A DNA stretch of 64,000 bases from Vermamoeba vermiformis (GCA_045837725.1 JBEWZL010000095.1:62001-126000); one strand, 5' to 3'. Counted from the stretch's first letter, positions 1-64,000 are shown. Notes: generated from the sequence alone by a model not told the origin. Made by a program: numbers and translations.

Positions 1-2218
1 GAAAGTAACAGTAAAGATTAGAATAGAATACAGATTGAATAATAAGGCCTAGGCTACGTTTAATTTGGTCTTATTGAATTGCGCAACGAATTCGAATTGT
101 TTTTGAAAATCTTTGTACGATGAATAGAAACTTAAAATCTTATTGATTCTATTGCTATATAAGTGCAATGTTGTTAAACTGGTTCTTACCGAAGGAGGTA
201 GGTGAAGTTAATCGTTCCACGAGCTTATATAAGGTCGCGCAGTGGATCACTTTTGCGCCTTTTTCGGTGACAACTTCTCGAATGTTCGATGGACCATCTT
301 CTTCGGTCGGCCATGTAGCATTCTATACCGCTGTTAAATTGGAGCCATTCAAGACCAAGAGAAAGAAACACTTACCGAAGTTGGTGAATCTGGGCTGATC
401 GAGATACTTCCAAGACGTTCTAAAGCTTGCGCGGAGTTTGGATTAACATTTAATTTATACAATGCCGCCTTGCGTCCTATAGTTCATTATATTACGTTAA
501 TAAACAATTCACATTTTCAATCAGATCGAGGCAAAGACTACTTACGGCTCTGTCTGTAGCTTCTGTCGCTACTTTCAGTATATGACTCGTCATCGCTAAG
601 CTCGCGAGGACTTGAGATTGGTGAGCTGAGAGGGCTCGATGTTGGTGAGCGTGAAGGTGATCGGTTAGGTGATACTAAGGGCGAGCTCGAGGACGATTGA
701 GTGAGCTTAGGGACATTCGTGTTGTTGACCACTGTGTCGTTCTTCGTGAGGTCGCTACGAGATCTGTTCGAGGGTATGCCAGGGCGGTCGTTCTTTGTGC
801 GGGAAGGTTCGGATTTGTGTCCACGACCTAGCTGATCGCGCACTTTTGCAACTTTCTTTTCGTCGCTTTTTTCTTTGTATTGCAACACGCGCTTAATTTT
901 ATCATGATCGACGTTGCTCTTCTCGGTTGAGTTGGTCCTTATCGTTGCAAAATGAGTCACGATCCGCTTGAATAGCGCTTTAGTTCTGTTGCGCATATTA
1001 CGCTTTTGCGGGTGCTCTCCGACAAGGTCATCTCCACTCTCTTCGACGGCAGGTTGTTCTGTGTCGATAGAAGACCGTTGATCTGTTGTGTTTTGTTGCG
1101 TGTCATCGGAGGTCTGAAAGTGTCTTTGCGAAATCTGGATCGAGACATTTGGCCTCTCAACAGCGGCCTTAGTCGGCCTACTAGGACTCCAAGTTCCGAC
1201 CATTCTATGACAGCTAAGCCGACTTGATTCATCTCGGGGCCCGTCACGCAATTGTCGGGCTGCTTTGAGGAATTGTTGCGAAGGGATGTCACCCTCTTCT
1301 TTGCTGTGTCTGCGGCTCCTTTGAGCTTCTTCGTTATTTTCGGCTGGGTTTTTTATTAAGGTGCCGAGCTCGGGTGTGTCTGAATTTAATTTATTAATCA
1401 AGATTTTCTGCGGCTTAAAATATCTTTACCTCGATCTGACTCCTCAAGCCTGTGCATAAATTCTCCGATTGATTTCTTTATTTCATCTTCGGGTCGGGTA
1501 TCTTCCATAGTATCCTCCTTCGTTTGGCCAACGATAACTAACTCGTCCTGACACACAACAAATGTCAAAAACTGGTTCAAATGTGAAAGATTTCAATGGA
1601 AAAATCCAAAAATCTTTTTACCTTAACCCGCCTTAATTCTACACTAGCCATTGATATGACGTCGAGGTCGTGTGTAGATGTTAGGAATCGACCTAATAAG
1701 TGTAACTTGTGCATGCATTCCAATACAATGACTGTAACTTTGCGCTTCAAAATAGTGAGCGCAGTGTCCTGATCTGAAATGGATCGCAATCGGGAATGAG
1801 CTGATACACTTAACGATACATTATCCACGGGATAGTGTCGCAGCACCTAAATAATGCGTGTAAATACGAATGGCAGTTCCGATCAAAAAACAAGGATCGC
1901 GGTACAAACCCGAAAAGAAATTATCTCGCGGAATAAAATCAAAAAATGTTAATTTTAATATTTAAATATTCGATATGAATTATAATATAAAATATGTCTC
2001 TTCTCTTCTCTAAGTAAATCATAGCTTTGATCAAAAAAATCAGGAGTTACCTTTCTGATATTTAAAACTGTTAACAACTTGGATTCTATTATAGGCCATG
2101 TTTTAATATCTCTGAATGTGCGCACATCGCTCTCCAACGTCTTCAAGAACGTGATTATGTCAGTGATACTATTTTGTTGAATAACAAGGACTAGCTCTGT
2201 CTTTGCCTTCTCATCCAT
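1..2218 (-). CDS. RasGEF-like protein (REM/RasGEF_N motif), 5' part; continues off the left edge
   Basis: Hand-spliced exons 2218-2051, 1846-1622, 1547-1430, 1379-546, 476-376 and 322-190 join in phase via GT-AG introns. The last visible exon reads EDGPSNIREVVTEKGAKVIHCATLYKLVERLT, resembling the REM motif (IxxATLxKLVERLT). It follows a long Ser/Pro-rich region. Confidence 0.65.
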
Positions 2219-2451
2219 AGGAGGTGGATAATTATTTAACTGAGTGATATGGACCGCGTTAAATCTATAAATTGTCTCTTGTTGTGGATTCTAGGTCGAT
2301 CACTGAAAAAAGCACAATATCTTGGCGCAAAAAAGAGCAGCAGAATTTTTCCTGCGGTTTTACTACCCACTAACTTTGCATAACACCATACAAAGCATAA
2401 TAAACCAACTCCTAGTGGTTTCGGATCAACTGTTTAATTTGATCAAACCAG

Positions 2452-3831
2452 ATGTCATACGTCTTTCAATAAACTCGAGTATAATACTAAGCAAAGCGGC
2501 GCGATATTAAGTAAGTGGAAGACAGCCACGGTTTGTAGTTTTTGCCCTCAGTCGAGAAGTGATCTGGATTTTGGATCCGATCAGTGTTATACTGACCAAA
2601 ATTATGTTAAATATTACCTAAAATATTACAAAATATGTTTGATTATAACAGGCTCATTTACAGGGATGAAAAACTCTGTCAATGACCGGATTGGCCTACC
2701 ACGCAAAACAGCTGAGAAACTCTTGCGCGGCGATCTTGTTTCGCGCTTGAAACAGCATCAAAGTTGGCTTCCAACTTCAAGGCACGTGTACAACGCATTG
2801 ACAAGCTGGCCTGGGCTGATTGACGATGCAGCTGTTAAGCGGTCACTTTGGCTTGCTCTTTCTTATGCCGTACCGAAGATGTTAAAGGAAAATTCAAAGC
2901 ACAATGTAGAAGAAGGCATATCAAATACTGCAGATATCAGCACAATAATACAAGCCGCTTGGGGTCGGATCTTGAGCCTCGCCATAGACACCAATCACGT
3001 GCTCACTGGACCTCAAGTAAGTACTGCTGATACGATACTATACGGTATCTAATATATTAATAGAAACATAAAGCGGCGATGTGGATGCAAGAGTGGCGGA
3101 GTAAAGCATTGCCAGTTACTCTGCCTGAATTTGACTTGCCGCAATGGCCGAGCGACATCCGCGTCACCACAACTCAAGCGACGAGTAGAGGGTACTGCGA
3201 CAAATGTAACAGACGCGCGATGTGGTGCATAGAGTGCAAGAAAGATCTTCGAATGATGCACGGCAAGCCTGCCACTGACTTACCAACCGTTCGACTGCCG
3301 ATGGATCTTACTGTCGTGTTTCATGAACGCGCTCATCCTTCGAGCTGTACTGCACCACAACTCGTCGTATTATGTTCGCAAAACGACATTGATCTCATTC
3401 AATGGCCCACTACACGTGACTGGCCCGCTGATGGATCTGTTTGGCTGTTATGGCCAGATCAAGACGCTAGATCTATCGAAGAGATCAACGAAGACGATAT
3501 TTCTCGTGTGAAGGAGATTGTAGTACTCGAAGGCACGTGGCCACAAGCAGAGACCATGGCTAATTCACCGTCAATGAAGAACTTGCCTCGTGTCAAACTG
3601 TCGTCGATCAGCTCCATGTTCTGGAAGTTCTCCTCACGTGACTCGAGCTGTGTATCAACACTAGAGGCCATATACAACTTCTTCGTACAAGCTGACAAGA
3701 AGAAACACGAGCACAAATACGACGATCTGTTGTTCTACTTTAAGATCGGCTTCGATCGTACTATGGCGTATTATCAATCCAATCCTGCCTTGCTACCACC
3801 GCTGAACTGGGAGATGGCTGGTGATGATTGA
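2452..3831 (+). CDS. DTWD1: DTW-domain tRNA-uridine aminocarboxypropyltransferase (DTWD1-like) with N-terminal extension; 5' end uncertain
   Basis: Motifs CDKC..WCIEC, WLLWP, VVLEGTWPQA (DXTW), MFWK, STLEAIY and YDDLLFYF. ORF 2639-3052 splices in phase (GPQ|gtaagt...taatag|KHKAAMW) to ORF 3079-3831. Confidence 0.8.
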
Positions 3832-4606
3832 AGTTACTCTGCTGCCTCAATCTTAGCTGCGATCTTGATCCAATCCAACATCCGCGACTCTAGTTAATGG
3901 TTTTGCAAGCTACACAGCGATATTCCAGCAAGCTCAATGAATATCGCACTGTGAGTCGTTTGGAACGGCTAGAATGGCAGTTAGTTACAAGCCCAAAATG
4001 TTGGCACCACGCTGTACACGGTTGTCGGCTGGTTTCTTTCCAACGTTATTTCGGACAGCCGTCTTTATCGCTCGATTCCCCGATTTGAATACATTTTATG
4101 GCGCCTCCTCAGTACGTACGCTCCGAAAACCAAAATCATGAACTCTCGTACCGTACCAGCTGATGCCGCTCGCTGATCTACGATTTGAGCAGTCATGTTG
4201 CATCGGATACATAAAATTACTGATTATAGAATAACAACGAGCTATCGGAGTTTGGGATGGATTTTAGTTGGTCCTTTTAGGATTACTCCAGCCCATCTCG
4301 CAAAACCTCCCTGGAACTACTCCATTGTAATATGATAAGCTTCGAATGCATAAATAATGATTACCAACAATACACTTTTAGTAATGGTTACATGAAGCCT
4401 TTGTTAATTAAATAGAGTTCCATAAAACACGTGCCAAGGCGCGAAAATTCGCTTCGATAAAAAAAAGGAGTTAAAGAACCGGTCAATATTATAAAACGCA
4501 CCGAGCACATTACCACACGTCACCAATTATTTATCTACGTGATCACCTGTGATGCTGCACTAATTACTCAATCTGATCAGCAATTCCATTTATTTGATTA
4601 ATTTCA

Positions 4607-7175
4607 ATGCAACAAGCTCCGAAAGTCTCGCAACTCATTGGTTTCTTCAACTCGAAGAGTACTGCCAACGTTAATGTGCCGGTCAGAGTTATCAAGCGGC
4701 CAGCGAATATTCACACCAAGCAGATCTCGCAAGGCGCGACGCCAAGCAAAATGTAAGTAATTATTAATATCAATATTATAGGGGCATGATACGGACGATT
4801 TGATTTCAAATACCGTTTTGATTTATTTAAAAGATCAATCGTTCGTAACAGTCGCGTTAATTAATCATCGATCTCGAAGTATACTCGCGCAAATTTTCAT
4901 TATTTTTCTTGCTCTATTACTTCTGGGCGGATCACGCGAAGCTCCGGTCCGTATTATGAAATTTCAAAAGCACTATTTCGAGCGAAACGGATCTTGCCGT
5001 TTTGGCCTCTTTACGCGCGAATATTATAATACATCTTCATTAACATCGTAAATCCCTTAATTATTTGATTAACATGCAATTACAACGGCTAATAACCCCA
5101 AAAATACACCTGTCACGCATGTTACGCGAAGTCGCGAAAACGGATTCGCAGTATTGTCCTTATTTAAAGCTTAAAACTGATCATTTTATATTTAGTGCGC
5201 AATCTTCGCCGCAACTGATCGTCAAACAAGCCCCTAGAAAGACTCTTTTGTCCTCCGTTACCTCATCGTCCCGCACTTCGCTCACGTCCTCCGACAGTTC
5301 ACCAAAATTAACTGTGATCGTTGCTCCGCCTCCCCGAGACCTATTTTCGCTGCCCAATGAACTCTTATTGCAAATATGTTCATTTCTAACGCTGCAAGAC
5401 CTCTGTGGCGTGAGCTTGGTACGAAATTTGGTATTTGTCATGATTGAATGCTAATCGTTACAATTACAGACGAACAAGGCGCTCAATGGACTTAGCAGGT
5501 AATATACATTACATCGCGTTGAGTATACTCGGAACAATATAATTTACTGAGTATATTCAAGCTTTTTATTGATGTTGCTCGTACTGACAGTTACATTTGG
5601 TTAGCACTGGACAGCTGTGGTTGCAGTTCTTCAAGGCAGACTTTGAAGCAAATACATTCGTATTCTACAGCGATGCTAATAAGTACAAAAATGCGGCGTG
5701 GCGGAGTAAGTTTATTTATTTTTATTTTGTGCCCCTGATCTACGGAGAAATGAGAGGAAGAATTCTAATTAAGATCTGTTTTAGCATTCTATAATAGTAT
5801 GAAGACTTTATGGACACGAATGCGAATGTTTTACATACGAAGCAAACGTGACATGTTTGTTACGGATCAGAAGGGCGAGATGATCAAACTTCAACCGTCT
5901 TCAGCACTCAGAGAGACCAATCATACACTCAGCCTCGATAGTAAAGCTAATTGGTATGCATAATTGTGAATTAATAGTGTTACAACAAAGTCACAAAAAG
6001 AGATTTTTTTTTAATCTCGTGATCCGTGCTTGCAAAGTACTTAAATTATTTATGAACAGCTATGGCTACTTCTTCCATTGGAACATCGAGAAGAAGCTTG
6101 GCAATATAACAAAATGGGGCTTAGGTGAGTTATAATTAGCCTTAAAAATCTCTGCAAACATGTTGACACTTGGATCATGCGCAGATTTTGTCGAACAAAA
6201 ATCGAAGCCGAGCTATTATGTCTTCGTGTGGCGCGAGAATGTCTGCGAGAAGCTGTTCGAAGAGCCAAAGATCATGCTTGTCTCGCCGAAACAAAGTCGA
6301 TTGTTGGCATATTCACCGCAAGAAGGCTGGTACGTCATCAACACTAAAAAGATGGCGCGAACAAACTTGCCGGTACGTAAATAGTATTATATAGTGTCTA
6401 TAATACACGTTATAACATTATTATAGCACGTTCCTGCCACCGCTGAAGACGGCGTGTGTTGGATCGACGAGCGAAGGATCGCGTTTACGAGTCTGGCGGA
6501 GGTCAATACCGCTGTATTCATATACAACATCTCTACAATGGTCGTCGAGAAGCATATTATAGACGATGGTCGCGAGATCATATCGCACGGTGAGTAGAAT
6601 TGGTTTCGATATTGCCTAAAATAGAAGAATTTCGATTAACTAATGCGTGCCTCCAGAGTATATGTGCACCTGCCCGAACTCGCAAGAGCTCGTAGTGATG
6701 ACCAAGGACGGTCTTATGATGCTCGACTTGCGCACAGATAAATGGACGCGACTCAACTCGGCACCTGCATCTCTGCAAGCCCCACTCTCGTTCTCTCCAG
6801 ACGGCTCTAAAATTGCATACATCGCTAAGGTACGTAGCAATGTATTAAATGACACCGATCAAACCGATTTTTAAAACTTTTCAAATCCAGCGGATCGACG
6901 AAGCCAACAACCTGATTTTCATCTACGACACTAAGAAGAATAAGGAGTTTGTGCTCAATCAATTCAAAGGCACGAAGAAGTTGCTTGGATGGCACAGCAA
7001 CAACTCATTTTTTGTCGAATCTACTTCGACCTATGTAACTTACTCGCTCATGTTTGTTGATACCAACGTTGAGCTCGCGGATAATGAGCCGTTCTACTTC
7101 AGCAACATCGTCAATAAGAACACGAAGATCAAATCGATGCAGCTGGGAACGGTGAAGGTAGAAATTGTAGTTTAG
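4607..7175 (+). CDS. F-box protein with C-terminal beta-propeller-like region (multi-exon)
   Basis: F-box motif LFSLPNELLLQICSFLTLQDLCGVS near 5341-5418. TolB/WD-like LSFSPDGSKIAYIA. ATG at 4607, first donor gtaagt near 4753. Confidence 0.75.
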
Positions 7176-7808
7176 TTAGATTAACGAAGCGGCATCCAAA
7201 ACAATTTTGTCGAATTGTAAATATAAACCTAGTTTTGGATGTTTTAACGATGTCGGGCAGCGGTGTGTCGAGATATTTTAAAAAAATGGGCGGGAATGGC
7301 CACAACGGTTAGTTTTGAATTTGCCAGCCAAATTTTTTTGAAGATCAAAACTGACGGTCAAATCAGTCAAAATCATTTTGTGCGCTAGAAGCAACACACT
7401 TAGCGCTAAGTTTTATATACTTATTGCTCATGCAGGCGGCGGTCTATTAATCCCTCGATTAAACCCAGCAAACACGTCAGTCAGATTGACAAAAAAACAA
7501 AATTAAAATTGAAGAAGTCAAATTAAATATTATATCAAGGTAAATATCCGTAATTAATATGCAAATGTTAATTAAAATGAAGCATATTTTACACTCGGAA
7601 TTTTCGAATACATTTCTTGGAAGTAGAAGATCCGACGACACCTTCTATCAACTTTGAACAAAAATATTAAATAACAATATAGAGAATAATAAAGAATAAT
7701 AATCAAAGCGTTTGACCGCTCCGAATATAACAGATTCGTTAGTGGATCCAAATCCTTTTCACTTGCCATATTCCAAATATTCTGTTTTATTCTAATATTC
7801 TAATTTAG

Positions 7809-8640
7809 ATGGACATTGATTGGGGAGACTCCGAGCCATATCACATATCAACTTGCGATGGATCTATGGCGCATCAGAACCATTTCTCGAATCAGCAGCA
7901 AAGTTTCTTTTCGAGTGAACCGCAGTTTGAAGATGCTATGAGCGATTCAAATAATTACTTTCTATCGAGTAATGATAATAATAATGGCACATTTGAACGG
8001 AGAGGGTTGAAACGAAAAGCTTCGTTTGCGGATTTAGGGTAAGTGTCTTTCCAGCCGTTCAAGTACAATATTATTACCCCAATAATATAACATAAATAAT
8101 AATCGTAGAATAATTAATACGAATGATAATATTTAAATCAATTTAATAATCGTAATCTTTTGAAAGGGATCCCGCAGCCGCGCTATCATTTGTGAACAAG
8201 CGAATGAAGCGCTTAAAATTGCCCACGTGCGACAATCAGTTCTCCATGCAGATACGCGTCAAAACACTCGTTGGTCGTGCAATCAATCTGCGAGTAGAGC
8301 CTGCTGATACTGTAGCCAATTTGAAAGAAAAATTGCAAGCTATTGCTGGTACGCACATATTACTTAATAATACCGTAATATACATTACTTTGGCGATCAA
8401 ATTTGATTCTCTTATTTCCTGGAAGAATTAATCAGATCCAATTCTCCTCGAGGGCAATTTCGTTTCATGGTGGTCTGTGGCATATATTAACATAAAAAAT
8501 TAACTATAGGAGTACCGCATGATCATCAGCGACTAATATTCAACGGAAAGACACTGCCTGACGATCGAATTGTAACGCAAGTAGTCAATCTGCGAGACGG
8601 TGCACTCATTCACATGGTGCTGTCAATGTCTGGCGGATAA
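7809..8640 (+). CDS. Ubiquitin-like protein (180 aa) with about 100-aa N-terminal extension and C-terminal diglycine
   Basis: Exons 7809-8038, 8167-8348 and 8510-8640. Ubl domain [50 protein letters not shown]...HMVLSMSGG*. Confidence 0.85.
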
Positions 8641-8951
8641 TCATATCAAATACTAAGTAACTTCATTGGCGGAGTTAATTCAACGCCAGGATCCACCTTG
8701 TAATTATTTTGTTTTGGCGTATTGATCTCGTACGAAGATCTGATTTAGTACTCAAGTCAAGGTCTTAGTTGAGATTAATACATTTTTTGACTCGATATTG
8801 TCCTCGAGTCTGTTTAAATTTTTTTCTTGTACAAATAACTTTATGCGAACTTTGTGAATAAAACTCATTTCAATCAAGATCCAGCGTGTTATTTCTTACA
8901 AAAGGTTTATCAACAGTATTACTACAACATATTTACAAGACAAATCAAAAT

Positions 8952-10392
8952 TTAAAAGCATTTTCTATGTACTATAACCGGTCCGCTTTCGTCGTATTCT
9001 TCTTTCGCGATCCATTTATCTTGAAAGGTCGACAAAGACGATAAAATAGAGCCGCCGATCCACGTCGAATATTTTCTTTCAGGAGGTGCGTCTATTTTGA
9101 TCTTAGTACCGTGTGGCGCGAGAACTTGAAGTTCTTTGTGCAATCGTTCAGCGAACCCTGGAAACATTGTATTTCCGCCCGACAACATAATGTTCTGCCA
9201 CAATTCTTTGCGCAGATCAATGTCTGACTTCATAATGGCGTTGTACACCATTTCGTGCACGCCAAAACTCTCTCGGCCCAAGAACGATGGTTGAAACATT
9301 ACTTCTGCGCATCGAAACCTTTCGTTACCTGTTATTCCGTTAGAATTTTCCTTTTATAGTAAATGCGATCACGTGGGACTTACCAAGACATACAGTTTGA
9401 CCGTCAGGAAGTTCGTAGCATTTTTCTTGTTGCACGAGACAACTGGCCGACATCATCTCCAGTTCAAAGTCCAGTGCGACGTAGCCCAACTTCTCTTTGA
9501 TGTCGCGGACTATTTCGCGCTCTGCTGTCGTTTTGAAGGAATAACTGTAATCCTATTGTTAGTGGCAATACTTATGACAAAGTAATATGCCTTAACTTAC
9601 CCTCGTTCAGAGAGCACTCGCATGAGATACTCGGTGATGTCTCGTCCTGCCAAGTCCATTCGCAGAACTGCATGGGGTATAATAAAACCTTCGTAGATTG
9701 GCACTGCATTTGTCACACCATCACCTAATCATGCAAGTGCATTAGTCATACGTCCTTATAACCCAACGTCGTATAGTGGTTACCTGACTCGACTACAATG
9801 CCTGTCGTACGCCCGTTAGCGTAGAGTGACAGCACAGGTGAGACAGCGAGGTAACAAGCCGGCACATTGAATGTTTCGAACATGATTTGTACAATCTTTT
9901 CACGATTAGCTTTGGGATTGAGTGGTGCTTCAGTCAACAGCACTGGATGTTCTTCTGGCGCGGTACGCAGTTCGTTGTAGAACATGTGATGCCACAGCTT
10001 CTCCATGTCATCCCAGTTCATGACCACACCTAATATAACTAATTAGTTTACGATCCATTAGTAGCCGACACTTACCATTTTGTATAGGGTACTTCATATT
10101 AAAAATGCCTCTATGAGATTGTGCTTCGTCCCCAATATCTAGCAGATCGATTTAAATCGGAGGGTATTGTAAAAATGCATTTGGGTATTTAGAAATGTTA
10201 CTCGCGACGTTTTGTGGGTCAATAAATCCGCTTACATGTGTCTTTTGCTCCCATGCCTACCATCACACCTACTTCTCGAGGTCGGCCAACAACCGCTGGA
10301 AATACAGCGCGTGGGGCATCGTCGCCACCAAATCCGCCTTTCAGCATTCCTGAGCCGTTATCTATCACCAGCGCTTGAACCTCGTCGGTCAT
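8952..10392 (-). CDS. act: Divergent actin / actin-like protein (6 exons)
   Basis: Actin signatures [50 protein letters not shown] and VHRKCF. Five GT-AG introns join in phase. Confidence 0.95.
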
Positions 10393-10589
10393 TTTGTGCA
10401 AAACTACTTATTAACAAATAATAATTGCCAAAACTCGGCATTTTAAACCCATGAAAAAAAAAAAGCAACAAGAAAACGTGTCTTCAGCTCTCGGTTTTTG
10501 TTCCGTTTTTTTTCACTTGCTTCCTGCTATGGGTTTTCTGAATAAAAAAATGAAATATACCCAAATGCATTTTTACAATACCCTCCGAT
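10156..10589. repeat. Perfect 33-bp inverted repeat (arms 10156-10188 and 10557-10589)
   Basis: atcggagggtattgtaaaaatgcatttgggtat is the exact reverse complement of atacccaaatgcatttttacaataccctccgat. Confidence 0.9.
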
Positions 10590-11437
10590 AACCAAGCACC
10601 ATGAGTGAATTGTTTGAAAATACTAGAAAAATCAAAAAATTCATTTTTCGAAACCTGCTAGATAGGCAGTTCCACAAAGCGAGTTTCAACTAGTTAAAAA
10701 TTCCTGATAATTATTGTTAAACAGAAGGATCGAACCGAGTACTAAAGATCCAAAAAGTATGTTGGGAGCACGGCTGCGTTCCAAAAAGGATCCATCAGCC
10801 TTCTGAATATCGATTTTATTATTATTATGGTCGATACAATTATTCATTCTACCGCTGCATGTTGTTGGCGTGCACGCCAAATAATGATTCATTAACCCTT
10901 TCGTGCCGGGAAAGTGATGACACAAAATCTAAACGCACGGCGCACAGCCCCACGTACAAATTTTCACGTGAAGATAAAGCTGTGCATAGATTTCATTTTA
11001 TACTTTTATCCTATGCTAGTAATTTTGAAAAAAATGAAGAAAAAAAATTTTGGTTCATCTCAATCTTCGATCAGATCGGAATTGGAGCATGAAAAATACT
11101 ACCAAATTTACAAAAAATAATGGCATGGGGCATACAATAATATATTAAATCGCCCAAGCAAACAGTAACTTGCTAAGCAAGATCCGGTAAAATTCTATTT
11201 TTGGGTGGTACAACGGATCGAAGGCGAATTAAACCTTCGGACCAATGCCACGCGATGAAAAAAATGCTAAAGAAAATAATGGCATCGAGGAGAAGCCTCA
11301 AGGCCGCTATGTTGTTCGTTAAAAGATTGATTATTCGAAAATTTCTGTCATTAATTTGATTGGTCTCTTGATAAAAAATGACGCTCGGAATGGCCTCCGT
11401 CAATTCTGCATTGTTTTGTTCGCATAAAACCACACAT

Positions 11438-12235
11438 ATGGCAGTTCAAGCCCAATGCGCATTGACTGAGTATGATTATCTCTTTAAGGTAAGCTCGGCT
11501 TTCGTACTTCCTCACGCATCTGATTTGTTCGTTTAGATTTTGCTTAAAGGAGATAATGGAGTAGGAAAATCGAGTTTTTCTACGAGGTACATTGACGGCA
11601 CATTCTCAGATAATTTTGTCTCCTCTCTGGGCCTTGATTTTGTAAGCGATCCAAATTTAATTTATTTGAAAATTGAGTTAATATAATTATCAATGTAGAG
11701 ACTACGAACGATCGAATCACCTGATTTTGGAAGGGTCAAAATTCAGCTATGGGACCCTGCAGGGCAAGAACGGTAGGCTTTACTTTTTAAGCGTCTCCAG
11801 CGACAGCTCAATTTAATCTTAAGACACAGATATCGCGCAATAGCGAATGCTTATTATCGTGGTGCTCATGGCATATTGGTATTGTTCGACTGCACAGATC
11901 GGGACTGGTCTTTCAAGCATGTCACGCATTATTTCGACGAGATCGACAATTTCGCTTCTCCAAATGTCCAAAAAATATTAGTGGCTACTAAGACAGACCG
12001 CGCCGATCGACAAGTTACTTATCATGAAGCAAAAAATTTAGCGGATCGATTGGGCGTTCCGTACATTGAAACTAGCTCCAAGGACGACTATAATGTTAAT
12101 GAGGCGATGGATATGATCATTCATAATATAGGACAGAACTTCAAGCAGGATTTATACTCTGCAAAACCTTTTACATCGACATTGCCGCCACCAGATCGAG
12201 CTGGTTTGAAATTTCCTCGTTGTAGCATAATGTAA
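11438..12235 (+). CDS. Rab-family small GTPase (Rab1/Rab8-like), CaaX end CSIM
   Basis: Spliced sequence: YDYLFKILLKGDNGVGKS ... SLGLDF ... WDPAGQERYR ... YYRGAHG ... ATKTD ... YIETSSK; 4 exons. Confidence 0.9.
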
Positions 12236-12375
12236 ATAATTAAATCCATCGCATGAATTATTTGATAAGATTATTAAAATTAGAGTTTGATAGAAATAAT
12301 TAACTTGGTGTACCCGGATCTGATCCTCGTAAAGACTTTTTCAAAACATGAGAGAATGCTAAAGTAAGATTATAT

Positions 12376-13193
12376 TTACATTAATATACAACGTCTGTCG
12401 TTAGTCTTCTGAACTGGTGCTCGAGCTGGTGCTCGTGGAGGCAACTCAGCTGAGATCTGCTTCCAATTGGCTTCAACACTTCTAGCGAGCATATTAACAG
12501 CCTCTTCAACATTAATATTATTTTTAGAACTCGTTTCTATATAAGGAATGCCCAAATGATCTGCGAGTTCTTTCGCTTCTTCGTACGAGATCGCCCTCTT
12601 TTCCGCTTCGTCTATTTTCGTGGCTACTAATATCCTTTGTACATGTTCAATACAGAACCTATTGCTATCATCGAAATAGCGCTTGATTGATTCAAACGAA
12701 GTGCGATCTGTAACGTCGAACATGAAAAATATGCCATGAGCTCCTCGATAATAGGATGAAGTTATTTGTCGAAATCTGACATCAATATAGAATTAATATA
12801 ACGAATACAACAGCTTTCAATCGCGTACCGTTCCCTGCCAGCTGCATCCCAAATCTGCAGTTTGACTGTTTTGCTTGATTCAGCTGATTGAATTGTCTTA
12901 ATTTTCTAAAATACGAAAATTAATTTACAAGAGATTTGGCGCTATTTTAAATAACAAAGATAGCCTATTTTATTTGAAAAGTAGAAGATCTACTTACGAA
13001 ATCAACGCCGATAGTCGAAATGTACGAGTCTGTGTACATATTTTCAGTGTAGCGTAGTAAAAAGCAGCTTCTTCCGGAGCCTACATCACCGGCAAGCAAA
13101 AACTAATAATTGGGTGTGAGATCTGAAGCGTCCATCTAACGGTAAGCTTACCTTAAATAGATAGTCGTAGTCGCTGGTAGTGGTAGTAGTCAT
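12376..13193 (-). CDS. Rab-family small GTPase (Rab1/Rab8-like), CaaX end CILM, degenerate G motifs
   Basis: Spliced sequence: [18 protein letters not shown] ... YISTIGVDF ... [10 protein letters not shown] ... YYRGAHG ... ATKID ... YIETSSK. Intron positions are the same as in the neighbouring Rab. Confidence 0.9.
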
Positions 13194-13425
13194 GGTGTTG
13201 TTGCTATTGTTTATTCGAACAAAGACTGCAGAGCGGCCATTTTGATTTTTATTCAATGACTTTTATTTGAAATGCGATTGTCTTGCTCGTCTATTTTAAA
13301 TCTACAGCGAGAAAAAAAGCAGAATAACTAGTAGGAATAAAGCATCCCTATAATTAAAGTCGGGGTCGTTTGCCGTGGAAAATGAAATTTTTTTGGTGTC
13401 CAGTATTCAGACTCGAACACATAGG

Positions 13426-15795
13426 ATGCAACCACAGTGGTACAAATTCGTCCTAATATTAGTTGTTATATGCACTGGTCTCGTTGCCGCTCAGCAGTTC
13501 CCTTCAGATGAGCAAAACAGCGACACGTTAACCACAAATTATGGAGCAGCTGTATCAAATAATAGAGATTCATTGACTGTTGGTGAACGAGGACCCACTT
13601 TATTGGAGGTAAAGCTTGTTGGAGCGGATCTGATCAGACAATTATTTTCCGAATTTTTTAGTAATTATTCGTTAAAATATTCGACCGGATATTTAAAATG
13701 AATTGTTCAATTATACAATTATTCATTGCATTAAGAGCTACCGATAATATGAGATCTGGAAAAAAAAGATTACTTTCAAAGTTGCTTTCTTCTCAATAAC
13801 ATGATCAATAATATCTTTCATATTTTAGTTAGCGCATCATTTTGTTCTATTATTTATAATGCCATAATTTTCTGGAAGCTTTTCCTATTCCTTGATTTCA
13901 CACAAGAAAGTCAACACAAAAAAGATGACACGTGTCAAACAAATTGAAGCACGTGGTACTGATGCGATGCATTACAGGACTATTGGCTGCTCGAAAAGCT
14001 TGCAAACTTTGATCGAGAACGCATTCCAGAACGAGTGGTGCATGCTGTTGGTGCTGCTGCGAGGGGTAAGTAGCCATGTGTGTAGTGCCCTGGTGACTGA
14101 CCTTGGTGTTCAGGCGTGTTCCGTGTGACAGCAGATGTGAGTGCGTGGACAATGGCCAAAGTGTTTCAACCAAACACTGAGACGTGAGTGAAAAAACACA
14201 TCACTAAAAGCGACTAGTGCACACGTCACTAACAACTGTGATTTGTTCCAACAGACCAGTTCTCGTGCGATTCTCAACAGTGATTCATCCAGCAGGCAGT
14301 CCTGAAACACTTCGTGATCCTCGAGGCTTTGCAGTCAAATTGTGAGTTATTTTGTTGTTGTTGTTTTGTCACTTGTTTTTGTTCGACACATGCAGCAGTA
14401 CTAAATGCAAGTCAATTCATTGCACAGCTACACAACAGACGGCAACTACGATCTTGTCGGCAACAATCTTCCAGTGTTCTTCATTCGCGATGGACTCAAG
14501 TTCCCTGACATGGTTCATGCCTTCAAGCCCAATCCCGTACGTTTTGAATTTCCTGTGAATAATCGCACTGTTGTGACTAACACTGCCGCATAGTTGAACA
14601 ACCAACAAGAGTGGTGGCGCATTTGGGACTTCTTCTCGTATCATCCTGAATGCATGCACATGTTCACGTGGTTGTTGGATGATGTTGGTATTCCTCGTGA
14701 TTATCGTCACATGGATGGCTTTGGTGTGCACACTTTCACTTGGATCAATCGCAACAACAAGAACGTGCTCGTCAAGTACCACTGGACCACACAGCAAGGT
14801 GAGTCAATACCATTCATTAAAAGCAGCGTGTTTATGACACTTATGACAGGTGTCCAATCGTTGTGGAACGAGACTGAGATCAAAGAAATTGCTTATGCCA
14901 ATCACAAGCACGCCACGAAGGATTTGTACGACTCAATCGCTGCTGGAGATTTCCCCAAGTGGAAGTTGTCCGTGCAAATTATGGACCCTAGCATCGCCGA
15001 CACTGTAAGTATACAGTAGACCCGTTCGAAGGTGTTCTAACTGAGTTCATTCAGCTGCCATTTGACCCACTTGATCCCACCAAGACATGGCCCGAGACAG
15101 ACTTCCCATTGCGCGAAGTCGGTGAAATGACACTGAATCAGAACGTTGACAACTTCTTCAACGAGAACGAACAAGCAGCATTCTCACCATCGATGATTGT
15201 TCCAGGCATTTAGTGAGTCAAAAACACATCATCAACGATGCTATGACACGTGTCACTAACAAACACTCTTTTGATTTGCACAGCTACTCAGACGACAAGC
15301 TGCTTCAAGCACGACTGTTCTCGTATCCAGACACACAGAGGTATCGTCTTGGAGGCAACTACTTGATGCTGCCAGTGAATGCACCGCGCAACAGTCACTT
15401 CAACAACATGCACAACGGCGAGATGAACTTCATGCACCGCTCCTCTGAAGTCAATTACTGGCCCAGCTCTAACACTCAAGTCTCTGTCGCCACGCCGTAC
15501 GTACCACTCACTGGTCTTAAGTACTTTAATTGATATCTCCTTCCGCAGCGAGTTCCGCCGACCTGGCATGTTGCAAGGCAAGGCTGAGCGCAGAACAATT
15601 TCGCGCGAGATGAACTTCGATCAAGCAGGTGAGCGCTACCGTTCGTTTGACGCTGAGCGCCGCGATCGATTCAACGGGCGTTTGTTGGGCAGTTTGCGCG
15701 ATCCAAAGCTGACTCCGGCCATCGTGAATAAGATTGTCGAGTATTGGACCAATGTTGATAGTGACTTGGGCAACTTTTTGAGAAATAACCTCTAA
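13426..15795 (+). CDS. cat: Monofunctional heme catalase with N-terminal signal peptide (10 exons)
   Basis: Motifs [44 protein letters not shown] and [17 protein letters not shown]-terminus [22 protein letters not shown] looks like a signal peptide. Confidence 0.95.
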
Positions 15796-15976
15796 TCATA
15801 TGTGAGGTCTATTGTAGATATTCGTAGATATTCTAATTGGTATTAAAATTAGTTTTTTATTCAAATTCGTAATTTACAAGTTGCAATCAGTACATTAAAA
15901 AGCTTCTTGCGCGAGGCTTAACTCGTTCAAGAGCAATATATTAACAATTAATAAGGGATATTGCAGCATCATTATG

Positions 15977-16930
15977 TTACATCAACAACGAGGAACGTTC
16001 TTTTCGTTGTTGAGCGCGGCGGATGAAGTCTTCAACGACCTCAGAGGCCATGAATTCATCGTATGAAATAGCACTGGCATCAACACTATATATCGCTATT
16101 AGACACAATACTAAAGGCTTTAATTTACTTGAGCCGTACCTGTGGATGTAGTCGCAGACGCTGTTGCCAAATCGTTCGGTAATGCCGTCGTGTTTGGCAG
16201 CCAAATATTGGAAGAGTTGCCAGAATGTCGAGCAATCAATTCTCTTATCTTCGTTCTCGAATAGGGTAAAAATCAAGCGAATGCAATCGAGCGCATCCTG
16301 CAAAAGCCGTTCTCGTTAGCTCTAGTATATAATACCATAATAGAAATCATACCGAGTTAACAAGAGTAGTAGCAACGACAATAAGCTGTTCGATAGTCAA
16401 ATCTTCGTTATCACACAAACTAAAAGAAAAACTCGATCAGATCTGGCTTTCATAGAGGCATTTTCGAATACTGACTTGAATATAGTCTCGACATTACTAG
16501 CGCTCATGCCAATACTGTAGCAGATATCTTTAATTTGTTCTTTACCGCTCAGCGCGCCAACTTTGATCAGCTTTTAAATTTGAAAAATTAATTCGTTTCT
16601 TTGCAAACGACTATTGAATATATATTACCTCACTGTATAATCTCTTTAATGTAAATGCATCTAATTGCTGTTCTTCTCGATCTGCTTCGATTTTTGTTTC
16701 TGATTCGGTAATTATTTCCTCGTTTGAGGCTGCAACAACAGCAGGTTGATTTCGTGCCAGTTCAGCAAAATATCTATATGTCGTTAATATGCTATAACTG
16801 CAAGAATATTTGCCTACCTTTGAGCGAACTCGTAAATGTTTTCTTGATCAACATTGAATGTGGTCAAAACTGCCTTTGAAAAGTTCTTCAAAATTGCTGG
16901 TAATTCAGCCGGTATTTTAACACTCGCCAT
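15977..16930 (-). CDS. RIIa-type dimerization/docking-domain protein (ropporin/RSP11-like)
   Basis: N-terminus MASVKIPAELPAILKNFSKAVL...IYEFAQ|RYFAELA matches the RIIa D/D pattern; multi-exon; no cyclic nucleotide-binding domain seen. Confidence 0.65.
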
Positions 16931-17285
16931 TGTGCTTGATTAAACGCTGTTAATGTTGAAGAAAAGGTTCAGACATTAACGGTCAATTTAAAAAAATTTG
17001 GCGCGGTTTTTAGCGGGAACGCGATTTGACATTTTATTGGCCTTATTATGCATCAATATTTACAACAATACACTCTCATATTTTTTTGTATGAAAACAAG
17101 CGTTAACAGTAGAGTAGGAGGAAATAAACCACCGGTGAATCCGTCAGTTGAACAAGTCTCCGCATCTAATCAGTCGTACACGAATATTCGCTTTCGGAGC
17201 TTGTATTCGTTATACTGATGGTGCATTCGTCGTCACTGTCGTCACTGCGGTACTTTGACGGTATGAATGTTCGTGTCATTGGCGA

Positions 17286-17891
17286 TCAAGCGAGATTTTG
17301 TTGCCCAAGCAGCCTACTAAAGTCAATTTGAGCCTCGCAAAATTCCATAAAGCGACTGTAGAAATTTGCTGGGCTGTCCCCGTCGTCGGCAGGATTAGAT
17401 CCGTCAAAAAACAAAGCGTCGCTTAGCACAGTGTCAGAGCTTCCAAACGAGACGAAGATCGGAAAAGCGCCCTTTGGAAGGAAATTCTCGTACATTTTTC
17501 GAAAAGAAGCAGCTGAGCGATTGTCTTCACCATCAGTAAAGATGATGACAACTCGAATCTCGTTTTCCATTTTTTCGATGAGGATCTTTTCATTATGCCA
17601 AACATTGTAGATGGCTGTATTCTTTCCACTGGTCTTTTTTGGGGCTTCGTAATCCTGGAGCACCATCTCATAGCTCTCCTTTCTTGCGGCACTCAGGCTG
17701 AATGTAAAATACTCCCACTCCCAATCTTGCGCAGGAAAAATCTTCAAAGCCACATCATGCGCCATCTTCGCGAGTTGTTTCCTCGGGATACCAAAGCCAA
17801 AGATCTTCCTGCCTCTGTTCATCGAGTTGGAAGTGTCGAAGAAGGCGCGAACAACTTTGCGATAGCCAACTGGAGCAGACATCATCATCAT
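17286..17891 (-). CDS. Single-exon von Willebrand factor A (vWA) domain protein
   Basis: MIDAS elements DTSNSM, NTAIY and VVIIFTDGEDN. Confidence 0.75.
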   Translation of the reverse strand: MMMMSAPVGYRKVVRAFFDTSNSMNRGRKIFGFGIPRKQLAKMAHDVALKIFPAQDWEWEYFTFSLSAARKESYEMVLQDYEAPKKTSGKNTAIYNVWHNEKILIEKMENEIRVVIIFTDGEDNRSAASFRKMYENFLPKGAFPIFVSFGSSDTVLSDALFFDGSNPADDGDSPANFYSRFMEFCEAQIDFSRLLGQQNLA

Positions 17892-18025
17892 TTACCTCGT
17901 CGTGGTGGTGTGTTGAAAATGAATTTGAAATTGAATTTGAATCATGTTTCTTAACCGCAATCCACGGTATCGAATTTTAAGGGAAATCCAAACAGGCCAG
18001 AAATAGATCTATGAACAGTTGACCT

Positions 18026-19917
18026 TTAATTAACGAGCTTTCTTACATTCACATCGTACATTCGCTTTCGTTTCCGTTCCATGAAGCTCAACACAATGCC
18101 CTGCACAACAGCAATGGTAGCCACGTTAGCAGCGATGATGAAAGTCCATCGGTAACACTCGTGACCGTAGCACTGGTGATTAGGGTCGTTGGGAGGCGCG
18201 TGCATGTCGTAGATCCGACCCGCAATGACGCTCATTAGCGCTGAGCTTATCGCCTATTAGTTTCAACATATAAGTATGAACGTTAGTTTGTTCTTGTCCG
18301 TAAGTGAATGCTTACACCTAGGGTCGCAATACCAAAATTCGAGGCGTGATATTTATCTCCGAAATAGGCATTGAGCACGAGATTATACCCTGGCCACAGC
18401 GCTAAATACTACTGTTAGTACCACGTGATCGCGGCGAGGTGTTGTTCTTTACCTCCATATGAGATTGCCATCAATATTGTGCTGACCAAGAGCACGACAA
18501 AGTGGTTGAAAAAGGCAAGAGCAGCGAATGCCACGCACATAATACTAGAGGGCACAATGATAGCCACTCCGAGCGGCATTTTCTTCGCGCTGTTAATGAG
18601 AAGACCGGTCAGTGCAAGTCAGGGATTGACACGTGTCACACTGAATACTTGCATCAAATCAACGGTGGTGCCCATCAACAATCGACCGCCAAACGAGCCA
18701 AATGAAACTATTGTGACGAGTGGACTAGTGCTGATTTCAGTGATCTGCCACGCCTTGTGCACTGAACCCACGAGCTCAATGTACATCATGGCTACCTGAA
18801 CGCGTTGTTAGTGACACGCTGTTTGACTTCATAGGACACGTACACCTGTGCTGCACGCAACAGCTACGAACACGCAATAGAACTGCGGTGTTTTGAGCAG
18901 CTGCAGTCCTCCGACAGTGCCAAACAGACCCACGCGTTCATTCGATGTAGCGACCCTTTTGGAACCATTCTCTGCCTCATTGATTAACGGCTGTAGCACA
19001 TAGTCCTCTTCAAGCTTGACCTATATAATGTTTTTAATATGCCGCTTGGTTGTGTTGCGTACATGAGTAACAAAAATAGCACCAAGTATGGCGGAGCAAG
19101 CGGTGCCAATTGCCATGGCAACGAAATACCCATTTAAATTAGCCGTGCCATCCTCTGCTACAAAGAAGTGGCTATAAAGTGGGGTGATAATCGCGGCACT
19201 GATGCCAATTCCACCAAAAATCATTCCGCTCACCTAATTTTAAAGTCGGTTAACCTCATCTACCTTTCAGTACATTAGCTTACTTTACCGCGATGCCTCG
19301 TTGGCCAATTTTTAGTATTTGTAACGATTGTGCTAATCGAACATGAAACAGCGCCAAAACCTGCATTCTATCAGCAATCGAATGATATTATTTAGATCGG
19401 AGATTTTACCAATCAAAAACCAGTACAATGCAACTAGATATGCGCTGCGCAATGCTTCATTTGCTAGAGTTAGTGCGATCATGAACTGACCGCCTTTGAA
19501 GGTATTAGCATGATTTTAATATAACCGCTACAAAAAGATCTGTTTTCGTACCGAATAGCAACACAGCCCCGATCATGAATGTAGGCCGCGGACCAAAGCG
19601 ATCAAAAATAAATCCCACTGGAATAGCGCCGATAACACTAATTGTTCGAATTAAGCAGATCTGTACGCGAATTTTCCTCCGAAAACTTACGATCCGATTG
19701 TTCCTGCAATGCCAACTGTGTTCACCTCAGTCTCCGTATAATTTAATTGCTTTTTAAATGCAACCGAGTATGCTGGAAAGGTGTAATGTACCCCTGCAGT
19801 ACAAAATATTAAGAATTATTCAGGATCGATTAAATAAATTAGATACGTACCCAAACAGAGTGCAACAATCAAACCCACTACAAAAGAGGCCACACGACGC
19901 CAAGAGAACAAGATCAT
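18026..19917 (-). CDS. MFS transporter, Nodulin-like/Mch1 family (multi-exon)
   Basis: Spliced MILFSWRRVASFVVGLIVALCLGVHYTFPAYSVAFKKQLNYTETEVNTVG, then FDRFGPR, NWPTRHRG and C-terminal AGRIYD...CYGHECYRWTF. Many hydrophobic segments. Confidence 0.85.
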
Positions 19918-20035
19918 TGCTCATGCGTTGTGTTATTAGATACCGGATCTGGTGCTGAAAAAGGAGGTTTCGTTTTCCAAAAATTTATGAACCAAAAATA
20001 GCTAACAATAAGAGTGCATAATACTCAAATACTTA

Positions 20036-22605
20036 TCACAGATCGTTCTTCGTCGTGTCGTACAACAATCTCTCGCGATTGGCATTGTGAGATTTAGCAA
20101 TGATGTTGCGGTGCACAATGTTCATGGCCACGCTGATGACGAGTGCCACGGACACGAGCACCAAGAACACTGTCAGCAACGCCACTGCGACTGATTGGTC
20201 GGCCTTCTCGTCCACTTGCGGTGCTTGGACTGGTGCGTTCGTGGCGGGTTCATTGGCTGGTGTGGGCGTGATGGTCGGTCGCAGCGTGCGCACAACTTCA
20301 CCGAGATCAGTGTGCACAGCACGCCAGTACGTCATCAACTTGTTGCGAATGTTGTCTGAGATTCTGTTGTCGCTGAATGCTTCGACAAGACGCATTTGGA
20401 AGCGGTACTTGCGATCGGTGTCAAAGCTGTTGTACCGCTCAGTGGCTTGAATGAAGTTCTCTTCGCGGTCAATTGTAACACGCTGAGCGGTCGTGTTGAA
20501 AGTACCAAAACGAGTCGGGAAACTAAGGTGCAATTAGAATGAGAGGGAATATAACAGTACTGTATTATTGAACTTACGGAGCAGCTTCGGCCACAGGTTG
20601 AATGCGACTAGGATGGTAGTTCACGGGCGAGGTACGCTTCATAAAGTTCATTCGGCCGTTGTGCATGTTGTTGAAGTGACTGTTGCGCGGTGCATTCACT
20701 GGCAGCATCAAGTAGTTGCCTCCAAGACGATACCTCTGTGTGTCTGGATACGAGAACAGTCGTGCTTGAAGCAGCTTGTCGTCTGAGTAGCTGTGCAAAT
20801 CAAAAAGAGTGTTTGTTAGTGACACGTGTCATAGGATATGACGTGTTTTTGACTCACTAAATGCCTGGAACAATCATCGATGGTGAGAATGCCGCTTGTT
20901 CATTCTCATTGAAGAAGTTGTCAACGTTCTGATTCAGTGTCATTTCACCGACTTCGCGCAATGGGAAGTCTGTCTCGGGCCATGTCTTGGTGGGGTCAAG
21001 TGGGTCAAATGAGAGCTAAAGTAACAGATTAACAATAAGCGCAGTCTTATTTGAAGGTACCTTACTCTATCAGAAATGGCAGGGTCCATGATCTGAACGA
21101 ACAACTTCCACTTGGGGAACTGACCGGCAGCGATTGAGTCGTACAAATCCTGCGTGGCGTGCTTGTGATTTTTAATGGCACGAACTTGCTCGTCGTTAAT
21201 CAAAGACTCGACACCTGTCACAATGTCAGACCGAGTTGCATGAGTATCTGACTTTAAAAGCCTGACCTTGTTGCGAGACCCAATGGTACTTGACGAGCAC
21301 ATTCTGGCTGTTACGATTGATCCAAGTGTAAGTGTGCACACCAAAGCCATCCATGTGACGATAATCACGAGGAATACCAACATCATCCAACAACCACGTG
21401 AACATGTGCATGCATTCAGGATGATACGAGAAGAAGTCCCAAATGCGCCACCACTCTTGCTGGTTGTTTCTCTGAGAATGAATTAGACGGAGTTCATGTC
21501 GGTGTATGTTAGGCTTACAGGATTGGGCTTGAAAGCATGAACCATGTCAGGGAACTTGAGTCCATCACGAATGAAGAACACTGGAAGATTGTTGCCGACA
21601 AGATCGTAGTTGCCGTCTGTTGTGTAGCTGTGCAATGAATGGACTTGCATTTAGTACTGCTGCATGTGTCGAACAAAAACAAGTGACAAAACAACAACAA
21701 CAAATAACTCACAATTTGACTGCAAAGCCTCGAGGATCACGAAGTGTTTCAGGACTGCCTGCTGGATGAATCACTGTTGAGAATCGCACGAGAACTGGTC
21801 TGTTGGAACAAAATCACAGTTGTTAGTGAGGTGTGCACTCATAGCTTAGTGATCTGTTTTTTCCACTCACGTCTCAGTGTTTGGTTGAAACACTTTGGCC
21901 ATTGTCCACGCACTCACATCTGCTGTCACACGGAACACACCTGTGACAAACATCATCAGATATAATGCTATTTATCTTCAGTTAACTTACCTTTAGCAGC
22001 AGCGCCGACAGCATGCACCACTCGTTCTGGAATGCGTTCTCGATCAAAGTTCGCAAGTTTTTCGAGCAGCCAGTAGTCCTGTAATGCATCGCATCAGTAC
22101 CACGTGCTTCAATTTGTTTGACACGTGTCATCTTTTTTGTGTTGACTTTCTTGTGTGAAATCAAGGAAAAGGAAAAGCTTCAAGAGAATCCGTAATATCC
22201 TGCATATTGTATAAAATAGAGAGATACTAATAGCAACCGTTCTAATTAAAAAACACCTTATGGAAAAGTGTCGAGATCTGAAACAGATCAAAAAATACCT
22301 GTCTCTCAACATAATGTTACACGGTAGTTCATAATTTAATCTTCACTCCATTAATGAGCGTTGCGAAATTATTCCCAAATATTCGGAAAATATTCCAGAT
22401 CGTTAATATATTTTACCTCCAATAAAGTTGGTCCTCGTGGGCCTACTGTCATAGACTCGCGGTTATTTGTTACAGCTGCACCATAATTTGTGGTCAAGGT
22501 ATCGCTGTTCTTGTCCTCAGATGGCCAGCTGAATGTGGGCTGAGCACGATAAAAAGCAACAAAGAAACAAATATATACAATGAGTATCTTGACAACTCTA
22601 TTCAT
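20036..22605 (-). CDS. cat: Monofunctional heme catalase with signal peptide and C-terminal Pro/Thr stalk plus transmembrane helix
   Basis: Same catalase motifs and intron positions as 13426-15795. N-terminus [22 protein letters not shown]-terminus [16 protein letters not shown] followed by [26 protein letters not shown] and a short tail. Confidence 0.93.
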
Positions 22606-22803
22606 TGTTGCTTCATTCACTTGGATAAACGGAAACTGCGGAGCAGAAATTTTGATGTTGATTTCACGTCCCCTGGCAAAAACACGTGTCTGGATCAGCT
22701 TGTGAAACAAAAACAATTTGAGGTGAGTTACAATATATTATTAACAAGTGTTCGTGTACAGATTCAACCAGTCACACATCTCCAAGAAGTATGACGAGTG
22801 GAT

Positions 22804-25124
22804 CTAAGCAATCAAATCGGTGTACGCTTCAATCATGTGCTGCACCATGACGGTGTAGTTCTGAACGTAGATTGGATTTTGAGCGCGCAACATGTTGGGT
22901 GTCATAACAATAGCCAAGGCCTTGGCGCTCATCTTGGTCGTTTCCAGTTGCGCTGCAGCTGCGTGCAGTAAGCGGAGCACGTGAAGTAGCAGCACACGGT
23001 GGGATTGTGGCAGTTGTTGTATCAACTCCTTATAACGTGCTAGCTTTGCTGCGTCATCAGCGATACCTAGAACGAGATGTAAATACACGTGCAGGGATAA
23101 ACTCAGTAACTTACGCTTGGTAGAGTTCCACTCTTGCAACAATTTGTGAGTGAAAAGCGGATCCGGCAGCTCTTGTAAATAGAGTTTCAGAAGGTTGATC
23201 GCGTCGTTAATATTATCAACAGAGCTCCAATCAAAATCCATTCCGCGATCAATTGTCATTCTCAGCTGCGCGAGGCTAACATTTGAGCTCGGAATTCTGA
23301 ACAAGCCCTCGGGCAAGTCTGCACAAAGGATCAGCTAAATTGTCGTGCGACCGATGAGTTATGATCTTACTTGTATAACGAGCATCAATATAATCGAGTA
23401 GCTGTTCAACGAATATCGGCAATGTCTTGCCATCACGTTTGGCCAAGGTCTCCAAGTCAGCACCAAAGACACGAGGAGCTAGCAGTGACGGTCAATAACA
23501 ATTACACCATAATAAGGTCGCACTTACATCCAATGGCCATGCAGTAGTCCGTGGCACAGCACAACTGCGTGAACAAATATCCCGACAAGTTAGTGACACG
23601 TGTCGGCTCAAATTTGATTTCAGTGCTCTCAATCGCTGACGTCTCTTCGCTGTCACCCGACATGAGCGTGAAGTTGAAGCCCAAGCGACCTCCTTCGTAC
23701 TTGCCCCAAGTCCACACGAATCCGAATTCTGTCCAGACGTTAGTTGATGCAACAAGTGTGCTTTGTATTAAAATTACCGTCAATGGCCGCAACGTGCTGA
23801 GGACCAGCAGCAATATCTTTAATAATGAACTCCTTGTCGTTGTGGATAAATTTAATTTTCGTGGCAAACTCAAACTTGGCGATCTTGGGACCCAAGCCAA
23901 TCATGCCTCGCTGATTGCTGCCCCAGCCATGCACTTTGCCCTGCTCTGTAATATCATTAGCTTGAGAATAAGAAACATATTGACGGACGTACCAGTGAGA
24001 ATAAGCACGTGGCTTTCATCGCATATCAGCTTGGCAATCTTGCCGTCAGGATCCTCGTCGATTCTAAACAGCTGTTCTTTGTACGTCTTGCCGTCGATAA
24101 ACTTGCCCCACACGAGCATAATATTGTCTAGTATAATTAGTACTCGATGCGAAGTGTAGCGTTGTGCACATACCATGAGCCACAATCGTGTAGTTAGGTC
24201 CGCAGCCGACGACTTGGACGAATGACAAGTGATTTGTGTCACTGCTGTTGAGGTGTTTCTTGAAGTGCAACGGCTTCGCTACAATTGTAAATCGATCTTT
24301 GTCGTCTTTGTGGCCGAGTTGTTTGTTCTCGTTCAGACCAAGTGTGAACACGACGTAATTCTTTTGATCGTCGTGCATATCTACTTGAGCAACAAATGCG
24401 CAGTGCCCAAGGCCAAGTGCGACGTGTAAGATTTCAATGGGTGCTATCATCTTGTTGTTGTCCAAAAAGAAGTGGATCTCGCGAGGCTCGAGGTACTCCA
24501 TCTTAGCGATAGCTGTGCTCAATGTTCCCCATAACCACACGCGGCCTAATATCATGTCAGCAATGAATTGATTTGAAATTTTCTCGTTACCATTTCGCGT
24601 GATGCAGCCTTGTGTCGGTCCACAATAAATTTTAGCGCTGAATTCGTGGTTGTTAATGTTGTCGTTGTTCCAATGATTAGAGTCACCCCAAGGGCTATTG
24701 ATTTTAGTGGGAACGAGCATTGACTTGGTAGTACCGTTGCCCAATTGTCCTAATCATTCAATCGATTAAGTAATGAAACTAGTGTGGATCTACAAATGTT
24801 TCATTTTTCGAACGATTATTCGTTGCAGAAATTATTGTGAGATTTCAATTGATTGTTCGACCAATAGAAATGTCTGTGCGTACCAAAGTTATTTCTACCC
24901 CATGTATATATCTCATCGTTATCTGTGTTGAAAATTGTTAATAAAGAAATCAATTAAATAAGTTAATTTGTACCTGTCAGAACGACTTTGAAATCAGATC
25001 CGCAAGCAATCTGCTTGACATTTAAATGTGCATTCTTGAGTTCTTCTGGCTCGTGGAAATCTTTGCCGTGGCCCCACATGTACACGCTAGGTTTTCGGAA
25101 AACAGGTGCATCTGCCTCTGTCAT
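22804..25124 (-). CDS. RCC1-repeat + RhoGAP protein
   Basis: RCC1-like motifs VYMWG, QIACGSDF, GQLGNG, VALGLGH and VWTWG..GRLG. RhoGAP motifs RVFGADL, EGLFRIPS, LLKLYLQELPDPL and KMSAKALAIVMTPNML. Confidence 0.85.
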
Positions 25125-25255
25125 TGTAAAAATCAGAATAACAATTTTAATGGTGTTTATGATTAATATAAAATAGGTTTTGAACAAAGGCGATGAAAGA
25201 AAATGCTAACAAATTTTTAAAAAATTAATTAACTCTAGGCGGGAAAATCTACGAT

Positions 25256-25552
25256 CTAGCAACGACTAGTGAGGACATTATTGATTCTTCTTAAGTCCTT
25301 ACCTGATAAATATATGTGCACCACATCACCATTATGCAGCTGACTTTTAATCGTTGGAAGATCAAGCACGTTCGCAACTCGATTGGTGCGGAGGACCTTG
25401 ACATCGCCAATAATGTCAAACTCCTCTTTCAAAGTGCTGCAAAACTCGCGCGTGGTCATATTCGAGTCAATACGGAGCACCTTGTGCCACTCCTTGTATT
25501 TAGCCGTGATCTGGACCTGATTCAAAACTTCAATATGGTCATCGTGCTCCAT
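25256..25552 (-). CDS. Small hypothetical protein, possibly beta-grasp (Ubl/PB1-like) fold; 3' end uncertain
   Basis: ATG-initiated 98-aa ORF with a beta-beta-alpha pattern (VQITAKY..KVLRIDSNMTTREFCSTLKEEF) and ending LHNGDVVHI. A possible donor gtaagg follows YLS. Confidence 0.4.
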   Translation of the reverse strand: MEHDDHIEVLNQVQITAKYKEWHKVLRIDSNMTTREFCSTLKEEFDIIGDVKVLRTNRVANVLDLPTIKSQLHNGDVVHIYLSGKDLRRINNVLTSRC

Positions 25553-25833
25553 TGTTGCTCTTGTTACAATTTAATTAAATTAAAACAATTCATGCACGAC
25601 AAATAAATGATTCGCTCCCAAATTTGGTCCTCGCAAAAAAACACTAAAATTTCCGCTTTCTTGAAGCACGTGATTTTGCTGCGTACTCGTTCATTTGGGG
25701 AGAATTATCCACGGTAATGTTTCGAAATTGACGTCGATTCAGCTAATTCGAGCGATAAAGCTAGTTTAATCGCTTCTTAAATTATTAAAAGAGCCACGCT
25801 TTTATAAGTCCTCCAATCAACTACATACAGCTA

Positions 25834-27243
25834 CTACAAACTAGTTGAACGTTTTCTTCTTCGAAAGATACCCTTTGGCTTGTTCTTTGCGAAGTGCCAT
25901 GTAAATTCAACTGGTGGTTCGACGACGGGTGTAACCAGGGTACTCGGAGCTTTGTATTGCTGTTCTCGCGTTCTTTTCTGACCAACAGTTGCCATCGCCA
26001 AATTGTACTTGTCGGCTTCTTGCTGCAAATAACCTGGCAGTCGCGACACGAACACGCAGTAGCGATACCAATCTGAGTCTTCTATGATATTGAATTGACC
26101 TATCAATTGTTTCTGGAGCGTTCTCTCCTGCGTACTCCACATCCACGTGACATTCACTCGCGGTCCTTCATTGTTGATAGCCAATACATTGTGCTCGATG
26201 CTCGGATACTTGTTCATCGCGTAAGTTAAAGCGCATGCACCAGAAAGCTCTAGCCTTGGGGAAATTCCATTTTCATGAACTACGTCCACGGGGTAATAGT
26301 CGCACAATATTGGAGTGATGTTCGGATTGCCCTGCTTTACGAATGATAGTGTCCTTCCGGACCCACTTAAAGCGTGCGGAGCTGAGGCGAAAGTCTTCAA
26401 CCCACTCAGAATAGATCTTGGTCTCTGACAATAGGTCGCACTCCGATCCAAAATTGGGGCGCATAAACTTACTGGGATAAGTTAGTATAAATAGGTTATG
26501 ACAAATAACTTACTCTGAAACCAAGTCAAACTCCTCATCCATGTTATGCACTAGCAACATATTTTTGAATATTGGCAAATAGAGATATGCCTGAACTATG
26601 GATGAGGACGCTCTATCAATTAATAGTACGTACACTCCAACGGTAGCCACTGCCGGAGAGCAAAGAGTTTGCCATAGTCGCGTCAAAGCGAGACACTTGA
26701 GACCAGTACATCATCTTTGGACCTCCAAGTTCACGATCGCTTTCAAAGTAAGGACTCTATTCTTCATTAATACAGTATTACTAGTCCATCTAATACTCAC
26801 CAGAACCTCTTCAACATCAACTGGCCAGCGAAACACTCTGCCTAACCGATCTCTTAGCCCCTCTGGAAAGCAGAAGCCAGGCAGTTGCTCGTTGAACACA
26901 GTACCTGCTCCTATGCTCGAAGGTATATCTCTTAATGTAGCAGACATGCAAAATAGATTTCGTGTAGCAGTGGAGGAGTTCGTTACAAATGCGGATCCTC
27001 TGAAAAAATAATTATTAGCCTTCGCCAATTTCCTTTTGTTCGATTTACTTACAAGGCGCTCTCTTTAGGCGCAAAATAAACTTTTTCCGGGCTAGCGAAT
27101 GAATTTCTAGGTGCAAATGGCTCCGCTGACAGATCAACGTTATTTAAATTTGTTTTGTTAAAACTCGTGCACATACAATCATAATACGGCGCCTGAGCCT
27201 GACCGGAATAGTTCATATAAATAGGTGGCAGCATGGAGTTCAT
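25834..27243 (-). CDS. Hypothetical multi-exon protein with basic C-terminus
   Basis: ORF pieces 27049-27243, 26711-27028, 26273-26464 and 25834-26451 appear to be linked by GT-AG introns (only some junctions phase-checked). Ends KPKGIFRRRKRSTSL. No family recognised. Confidence 0.55.
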
Positions 27244-27386
27244 TTTGTGTTTGTGTTGCTCTGTTTGAAGTTTGTTATGAATGACAAAAAACGACTTTGC
27301 AGCTACACCTACTTAATCCAATAAGCTTAATTTATTAACAATGATTACAATATAAATATATCAGCGTCAATGTTATTAATACTCCC

Positions 27387-28829
27387 TTAATTCTTGACGA
27401 TTTCAATGGCAATTTTTCCTCGGGTATGACCTAAAAACTTTAGAATCTGTTTCTCAACCGTATAATACTTTAAATACATACCAGTGTTCACTTGATCTAC
27501 AGCATGGCGCACATTTTCCATGGGCACAACCTCTTGGACAATTGGCTTAAGTTTGCCCTCATCTACTAGGCGGCTAATAGTCTCCAAGTCCTTGCCGCTG
27601 CCAGTAGTCATCATGATGTGGAAATGAATGTCTTGCACCACGAGCAGCTTGCCCTTGGTGTAAGTGGTGGCCAAGAGACCCTTGCCAAGTGAGCCAGGTT
27701 GAATAGTGATGAAGTGACCGTCCTTCTTAATCACAGTGTATGCTTTGTTCCACTCCTCGCGCTTGCCAACACAATCGTAGATAATATCGACCGGATCGTT
27801 CTTCAAGACCTGACACGCAGATTAGCTCCGTATCACTCGGCATCCATTGTCTTACCTCAGCAAAGTCCTCAGTCGTGTAGTCAATCGCACGATCAACACC
27901 GAGCTCTTGTTCTAAGAACTCTTTGTTCTTTGAGGAGCACGTGGCGTACACCTTGGATGCGCCAATAGCCCTACGCGTTAAGTGTTAATGCTGGTCCAAC
28001 TACTGTTAGATTAGCACTTACTTGGCGATCTGAATAGCCATAGTGCCAGTACCACCTGCACCACCGATCACCAACACGCTGTGACCATAGTGGAACTTGC
28101 ATTTGTACACGAGAGCTTGGAACGAAGTCAAAGCAACCATGGGCAATGTAGCAGCTTGAGTGTGCGCTATAATACTATATTAGGGAAATGTATTATTGCG
28201 ACGGTCACTTACTGATCGTCTTAGGTTTCAAGCAAAGCTCGCGCTCTTTGAGAATGGCAAACTCAGCCCAAGTACCAATGCGACGGGGACTAGCCATGCC
28301 AAAGACCTCATCGCCAGGCTTGAACTTGGTCACACCTGAGCCAACTTTTTCGACGACACCGCTCACCTACGTACCGGTCAGACTTGAAACGAAAAAGTAT
28401 GACCGAAGATCTTACATCGAAACCGCATCTTGCAGGAAGCTTTCTCCATAATACGTAAGAATATAAGCCTATATTGTATTTAATAAAGGTAGCCGGTTGT
28501 ATTAGAAGTGAAACGAACCTTCAATCATTTTCACGTCGACCGGATTCACTGAACTAGCGTGAACTCGCACCAAAATTTCCTCGCTGGCTAAAATAGAAAT
28601 ATTTAGTATTTTTGTAGATTTATGTACGTTAATCTTCTGCCACTTCGGAAAATTGAAAATTTCAGAATATTTTTTAATTTACCAACCGAAGTTATTGCTA
28701 AAACTAAATAAGATGCAAGATTTTATTTCAACAATAATTACCTAATTTTGCTGGAACTGGCACACTTTGAATATCTAATTGATCAGAAGATCCAAACTTT
28801 TTCACTACCACTGCATTCATAGCCTCCAT
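27387..28829 (-). CDS. MDR-family NADPH:quinone oxidoreductase (RTN4IP1/AST1-like)
   Basis: Motifs VRVHASSVNPVDVK, GVVEKVGSGVTKFKPGDEVFG, VLVIGGAGGTGTMAIQIAK, IDYT, GKLKP and GHTRGKIAI. Confidence 0.9.
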
Positions 28830-29018
28830 ATTGCTTGTGTTAACAATAAAAAATCAACGGTGTGATATCACGTAACAAGGGTAGTGTTATTAATTGTAAA
28901 GAGAATTGAAAAATGAAATTTTGCTTTCGAAAGCAAAACCGACAAATCGCGACGCCACTATTAATGTACAGATTTCGTTTACTATTTTACAATTTGTATT
29001 ATATGTACGATTATATGG

Positions 29019-32000
29019 TTACGGCGCGGCGATGTCCAGCGTGTCATTCTCGTTCTTCAGTTGTGCTGCAGAGGCCTCACTGTTCGACGCACTGTCCCCC
29101 TTGGGTGCCGTGCTCTTGTCGTCACTCAATGCACTGGCAATGCTGTTGGACATTGAGCTAGCTGGACTCACGTCTAGGCGTTTTTCGGTTTTCTTCTTGG
29201 CTTGGTCCTCGTCGTCCTCAGCCACGAGATCCATCTTTCGTGGACTGTTGACAATGACTATGTTGTTCAGTGAACGTGACCGTGACTTGCTCCTGAACCT
29301 GTCGCGGAAGTATTCTGTCGGTGGACCAAGGAAGTCTTTCTTTGCATTGTCAGCTTGGCTCTTCTCTTCATTTTGGCTCTTGTCCAAGTCACTCTGTTCT
29401 TTGACTTCACCTGTCTTGCTTTCTGACTCGTCACCAACCTTCATCTGGACTTTCGGGGGCGGTGTCGGTGCCTTCTTCTTCTTTTTGCTGTCACTGCTAG
29501 ATGATCCACTGCGCTTCCTACGAGCAGGTTTGGGAGGCAGTTCAGGCTTGTCTGCGTTGCGCAACTCATCAAGCGTGTCTTTGCTCAAGGTGGCCGATGA
29601 AATTGTGTTGAACTTGAATGACTCCTCATCGCGATGACTTGACAGCTTGCGCGAGCGCGGAGAATCAAATAACGTTGACGCAAATGACTGAGGTGACGCT
29701 TTAGCAAAGGCCAAGGACCGCGGCGAAATGAAGGTCATCAATTCTTTGGTCGGTTGATCAACGTTTGACTCGATCTTCGAGGAGCCAGTCATTTCGGTTG
29801 ACGTTCGCTTCAACTTGCCGGTCTTTGACCCGCGTCTAGACCTGGACTCAGATTTGTCTTTCTGTGGCTCATCGAATATTTTCTGCAGAGTTTGTGGTGC
29901 TGAATTGGCGAGGTTGACGGACATTGGTCGTGCTTTTGCACTTGGCATGGCAGGTCCAGTAGAGACCAACCGACTTCTCTTCTCTTTCACGGGCGAGGTG
30001 TGCTCGTCATATTTGCTAGCCACTTCGTTAATCTTCTCGATGATGTTGGTGGAAACATCATCTGAGTTGTCTCCTCGCAGCGCTGGCACGTGCTTCTTCA
30101 AGGTCTGTTGTACAATTGCGTCGAATTGACGAGGTTTGAAATCAATATTTAGCTGTTGCGCAAACTCTCCAGCGGTGTTCTCGAGCTCCTTGATGCGGTT
30201 GTGCATTTGTACGAGACAGTGGACCAGCATCTCGTTCTCGGTAGCTGCTGTAACACCAAGTTGACGTAGTTCGTGGATAGCTGCAAATCGTGTTAGCGCG
30301 CTATAGTAGATACCCTCTTCACGGTAACTTACTTTCCAACATATCTTGCGGCTCCAATTTTTTCTTTTTACTTGAGCCCGTTGAGTCCTTCCTCTTCGGC
30401 GCTGCTTCTTCAAAGCCTTCCTTATCGCCCGTGGAGTCAATGCGCTCGAGTTTAGACTCATCTCTGTCCATTAACTGTTTCATCTTCTTGCGGAAATCTT
30501 TGAAGTTTCTCATCGAAGCACGCGCAGTCTTCAAATTACCAGTACTACTCGCTCGCATCTCATCGCTCTCTTCTTCCGACAAATTACTTCTAGCACTACG
30601 CATGGAAGCAGGACTCTCTTTTACATTCGATGAGGAATGTTTGTAATCCGTGTAGAGCTTTTTTGCGATCAAGGAAAATTTGGAAGTCCAAGTCTGTTTG
30701 TCATCACGAGTCAGCGCGTAAAACTTCGGTTTGTGTTCGACAACGCGACCATCTGATTTCTTCTTCTCGTAGATGAGTTGAAAGCTGTTCTCCTCGGGGA
30801 TGTTAGCGCCCTCGGCGAGCACTAATAGCTTTCGGCCAGCTTCAAAATTGACTCGTTTCTAAAAAATAAGTTAAAATTTTAATAATTAGTAATGAATTAT
30901 ACGTACCTGAATCGTATAAAATGGCTCTGTAAACTCTGCATCAGTCTTGGGTCTGTTGATGAAATAGCACAGCAACAAGAAGTCGCTGAACAAGATGCCC
31001 CAAGGTTTGACGCCCTTTTTAGATTTGCCGTAATAGTCTGTGACTAATGAGCCTTGGTGAATCAAATCGCGGTCTTTTTGCACGAGCCCGAGCTGTTCGC
31101 CGCCAATAATCTTCTTTTGAATGTCGCTCAACCGGTGCACATTTTGAACAGATCGAGTACGTTCGTTGACTATCTCGACAATCTCTTTCATCATTCCGAG
31201 GGCCTTTGTAATATTCTCGTTGTCTGGATCCTCTTTAGGAGTTCTTTTTAATAATTCGCCGAGCAGTAGTGGGTACTTGGTAATCCGTTGCTAATATTGG
31301 CAATCGTTAATAATAGTTGCCAAAAATTATTCCGCGGTTATAATATCCTTACCATAGGTGCCATTATAAAACTATCTAAGCCTAGCTGTCTACACCGCGG
31401 GTGATCGAAACACTTCTCTAGAAACTGGTCGAACTCTTTGTACTTAGTTGAAAATTCTTTTAATCGCACGTTGGCCATTGATTGAGTGCTGCAATAGATT
31501 CCATATAGCTTCAATGTATCTGCTTTTTCTACGAATACTCTTCCATAATTTCCATCGCTCGTTTTCAATCCCTGCAATAATCCGCATTTTAAATATTTTT
31601 AAATTGGATTAATACGCGTGGCACATACCTCATAAAGCTTTTCATTTACAGCCAACAATGCTAAAAATAATCGTTAGTCGCCAATTACAATCGTCGGTGC
31701 ATACGTGTCAGTGTGCGCAGTTATTCAATAAATCGAACAAAAAATTAAACCAGGTAAATTGTGATTCATGCTTATATCTTAATTAATCGCTTACATTCTA
31801 CGTTGGAAAATAGTCGAGTAACTTCTTGAGTTGAGAGTAACTTCTTCTCTAGGATCGGCGTTTTGAACACCTATTTTTATAATTAGAGAGCGAAATCAGA
31901 CATAAAAATAACGATTAAAATAAACTTTATCACGCTTAGGACGTATAATTTGCTAATAATTTGATTTATCGATGGATGTATACGTAGGGCACGATGTTAT

Positions 32001-32315
32001 CTCGCTATTATCTCGCGCCGAGTTTACCGTGTGAATAAAATTAAAAAGCAAAGCAAAGTAATATCTAATACATGCATGATTAGAATAATTTGGTGCCACA
32101 AACTTTATGCTGAAAAAAATACGCAGTATTATAAAAATTGGTCGTGTACCATCCGGAATTTAAAAATTCATTACTAATTCATGCTATATTACCTCTATTA
32201 GAATTTTGAGATCTTCAAGATAATGTTCCTCCGTAATTAGTATCTCTTGTAAGATCTGTTTTTGTTGATCAGTCTTTGGAGATTGAGCAGCTGCCGCTGT
32301 TTCGTCTTGGCTCAT
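29019..32315 (-). CDS. DH-PH RhoGEF with long low-complexity C-terminus
   Basis: DH motifs EILITEEHYLEDLKIL, LFSN, YGIYC and LDSFIMAPM|QRITKYPLLLGELLKRTP. PH motifs LIHQGSL, ILFSDFLLLC and DKQTW. Confidence 0.9.
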
Positions 32316-32587
32316 TGTTGTTTGTCAATTTGCGTTTTCTGTCATATCTCATCGGCCTTTGTTGTATCGTCGCGGTCTATACTTACTCGAATAGTGGCAA
32401 ACTCAACGGCCAGCCGTTTCGCCCAGGTCATATCGCCAAAAAAATTGGCGAGACAAAAACACAGGCTGGTTCCGCGCAGTTTCTCTTTGCACAATAAGCT
32501 CTTTTGTGATTAAAACACACGATCGTAATAGGAGGATCATCCCTACAAAGAAGAATTACAAATAGGAATTTTCAAGCTGAAGACTAG

Positions 32588-35500
32588 ATGGGAATCAAAG
32601 GCTTTACCACGTACGTTGTAGCTCCGTGAAGTGCATCAAATATCATTGTTTTCCTACAAATATTACTTAAACAATCGAGCAGTGCCCGCTGTTATGAAAA
32701 TTTTCGAAATTGCCTCGATCAACTCGAAATAATGTTCAAAACCGACCTATCCGACCAATAATTCCTAAAAAATAGGAATATAATTAGATTAGTATTTTAC
32801 AAAATATCTAATACTTACTATCTCTCCAGATGGTTTCTCAAGAATTTCCCTTTCGTTGCCTCAATTATCCAACGCAATGCCAACAAAACACGATTTTTTG
32901 ACCACATTTACATCGATCTGAATCAATTGATTCATCTTTGTGCTCGTAGAGCTAAAAACGAGGAGCATCTATTTCTGAAAGTGTTCAAGGAGCTGGATCG
33001 CTTATTTCGCTTATGTTGCCCTCGAAAAAGTGTCTACTTGGTGTTAGACGGTCCAGGTAATCCTTTGATTATTGCAACAGCTTTTTCAAAAGATTTTGTG
33101 ACAAAGATTCGATTCGCGTGTCGTTTATGTTATTAACGAACCCTTCCACCAGCGTCAAAGGCTAAATTGTTGGAGCAAAGAAAACGAAGAAAAAAGGCAG
33201 CAGTACGTAATCTGTCCGTAATAACATAACAGGTTTAATTAAACAAATTTCCAGAGCAAGCCAAGCAAAGGCAAACAATCCTTCGATGCCTTGCAAATCA
33301 CACCGGGCACGTATTTCATGCACCGATTGAAGAATAGCTTGTGCTATTACGTGTGCAACCGACTGCAGAAGAGCAGAAGATTTGAACGCGTTAAGTTCTA
33401 CGTCTCGGGCAGTGATGTCGCAGGCGAAGGAGAAATCAAAATCGTGAATTACATTAAGAACAAGCCAGCTTATCACCGCTCTGAGGACTCGTATTTGATT
33501 GTCGGAACTGACGCCGATCTTATTTTGCTAGGTAAGCCATTGTCGTTTGTCCCCGAAAGAGTTCATCACTAATATCACAATAGGCTTGTGCGTTGATGAA
33601 CGCAATGTGTTTGTGATGGCTGAACGAGTGCACGAGTACTTCTTGCTGAGCGTGTCGCGATTGCGCCGTTACTTTGAAAACTCGCTCAGCACAAAACCTC
33701 GTGATGAGAACACAATCAATACAACGGGCTCATCGCACTTGGACTTTGTTTTGCTCTCGTTTATGATGGGCAATGACTACTTGCCCAAATTCAAAGGCGC
33801 ATCATTGCCTAAGTTGTGGCCCAGATACATTACGCTGAAGCGCGGTGAATTCGCTGATGCATTTTTGTACAACCCATCGGCCGAGACATTCAACATTCCC
33901 TTCTTACAAGCCCTCATGACACGTCCTCGCCGCGACAAAAAAGACGATCAGAATGCCACTGAACAAAAGACTGATGGCGCAGTGTCAGCCGAGCCTGCCA
34001 ATAACGGTGCCAATAACAACAATGTCAATGCGAACAACGCTGACGACCTTGATGCCACTGCCGATGATAACGTCAATGAAGATGAAGGCGACGAGGAGAA
34101 GCAAGGTGATGTGCCTGAAATGACAGCCAAAGATGAAGCTGAAGTCCGTCAATGGATCGAAACTCATGGCGTTCAAATGACCGATGATATTCTCGAAGCT
34201 GAGGTATGAATAATTTGATTCCATTTGTCGTTACGCTAACCTACTCTACTAGCTGGACTCTGATAACGATGATATTGTTGAGTCTTCGTCGTCTGACGAG
34301 GTGTTCGATGAAGAATTCGACGATGGTGAGTATTCGAAATAGCGCTTAACCACGCTAACCGTCATTACAGAAGTGGTTGTCTATGGCTCTAATTGGCAAT
34401 TCCAAAAGAGTGAACCACGACCAAGAAGAGAACCACTCAGTCGCGAAGAGCGCGATGAACAAGCTCTCCTGATGGTGCAAAAATATCTTGAAGGTCTTTT
34501 GTGGTGTCTATACACTTATACTAAGTACGTTCTTATACTAATAATGAGCCACGATTAACATCTCACAGGGGAGCGTGCGCTGACTACGACTGGCACTTTG
34601 AGTACCCCTTTGCACCGGGCGTGAGAGACTTGAACTACTTCGTGTACTCGGCTACTCAATCACGTATGCAGCTGTTAATTGCAGTCAAGTTAGTGTCTAA
34701 CTTCTTGCACAGCCAATTTAACGAAGAACATAAGAACGCCACACATCTCACGTGACAAAGGACCATTGCCTCCTTACAAATTCTCGTTGAGTGTGTTGCC
34801 TTATAATGCTAGTCCTTATTTGCCTGCACCTATCAGACGTAAGTATCGTAACCCAACGATTCGTTGTTCTAACTATCTACAGCCTTGATGGAACCAAACG
34901 GTGCACTCGGAGAACTATTCCACCTCGATCAAAAATTTGTTGATACCGAGAAAATTGACGCTGAGGTGTCAAAGATTCCCTTAGATCAATTCAGTGCTGA
35001 GGAGCTCAAATTCATCAACTTCTCACACGTCTCGCGATTCGAAAACCAATTCGGACCCAAAGGCCAGCATAACAGCAAGAGAAAGTTCAACTTCCGAGAC
35101 TTTGACACGGTGCCATTCCCGCCCTCGCCAAAACTCAACCCAATTGAGCCATACACCCGCTTGACGTAAGACTTTATTATCCTCAACATAATCTTGCCCC
35201 TAACTAACTCGCACATTAGATGCACGGAGGTTGATAACACATTGAAACCAGTGGTGCATAATAACACTCAACGACCTCCCAATCAACCCAGTCCACGCAA
35301 CAACAGACGAGGCGGACAAGGTGGACAGTATGTGCCGAAACAGCAGGCAGCGCAGACCAACAACGCAGCACCTCAGCCCGTACAATCATCGAACACGAAC
35401 AATAACTCGAGTGCTCGTGGTCGCAACAACAACAACAGATACACGCGCAAACAAGCACAGCCGCATAACAACAACACCAACAATAGTGCTGCTAATCAAC

Positions 35501-35891
35501 AGCCCTCGATCTCTATCCGTACATCAGAGACTATTATGCAAGTTCCTGTTAACCCAGCCAATGACTATGGTTACACGCCTTATGTACGAGTAAGTTGTGC
35601 CGCACTCCATTCTCCGCATGTTCTGACCAAACTTCGCAGCCACCAAACACTATTGCCGTCAATCCTGTAGAGGCCTTCATCGCTCAACAGCAATTCTTGA
35701 TGGCCAATAACTTGCCACCCGTGCCCTGGACCAGCCAACCGATCTATCCCATGAATTACAACACGATGGTTTCGCCTCAAGAGCAGTACTACAACAATTT
35801 GATGGCGCAATATCAAAACGCATTTTTCAATAATTTGATGCGTGATCTAAATAATAGCCAGTCTCAAGAACAATCACAGCCACCTAAATAA
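32588..35891 (+). CDS. XRN-family 5'-3' exoribonuclease with Q/N-rich tail
   Basis: Motifs MGIKGF, FDHIYIDLNQLIH, VLDG, AKLLEQRKRR, ITPGT, GEGE, GTDADLILL, GNDYLP and YLEGLLW. Confidence 0.9.
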
Positions 35892-36169
35892 TAATTTGAG
35901 ACGAAGCTTTGCGTAAATAAAGATCGGATTTCGTCGTTCCGAGCTTCAATAAGCCACTGAAAGCGAGCTTGTTACTTTGTAGAGGACGTTTCAAAATCTT
36001 GACACACCGATTGGTATGTTTCCTTGTGTTGCAGGTGTCCGTTAGCCTAACCAATCGTGTTTTCAATTGGCCGATAATCTCGCCCAGAAAATCTCGCGGT
36101 TTGGAGCTCCACAGCGAAAGTTTTCAATTTCTGTTTAGAACAGCTTTTAGCCACAAAACAACACACAAG

Positions 36170-37172
36170 ATGTCTAAGCACGAGAAGGATGATCATCACT
36201 CCGACGAGGAGAAGGATAACTACAAGGTCCCCACCAAGGTTGGTTTGAAGGATATGGTCGGTTTGGACAAGGAAGACAAATCTTTGGAGAACTACAAGAA
36301 GCAACTTCTCGGTGCTGCCATGAGCGAGGTCTATGCTCGTAAGTAGCAAATTCCGCTTCGTTTTGTTTCTAGAAGACCCATCGAGCTTCCGCGACCATTG
36401 AATATTTTTTAAATTAATTTAACTCTAATAATACTCACGCCTTTTAATTACAGCTAAGGATGATCCTAGACGTGTGGTCATTATGGAAATGAGAGTTATC
36501 TTGGAAGAGAAGCCTGGACAGGATATTGTCTTCGCCAATCTGGATAACCCCGCTGTTCTTGCCAAGCTCAAGGATACTCCCTTCACTCTTAAGGAAGGAT
36601 GCAAATACAAAATTAAGCTCACTTTCCGCGTCCAACACGATATTGTTACCGGTCTTAAGTACGGCAACTACATTTACAAGATCGGCATTAGAGGTAAGAA
36701 ATTTGAGCAATTTGACATTCATTTTGCATGCCCAGTAATAGGATATTATTTTTACATTCAGAATAATTTTTTTAAATTGTTGGTAAAGAAGATTTTTTGT
36801 TCAATTTTAAAATCTGAATGCGAAATTTTCGTGGCTTATTTTTAGAAGCAGTTCAAAAATTAACTTATTTTTCGTAGTTGCCAAGGAAGAAACCATGATT
36901 GGTAGCTATCCTCCTCAAAAGACTCCTCACGAGGTCACCTTCCCCAGAATCGGTTGGGAGGAGTGCCCTTCTGGTACCATTCAACGTGGTGACTACAAGG
37001 CCAAGAGCAAGGTAAATAATCACGTTATATTATATTATTTTGGCCTATTTTTAGAGATTTTTGATTGTTCTAGCGCTCTAATCCGTTTTTCTTTTAGTTC
37101 ATTGACGACGACGGTCAAAACCATCTTGAATACGATTACTCCTTCAAGATCAAGAAGGATTGGGCCGAATAA
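36170..37172 (+). CDS. Rho GDP-dissociation inhibitor (RhoGDI)
   Basis: Motifs LDKEDKSLENYKKQLLG, FTLKEGCKYKI, GLKY, MIGSYPP, RGDYKAKSKFIDDD and IKKDW; 4 exons. Confidence 0.95.
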
Positions 37173-37341
37173 GTGCGTAGATGCTTAATCAATCCCTATT
37201 GTAAAACTCATTTATCACGCGTTGCAAACTCGCTTTGCACGTTCAATCTGTTATTATAATAAATAGTAAATTAAAAAGTAATAAGTACTATATGATGATA
37301 TGTTTGCTAATAACGCGCAAAAGTATACTTTATTTACAAGG

Positions 37342-39561
37342 TCAGTTCGTCTGAAGATAGAACAGCCAGGCGTTGCTGGTGCTGGTCTCAGTCGGGATGT
37401 TCACCGATGTCACGGTGTTGTTGTCGAATAGCAGCCATTCATTATCGCGCTTGCAATAGCTCACCAGACGGACTGGATCAGCCAACTTGATTGCAACGGC
37501 AAACAAACTGTACTCGTATTGACTGCGCGCGATCAGCGATTGTACGGAACATAGCAAAGGACTACTTACAACGAGACCGAGGGCGGAATGGTCACGGGCA
37601 CGTTCTTACTGTTGGTAATCAGCATCAATAACACGCGCGGACAGCGCATCATGATACGACGTCTGATTGCTTCTTGCTTGCCGCCGTCACATAGTACACT
37701 GCGGCACTCGACACTACGTGAGGCAAGTAAGAACTGTGACCCAAGAGCAAGTGACTTACCGTCGAGGCATGGGCTGCTCTTTGAAGTAGTTTGCTAAGCA
37801 CGATTCGATGTTGGCATCAATTTTCAAAATGTAGGGAAATCGTGTAATCTTGTCGCTTGCTACATTGCTGCAGTGCGTGCACGTGATATTGCTCTAGTTA
37901 CATATTAGCCTCTATACGAGCTGTTGTTATCAGGCATATCATACTTGAATCTCGGCGGCAAAGAGCCTCTTGAACGGAGACAGATTACTCAAGCTTTTCT
38001 TCTTGTAGTATTCTTCTTGTTCGCGTTCTGCTTGGCGCACAAACTCCTTCAGAAAATTCTGCGAATGTCATTAGATCAAAAGTTCATGTGTTTAAAGTCC
38101 TACCTTTGTGTTTGGTCCTGGCACCGTGAATCTATCAAGTGGTTAGTTCAAATGATCACAGACTGATGTGACTTACAATTCGACAGGGGTCTGGTCACTG
38201 CCTTCAAACAGTGCTCGAAACACTTTGGCGAGTGGTTTGCTCAAGGGCATCGCGTCATCTTCAAAGCGATTGGCCAGAAAATAATCGCGTATTTGTTCAA
38301 TCGAGTACAAGCACTGAATGACAGCATTGCCATAATAGGGAATGTTGGGATTGGCTGCGAGTCCTGTTCCTTTTTGAGCTGCAGTCGTCACTTCATTATC
38401 TTCGGGCTTATCATTGGCACTGAAGGCCACTACACTCGCATGCAATCGCTTCTGATACGTCTTTGGCAGAGAAGACCAAGCTTTGCTTTGCTCGTTGTAA
38501 ACATAACACCGGCGCTCCAAGAAGAACACGAGTGGGTCATGGAATTGCGTCCATGAGGTTATTTGCTTTGCTTGTGGATTCGGTACAGTGACGAGAATGT
38601 CATGCCACGTCACAGGTGTCTTTGTCAGTTGTCCTCCTATCGCCATGATTTTTTGTTTGCTCGTCAACACTGTCGTGGGATGCATGACACTCTCGTGTGC
38701 CACTCTGTAGCTCTCTTCAATCCACCGCTGATTTTTAATGTCTAAGCGTTCAATCGAGTCCAGAACTTTAGTGCTATCGAAATTGTCACCACCAATGACA
38801 TACGGCGTTTCTTAAATGGGTTAACAACGAGGTCTAAAGTATACTTGACTTACTATTGACAATAATGACCGAGGGGCTAGAACGCGCTTGATTCATCTTG
38901 GGCAGTTCTAGCCACGTGTTTGTGACTGGGTCGTACTTCTCTGCGCGGGGAGTGGCTCGTGTCTTGGTGACGTGATTGTACTCCAACAACACTTTGCCGC
39001 CAAACACGTATATCTCATTGTTCATCACCACTGCTGCAAAATCGAAGCGTTCTTTGTTCATTGGAGCCACACGCTCCCATTTGTCCGACGCGACATTGTA
39101 TCGCTCGACAGAATTGAGACATGTGATTTGATTGTCAATGCTTAGACCCGTTGCTTTGCCTCCAATAGCATAAAGATAGTTGCCACAGCGAATGAAGCCG
39201 TGGTTGGATCTAGCCTCGTGCATGGGCCTGACAGGTGTCCAAAATGACAGGTTTGGATCGAATCGTTCAACATGTGCTATCGAATCTTCATTTACTTCTC
39301 CACCCGACACAAATAAATAGCCTTTACTTCCCGGTAATTTGCCTTCTAACTCCTGTGATTTAAAATTAAAATCGAAAATTGCAATGGTAAAGATAAAAAA
39401 TCATCAATAAATTCGAGAGACTAACCACACTAAGTGTTATACTTAAGAGTATTATTCGGTACAATGCCGGTTTATTGAGACTTTTTTGTTACCTTGACTC
39501 GAGATCTGAGCTGCTCATTCTCAGCTGCTAATGCGCGAATTGTTTCCTCTTGAGAAGTCAT
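37342..39561 (-). CDS. Kelch-repeat protein fused to a degenerate USP (peptidase C19)-like domain
   Basis: Probable start MTSQEETIRALAAENEQLR at 39561. Kelch motifs YAIGG..VERY..W..VAPM..R and YVFGG. USP-like GLAANPNIPYYGNAVIQCL and YSLFAV...WLLFDN..V..AWLFY. Confidence 0.75.
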
Positions 39562-39814
39562 TAATCAACAAATACACTTTCAATACTATTCATTGATTTA
39601 AGATGTGTTGTGACTTGCAAAGTGTCACACGCTGAAGTGAAACACTGTCGGTTTCGTTTTATTTTCGTGTGAATCGACCAACCGTCGTGACATGAATACA
39701 AATTGCAATTACATGTCATATACTTCGACTTGACACTCGAGAAGTTCTGTAAATTGGACTCAGCGCCATACGTAGACTTTGACAGACGTCGTGCCATACT
39801 TAAGGAAGGATCAA

Positions 39815-40944
39815 TTATATGCTGCTGTGATCAATGCTCAAGTAATAGTGCTTCCACATGTTCTCAGCCACGTACTTCAACTTCCACTGCAGAGAACATT
39901 CGATCAACCGTCCCTTTTGGAAGTACCACACGTAGGTGTTGTTGCTGAACTGCATTGATGATACGAATTAAACACTGCAACAGAGCAATATACGCATTCA
40001 ATAGTACCTTTTCACCAGAGAGCTTGAGCAGTTCTCGGATGAGTTCTGCATCGTACACGAGCACAAATCTCAAGTGAGGTCTGTTCCATCGCTTCAAGTT
40101 GTTCAACAGCGGACCAATGCTCTGACATCAACTCAGTTAATGTGGTCCAAATGATAGGCTCGAGTAAATTACCTTGAGCGAGAAGTCAGAGCTGCTGGTC
40201 TGCGCGGTGGGCGGTGAAATTTGAAAGATGACAGTGAGGCCTGGGTCATGAATGCTCTTCCACACGTGTTCTGTCGTGTCTGGCTTTTGCACGGTCTATT
40301 ACAAGGGTTAATGGAGTGTATAATGAGCATGCAATCAGTTTGAACTTACAGCTAGTACATCACGCACTTCACGCAGATCATCGAGTTCAAAATCAATGTT
40401 CTTGTAGCCGATAAATATCAAATTGCTCTCCCATGCGCCGTGGTAATTCTTTTCAATGGACTCTTTGGTTGAATTGTCCTTATAATTTAAAAGGTGAGGC
40501 GAATTCAAACTCGATACGAAATTTAAATTTGTAGCTTACATCAGTCGATGACAAAATATAGTCTGTCAATAAGTAGAATTCGGATTCTATAAGCAATTCT
40601 CTTCGTTCAATCTCGTCCGTTGGTAAAATAATGCGACCGGATCGCAAGAAGTTCAATAATAGACGAAAGTGTTTGCCGTCTCTATCGATAAATATGGACC
40701 CGTCTTCTTGTTTTAAAAGAGGATACTTGTCATTGAGCAAGCCTGAAATTAAATATTAATTTTTGGATCCAGTTTTGAACACGGGGCAGAGTTTTATCAT
40801 TGGAAAATGCAAATAGATAGTGGATAATAAATACTAGTTTACGATTAAATTACCGGTGAAATATGTGTCGGGATACTTCTTCAAAGTGCTTTTGGTTGTC
40901 TTGAATTTATAGCCGCCGACATCCAAGGTCAATATATCATCCAT
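39815..40944 (-). CDS. KCTD/T1-type BTB-POZ domain protein (3' end uncertain)
   Basis: Motifs LTLDVGGYKFKTTKSTLKKYPDTYF, IFIDRDGKHFRLLLNFLRSG and ESEFY. Confidence 0.8.
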
Positions 40945-41065
40945 TAGTGTATTGGAGTACTTCTCGTGCGAATATACTAATTTGAAGAGAAGACAAATCT
41001 TTGATTCGGTCAATCTCGGTCAAAAATATTTTTCGCTGAATTTTAGATTCACCGCAAAGAGACAC

Positions 41066-42912
41066 TTAGTCCGATTTATTTTCTTGCGTACTAGTAGTAG
41101 TAACCTCCGTTGCACGTGGGATTGTACTATTCTTTGGCCTGCCCGTTGAGGCTTTGGGCTCTTTTAAAGTGATGTTATTCTTCTCAACGTAGTCGAAGAA
41201 GTACGGCAGCACATTGAAATTGAATTCTTCCACTGAGTGCGTCAATAAATAAGTTTTGGGTCTCAACAGCGTGCGCGCTATGCGTAAAAATCTCTTCTTG
41301 CTCCAATTGCCTTTAAGCCCCTTCCTGTTGTTCAAGCTAGTGTTAAATATGACACTTAGTATTATTATTGTGCTCGGTGCTTACATCTTTTCAATGGTCT
41401 TATTCGCTAATAGTTCCCAGTTGTTGTACATTTTCTTCGTTCTAGTTGAGTCCCAGTAAATGGTAAACTCCTGCAAAGATTTTCGTGTTTCATTGCTGCA
41501 TTTGAAGGGTCAATTAAAGCTCACGGTAGTGCAATGTAAATTATTTGTGCAATATTAATTACCTTAGCTCTCTATATGCGACATCAGAATGGATCTGCTC
41601 AGGAAGTGTGTCAGCAGTGTATCCCTTGGCCAATGGACTCTCTGCGTTGACTGTGAAGTACTTGCGCGGTATAATAGGACGCTTAGAGATAGGGTCTTCG
41701 TACAGCTGTGGATGTTCTCGCATTTCTTTCGCTCGCTCTTCGGGCAAAAAGAGATAGCTGATGAACAGATCCGGTGCTTTGTTAATGCTGGCTTGCACAA
41801 TGCGTGCTAGATCACGTGTCGGCGAGAGGTCTTCAGCGAAGTGTGCTTTGATGTAGGCAACAATCTTGTGCAGTGTCACTGGCGGCTGTGAGTGCGTGAT
41901 GGCGAGTTCAATCATTTGATTGTACGTCAGACCTGACTTCTTGTACGAGGTGCGCGATCTGTTTCACGCGTGAGCTACAGATTGACACGTGTCAAATGGC
42001 AACTCGCATGCACTTACCCTGACTTGCGTCGATGTCGTTCAATCAGCTCTTGCACGTACTGTTGGGCCATTTGAGGCTTGTTGTGTAGTTTGTAGAACTC
42101 GGACACTCGCTTGATGACGTCCTCGCTCGGTGTGCTGCCGTTGTGTTTGATGTACTCGGTCAACACTTTGATCACGCGCACTGCACGGCTGTACGTGTGC
42201 ACTGTAGTTGCGATTTTGATGGGCAGTTCGATCAGTGGCGAGGACTCGAGCTTGTGCTTTGAGAGCTTGGCTTTGATGTCCAGTGCCTAATTAGGTAATT
42301 ATTAGTGAATGTCTGCACGAGGGCATCGAGGCGTACTAGAGTGAGTCGATTGCCAGCGGGCGAGAGCACTTCAAACATCTTGTCGACCATCTCTTGTGTA
42401 GGCACCATTTTGAGTGAAATCAACTGATCGATGACTTGCTTCAAACGCGCCACTGTTTTCACACCTCTGAACACGTCGTGAATGATGGCTGTGGAGATTT
42501 CTGACTTGATTGAATCAGGCAGCCAGGACAGCTTATTATTATTGGTACTTTCATCCTTGCTTTCATCGCTGTAATAGTGGTGTGTTGTTCGCGTGAGGGC
42601 GAGTGGGCTGTGAATTAACTAATTAAATACATTGACGCGGACGAACTGCAAATTATTTTAAACGCTAAAATATGTCGAATATTTGAGTAATGATTTAGGT
42701 CGTAATATTAACTTTAATTGAGCTCCCCTAATAAATAGATCGACTTACTTGAGCAAAGTGTTCTTGTTTGCTAGTAATTTTGGCTGTCTGACATTATTTA
42801 CAATTTTTCCATTATTGTCTGCTCGTTGGTAAAGGTGAAACTGTTGTGACACCAAAGTGGTGCTAGATCTGGTTGCCAACGGTAACCTAAACGCATTAAA
42901 CAATCTAAACAT
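41066..42912 (-). CDS. Hypothetical protein with predicted mitochondrial presequence and winged-helix-like segment
   Basis: N-terminus MFRLFNAFRLPLATRSSTTL is Arg/Ser/Leu-rich with no acidic residues. Internal segment TYNQMIELAITHSQPPVTLHKIVAYIKAHF. One splice junction near 41500-41562 was not resolved. Confidence 0.5.
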
Positions 42913-43058
42913 GGTGCAAATGTTTAGGCGTGTTGTTGGTTATCGGTAATGAGTTGAGAGAAAATTTGGTTGTTCGGTCGCAAAACAGTTTCGGTGGATC
43001 CAAAATTTTGTTCGATCTTACGGAGGTTCAGAAGCAACACAATAGCCTTAAAATCAAT

Positions 43059-43567
43059 ATGAGTTCATTCAAGAAGAAAGCAAATGTTAAGAAGCCTCAA
43101 GGTGCTGGCAAGATCCGCATGCAAGGTGCCAAGCCTAAAGCTCAACCGTCAAGGCAGATGCAGATCAAGCAAGCCATGATGGAGAGCGACAGCGAAGATC
43201 AATACAACAGCGATAATAACGAGCAATTTGATAACAATAATAATGGCAGTGAATCGTCGGAGGAGATGGGCGATGAGTTCGATCTGGATCAAATGGAGGA
43301 GGACTCCGCTGACGTAAATAATGGGTATGCATATTATATAAATTATACACATATTCATATAATTGATGCTAACAAATATGCAATTTTTAATTTCCTGCAT
43401 CACGATCAGGATTTAAATGTTAACTTCATTTTTATATTTGTATATTAATCTCTTCCTTCTTTTATTGTAAAATAATATACTACAATTATCTCGTTTAAAA
43501 TTTGGTGAAGTACGATCCAACAATTTTCTCTTGCAGATCGCGAAACAATCAACTCTTTGACGACGAT

Positions 43568-43599
<32 letters not shown>

Positions 43600-46010
43600 A
43601 ATTCTTAACAAAGCTAAGGGATTCACTGATGACAACGCTAACTGGTTGAAAGTCAAGGTAATTGTCGCGATCCGATCAGATCCAAAAAAAAAAAAATAAT
43701 AATTTATTTAATTAGGGACAAGGAGGAGACGACGATGAAGACGACGAAGGAGAAGACGACGATGAAGATAGTGATGATCAAAACTTCAAAGCTATGGTCC
43801 GCAAGTCCAAGCAGATCGAAGCTGAGAAGGCTCGCGAGGCTGAAGAAGCAGAGCTTGAACTGCAAGATGCAGCGAAACAGACCGCTAAATTTGAGTTCCC
43901 CGATGACGAGACTCTGCAGGCTGAGAGTACGTGATTGTTTGCTCGTGCTGACGATTGCTAATGATCTTTTTAACAGAGGACCAAGGCATTGACATGACTG
44001 TCGTGCGTGCTCGTATTGACGAAGTTGTGCGCATTTTGAACAACTTTGCCGAAGAGCGTGACGGCGTGCACTCGCGCAAGGAATACGTGCAGCTGTTGAA
44101 GAATGACTTGTCGTTCTACTTTGGCTACACCATGTTCTTGCTCGATCGATTCATTCAACTTTTCCCGCCCAGCGAGGTACGTGTCACATGTCACAGCTAC
44201 AGTGGCGCTGAACTAATGACTTGTGCAGCTGTTGGAGTTCTTGGAAGCCAACGAACAACCGCGTCCAGTGACCATTCGCACCAACACACTCAAGACGCGC
44301 AGAAAGGACTTGGCCCAAGCACTGATTGGTCGTGGTGCTGGTGTTGGTGCCATTGAGTGGAGTCAAGTTGGTGTTCAAGTGTTTGACAGCACCGTGCCTA
44401 TTGGTAAGTAGAACATACATTCGATACGCAGATGAGTGGTTGACACGTGTCAATTTGAAAGGTGCCACTCCTGAATACTTGGCCGGACACTACATGATTC
44501 AAAGTGCCAGTTCTTTCACACCTGTCATGGCCTTGGATCCTCAGCCCAACGAACGTATTTTGGATATGAGTGCTGCTCCTGGTGGCAAGACTACTCATAT
44601 TGGTATGTCAATCGAGCGACTAAAGTAATGTTTGACTGGTGGATCTAACTTATTCCTGCAGCTGCAATGATGAAGAACACGGGTATTTTGGTAGCAAATG
44701 ACTTGAACAAAGAGCGTTTGACTGGTCTCATCGCGAACGTGCACCGCATGGGTGTCAAGAACTGCATTGTTACCAACTATGACGGCCGTAGCTTCCCCAA
44801 GGTGATGGGTGGCTTTGATCGCATTTTGTTGGACGCACCTTGCACGGGTACTGGTATTATTGCTCGCGATCCCTCTATCAAGGTGCAAAAGTCTGAGAGT
44901 GACATTCGTGTCTGCTCGTACACTCAAAAGCACTTGTTGTTGGCTGCTATTGATTCAGTCGATGCTAACTCACAGACTGGTGGTGTTATTGTGTACAGTA
45001 CTTGCTCGATCACCGTTGAAGAGAACGAGGCTGTGGTCGATTATGTCTTGAAAAAGCGCAATGTCAAGTTAGTTGAGGCTGGTTTGCCCTTCGGTCGTCC
45101 TGGTAAGTGGAGTTACACTATATTAATTGCGCGTTGTTTGACACGTGTCATTAGGTGTCACAAAGTACTTGAGCAAGCGATTCCATCCCTCTGTCACTTT
45201 GACTCGTCGCTTCTACCCTCACGTGTACAATATGGACGGTTTCTACGTCGCCAAGTTCAAGAAGTTGAGCAATGAAATCCCTGCAGGAAAGGACGAGAAG
45301 GAAATTGACGAAAGTTTTGGTGTTGAGATTAAAGGTACGAGCAGTGTTAAAGTGATGTTCCCGTCTAACCATGCGATGTAGATAATGACGAGTATACCAA
45401 CATGAAGAAGGATACTTTGCAAAAGCCTCAAGAGACCAAGAAGCGAAAGAAGAGCGATGTAGCCAAGTCTAATGGTGTCACCAAGGCTAAAGCTACTGAG
45501 CAGATCGATCATATGGACGAAGATGAACACGAGTCTGAGCCACCAAAGAAGAAGGCCAAAGTAGCTAAAGCAGAGGCTATGGACGTTGAGCCCACTGAGT
45601 CAAAGCCCGTCAAAGAGAAGACACCTGTCAAAGAGACTGCTAGCAAGCCCGCCAAGATTGAGCAAGCAAAGACACCCGCCAAGGCCACTCCCTCCAAAGA
45701 AAAAGCTACTCCAGTCAAGGAAGCCGATGCCAAGCCAGCGAAGGAAGAGGTCAAGAAGACACCCGTGACCACACCGGCCAAGGCTACTCCCGCAAAAGAA
45801 AAGACACCCGTCAAGGAGACTGCGGAGAAAAAGACCCCTGCTAAAGAGAACGGTGAAAAGAAAACACCAGCCAAGACCCCTACTAAGGAAGCCGACAACA
45901 AACCAGCAGTGAAGACCCCTGCTAAGGACAACAAGACTCCAGTGAAACAAGACAAAACTCCTGCTAAGCCAGCCACACCGGCTTCAAATAAGAAGACGCC
46001 CAAGAAATAA
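43059..46010 (+). CDS. NOP2: Nucleolar LSU rRNA m5C methyltransferase Nop2/NSUN1
   Basis: Motifs [69 protein letters not shown] and MDGFYVAK. Confidence 0.97.
43559..43597 (+). repeat. GAC/GAT trinucleotide run encoding poly-Asp in NOP2
   Basis: Run gacgacgatgacgacgacgatgatgatgacgacgatgac. Confidence 0.8.
45618..46007 (+). repeat. TPxK peptide repeats in the NOP2 C-terminal tail
   Basis: 14 TPxK motifs counted in the translated ORF. Confidence 0.85.
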
Positions 46011-46150
46011 GTCTAGCCTGTTAATACTTGCGAAATAAATAATAATATCCTTGAGCTGATTGCATAGTTTCGCCCACGGTCAGTCAAAGCTAGTAAATCG
46101 AGATTTTACCGCGAAATATGTACAGCGATGAGTATTTACAAATATTACAA

Positions 46151-48716
46151 CTAGCGCTCATTGTCCGAGTCAACAATGTCGTCTTGGGCCAACACTTCTG
46201 CATTGCGCCGCATTTCATCTTTGAAATTATTTTTGATGTCTTTCACCCTCGTGGCGTGTGATGTGTGCGGTGATTGATGGCTGGACAACTCTTCGAGTGA
46301 GAATTCAAACTGATCGAGCAATGCGTTACGAGAAAAGCTTGTGTTGTAGGCTGAGTAATTTCCCATTATGTCAATGAACGACATTTGACCTAAAAGTGGA
46401 TTAATAATCGTAGAATAATTAAACCTGCACGTACTGGGCGTAAGTTTGAGTTTGTTCACCAAATGATTTCGCGGCAATTTCTTCGCCATAGGAATGTGCT
46501 CCATAATCAGTTGTTCATACGGTGCTTGAATAGCCGTGGTTGAGGTCGGTGTGAGTGACAAGTCTGAGGGCGCAAGAGGAAACAGAATTTGAACGAGTTT
46601 TTTGTTCTGTGAAGCTTGGTAGTGCAAGGGCAGAGGTTTGTACATGGACTTGAACACGTGCGTCTGAAGCGGATGTTGATTGTGATACATGAGACCGCGC
46701 GCAGCAATCAAGAGCGCATTTTGGTTGATTTGCTCGGTGATTTGTTCGTTCTGATAGCCCTCGTAGAACTGCATCAACTGATCGCCGTCACTCAGTGCCT
46801 GTGAGGCCCCAACAACGTCGTTAATGTCTGTGAAGAAGTGCAAGTAGTTCTCTTGCAAAAATCCCGCGAAGAGATTGCTCTCCACACTCATGCAGTCAAT
46901 CACGTGCTCGAGGTCCACGAGACTGGGTGGACGATAGGTTGGATCGTTATTGTTGTTCAACGCTGTGTTACTATTGGTTGAATTTTCATCGTTCACTGAA
47001 CTGGTCGTGCGATACTCGTCTAACAAATCATCACTCGAAGGATCCACTCGTCGCTTCTTAGTCACGTGTTCATCTTCAATCGTTGCATCCTCGCTCTTGG
47101 GCACATCACCTATCAACATATTTAGGTCAGGCTAATCTAAGCACACCATGTGTACGTACGTTTGTTGTAAAGAATTTTGCCGAGTGCGTGAAACAAACTC
47201 AAAGTCTGATCACGACCACTCACATTGCTCTCTTCTTCTCCGCCACTCTCGCGCTCAGCTAGCTTCCTCTTCTTGCCCTTCTTGCCTTTAGTGATGGCAG
47301 CCAAGGCGTGGTCAGGGCGATACTTTGATGAAAAGAATTGCAGGGAGTTGATGGCTGCACGAAGATCTCCTTGCGAATTGTCTGCAATGGACTTCAGTGT
47401 GTTCTTCGCGAGCATGTGGTCAATGTGCTCTTCGCGTGCTATTCGCTGCAGACATTTGACGATGTAACTCGGTGCTACTGGATTGAATCGCACCAATGAA
47501 ATCTCCCCATGAAATTCACCGCTCGTCAACAAATCACCAAAGAGTTGTGTGGCCGATACATTGCCGCCAATCGCTGTGTCGGTGATGGTCATGGCCAGAC
47601 ACGTCTTCACACGACTGCTGCGCTGATCACGCTGCAAATAGGTGCGTATTAAATTGCGGAAGTTCTCTTTGAGCTGATAGGTCTCCAATATCGGCCACTC
47701 CTCGACTGTCAACACCTTCAAGTCATTGCCGCTCTGTGTCTGATCGAGCACGTGATTGTACCGCTCGCGTGTGAGGAATGCATTGAGATCACTCAGACAG
47801 GTCTCAGCACCCGCAGCAGGCATGGCCCATCGTTCCAGTGCCACGGACATGTCGCGGCACAATGTCTCAATGGTGATGCTCTTCGCTGAGCCTGAAGGAC
47901 CGGTGATCACAAGGGCTTTGGGTCCGCGGCCTTGTTTTGCACTCTCAAACAATGCCCTCACTGCGCGCACCTTTGCCGCGTGTACTACGAGCTCATCACT
48001 GCTGCGCGGCGCGTGTTTAACAGACCACAACTCGTGCAGTACTGCGTGTGGGTTGACACTGGCCGTTGACTTTTTTTCACTCGACGTCAAATTTTTGACG
48101 CTGTACTTTGGCTTTGTATTGATCTCGTGTCGCTCTGCGTTGTTGTTGTTATATTCACTTTGTTCGTGGCTGTTCTGACGAGTTGTTGCGGGCTCTAAGC
48201 GATGTAAATGATTAGCAAGGAAGTTAAAGCAACCTCTGTCAAACCTTTAGGAGCGCGCTGTGGTGTGTCTTTAACGGATTTGTTGCTGTCATTGCTGCTG
48301 TTGAGCAGTTTGGGTGGCGTTTGAATTTGTTTGAGCTTGGAAATAATGGATGTCGTTGTGGTTCTGGGCGGTTTCGTTGGCTTTTCACTATTATTTTTAT
48401 TATCCAAAATTATTGGTTTTTCTTCTTTTTTTACTTTCGTAGGACTCGTGTGGGTTGGTCGAATTTTATTGCTATTTTTTGGAATTATTTCTGGTTCCAT
48501 CTCGATCGCGTCGTCCCACTGAACTGTGCTTGGCGTGATTTGAGGTAATTCATCTGCAGAACGTTTTTTTCTCTTGGAAATAAATTCAAATGGCTCGTCT
48601 TCTTCGTCATCGCTCGTCAGATCAATCACATCGCTTCCAGCTTTCCTTTTGACATTACTGGTGACAACACGATTGTTATCTCCCCGCTTGAATTTTGTAG
48701 CAGACGAAGTTAACAT
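46151..48716 (-). CDS. RAD17: Checkpoint clamp loader Rad17/Rad24 (AAA+)
   Basis: Motifs LWSVKHAPRSSDELVVHAAKV, ITGPSGSAKS, FNPVA, GDLRAAINSLQF, RDQTLSLFHALGKILYNKR and LQENY. Confidence 0.92.
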
Positions 48717-48825
48717 TAGTGGAATCGACGCACTCTTCTGTTGTGTTGTTGCATCTGCGCGAGTGAAATTAATTCTCGGAAACCGAAGCCAAAAATATGC
48801 GCGCAAAACAAACAGAACACAACGC

Positions 48826-50001
48826 ATGGAAGTGTTAGCCTTAGATCATTCTGGTAGACCGAAATTCCTTGAAGGAGAGGTGGAGATAACAACAGTAAGG
48901 AATGTGCATTTGAAATTTCCAGATGGCGAAGTGTTTGGCTTGATCCGGCTTACAAATTTTCGCTTGTTGGTGCAAGCTCATCATAAAAACAACAAAAATA
49001 TGGTTGCCAATTATTCGATCAATTGTGCAAATATTAAGGCAGTAGAAGCTGAGAAATCAGGATTTTTCATCCGATACACCAATATTGGTTTGACAGTCTC
49101 AGCACAAAGCGGAGATCTTAAACTACACTTAGAATTTGGAGATAACAATGTCCGAGAGCAATTTAGGGAACAATTCTTGTTAGTAATGCAAAAGAAAGCT
49201 TGGGTAAGTCGGATCTATTCTGCGCGTCATTTTGAGACTAACAACAGTCAGGAATCAACAAACAAAACTACCAAAGGCGCATTCGAAGCTAAAAGAGCAG
49301 GAGTTGCAGGTCTAGAGCGCAGTGTATTGGAGCAGCACGGACAAATATCAAATGATTTGGATCAAGCATTCAAAGATCTGCGCAGCTTGATGGACAATGC
49401 TCGCGAGATGACACTGCTCGCAAACAAATTGACAGAGCAGAACAAAGGTCAGCAGGGCGAGGAGGCCAATCAACTGCAGCGTGAGATGACTTTGCTCGGC
49501 ATCGGCTCGCCTGTCAGTCGCGATCAGATCTCAGACCCTGACGTGTACGAACGAGAGCTGAGTCGTCAAGTATACGACTATCTGATGCAAGCACATTACA
49601 CTTCAAACACACCCATCAGTCTCATCGATCTCTATTGTCTCTACAATCGTGCGCGAGGTACAGATCTGATCAGTCCTGAAGATCTGCTCCGTGCCGTGCT
49701 ACTCTTTCCGCGCCTCGCACTGCACAAGTGGAGTGTGCTGCACTTCCCTTCAGGACTCTACGCACTCGTGCCTGACACGCGCACTCAAGGCCAAGACGCG
49801 CTGACAGGTCTCGCGCAACACATCGCGCAGTTGATCGAGTCGCAAGGACCACAGACCAGCTCTCAACTCGCCACGCGTGCGCACATGTCCCTCGCCCTCA
49901 CACTGCACGCCACTGGCCACGCAGAGACATTGGGCCTCATTTGTCGCGATGAGACTGCGCAGGGTGTCGTGTGGTGGAAGAACATATTTAATTGTACATA
50001 A
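48826..50001 (+). CDS. VPS36: ESCRT-II subunit Vps36/EAP45
   Basis: GLUE-like LTNFRL, AGVAGLER, AFKDLRSLM, LGIGSPV, DLYCLYNRARGTDLISPEDL and GLICRDE. Probable 48-nt in-frame intron at 49204-49251. Confidence 0.92.
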   Translation: MEVLALDHSGRPKFLEGEVEITTVRNVHLKFPDGEVFGLIRLTNFRLLVQAHHKNNKNMVANYSINCANIKAVEAEKSGFFIRYTNIGLTVSAQSGDLKLHLEFGDNNVREQFREQFLLVMQKKAWVSRIYSARHFETNNSQESTNKTTKGAFEAKRAGVAGLERSVLEQHGQISNDLDQAFKDLRSLMDNAREMTLLANKLTEQNKGQQGEEANQLQREMTLLGIGSPVSRDQISDPDVYERELSRQVYDYLMQAHYTSNTPISLIDLYCLYNRARGTDLISPEDLLRAVLLFPRLALHKWSVLHFPSGLYALVPDTRTQGQDALTGLAQHIAQLIESQGPQTSSQLATRAHMSLALTLHATGHAETLGLICRDETAQGVVWWKNIFNCT

Positions 50002-50176
50002 TGCTGTAATATAAATGAACTTTAGTCGCTCTTTCTTTGACTCCAGAATTCATGGGCAAACAATCAGCAAATCACGTGATTGTTTGCTGCCCACGTGCCG
50101 AATTATTTATCTGTGAAAATTCTGCCTGCAGTAATTATTCTTTTTTTGTGGCCACCAAGCAGCACACAACTGCACT

Positions 50177-50892
50177 ATGTAAGTATTAACTATTAACTAG
50201 AATGACTTTTGTCTCTTTGGAATTTGTCTAATCTGCGCTGCGGTGCTTGACAGGCCGAAGTTGCCCCCGAACAACATTATCTCAGGCGACAATGCGCTGA
50301 AGACACACGGCATTTGGACGCAGACCATATCAGGCAGCAACAACAACAATCACGCTCCTGGTCCTGCAACGCATGGTCCCACTTTGACTAGACAACACTT
50401 CACTCCGCGCAGCAACGAGTCTGTAACGCGCGGTGGATGCAAGAAATGTGGTGCAGGTAATTATCCAGTACTTATTATTTATAACGCATAATAATACGAT
50501 TTTTTATTCAATTTCGCTGATTTATTGCAAATTTAAAAAAATTAGCCGTTTTTCGTTTGGAATTGAAGTTCAAGGTATTAATGTATTAAATAGCGGGCCA
50601 TTTAAGCTTTCAATGCCGTAATTATTTGACCATTCCCGAGCCCGAAGAGAAATCCAGATCCGAGAAAGAAGCAGATGAGGTCTCCCGTGAAGACAAAGAA
50701 AGGAGAGAAAAGTCGCGCAAAAGAAAGCGGTCGTACAGCAGCTCTTCGTCCTCTGATAGCAGTGACAGCGAATCTGACAGCAGTCGCGAAGAACGACGCA
50801 AAGAAAAGAAGGAGAAGCGCAAAGAGAAGCGACGACACAAAGACAAGAAGCACAAGAAAAAACATAAGAAGCGAAGAAAGGACAAGAGTTAA
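50177..50892 (+). CDS. Zinc-knuckle splicing-regulator-like protein (CXIP4/SREK1IP1-like)
   Basis: ALKTHGIW, then RGGCKKCGA|AGHLSFQCRNYL (CCHC), then a Ser- and Lys/Arg-rich tail. The start codon is split as AT|G. Confidence 0.8.
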
Positions 50893-51170
50893 TTAAGAGC
50901 TCTAGTAGTGTTAAGGATCTGGATCTGATCCAAGTTGATTTGTATTATATGTTGTAAATCAATTCGAGATATTGTAGCACGAATGCATAGTAATATAGTG
51001 TACGTTGTTATTGCAAAAGTACTGCGATCTGTTTCGCGAGAGGCTGGAGGTAAAATATCGGTTCAATTTCAAATCGGACCTCGCAAGGAGCACCACACCA
51101 GCTAGTTAATTTATGTACATTGCATTATCTCATATACCTATTTATTTGTAAATAACGTGCCTACTCAAAA

Positions 51171-52158
51171 ATGCAATCGGATCAAGTAAGTTGCAATAGA
51201 TCAGAATCTTTCACAATATTAATCGCGATATTTAACTTCAGAATATCATATACTATCATATTTTACGTATTACTTTCAGATACTCACTCAATTATGATTT
51301 TGCCGCCTTTTTTTCAATCAATTTTTTAAATCGGCAAGTCAAAATATTTATTATTCTGCGTTTCTACTGCCTAATTGTAATTGAATTAATACCGCTAACA
51401 GCAAGAGATCGAAGAGCTAAGAGAGCAGATACAGAAGTTGAAATGCGATAAAGATCTGTTACTTCAAAGCAAGGTACTGTTTTTAATTGTCGTATCAAAC
51501 GCGCTCTGACACCTCACAGAATGAGCTCAAAGAACAGTTGGATGCAGCTAAACAAGAGAACAGCTTTTTGACGAATAAGATCAACATGTTCGAACAGACC
51601 TTTCAAACCGTGCAGCAAGAGTGGGACAAGGAGAAAGAGGACATGAAGCGACAAATCAATCACCTCACGCACCGGGATCAGCACTTTCAGCATGAGATCC
51701 GCAAGAAAGAGCACGAGTACAACAAGCTCAAAGACAAAGTCAATCTGCTCTTTACTGCGCGCACTGGCCAAACAGCGCCGAAGAAGACGACGATCAGCTA
51801 CGAGTCGCTGGAGAACTTGAGCTACGAGCACGACGAGCTGTTCAAGTCCCTCATTACGCAGTTGGAGGCCGAACAGCGCGCACTGCAGCACGAATGTCGC
51901 GCCACTGACCAGGCCATGACTGAACTCGAACTGCAGGTCACTCGCGCACTCAAGATTGAAGAACGCGATGCAGAGCAGCGATTGGCACGCGTCAAACAAG
52001 AACTGACACGTGTCAGCGAGATGAAGCGCGACGAACAAGAGCAGCTGCTCGCACAACTGGCGCAGTATCAAGCGATCATACGCGAGCAGGACAAGTTGTT
52101 GCAGCTCGCCACGAGTCCTCAACTCACCGTGCACAGTGCTGTCATCGAGCGACAGTAG
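51171..52158 (+). CDS. Coiled-coil protein, ADIP/SSX2IP (Msd1)-like
   Basis: QHFQHEIRKKEHEYNKLKDKV resembles the conserved ADIP segment. Three exons join in phase. Confidence 0.6.
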
Positions 52159-52283
52159 GGGGTGTTGTAATTGATGTAAATAGTAAACTGAATGGTGTTG
52201 AATGCACTTGCAATCTGATGATTTAATGGGTATATAATTACAAAACGCTTTTTACAAGGAAGATGAGAATAAATAAAACAGGC

Positions 52284-55200
52284 TTATTTGAGCTGCGCGG
52301 TGAGTTTGTCCAGCTCGGCTAAAATCTCCGAATTAAATATGGCTTGATTGAACAGCTCTTGAATCAAGCGACGGTGCTTCAATCGGAACTTGTAAAATGT
52401 GACCAATCGGAACACATCCAACAAGACACGTGGGCTCTTGAACTCGTCCGCGTGACTTGCTTTGCTCTTAAGTCGCTTCAGAGCGCGGAATGACTTGTCT
52501 GCAGTCACCAAGTTTGACATCTGTGACACCAGGGTCAAGATCTCACTGCCCGCTGCACTCAGACCGCTGAGGCCAGGTGTGAATTTGAGCGGTGCGAGCA
52601 CTGTGCCGGTGACAGGTGTGTCGGCAGGCAGTGTGAACAGCTTGGTCTTGCTCACATTCACGGGCAGGGCAACGCGTGTCTCGAGGTCGTGCAAGTTAGA
52701 GGTCTCCCAGCCCAGCGACAACAACAGCTCGCGACTGGCTGACTGAGTGGTGAGTGTGCCGAGCACCATGAATGCTGTGCCGCGCAGTGAGGGACAGTCC
52801 GAGTGTTCAGCGAGATCTATCACCAGTGTCACAAAGCGTGTCAGATCCAACAACTTGCTGCCACTCTCTGAAGAGCCAATGTGCCCCAGTGCCCAGAGTG
52901 CACCGCGCTTCTTGATGGAGTCCGAGGCCACTTGCTCGCTGCTCAAGATCTGCAGCAGTTGTGCAGTGTAGCCGCCCTGGCGAATGAGTTCACAGCCCTG
53001 GTCAGTCTTGGCGAGTTCACCGAACAAGTGTGGTGGCACCAAGACCTCGCCCTCGGGATTGAAGTTGGTCGGGTCTTGCAGAATGGTGTGCGTGAGGGGC
53101 TTGGTGAGCACTGCTTGCATCTTTTTCTCGAGGGCCAGCACGTACTGATCGTTCTCGCTCTCCATCCACCGCTTCATCTGCGGGGCTACAAAGTCTATTT
53201 TTAGCAGTTTGTTCAGTCCCTTGGTGGTACTGAGCAGTCGAATCAGCAGTGACGTGCCCATGGTGCCCATGGCGACGAGTGCCTTGACGTCCACAGGGGC
53301 CGCAGGAGTGTCGAGCAGATCAATCAGCTTGTCGAGACAGGTCGTGTGATCAATGGCCTCGTCTAAGATCTGATGCACGGGAGCTCTGATCTTCACGTCT
53401 GTGTCCAGCAGCTTGGTCAGCAGCAGTTCAATGCCCCATTCACTGAATGCACGTGGCTTAGCGTGCAGTTGAGTGCGCAAATGTTTCACGGCAAAGTACT
53501 TGACGACGGTGCTGCTGCTGGCCAATATCTTGCGAATAATCTCCAGGGCCTCGTTGGTGCTCGAGGAGAGATTGGCCGCGTTGCTGTTGGTCACAGCTTG
53601 CAGCAGCGGTGTGTCGCGACTCGTGCGCGGTGTGTGCATCACGGGATCAGCTGCTTGAGGCATCGCGAGCACGGCACTGTTGTAGTCAATGTTGGTCAGC
53701 ACGAGCCGAATCAAGTCGTCGCGGCCCTCGAGCTCGCAGATCTGTTGCAGGGCCTTGAACAGCTTGTGCTTCTTGAGCACCTCTTGGCCGCGGTAGGAGC
53801 GCGTGAGTATGCCGATGAGCGAGAAGTACTCGCGACTCAGTGTCTTGAGCAGCGAATTGCGACTCAACAGCGGCTCCTCGGTGTTGCTCGGCGTGTTGGT
53901 CATGTGCGTGTGTTCTTTGAGCAGCAGCTTGTACTCGTCCTCGAACAGCTGCGCGAGACACTTCAAGAACGAGTGCTCTTGCAAGAACACGCGTCCTGCA
54001 TCGTGCTCGACCAGCACTTCCATCACCAGCTGGGCCACGCGCACGTAGATCGAGGTGTCGTTGCTGCTCGCGGAGCGCAGTTTGCTGAACAAGTGCTTCT
54101 GCGGCTTGAGGAAGGAGAGCAGGCGCTTGTACCACTTGGTCTTGAGGGCCAGCTGCAGCAGCGTGGGATTGCGCATCGGTCCCTCGAGCAACTCGTGCAC
54201 CAAGTCCCACTTCCACTTGTCGTACTCCTTGCTCGGCACCAGCGTCACTGCCGTCTCTTTGATGCGCACTAAGAACGCTGTCTCGTCCATCTGCCACTCC
54301 ATCTTGCGCTTCACTTCACTCACGCGATCCAGACGCGCGCTGGTCGAGTCACGTGGATCAGTGCCCTGTGGCAGTGTGCCACCCTTGATGTCATCCGCCC
54401 GTCCACCAATGCTGCCACGCCGTTGATGCGTGCTGGGCGAGGACAGACCCGGCCCTGGCAGTGTGGCAGGTGTGCTGGGTGCGGTGATGGAGCTGTACAA
54501 CACACTGTCGCGCGCACTCTTCAGCGAGGTCCACTTGTGCAGCACTGACACCGCGGTGAGTATTGCATTGACACATTAGCTATATATGTATATATTCATG
54601 TCACGTACCTGACACCATGCCACTGGCTCGTTCTCGATCACGCACGCGCTCGCGCTCCTCTTCCTTCTCCTCCAAGTCCTGCGCACTCTGATCAGCCTGC
54701 TCGTCACTCCACTTGGGGGCACGGAACATGATGGCACGCTGCACCAGTGTGGGCAGTTGTTGCAGTCGCGCGCAGGTGTGCGGTGAGAGCAAGCGATTGG
54801 AGAGGTGCAACAACTCGCCGAGCAGCACAGTGACCTTGGTGTAGACTGTTCTGAAGGGTGTCATGCCCGTGTACTCGTGCGTGGGTGTGGCCGCGAGCAG
54901 CGCGACTGAGGCCTGGTGTTGCAGCACTTGATTGCCGAGCAGAATGAGCTGTTCAATCAGGCCGTGCTGCACCATCACTGACAGCATGCACGCCGTGTAG
55001 TTCCACAGCAGATTCATGCGGTAGCGCGGTCGCAGTGAGGCAGCGAGGGCATCAGCGTCAGGTCCGAGTTCAGCCACGGTGCTGGTCTGCGACGGATCTG
55101 CATTGAAGCCCATCAGTCCGCCCAGTCTGCGGTCCAGGGCCTGTCCGCTGTTGAGCAGGGGGATGCGGAACACCTCGTAGAAGAGATCGAGCAGTGCGTG

Positions 55201-56572
55201 CAGCGTGTTGAGCGAGGGGTGGTGCGTGTGATTGTACGTGAGGGCGGTGATCAGCGAGGCCAGGCCCTGGGGGTGCGTGCACAGTGCCAGCAGTCCGGGC
55301 CAGTAGCGCAGCAGATAACTCACGGCACGACACGTCTCGATCCAGCCCTGCGGACAGGTGGCAGCGGCGTTGGTGGTGGTGCTGGCCTCGTTCTTGTCGC
55401 CCCCTGCACTCGGCTCCTTGTTGCTGGCGGGCTTGAAGGTCTCGCGCAGTGGATCGGTGAGGGGTGCGAGCAGTATGCCGAGGTCGAGTGCGGGGGTCAT
55501 GAGTGCTCTGGTGCGCGGATGATTCAGCCACACCAGCAGCACGGTCAGCAGCAGTTGTTGGATCGGCAAGAAGTGCGCATCCACCACTGCATTCAACACC
55601 GTGCGCACCACTCCGAGCTCACTCAGCATGTGTGGACTGCACAACATGGCTTCACCGATCAGTTCACAGCTCACCAGGGCTAGCGGATCGCGTTCCGGAC
55701 CAGTGCTGTCAACCACTGCTTGGAGTGAGGCAAATACTGCGCGGGGCAGCACGCACTCACTCGCTGGTGGCACTGTGCCATTAGGACGTGGACTCTGTGG
55801 CTTAGCAACACTGCCACTCGTGTTCAGTGCTGGGCGCGTTGGGCTGGATGTAGTGACGCGCGGACTGTTCGTTGCAGAGCCAGGACCACTGCTAGTAGTG
55901 CCGCTGAGGAGTGCGGAGTAGCTGTCGATCATCGCGCGCACGACTTTAATTGCCTCCAATCGCTCGCCTTCAGTGTCTTCACCGCGCTCGATCGAACTGA
56001 CAGCAGATTAGTGCTGGGTCGTGTATTTGACATGAATCAACGCTACTTACAATGCTATGTACTTGTCAATATTGTATTGCTCCAGCTTGGGTGTCAGTTG
56101 CGCATCTCGGATCGCAAGGTGTCGTACAGCTTTCAAACCCACGACACGATTGCTCCGCACTGGATCGACCAGAAATAATCGCAAGCTACATCATCGCGAT
56201 TAACAATGCCCAATATATGCAACCAACGCGTTACTTACACCTGCAGGAACTCATCTATTGGAAACTTGGCGTAAAAATCTTTGAGATCAAGCTTGCTGCC
56301 GAGTTTAGCCACCGTTTTAACGTGCTTGAATTTATCGCGCAGTGGCACATCTGATCGCAGGACTGATATGGCCTCTTGCAATTGTGCGGCTGTAATAGTC
56401 GTTATTAAATTGTAATAATAAGTTGAAATTTATTCTCGTCTGATCGAGAGGAATATTCAGAAATTTGCATTCATTGTAGTATATATGATGCATATGTAAT
56501 TTAAATAATATAAATTGATCATATTAATATTGTTGGTGTGATTGAGTTGTTGGATGTACCTTCGTCGCTCAT
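52284..56572 (-). CDS. RICTOR: TORC2 subunit Rictor/Pianissimo/Avo3
   Basis: Motifs ERLEAIKVVR, LLRYWPGL, KWKWDLVHELLEGP, KRLLSFLKP, WGIELLLTKL, PPHLFGELAKTDQG, ALWALGHIGS and SLRGTAF. Confidence 0.93.
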
Positions 56573-56777
56573 TATTGAACAACCGTAATTATAATTGCTG
56601 TGTAATTATAGGGCCATGTCCTATGACCAGTACGAGTGACTGTCAATGCACTGGTCGCGTATTAATCAATATATCAATCGTAATTGAACTGATTTTTTTG
56701 TCACCGCAAATTTCACTTCAGATTTTTATTGATAAAACGCCTATAATACAACACACTAGGGGCGAGAGACACGCCAC

Positions 56778-57852
56778 TCATTCGATCGCATTCAACTGCA
56801 GTTCGTTCACACTGCGCGAGAGTTGTTCTTCGAGGTCTAGCAGCTCTTGTTTAGCCTCTTCAATCTTCACTTGCGCTAAGGTCAGATCCTGCCCATCAAA
56901 CTGTCAATAATGGCGCGACACACTAGTATAATACTCACAGGAGGCAGTTGATGGTAGCCTTTGAGCAGACCGAGCTTGGGCGCAGTTTCTTGTTTGATCC
57001 GCACGAGTTCAGTGTGCATCTGCTTGAGACTCTGATGATACAGCTCAGGTGTGACGCCAGTGCCCTTCAACTGCTCCTTCAGCTTGCCGAGGGTCTGTTC
57101 GTACTCCTGGCTCTTGCTCTCGAGGTACTTCAAGTTCTTCAAGCGGTTTTGTACCGTGCTCAGCTGATTCGCTTGTGCCTCTTCGAGCTGCTGCAGCAAT
57201 CTAACGCAATGCGTGAGTAGGGATGCTGTGCGACTAATATACTCACTTTTTGGCGTGCGTAAAGTCTTCCAGTGCGGTCTTGCTTTGTGTTTGCAAATAG
57301 TTCAGATGTTGCTCGAGGTCAGTTTTGAAGCGGATCTGCTCTGAATGTTCACTGCGCTGCTGGTATAGGCTCGATACGAGTACTGTAAGAGTGCAGTTGT
57401 GTGCTCCGAGCTAAATACAACGTTAATTTGACTTATTAACAGCTAATTCATCCACGTACCAAGACAGTCAGATGTGCTAACAGTTCACTCAGCTCAAACA
57501 CGCGCTGATAAGGTGATTGATATGTATTGGTATTGCCAGTGGCTATTTTATCGCGCTTCAGTCCCAATCCTTCGAGCAGCTTCTCTTTTCTATTCGCTGC
57601 AATAAATCATTAATTTTAATTAGATCGCCTCTGTAACTCACCTTCATCTTGATATTCCTGGGCGAGCCTATTGTTGTTATTTATGATGATTTGTTGTTCG
57701 TGATTACGTCGCTTGTTCTTGAGTGCCAGTTCATACAAAGCAGATACAGTTTGATCGTTGATCTCAAATTCTGGCACTGCGCGGTCTTTGAACACCGTTT
57801 TCAACCAACTGGTAACTACAGTTAGTTTGCTATCATATCCAATCTCTGACAT
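56778..57852 (-). CDS. HAUS1: Augmin/HAUS complex subunit 1
   Basis: N-terminal WLKTVFKDRAVPEFEIN...EYQDE; C-terminal YHQLPP|DLTLAQVKIEEAKQEL. Confidence 0.85.
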
Positions 57853-57897
57853 GGTGCTGTGGTGTGATAAATTTAAATTAATGATCAAAGCAGAAAA

Positions 57898-57907
57898 GGC
57901 GCGAAAA
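57898..57907. promoter_or_regulatory. E2F-like site GGCGCGAAAA in the HAUS1/kinesin bidirectional promoter
   Basis: Matches TTTCGCGCC on the minus strand within the 174-bp gap between the divergent ATGs. Similar sites occur at 4438 and 25238. Confidence 0.35.
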
Positions 57908-58026
57908 ATACGGGCCCCACGCGAACATTTTCGTGTCGAACAGCGAGTCAATTCTTAGTTCACGATCAACGCGTCAAACAATAACTGTAATACAGTACCA
58001 GACCTAATGATCAGCAAGCAGTTCGG

Positions 58027-61000
58027 ATGTTGAAATTAGATGGGCTCTCAAGTCAAGACTCCGCAGTGCGTGTCGTGCTGCGGTTTCGACCAACTGAAAA
58101 ATCAAGTTCAAATTTTTTAAAAATAGACAAAGACAAGCAAACAGTGCACATCAGCACCGAACTACCAGCTACGGTAAAAGTCAGTCGGGATCTGCCGATA
58201 ATTTTCATTATTTTTTTAAAATCACTCAAAATTAATCGATCCCTACATAGCGATTCAATTACTTTAAAAACTAATATTATTTTATTTTAAGACTCACTCG
58301 CGACGTCATTCGATAAGCACCACTACCAAAACTGATTTTCATCGTTTTGTATTTGACCGTGTATTCGCAGAGACCGCTACACAAGAAGAAGTACGCATCG
58401 CACATATACAATAAGACTAGGCAGGACACTAACAGTACTGTTGACAGGTGTACAATGAAACTGCCGCGCCCCTCGTGGATGGTGAGTGACACGCAAGACA
58501 TTTCTTGAGACCAGCGACTAATAGCAGGCCATTCATATAGACATCCTGCGCGGATTCAATGCGACTATATTCGCGTACGGCCAGACAGGGTCAGGCAAGA
58601 CGTACACTATGCAAGGCCCCTCGATCGAGGACCCCGCGCACCAAGGTCTGTGTCCGCGCCTGATCACACATCTGTTTGATCGCATTGAAGAGATGAAGAC
58701 CAACAAGGACGTCGAGCTCATATTGAAAGTGAACTGCATTGAGATCTATCAAGAGCGCATCAACGACCTCTTGGATCGCACGCGTGAAAATTTAAGGCTG
58801 CGTCACCACCAAACACGCGGCTTTTACGTGGAGAAGTGTTCGGAGATCTACGTGAACAGTGCGCGCGATGTGATTGAGCTGATGAAGCGTGGATTTGGCA
58901 ACAGACGCACGGCCTCGACGAACATGAATGCCGAGAGCAGTCGCAGTCACAGCATCTTCATCCTGCACCTGACGCAGCAGCACTTGAACAAAGAGATCAA
59001 CAGTCGACTCATTTTGATTGACTTGGCTGGCTCTGAAAAGGTAGGCAATTTTCTGTGCAGACTTATCTTTGCAATCATTTTTCGTTGGTGGCACGCTTGT
59101 TCACTGAACGACGTGTCATCTGTATGTAACTCGTAGTATACACCGCTTAGAGGACGATACTGACGTGAGTTTTTTGCGATGGTTATATTTATTACTATAA
59201 ACAGGTGAGCAAAACAGGCGCTGAAGGCCAAACACTGGAGGAGGCCAAGACGATCAACAAGTCGCTCCTCACCCTCGGCAACGTCATCAACGCGCTCACT
59301 GAAAAGAATGTACGTGCGAGTCACTGAATGACACCTGTCACTCGAATCACGTGATCTCATTGGTTGTTTGTCACAGACCTTTGTGCCCTACAGAGACAGT
59401 GCGCTGACCTTGCTGTTGAAAGAGTCGCTCGGTGGTAACTCCAAGACGACGCTGATCGTGAACTGTTCGATGGACGCGTACAATGCCAGCGAGACACTCA
59501 ACACGATGCGATTCGGTCAGCGCGCCAAGCGTATTGAGAACAAGCCCAAGATCAACATGGAACAGACTGTCGGCGAACTCAAGCAGCAACTGGAAGCCGT
59601 GCAGCACGAGTACAGGTCTGTATTTGACACGTGTCACTCCCCGAGTGCATCGACTGACAGGTTGACAGTGCACTGCTGCTCCACAACAGAATTCTGTCGC
59701 TGCTGTCACTCACCAGGGCTGAGTTCACACCGCGCGAGCACGTGATTCACTGGCCAATCGAGGACTCGGCGGAGAGAACACGTGATCCACGCCCTAGTGC
59801 CACTGTCAGTCACGTGCTCGAGATGCCAATGCCGCCCTGGGCACCGGTCTCGTGGCCCGCGACACCACGTGGCCCTGTCACACCACGTAATGAGCCTGAG
59901 CCAGTGTCTATTATTCCGCCGGACTTGTCACGAGTTATTCCGCCACCACTTGTGATTGGTGCGCTATCAAAGAGCACGTTCGGTGAAGAGAGAGATGTCA
60001 AAGTGCGACCTCCGCAGATCAGTGCTGCAAATCCGTTCAATCCACCAGGGCTCTCTGCTGCCATGTGGAACGATCACGTGACATTCGACGATACACCCAA
60101 TGCCACGTGGCAGGATCTTCGAGAGCAGCCAGATCGAGAATTCAATTCTCCGACAGCAGTGCCAGCACAGATCACGTGTCAAGCACCGCCAATGATGCAG
60201 TTTGAGGAAGAAGTGACTGAACCCGAAGAGGATCTAAAAATAGTGCTAGAACGACGCAACAGTTCGCTAAAAAAGGAAATGGAATCTTTGCAACGAAACA
60301 AGTCGAAAGAGGCCGAAGAATTGCAGGCAAAATTGACAGAACAGCAAAGACTGGTCGAAGAGTTGCAAAAGCAATTACTCTCCGCACGGAGATCTCGTTC
60401 ACTGATTGGCCACGTGATCTACAACGCTTTGCTCGTGGTCTTGGTGGCACTTGTGTTCGCAGCTGGCGTGTATCTCGCGCCAAATATAGATCCTTCGCTC
60501 ACCTCGTGCAGTGACACGTCACGTGTGTTTAGTTACGACATCTACTTTGACACATTGGGTCTGACACCTTCAGCCTCAAGTCACGTGGTCAAACAGCGGT
60601 ATCGAGAGCTCTTGCTGCAACTGTAAGCTATTTTTAGCCCCCACGTGCTCTTCTAACATGTCTTGTTTAGACATCCGGACAAAAATCCGCACTGCGATGA
60701 CGCGTGTCATAATCAACTTCACAACGTGAAATTTTCCTATGACGTGCTGTCACTCGCAAAGTTTCCCAAAGATAGCATTGATGACAAGGCTGTGGAATGT
60801 CAATGTGCCACCTGTCCTGAAGTCCAATGTCCGGAGGCTGTTAAGTGTCCCGAACCCGTCACGTGTCAATGTCCGACTCCCGCGGAGTGCCCCTCAACGA
60901 CCTCTACGGAGTGTCACTGTCCACAACTCACATGTCCTGATCCTGTCACGTGTCAATGTCCGGAGTCTGTTAAGTGCCCTGAACCAGTCGCGTGTCAATG

Positions 61001-62264
61001 TCCGACTCCTACCGAGTGTCAATGTCCAGCCCCCGTGGATTGCGACAAGTCACGTGAAGAGTCCCTGGCAGAGCTAAATATAGTGCTGCGCGAGTCACTT
61101 GAAAGCTGTCAACGTCAAGTCAAGCACTGTCAAGAACAGCTCATTCATGAACAAAGTGTCGTACGTGACTTGGAGCTAAAAATAGAACAGTTCCAGCCCA
61201 CCGTCGTGGTGGTGCAAGAATCTCGTCCGGAGATCGCAGTGCCCGACTGGAAAGAAGACAGTTCGCTGCAGTGGATGTTGGAAGAGGAGAAGAAGAAGCA
61301 GCTCGGACTGATCACCACGCACTACCACTTCACGTACTGGCACACTGCCACCGAGCACTCGGACAGACTCGATCACCTCGCTGCTGGACTCAACGACGCA
61401 CTGAAAGTGAACGCTGAGTTCCATTCACGAATGCGAGCGAGTGACGGAGAAGACGCGGAGATGACTGCCAAATATGGCATTAACGCTGACCAGCCGTACG
61501 TGGTGGCTGAGACAACCATAACGATCGTGTCACGTGACGATGAACAGCAGCAACAAATGAAGACTGTCATGACTTTCCCTGGGCCGTTCTCCGACCAAAC
61601 ATTCCAGCAATTATTGCACAATTTCCTTAATTGGCAAGCATCGGAACATATCCTGCTCGGAGATTTCGATACATTGCCATGTTTGTCCACAGGAGCACGT
61701 GCTCAGCAGTACTGCGTGATCATGATGGCAGACACTATGTCGCGCAGCAGTTTTGATCTGGGCTCGCGCATCTTGAAGTACTTGGAACTCACTTCGCAAT
61801 TCACTGAACGAAGTGTCAATCTGCCACCCGACGTCGAGTTTGCATTCCGTCTCATTGACACAGGCCGCAAAGAGAGTCTCTACGACCACATGTCCCGCGA
61901 TCTCGAGCTCGTGTCCAATGCACACATGCAGCTGCATCACCAGCTGATTGTAGTCTCGCTGCACACGGCACAGTTCTGGCAGTACGATCGACCACTCACC
62001 TTCCAGCGTGCCACCGACTACCCGGCACTGCGCACGTGGTTCAACAAGATTGTGCGCGCGATTGAGCGGGGACAAGACGAGGACAGTGCTGACAAATCGG
62101 AGCGAGTGCCCGCAGAGCCCGCGAAGGTAGATCTGGCGCTGATCGAGTACACACGCCGTCGTCACTCGCCTGTGAGCACAGTGGTCTCGTACGGTGTGAC
62201 GATAGGCCTCGCAGTCAACTTCTTGTTGCGCCTCACTCGCCGTGCCCTGCAATTGCTGGGCTAA
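58027..62264 (+). CDS. N-terminal kinesin motor fused to coiled coil, TM helix, J-domain (HPD), Cys-rich repeats and a DNAJC16-like region
   Basis: Motor motifs [26 protein letters not shown] and [14 protein letters not shown]. In-phase splices EYS(AG|gtctgt..acag|T) and L|HPD(CT|gtaagc..ttag|A) give one continuous frame. Confidence 0.75.
60796..61046 (+). repeat. Cys-Pro-rich peptide repeats (CPEPVTCQC-like) within the kinesin fusion
   Basis: Recurring tgtcaatgtccg and aagtg(t/c)cc.gaacc units; translation [21 protein letters not shown]...[23 protein letters not shown]. Confidence 0.85.
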
Positions 62265-62363
62265 GCTCACTTGTAATTAGCTTTGTAAATAGTTTCGAAT
62301 GGGTTTAATAAATACGCGTTGAACTCAATCAACAACAAAATTGAACAATAAATACAAGGCAGT

Positions 62364-64000
62364 CTACTTGGAGGATGAGGATGAAGAGGAAGATGACGAG
62401 GAGCTCTCTTCGTCCTTGGTGTGCGTGCTCTGTGCGTGGCCATTGCTCTCCGCGTGCACTTCAGTCTTGAGCTCGGTGGTGACGGGCACAGCTGGCTGGA
62501 CTGCACTCTTGTCCTCTTTGTCGCTCTTCTTGTCCTCAGTCTGGGCCTGTGCGTGGTGCTTGTGTTCAGCGACACTCTCGGCCTTGACGTCACTCGTCAC
62601 AGCCTCGCTGCTCTGTTTGACCTCGCTGCTCTGTTTGACCTCGCTGCTCTGTTTTATCTCGCTCTTCACTTCAGCACTCACGGGGACTGCAGGACTGGCA
62701 CTCTTCTTGTCTTTCTTGTCCTTCTTGTCTTTCTTCTTCACCTCGCGCACGGACTCGCGCTTCTCTTTCTTCTCGGCAGCGTCCACTTTGACTTCAGCTT
62801 TCTTCTCTTCCTTGCTCTCTTTGTCTTTCTTCTTCACCTCGCGCACCGACTCGCGCTTGTCTTTGCGCGGTGAGGCCACGCTGTCGTCTTTCTTCTCCTC
62901 GCTCTTCTTGTCCTTCTTCTTCACTTCACGCACGGACTCGCGCTTCTCTTTGCGCGGTGACTTGCTCTCTTTGTCCTTCACTTCCAAGGTCGCGTCTTGT
63001 TTCACAGCGGCCTCCGTCTTGGCCTCGGTGCTCTTTGTCTCCTTCTTGCTCTTGCTCTTGGGACTCTTGGCACTCTTCTTGTCTTGCTCCTCGTCGCTCT
63101 TGTTCAGCTTGTCAGTCTTGCCTGCAGGACGCGGACTCAGCACTTTGGGCTCCTTCTTGCTCGTGCTGGTGCTGGGCACTGCAGCCACAGACATGGCACG
63201 TGCGCGCGTGCTGTTGTCCTCCTCCGACCACTCCTCCGAGCTGATCGAGTCGCGCTCGTTGGCTGGACGCGTGGGATCGTGCACCAACTTGCGCAACATG
63301 AAGTAGCGGAATCGCTTGGCGTAGTAGTCAGCGCGCACCGTGGAGAGTGTGGCCTCGTCCCAGACTATCTTCTTGAGCAGATTGGCGACCTTCTTCTTGA
63401 GCACGTAGGAGGTGAGGCAGTCGATGATGCCGATGAAGTAGATCTCTTGCTTCTGATCGCTCGGATTCGTGCCCACAAAGCCACCGAGCTCAAACACGTC
63501 TTGCACTGGCGCTGCGGTCTCTTTTTTGGGCTCGTCGTGCGCGGTGTTGTCCGTCTTCGCGTCCTCTTGCTTGCTGGCATCTTTCTTGCTGGCATCTTTC
63601 TTGGCCTCGTTGTCGCTCTTCTTCTCGTCACTCTGCTTGTCCTCTGGCTTCTTGTCCTCAGTCTGAGCAGCATCCTTCTTGTCGTCTGCTTTCTTGTCGT
63701 CGTCTTTCTTGTCGCTCGCGGAGCTCGAGGACGAAGAGGACGAAGAGGAGCTGGATGAACTGCGTGACTTGGTGACAGCTGTCTCGCTCTTGACTTGATT
63801 GGTGTTGTTGGGCTGTTCTGCGCTCGATGTGCTCGAGTGGTGCGTGGCTTCAGGGGACTGCTTGGACGCGTCCTTGGTGCTGTTGTCCTTATGATTGCTG
63901 TCCTTATGATTGCCGTCCTTAGTGTCGTGCACTTGGCGCTCCTGATCCGTGACGTAGTGCACACCGACCAGCAGCGAGTAGTCCATCACGTTGTGCTTCA
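62364..64000 (-). CDS. Phosphatidylinositol-phosphate kinase (PIPK) C-terminal part; gene starts beyond the right edge
   Basis: Motifs MDYSLLVGVH, YFIGIIDCLTSY..KKKVAN and LSTV...YAKRF; Lys/Glu/Ser-rich insert and tail. Confidence 0.92.
   Translation of the reverse strand, partial: KHNVMDYSLLVGVHYVTDQERQVHDTKDGNHKDSNHKDNSTKDASKQSPEATHHSSTSSAEQPNNTNQVKSETAVTKSRSSSSSSSSSSSSSSASDKKDDDKKADDKKDAAQTEDKKPEDKQSDEKKSDNEAKKDASKKDASKQEDAKTDNTAHDEPKKETAAPVQDVFELGGFVGTNPSDQKQEIYFIGIIDCLTSYVLKKKVANLLKKIVWDEATLSTVRADYYAKRFRYFMLRKLVHDPTRPANERDSISSEEWSEEDNSTRARAMSVAAVPSTSTSKKEPKVLSPRPAGKTDKLNKSDEEQDKKSAKSPKSKSKKETKSTEAKTEAAVKQDATLEVKDKESKSPRKEKRESVREVKKKDKKSEEKKDDSVASPRKDKRESVREVKKKDKESKEEKKAEVKVDAAEKKEKRESVREVKKKDKKDKKDKKSASPAVPVSAEVKSEIKQSSEVKQSSEVKQSSEAVTSDVKAESVAEHKHHAQAQTEDKKSDKEDKSAVQPAVPVTTELKTEVHAESNGHAQSTHTKDEESSSSSSSSSSSSK
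62603..62955 (-). repeat. Coding tandem repeats in the PIPK tail
   Basis: An 18-bp unit (EVKQSS) occurs about three times near 62603-62664. K(E/D)KRESVREVKKKDK occurs three times. Confidence 0.8.

Follow-up and report, generated by a model that had tools for sequence, protein, structure and literature searches.

The locus raises the question of whether one gene of Vermamoeba vermiformis encodes a kinesin motor, a membrane-spanning helix and a J-domain in a single polypeptide, and if so, in which membrane such a motor would reside. A first-pass annotation had joined these parts in one hand-spliced frame and suggested a motor inserted in the ER membrane. In the window, i.e. the whole analyzed stretch of 64,000 nt, exon joining yielded a single eight-exon gene on the plus strand (58027-62264) with 1225 codons and a stop codon. 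The joined exons comprise 3678 nt and contain no internal stop codon. Exons and predicted features are summarized in Table 1.

Table 1 Coordinates of the exons and predicted features, counted from the first letter of the window
Feature	Position	Strand	Residues (aa)	Remarks
Exon 1	58027..58179	+	1-51	start codon and motor N-terminus
Exon 2	58292..58390	+	52-84	joints 58179>58292 and 58390>58448 in X1 and X2 RNA contigs
Exon 3	58448..58481	+	85-95	joints 58390>58448 (X1, X2) and 58480>58540 with cut +1 (X1)
Exon 4	58541..59040	+		kinesin motor core: P-loop (58579-58602), switch I, switch II
Exon 5	59205..59309	+		motor continues; joint 59309>59377 in X1, X2
Exon 6	59377..59615	+		motor end, neck linker, start of neck coil
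Exon 7	59669..60622	+		954 nt; rest of neck coil, Pro-rich linker, coil, helix, N half of J-domain
Exon 8	60671..62264	+		C half of J-domain to stop codon at 62262-62264
Rest of neck coil and Pro-rich linker	59669..60190	+	377 to ~550	L001 alignment, dN/dS, RNA contigs
Coiled-coil stalk (cytosolic side inferred)	60183..60398	+	~549-620	RRSR at end, adjoins helix
Predicted transmembrane helix 1	60399..60488	+	621-650	core 60414-60479
J-domain	60540..60752	+	668-722	split by intron 60623-60670; HPD at 60672-60680
Cys-Pro repeats	60798..61043	+	738-819	19 Cys, mostly C-P-x-P-x-x units
Second coil-like stretch (luminal side inferred)	61050..61226	+	~822-880	two Cys
Predicted thioredoxin-like fold domain without CXXC	61308..61658	+	908-1024	AF2 model, VIA-align
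Conserved alpha/beta domain	61659..62096	+	1025-1170	two invariant Cys
C-terminal hydrophobic helix, possible second span	62169..62237	+	1195-1217	followed by 8 residues and stop

Five of the seven introns are supported by GT..AG joints in RNA contigs, among them the joint 58179>58292 behind exon 1 and the joint 60622>60671 within the J-domain, the latter carried by one X1 contig (side 59). As an X1 contig spans 57986-58179, the 5' UTR must start at or before position 57986. The two introns which the first-pass annotation had drawn, 59616-59668 (53 nt, GT..AG) and 60623-60670 (48 nt, GT..AG), have exactly these coordinates. The second of them is borne out by RNA, whereas the joint of the first (intron 6), like that of intron 4 (59041-59204), is not among the joints listed for the RNA contigs of the window species. 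RNA coverage is absent at 58848-59175, and at 59665 the overhang amounts to 7 letters only. Intron 4 lacks RNA coverage, yet it is consistent with the related protein P0249. For intron 6, an X2 contig is placed on 59665-59812 from its 8th letter, which fits the joint 59615|59669, as exon 6 and intron 6 end with the same four letters. Further contigs cover the linker at 59799-59949 and 59977-60190 and an X1 contig covers 60009-60495, so that linker, coil and helix are tiled by RNA contigs.

An orthologous metagenome contig (L001) retains the architecture with the same exons and the same neighbouring genes, and its introns 2-7 have canonical ends. A HAUS1 (augmin) gene is arranged head-to-head with the kinesin gene at a distance of ~170 nt, also in L001. 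Over the 954 nt of exon 7 the window and the orthologue are 77% identical with zero gaps and zero stop codons; their introns are 44-65% identical and contain indels. Exon 7 as a whole has a dN/dS of 0.17. For the Pro-rich linker we obtained 0.23 and 0.30 when it was read in the kinesin frame, but 1.46 and 1.92 for the two alternative frames. To judge from these substitutions, the linker evolves as coding sequence in the kinesin frame only. The orthologue retains the whole frame without interruption, with purifying selection acting on it, which points to more than chance.

Furthermore, the protein cluster of P0001 contains two public proteins of 1213 residues (P0249 and P0250), whereas members that come from contigs of 481-490 kb have the size of a single exon (222 and 409 aa). 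Given this difference, the long relatives are most simply explained by spliced templates. P0249 shares 87.3% identity with the window splice over 1209 aligned residues, supports all seven splice junctions (one of them with a one-residue difference) and carries the Pfam families Kinesin (1.3e-108, profile 22-327) and DnaJ (2.1e-9) on the same chain. With the joined frame open, the RNA joints, the constraint in L001 and the full-length P0249 and P0250, the proposal that kinesin, helix and J-domain share one frame stands: they form one continuous, conserved and expressed reading frame.

The motor at its N-terminus is intact, as had been noticed before. Exons 4, 5 and 6 match the Pfam Kinesin profile with E-values of 1e-58 (positions 69-239), 2e-9 (237-272) and 6.5e-19 (273-327), covering positions 69-327 contiguously. 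Exon 2 gives a weak Kinesin match (profile 27-57, E 0.063), and exon 1 alone has no Pfam match. The motifs GQTGSGKT (aa 109), SSRSH (aa 228) and DLAGSE (aa 256), which we take to define P-loop, switch I and switch II, respectively, each occur once. The best PDB match of exon 4 is the kinesin heavy chain 1goj (6e-45). For P0249, kinesin-1 and its chimeras fill the first 26 places among the PDB chains (336-281 bits), followed by the kinesin-2 KIF3B (259 bits); this closeness is a ranking of solved PDB chains and not a phylogeny. The alignment of P0249 with 1goj (336 bits) extends through the neck linker. On the strength of its sequence the motor is kinesin-1-like.

Beyond the neck the likeness ends. 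Kinesin-1 possesses a long coiled-coil stalk, a C-terminal tail which binds light chains and cargo, and an autoinhibitory IAK motif. None of these tail features was recovered here: the neck is followed by the Pro-rich linker, in the place where it had been described, by a coil of ~70 residues and by the membrane helix, and the IAK motif occurs 0 times in the 1225 residues. The first coil is likewise present, marked at aa 586-628 by a crude heptad scan, with weak matches to coiled-coil families and a dN/dS of 0.07.

No other segment of the protein is as hydrophobic as the helix behind this coil, which has a Kyte-Doolittle value of 2.62 over 19 residues (aa 626-644). The helix also provides the sole clearly negative 19-residue windows (six overlapping ones at aa 622-648, the lowest at -1.07) on a Hessa-type insertion scale. 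The helix comprises ~22 uncharged residues, is 85% identical in L001, and is flanked by an Arg-rich N side, including an RRSR motif identical in L001, and an acidic or neutral C side. By hydropathy and the Hessa-type values the span is thus long enough for a bilayer, and it carries positive charges on its predicted cytosolic flank. The 31 Cys residues are split by the helix, with 26 in the 545 residues after it versus 5 in the 620 residues before it. Judged from these features, helix 1 is probably a membrane-spanning internal signal-anchor which leaves the N-terminus in the cytosol. The weak hydrophobic segment near the C-terminus is also present (aa 1196-1214, Kyte-Doolittle 1.73) and nearly invariant in four of four sequences; its sum of +2.9 on the Hessa-type scale is marginal.

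The J-domain behind helix 1 proved to be real. In the window its two halves, encoded on different exons, score 19.1 bits (N half, DnaJ profile positions 2-27) and 14.2 bits (C half, positions 29-55) at a cut-off of 27.8 bits, and the unsplit domain of P0249 reaches 37.8 bits against the same cut-off (E 2.1e-9, residues 671-724). The HPD motif, which in J-domains joins helices II and III, occurs once (aa 696-698) and is kept in L001 and P0249, and nowhere in exon 7 is constraint stronger than in the N half of the domain (dN/dS 0.02). By these features the protein groups with the class C (type III) J-domain proteins, and with its HPD intact the domain is a putative stimulator of an Hsp70 ATPase. 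The Cys-rich repeats, the second coil and the KYGI...P and YCVIMM stretches listed in the first-pass annotation were all found again. The repeats vary in length: the alignment to L001 has runs of gaps 27 and 24 nt long, and that to P0249 has runs of 6 and 8 residues. A crude heptad scan marks the second coil at aa 842-870, and this coil is 90% identical to P0249.

Between the second coil and the C-terminal hydrophobic helix lie ~290 lineage-restricted residues, for which no family was found at the sequence level. The earlier hunch that this region recalls the thioredoxin-like part of DNAJC16 is favoured by fold alignment and by Atlas clusters, whereas no sequence-level match was obtained and the pLDDT values of the models are low (44.5 and 47.3). 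For aa 908-1024 the AF2 model, with a whole-model pLDDT of 44.5 and local values of ~55-75, presents a beta-alpha-beta-alpha-beta-beta-alpha order at model residues 26-136 (pLDDT only 55-75). VIA-align against 48,161 chains returned thioredoxin folds in nearly all of the best 50 rows, with ERp27 on top (Z 8.1, rmsd 3.5, 93 aligned), followed among others by calsequestrin (Z 7.5), PDILT b' (Z 7.2), ERp57 bb' (Z 7.1) and PDI b' (Z 6.6); Z-scores of 7-8 are within the range rated common. A Q-P pair (Q86, P87) just before the third strand, where thioredoxin folds have a conserved (cis-)Pro, is invariant in four of four sequences. Foldseek with the C-terminal model gave no row at E <= 0.001, and its weak rows were mostly PDI, ERp57, calsequestrin and ERdj5 (5ayk, E 4.8e-3). 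The Atlas language-model search with the C-terminal 342 residues placed Thioredoxin_6 (0.91) and DNAJC16 (0.87 and 0.84) nearest, which we treat as leads only. No Pfam match to thioredoxin or DNAJC16 families appeared at E <= 10 in the copy searched, outside of which the DNAJC16-specific families given by the Atlas (PF26968, PF26973 and PF26976; Pfam 38.1) may lie. With modest confidence, the model thus suggests a thioredoxin fold without CXXC at aa 908-1024. A CXXC redox site is missing there, as no Cys occurs between aa 849 and 1031 and the sole C-x-x-C (aa 740) lies in the repeats; should the predicted fold hold, the domain would belong to the redox-inactive kind. The adjoining domain (aa 1025-1170) has long invariant runs in four of four sequences. 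Its AF2 pLDDT is 47.3, its best VIA Z of 5.4 (SRP14) is too weak for a fold call, and its Atlas thioredoxin clusters (0.84-0.86) are again leads only.

The reading that we favour, with a probability of roughly 0.6, is a 1225-residue ER-membrane kinesin whose luminal half, with J-domain and thioredoxin-like domain, couples the motor to BiP. The kinesin-1-like motor, neck coil, Pro-rich linker and coiled-coil stalk would face the cytosol, with the helix at aa 621-650 acting as internal signal-anchor. The ~545 following residues would be translocated into the ER lumen; to our knowledge, Sec61 is the sole route by which so large a hydrophilic domain crosses a membrane. In the lumen, a spacer of ~18 residues would set the J-domain off from the membrane, and the domain would bring in BiP, the Hsp70 of this compartment, and activate its ATPase. 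The J-domain would be followed by a disulfide-rich Cys-Pro stalk, the coil, a thioredoxin-fold domain of the redox-inactive PDI b/b' type and the second conserved domain, and the weakly hydrophobic C-terminal helix may re-enter the membrane. In other proteins, PDI b/b'-kind domains bind clients. As a presumably dimeric motor, the protein could pull ER or nuclear-envelope membrane to microtubule plus ends, adaptor-free and with a BiP-recruiting site aboard.

No description of an architecture combining kinesin, transmembrane helix, J-domain and thioredoxin-like domain was found in the literature searched, and the known systems share parts of it. Kinesin-1 heavy chain (KIF5/KHC) is alike in its N-terminal motor, in which the P-loop and both switch motifs are intact, and in an aligned neck linker, but it continues into a stalk and a light-chain/cargo tail, the place of which is taken here by a linker, a short coil and the predicted membrane-spanning helix. 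Kinesin-1 reaches the ER and nuclei via adaptors and not by a membrane span of its own. ERdj5/DNAJC10 likewise combines a luminal J-domain with thioredoxin-fold domains; it is a soluble protein with active CXXC sites, whereas the protein described here has no Cys at the active-site position. The b/b'-type domains of ERp27, PDILT, ERp57 and PDI, which are redox-inactive, and calsequestrin appear alike in fold only, on a modest model. Sec63/ERdj2 and ERdj1/DNAJC1 hold a J-domain near the luminal face of the ER membrane, a likeness by description and not by sequence. Those KASH proteins which recruit kinesin-1 link membrane of the ER system with kinesin (PMC11816917). In both the Sec63/ERdj1 and the KASH systems, however, motor and membrane protein are separate polypeptides, and a J-domain is not known to take part in attaching the motor. 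Dictyostelium Kif9 is described as a kinesin whose own transmembrane helix anchors it in the nuclear envelope, which the review calls 'a rather unique feature' (PMC11816917). Anchorage by an own helix in an ER-continuous membrane is what we predict here. Kif9 differs in that its motor is internal and of the kinesin-13 family, its C-terminal anchor measures ~23 residues and a luminal domain is absent; our protein begins with a kinesin-1-like motor and extends ~575 residues past the span, including the J-domain.

The luminal half itself can be compared with ERdj8/DNAJC16 (human; dnj-8 in C. elegans), which consists of a hydrophobic leader/signal peptide, a J-domain closely behind it, thioredoxin-like domain(s) and a C-terminal transmembrane segment (PMC7401821). 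This order matches ours if the marginal C-terminal helix is a true span. DNAJC16 is not known to carry a motor, and its cleaved signal peptide contrasts with the internal span behind the kinesin. We know of no Cys-Pro repeats and no luminal coil in DNAJC16. Sequence similarity to it was not detected in the comparison with Pfam families. The simplest origin would be a kinesin gene fused in front of a DNAJC16-like gene, whose old signal peptide may now be the membrane span.

Among the alternatives, an outer-nuclear-membrane protein, KASH-like but fused to its motor and serving nuclear/centrosome positioning or nuclear congression and fusion, fares best, even though we consider it unlikely. It is a special case of ER insertion and does not contradict it. 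Nuclear congression and fusion would, on this account, need a kinesin and luminal BiP with J-proteins, and ER J-proteins and BiP do function in nuclear fusion. The Cys-Pro stalk and coil could bridge a luminal gap, and the HAUS1 neighbour kept in L001 would suit such a role, although gene neighbours are weak evidence for a common function. Kif9, the sole membrane-anchored kinesin found in the literature searched, couples the nuclear envelope to the centrosome (PMC11816917), and a review of nuclear fusion mentions kinesin, transmembrane domain and J-domain (PMC10609895). Against this, Kif9 is a depolymerising kinesin-13 whereas the present motor is predicted to be of the plus-end-directed kinesin-1 type, and a SUN-binding KASH-like C-terminus is not apparent in the tail of 8 residues after the last helix.

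Somewhat less probable again is a post-ER cargo anchor, which would be inserted at the ER but reside on Golgi-derived vesicles, endolysosomes or the plasma membrane, with the J-domain serving its own biogenesis or being a fusion relic. No KDEL- or KKXX-type signal, the canonical kind for ER retrieval, was seen at the C-terminus, and disulfide-rich stalks are frequent in post-ER and extracellular domains. Against a post-ER anchor speak the constraint on the J-domain N half and the HPD kept in the window, L001 and P0249, which favour a working Hsp70 partner; in the secretory pathway this partner is the ER-resident BiP. Furthermore, the RRSR adjoining the helix on the cytosolic side fits what we take to be an Arg-based ER-retention pattern.

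That kinesin and J-protein are mainly separate products (by an internal promoter, early polyadenylation or alternative splicing), with the long frame as minor read-through, we regard as very improbable. The X2 depth of 4.8-13.6 over exon 8 compared to 0-3.6 over the kinesin exons would agree with it, as an extra shorter transcript would fit, although contig depth measures abundance poorly. Use of an alternative acceptor at 59660/59661 would stop the kinesin frame at 59745 (ORF 59332-59745), and no single RNA contig of the window species bridges motor and J-domain. Yet the X2 contig from 59665 agrees with the acceptor 59669, none but the fused frame of the linker shows purifying selection, exon 7 is free of indels over its 954 nt, and in both 1213-residue proteins a single chain unites the motor with the helix, the J-domain and the C-terminal domains. 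A J-protein starting inside exon 7 would need the helix as its signal, and an added short form, which may exist, would leave the long one intact. Equally hard to credit is a wholly cytosolic protein with a buried or peripheral hydrophobic stretch, whose J-domain brings cytosolic Hsp70 to the kinesin, in view of the ~22 uncharged, strongly hydrophobic residues alongside an Arg cluster, the unequal Cys content on the two sides of helix 1, and the ER-luminal nature of the nearest fold or feature matches of the C-terminal part (ERp27, PDI b', ERp57, calsequestrin, DNAJC16).

If the favoured reading of an ER-membrane kinesin with a luminal J-domain is true, microtubule transport would be tied directly to protein folding inside the ER through one polypeptide.

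The eight exons on the forward strand of this eukaryotic window between 58027 and 62264 were joined at the limits which the first-pass annotation had drawn; the resulting frame of 3678 nt (1225 codons and a stop codon) is open without any internal stop. The two introns named there (59616-59668, 53 nt, and 60623-60670, 48 nt) carry GT..AG ends and preserve the frame. Introns 1, 2, 3, 5 and 7 were found as GT..AG joints in contigs of the public RNA runs X1 and X2, which are thereby recognizable as transcript assemblies. The joint 60622>60671, which lies inside the J-domain, is carried by one X1 contig, whose shorter side spans 59 letters. Introns 4 and 6 were absent among the listed joints of these contigs, and the stretch 58848-59175 was without coverage. 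However, one X2 contig was placed on 59665-59812 from its eighth letter onward, which fits a splice at 59615|59669, because the last four letters of the exon are identical to those of the intron. The Pro-rich linker, the following coil and the hydrophobic helix were tiled by RNA contigs (59665-60495). The raw reads of two further runs (X21 and X23) stem from a relative (95-99% alike) and amounted to 7 and 31 placed reads, too few for joints.

At the 5' end some details of the transcript were observed in addition. An upstream ORF of 8 codons (58007-58033, +) lies in the transcribed leader, which is covered by an RNA contig from 57986 onward, and runs in a different frame across the main start codon at 58027. 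For intron 1, one X1 contig displayed a deviating joint (58179>58295), its two sides being separated by 3 other letters, and the full-length public relative P0249 carries one extra residue at this junction. This reflects either the use of another acceptor or a difference between alleles.

For comparison, the metagenome contig L001 (10.9 kb) was analyzed, which holds the same gene with the same neighbours and shows introns 2-7 with canonical ends. Exon identity between both loci was 73-91%, whereas the introns, which differ by indels, were only 44-65% identical. Exon 7 (954 nt) could be aligned without any gap and gave a dN/dS of 0.17. The Pro-rich linker is the part most readily dismissed as non-coding; here dN/dS values of 0.23 and 0.30 were obtained in the kinesin frame compared to 1.46 and 1.92 for the two alternative frames.

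Full-length relatives were obtained from the 90% cluster of the best relative, which comprises 22 members. Two of them have 1213 residues and originate from contigs of 6272 and 6182 nt, while members on far longer contigs (481-490 kb) have the size of exons (222 and 409 residues), so that the 1213-residue proteins are most simply explained by spliced templates. One of these, P0249, is 87.3% identical to the hand-spliced protein over 1209 aligned residues and agrees with it at seven of seven junctions, one differing by one residue. Its unsplit chain matched the Pfam profiles Kinesin (1.3e-108) and DnaJ (2.1e-9, 37.8 bits at a cut-off of 27.8). A word search with exon 8 among proteins of 929-2650 residues returned no longer relatives; the full-length forms came from the cluster look-up.

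An additional shorter transcript, from which the J-protein part alone would be made, may exist. The depth of the X2 contigs was higher over exon 8, depth being a poor measure according to the warning of the tool itself. An assembly misjoin is ruled out by the independent contig L001 and by the public proteins. As RNA joints, the L001 locus, selection on the linker and the full-length relatives all agree with the fusion proposed in the first-pass annotation, we conclude that the kinesin and J-domain locus is one gene encoding one protein (probability roughly 0.93).

The motor was analyzed exon by exon. Exons 4-6 matched the Pfam Kinesin profile with E-values of 1e-58, 2e-9 and 6.5e-19 over the contiguous profile positions 69-327; exon 2 gave a weak match (positions 27-57) and exon 1 none. 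P-loop, switch I and switch II motifs are intact, and the alignment with Neurospora kinesin continues through the neck linker. In the ranking against solved structures kinesin-1 came first for the motor exon as well as for the full-length relative: the 26 best PDB chains were kinesin-1 (336-281 bits), followed by kinesin-2 with 259 bits. Of the 120 listed kinesins closest to the motor exon, none carried DnaJ in its Pfam column. The best rows of the motor-exon search (P0004, P0005, P0006 and P0023) are not orthologues and have no J-domain; their scores are inflated because each protein contains two motor domains. These oomycete proteins (Aphanomyces/Achlya, 1235-1627 residues) hold two complete kinesin motors per chain, in each of which a P-loop was read, an unusual arrangement unrelated to the present gene product.

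As outlined in the table, the motor is followed by a linker, coils, a hydrophobic helix and a J-domain.

Features of the predicted protein (aa, hand-spliced numbering) and of the neighbouring genes (nucleotide positions in the window)
Feature	Position	Strand	Remarks
Neck coil			intron 6 falls within the coil
Pro-rich linker	up to ~aa 548
Cytosolic-side coil	aa 586-628		crude heptad scan; dN/dS 0.07; RRSR motif at end
Hydrophobic helix	aa 621-650		strongest hydrophobic segment, Kyte-Doolittle 2.62
J-domain	aa 668-722		~18 residues past helix; HPD at 696-698
Cys-Pro repeats	aa 738-819		19 Cys in C-P-x-P-type units
Second coil-like stretch	aa 842-870		two Cys
Conserved C-terminal region	~290 residues		conserved among four available sequences
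Weaker hydrophobic helix	aa 1195-1217		marginal, with a Hessa sum of +2.9; 8 residues remain to the C-terminus
DTW	3064-3831	+
Catalase fragment	20940-21482	-
RCC1	24064-24753	-
Kelch	38173-39400	-
Nop2 methyltransferase (fragment)	44649-45275	+
Rad17-like	47137-48246	-
Vps36	48544-50001	+
RICTOR	52284-56007	-
HAUS1 (augmin subunit 1)	56882-57954	-	Pfam 9e-20 and 1e-17, two exons; upstream neighbour
PIP5K-like gene	62364-64000	-	Pfam 1.2e-17; downstream, tail to tail, ~100 nt away

On the Hessa scale the first hydrophobic helix gave the only clearly negative windows. Since the motor must meet microtubules it has to face the cytosol, and one strong span with a positive N-terminal flank should place all later residues on the far side. 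The cysteines, 5 among the 620 residues preceding the span versus 26 among the 545 following it, are distributed in a way that fits an oxidising compartment beyond the membrane. N-glycosylation sequons were absent from the luminal part in both the window and L001, which is uninformative as about 1.7 are expected from 13 Asn. Taken as a whole, a membrane span with a luminal C-terminal part is likely. Co-translational crossing of a hydrophilic domain of about 545 residues happens only at the ER, which suggests ER translocation, and the conserved HPD J-domain on the far side points to BiP. Residence in the ER with BiP as partner is the assignment we lean towards, with less assurance than for the topology.

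Within the predicted luminal part, the number of C-P-x-P units differs among the relatives. A C-x3-C pair follows directly after the HPD motif (60681-60701, region of aa 699-705) and is shared by the window, L001 and P0249. Such a pair is not known to be usual for J-domains, and it could form a disulfide in an oxidising lumen.

The C-terminal region was compared at the level of sequence and of fold. HMMER against 1.84 billion representatives (E <= 0.001) returned three proteins, of which two are relatives (84% and 64% identical) and the third is a Cys-Pro repeat protein of bacterial origin. Pfam yielded nothing significant for the C-terminal domains, whole or in pieces; the rows for BrxB (E 0.021-0.22) and IL28A (0.1) are below threshold and unrelated. 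Likewise, the profile of these domains found nothing significant among PDB sequences, where only rows of the HSP90 N-terminal domain appeared. This match at 61440-61560 (aa ~952-990, E 0.36-1.2 over about 40 residues) is probably due to chance; it falls in the thioredoxin-like domain, and HSP90 is likewise a chaperone.

The AF2 model of the last 342 residues was built from an alignment of four sequences and is poor overall (pLDDT 44.5). Its residues 25-135 (aa 908-1018) reached a pLDDT of 55-75 and follow a beta-alpha-beta-alpha-beta-beta-alpha order. In the VIA structure alignment against 48,161 solved chains, the best 50 rows were almost exclusively thioredoxin-fold chains, led by ERp27 (Z 8.1, rmsd 3.5, 93 aligned residues; Z values of 7-8 fall within the range which is common with this tool) and followed by the Grx3 thioredoxin-like domain (7.9), calsequestrin (7.5), PDILT b' (7.2), ERp57 bb' (7.1) and PDI b' (6.6). 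Apart from Grx3, the best matches are ER-luminal redox-inactive domains. Foldseek gave no row at E <= 0.001, its weak rows being mostly PDI, ERp57, calsequestrin, ERp72 and ERdj5. Thioredoxin folds have a cis-proline just before the third strand, where a Q-P pair is invariant in all four sequences; at the expected CXXC place no Cys is present. Independent of the fold search, the protein-language-model search Atlas gave leads to a Thioredoxin_6 cluster (0.91) and to DNAJC16 clusters (0.87 and 0.84). For aa 1025-1170, the most conserved part of the region, no fold was called (AF2 pLDDT 47.3, best VIA match SRP14 with Z 5.4). Predicted strand and helix order, long but weak Foldseek alignments to tandem-thioredoxin proteins and Atlas leads of 0.84-0.86 are all that suggests a second thioredoxin-like domain here.

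ERdj8/DNAJC16 is described as a type 1 membrane protein with signal peptide, DnaJ domain, thioredoxin-like domain and one transmembrane segment (PMC7401821). Its order of parts is that of the luminal half here, which underlies the reading as a fusion of a kinesin with a DNAJC16-like protein. The interpretation of the first-pass annotation is largely right: the architecture was corroborated, while the likeness to DNAJC16 consists of fold and Atlas leads and did not extend to a sequence-level match. A true homology with DNAJC16, beyond similarity, is a tentative reading to which we give less than even weight.

The only self-anchored kinesin found in the open-access literature was Dictyostelium Kif9, a kinesin-13 with an internal motor, which is held at the nuclear envelope by a C-terminal anchor of roughly 23 residues and whose self-anchoring is termed "a rather unique feature" in a 2025 review (PMC11816917). 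Judged by titles and abstract openings, no kinesin with a J-domain was found in the open-access papers searched. Relatives at 50% identity formed only two clusters in a profile-free search of 1.84 billion representatives, all from environmental or transcriptome sources, which probably indicates a lineage-specific invention and not a missed universal component. The protein is a new domain architecture made from known modules and so far limited to a narrow lineage, with a predicted function.

Further observations concern the locus and the window. HAUS1 and the kinesin gene are divergent with about 170 nt between their start codons, an arrangement kept in L001; both being microtubule-related, they may share a promoter. 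The PIP5K-like gene, which is found in L001 as well, carries a long Lys/Glu/Ser-rich C-terminal extension with several near-identical repeats. The Nop2 fragment has 93% identity to a metagenome protein, while its identity to proteins of Capsaspora, fungi, cnidarians and amoebozoans is similar throughout (64-74%).

The palindrome CACGTG is the commonest hexamer in the exons of the kinesin gene. With 19 copies the gene reaches 4.48 per kb, the remainder of the window having 0.82 per kb. For the L001 orthologue, with 14 copies, the values are 3.35 versus 0.74 per kb; window-wide, 68 copies were counted where base composition predicts 12.1. All 16 exonic copies fall in exons 7-8 and occupy all three codon phases, forming a cluster in the non-motor coding part (59739-62038; L001 7202-9438). 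In the alignment with L001, nine of the 16 copies are conserved in place, versus 22-27% of all hexamer places (P 0.003-0.014). The cluster could represent intragenic E-box/G-box sites or an internal regulatory element, or result from a bias in codons and residues.

As to origin, a kinesin would have been joined to the N-terminal end of a DNAJC16-like J-protein, and the former leader of the latter would now serve as the membrane span. The product would be an adaptor-free motor on the ER or nuclear-envelope membrane, carrying a BiP-recruiting and possibly client-binding luminal module.

A more far-reaching proposal, which we consider unlikely, is that the protein couples the two sides of the ER membrane both mechanically and through chaperone action, so that within a single chain the BiP cycle in the lumen and the motor in the cytosol would control one another. 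BiP engaged via the J-domain and the thioredoxin-like client site could, for instance, hold a luminal state which silences or unclusters the motor. An unfolded-protein load would then titrate BiP away and switch on microtubule-driven ER spreading, in analogy to the activation of IRE1 and PERK by BiP release. Conversely, motor tension would bring BiP recruitment to growing ER tubule tips. If true, this would be an adaptor-free, transcription-independent link of ER folding load with ER shape.

In the current view, motors are recruited to organelles by adaptors, and the chaperones of the lumen do not sense the cytoskeleton. A natural protein that combines a kinesin with a membrane span and a luminal J-domain would be a compact and testable case, in which microtubule transport is coupled directly with ER proteostasis. 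After Dictyostelium Kif9, it would represent a second kind of self-anchored kinesin and, as an example of fusion, would show a signal peptide becoming a membrane span. Furthermore, it would provide a minimal tool for the effect of an adaptor-free motor pulling on the ER membrane.
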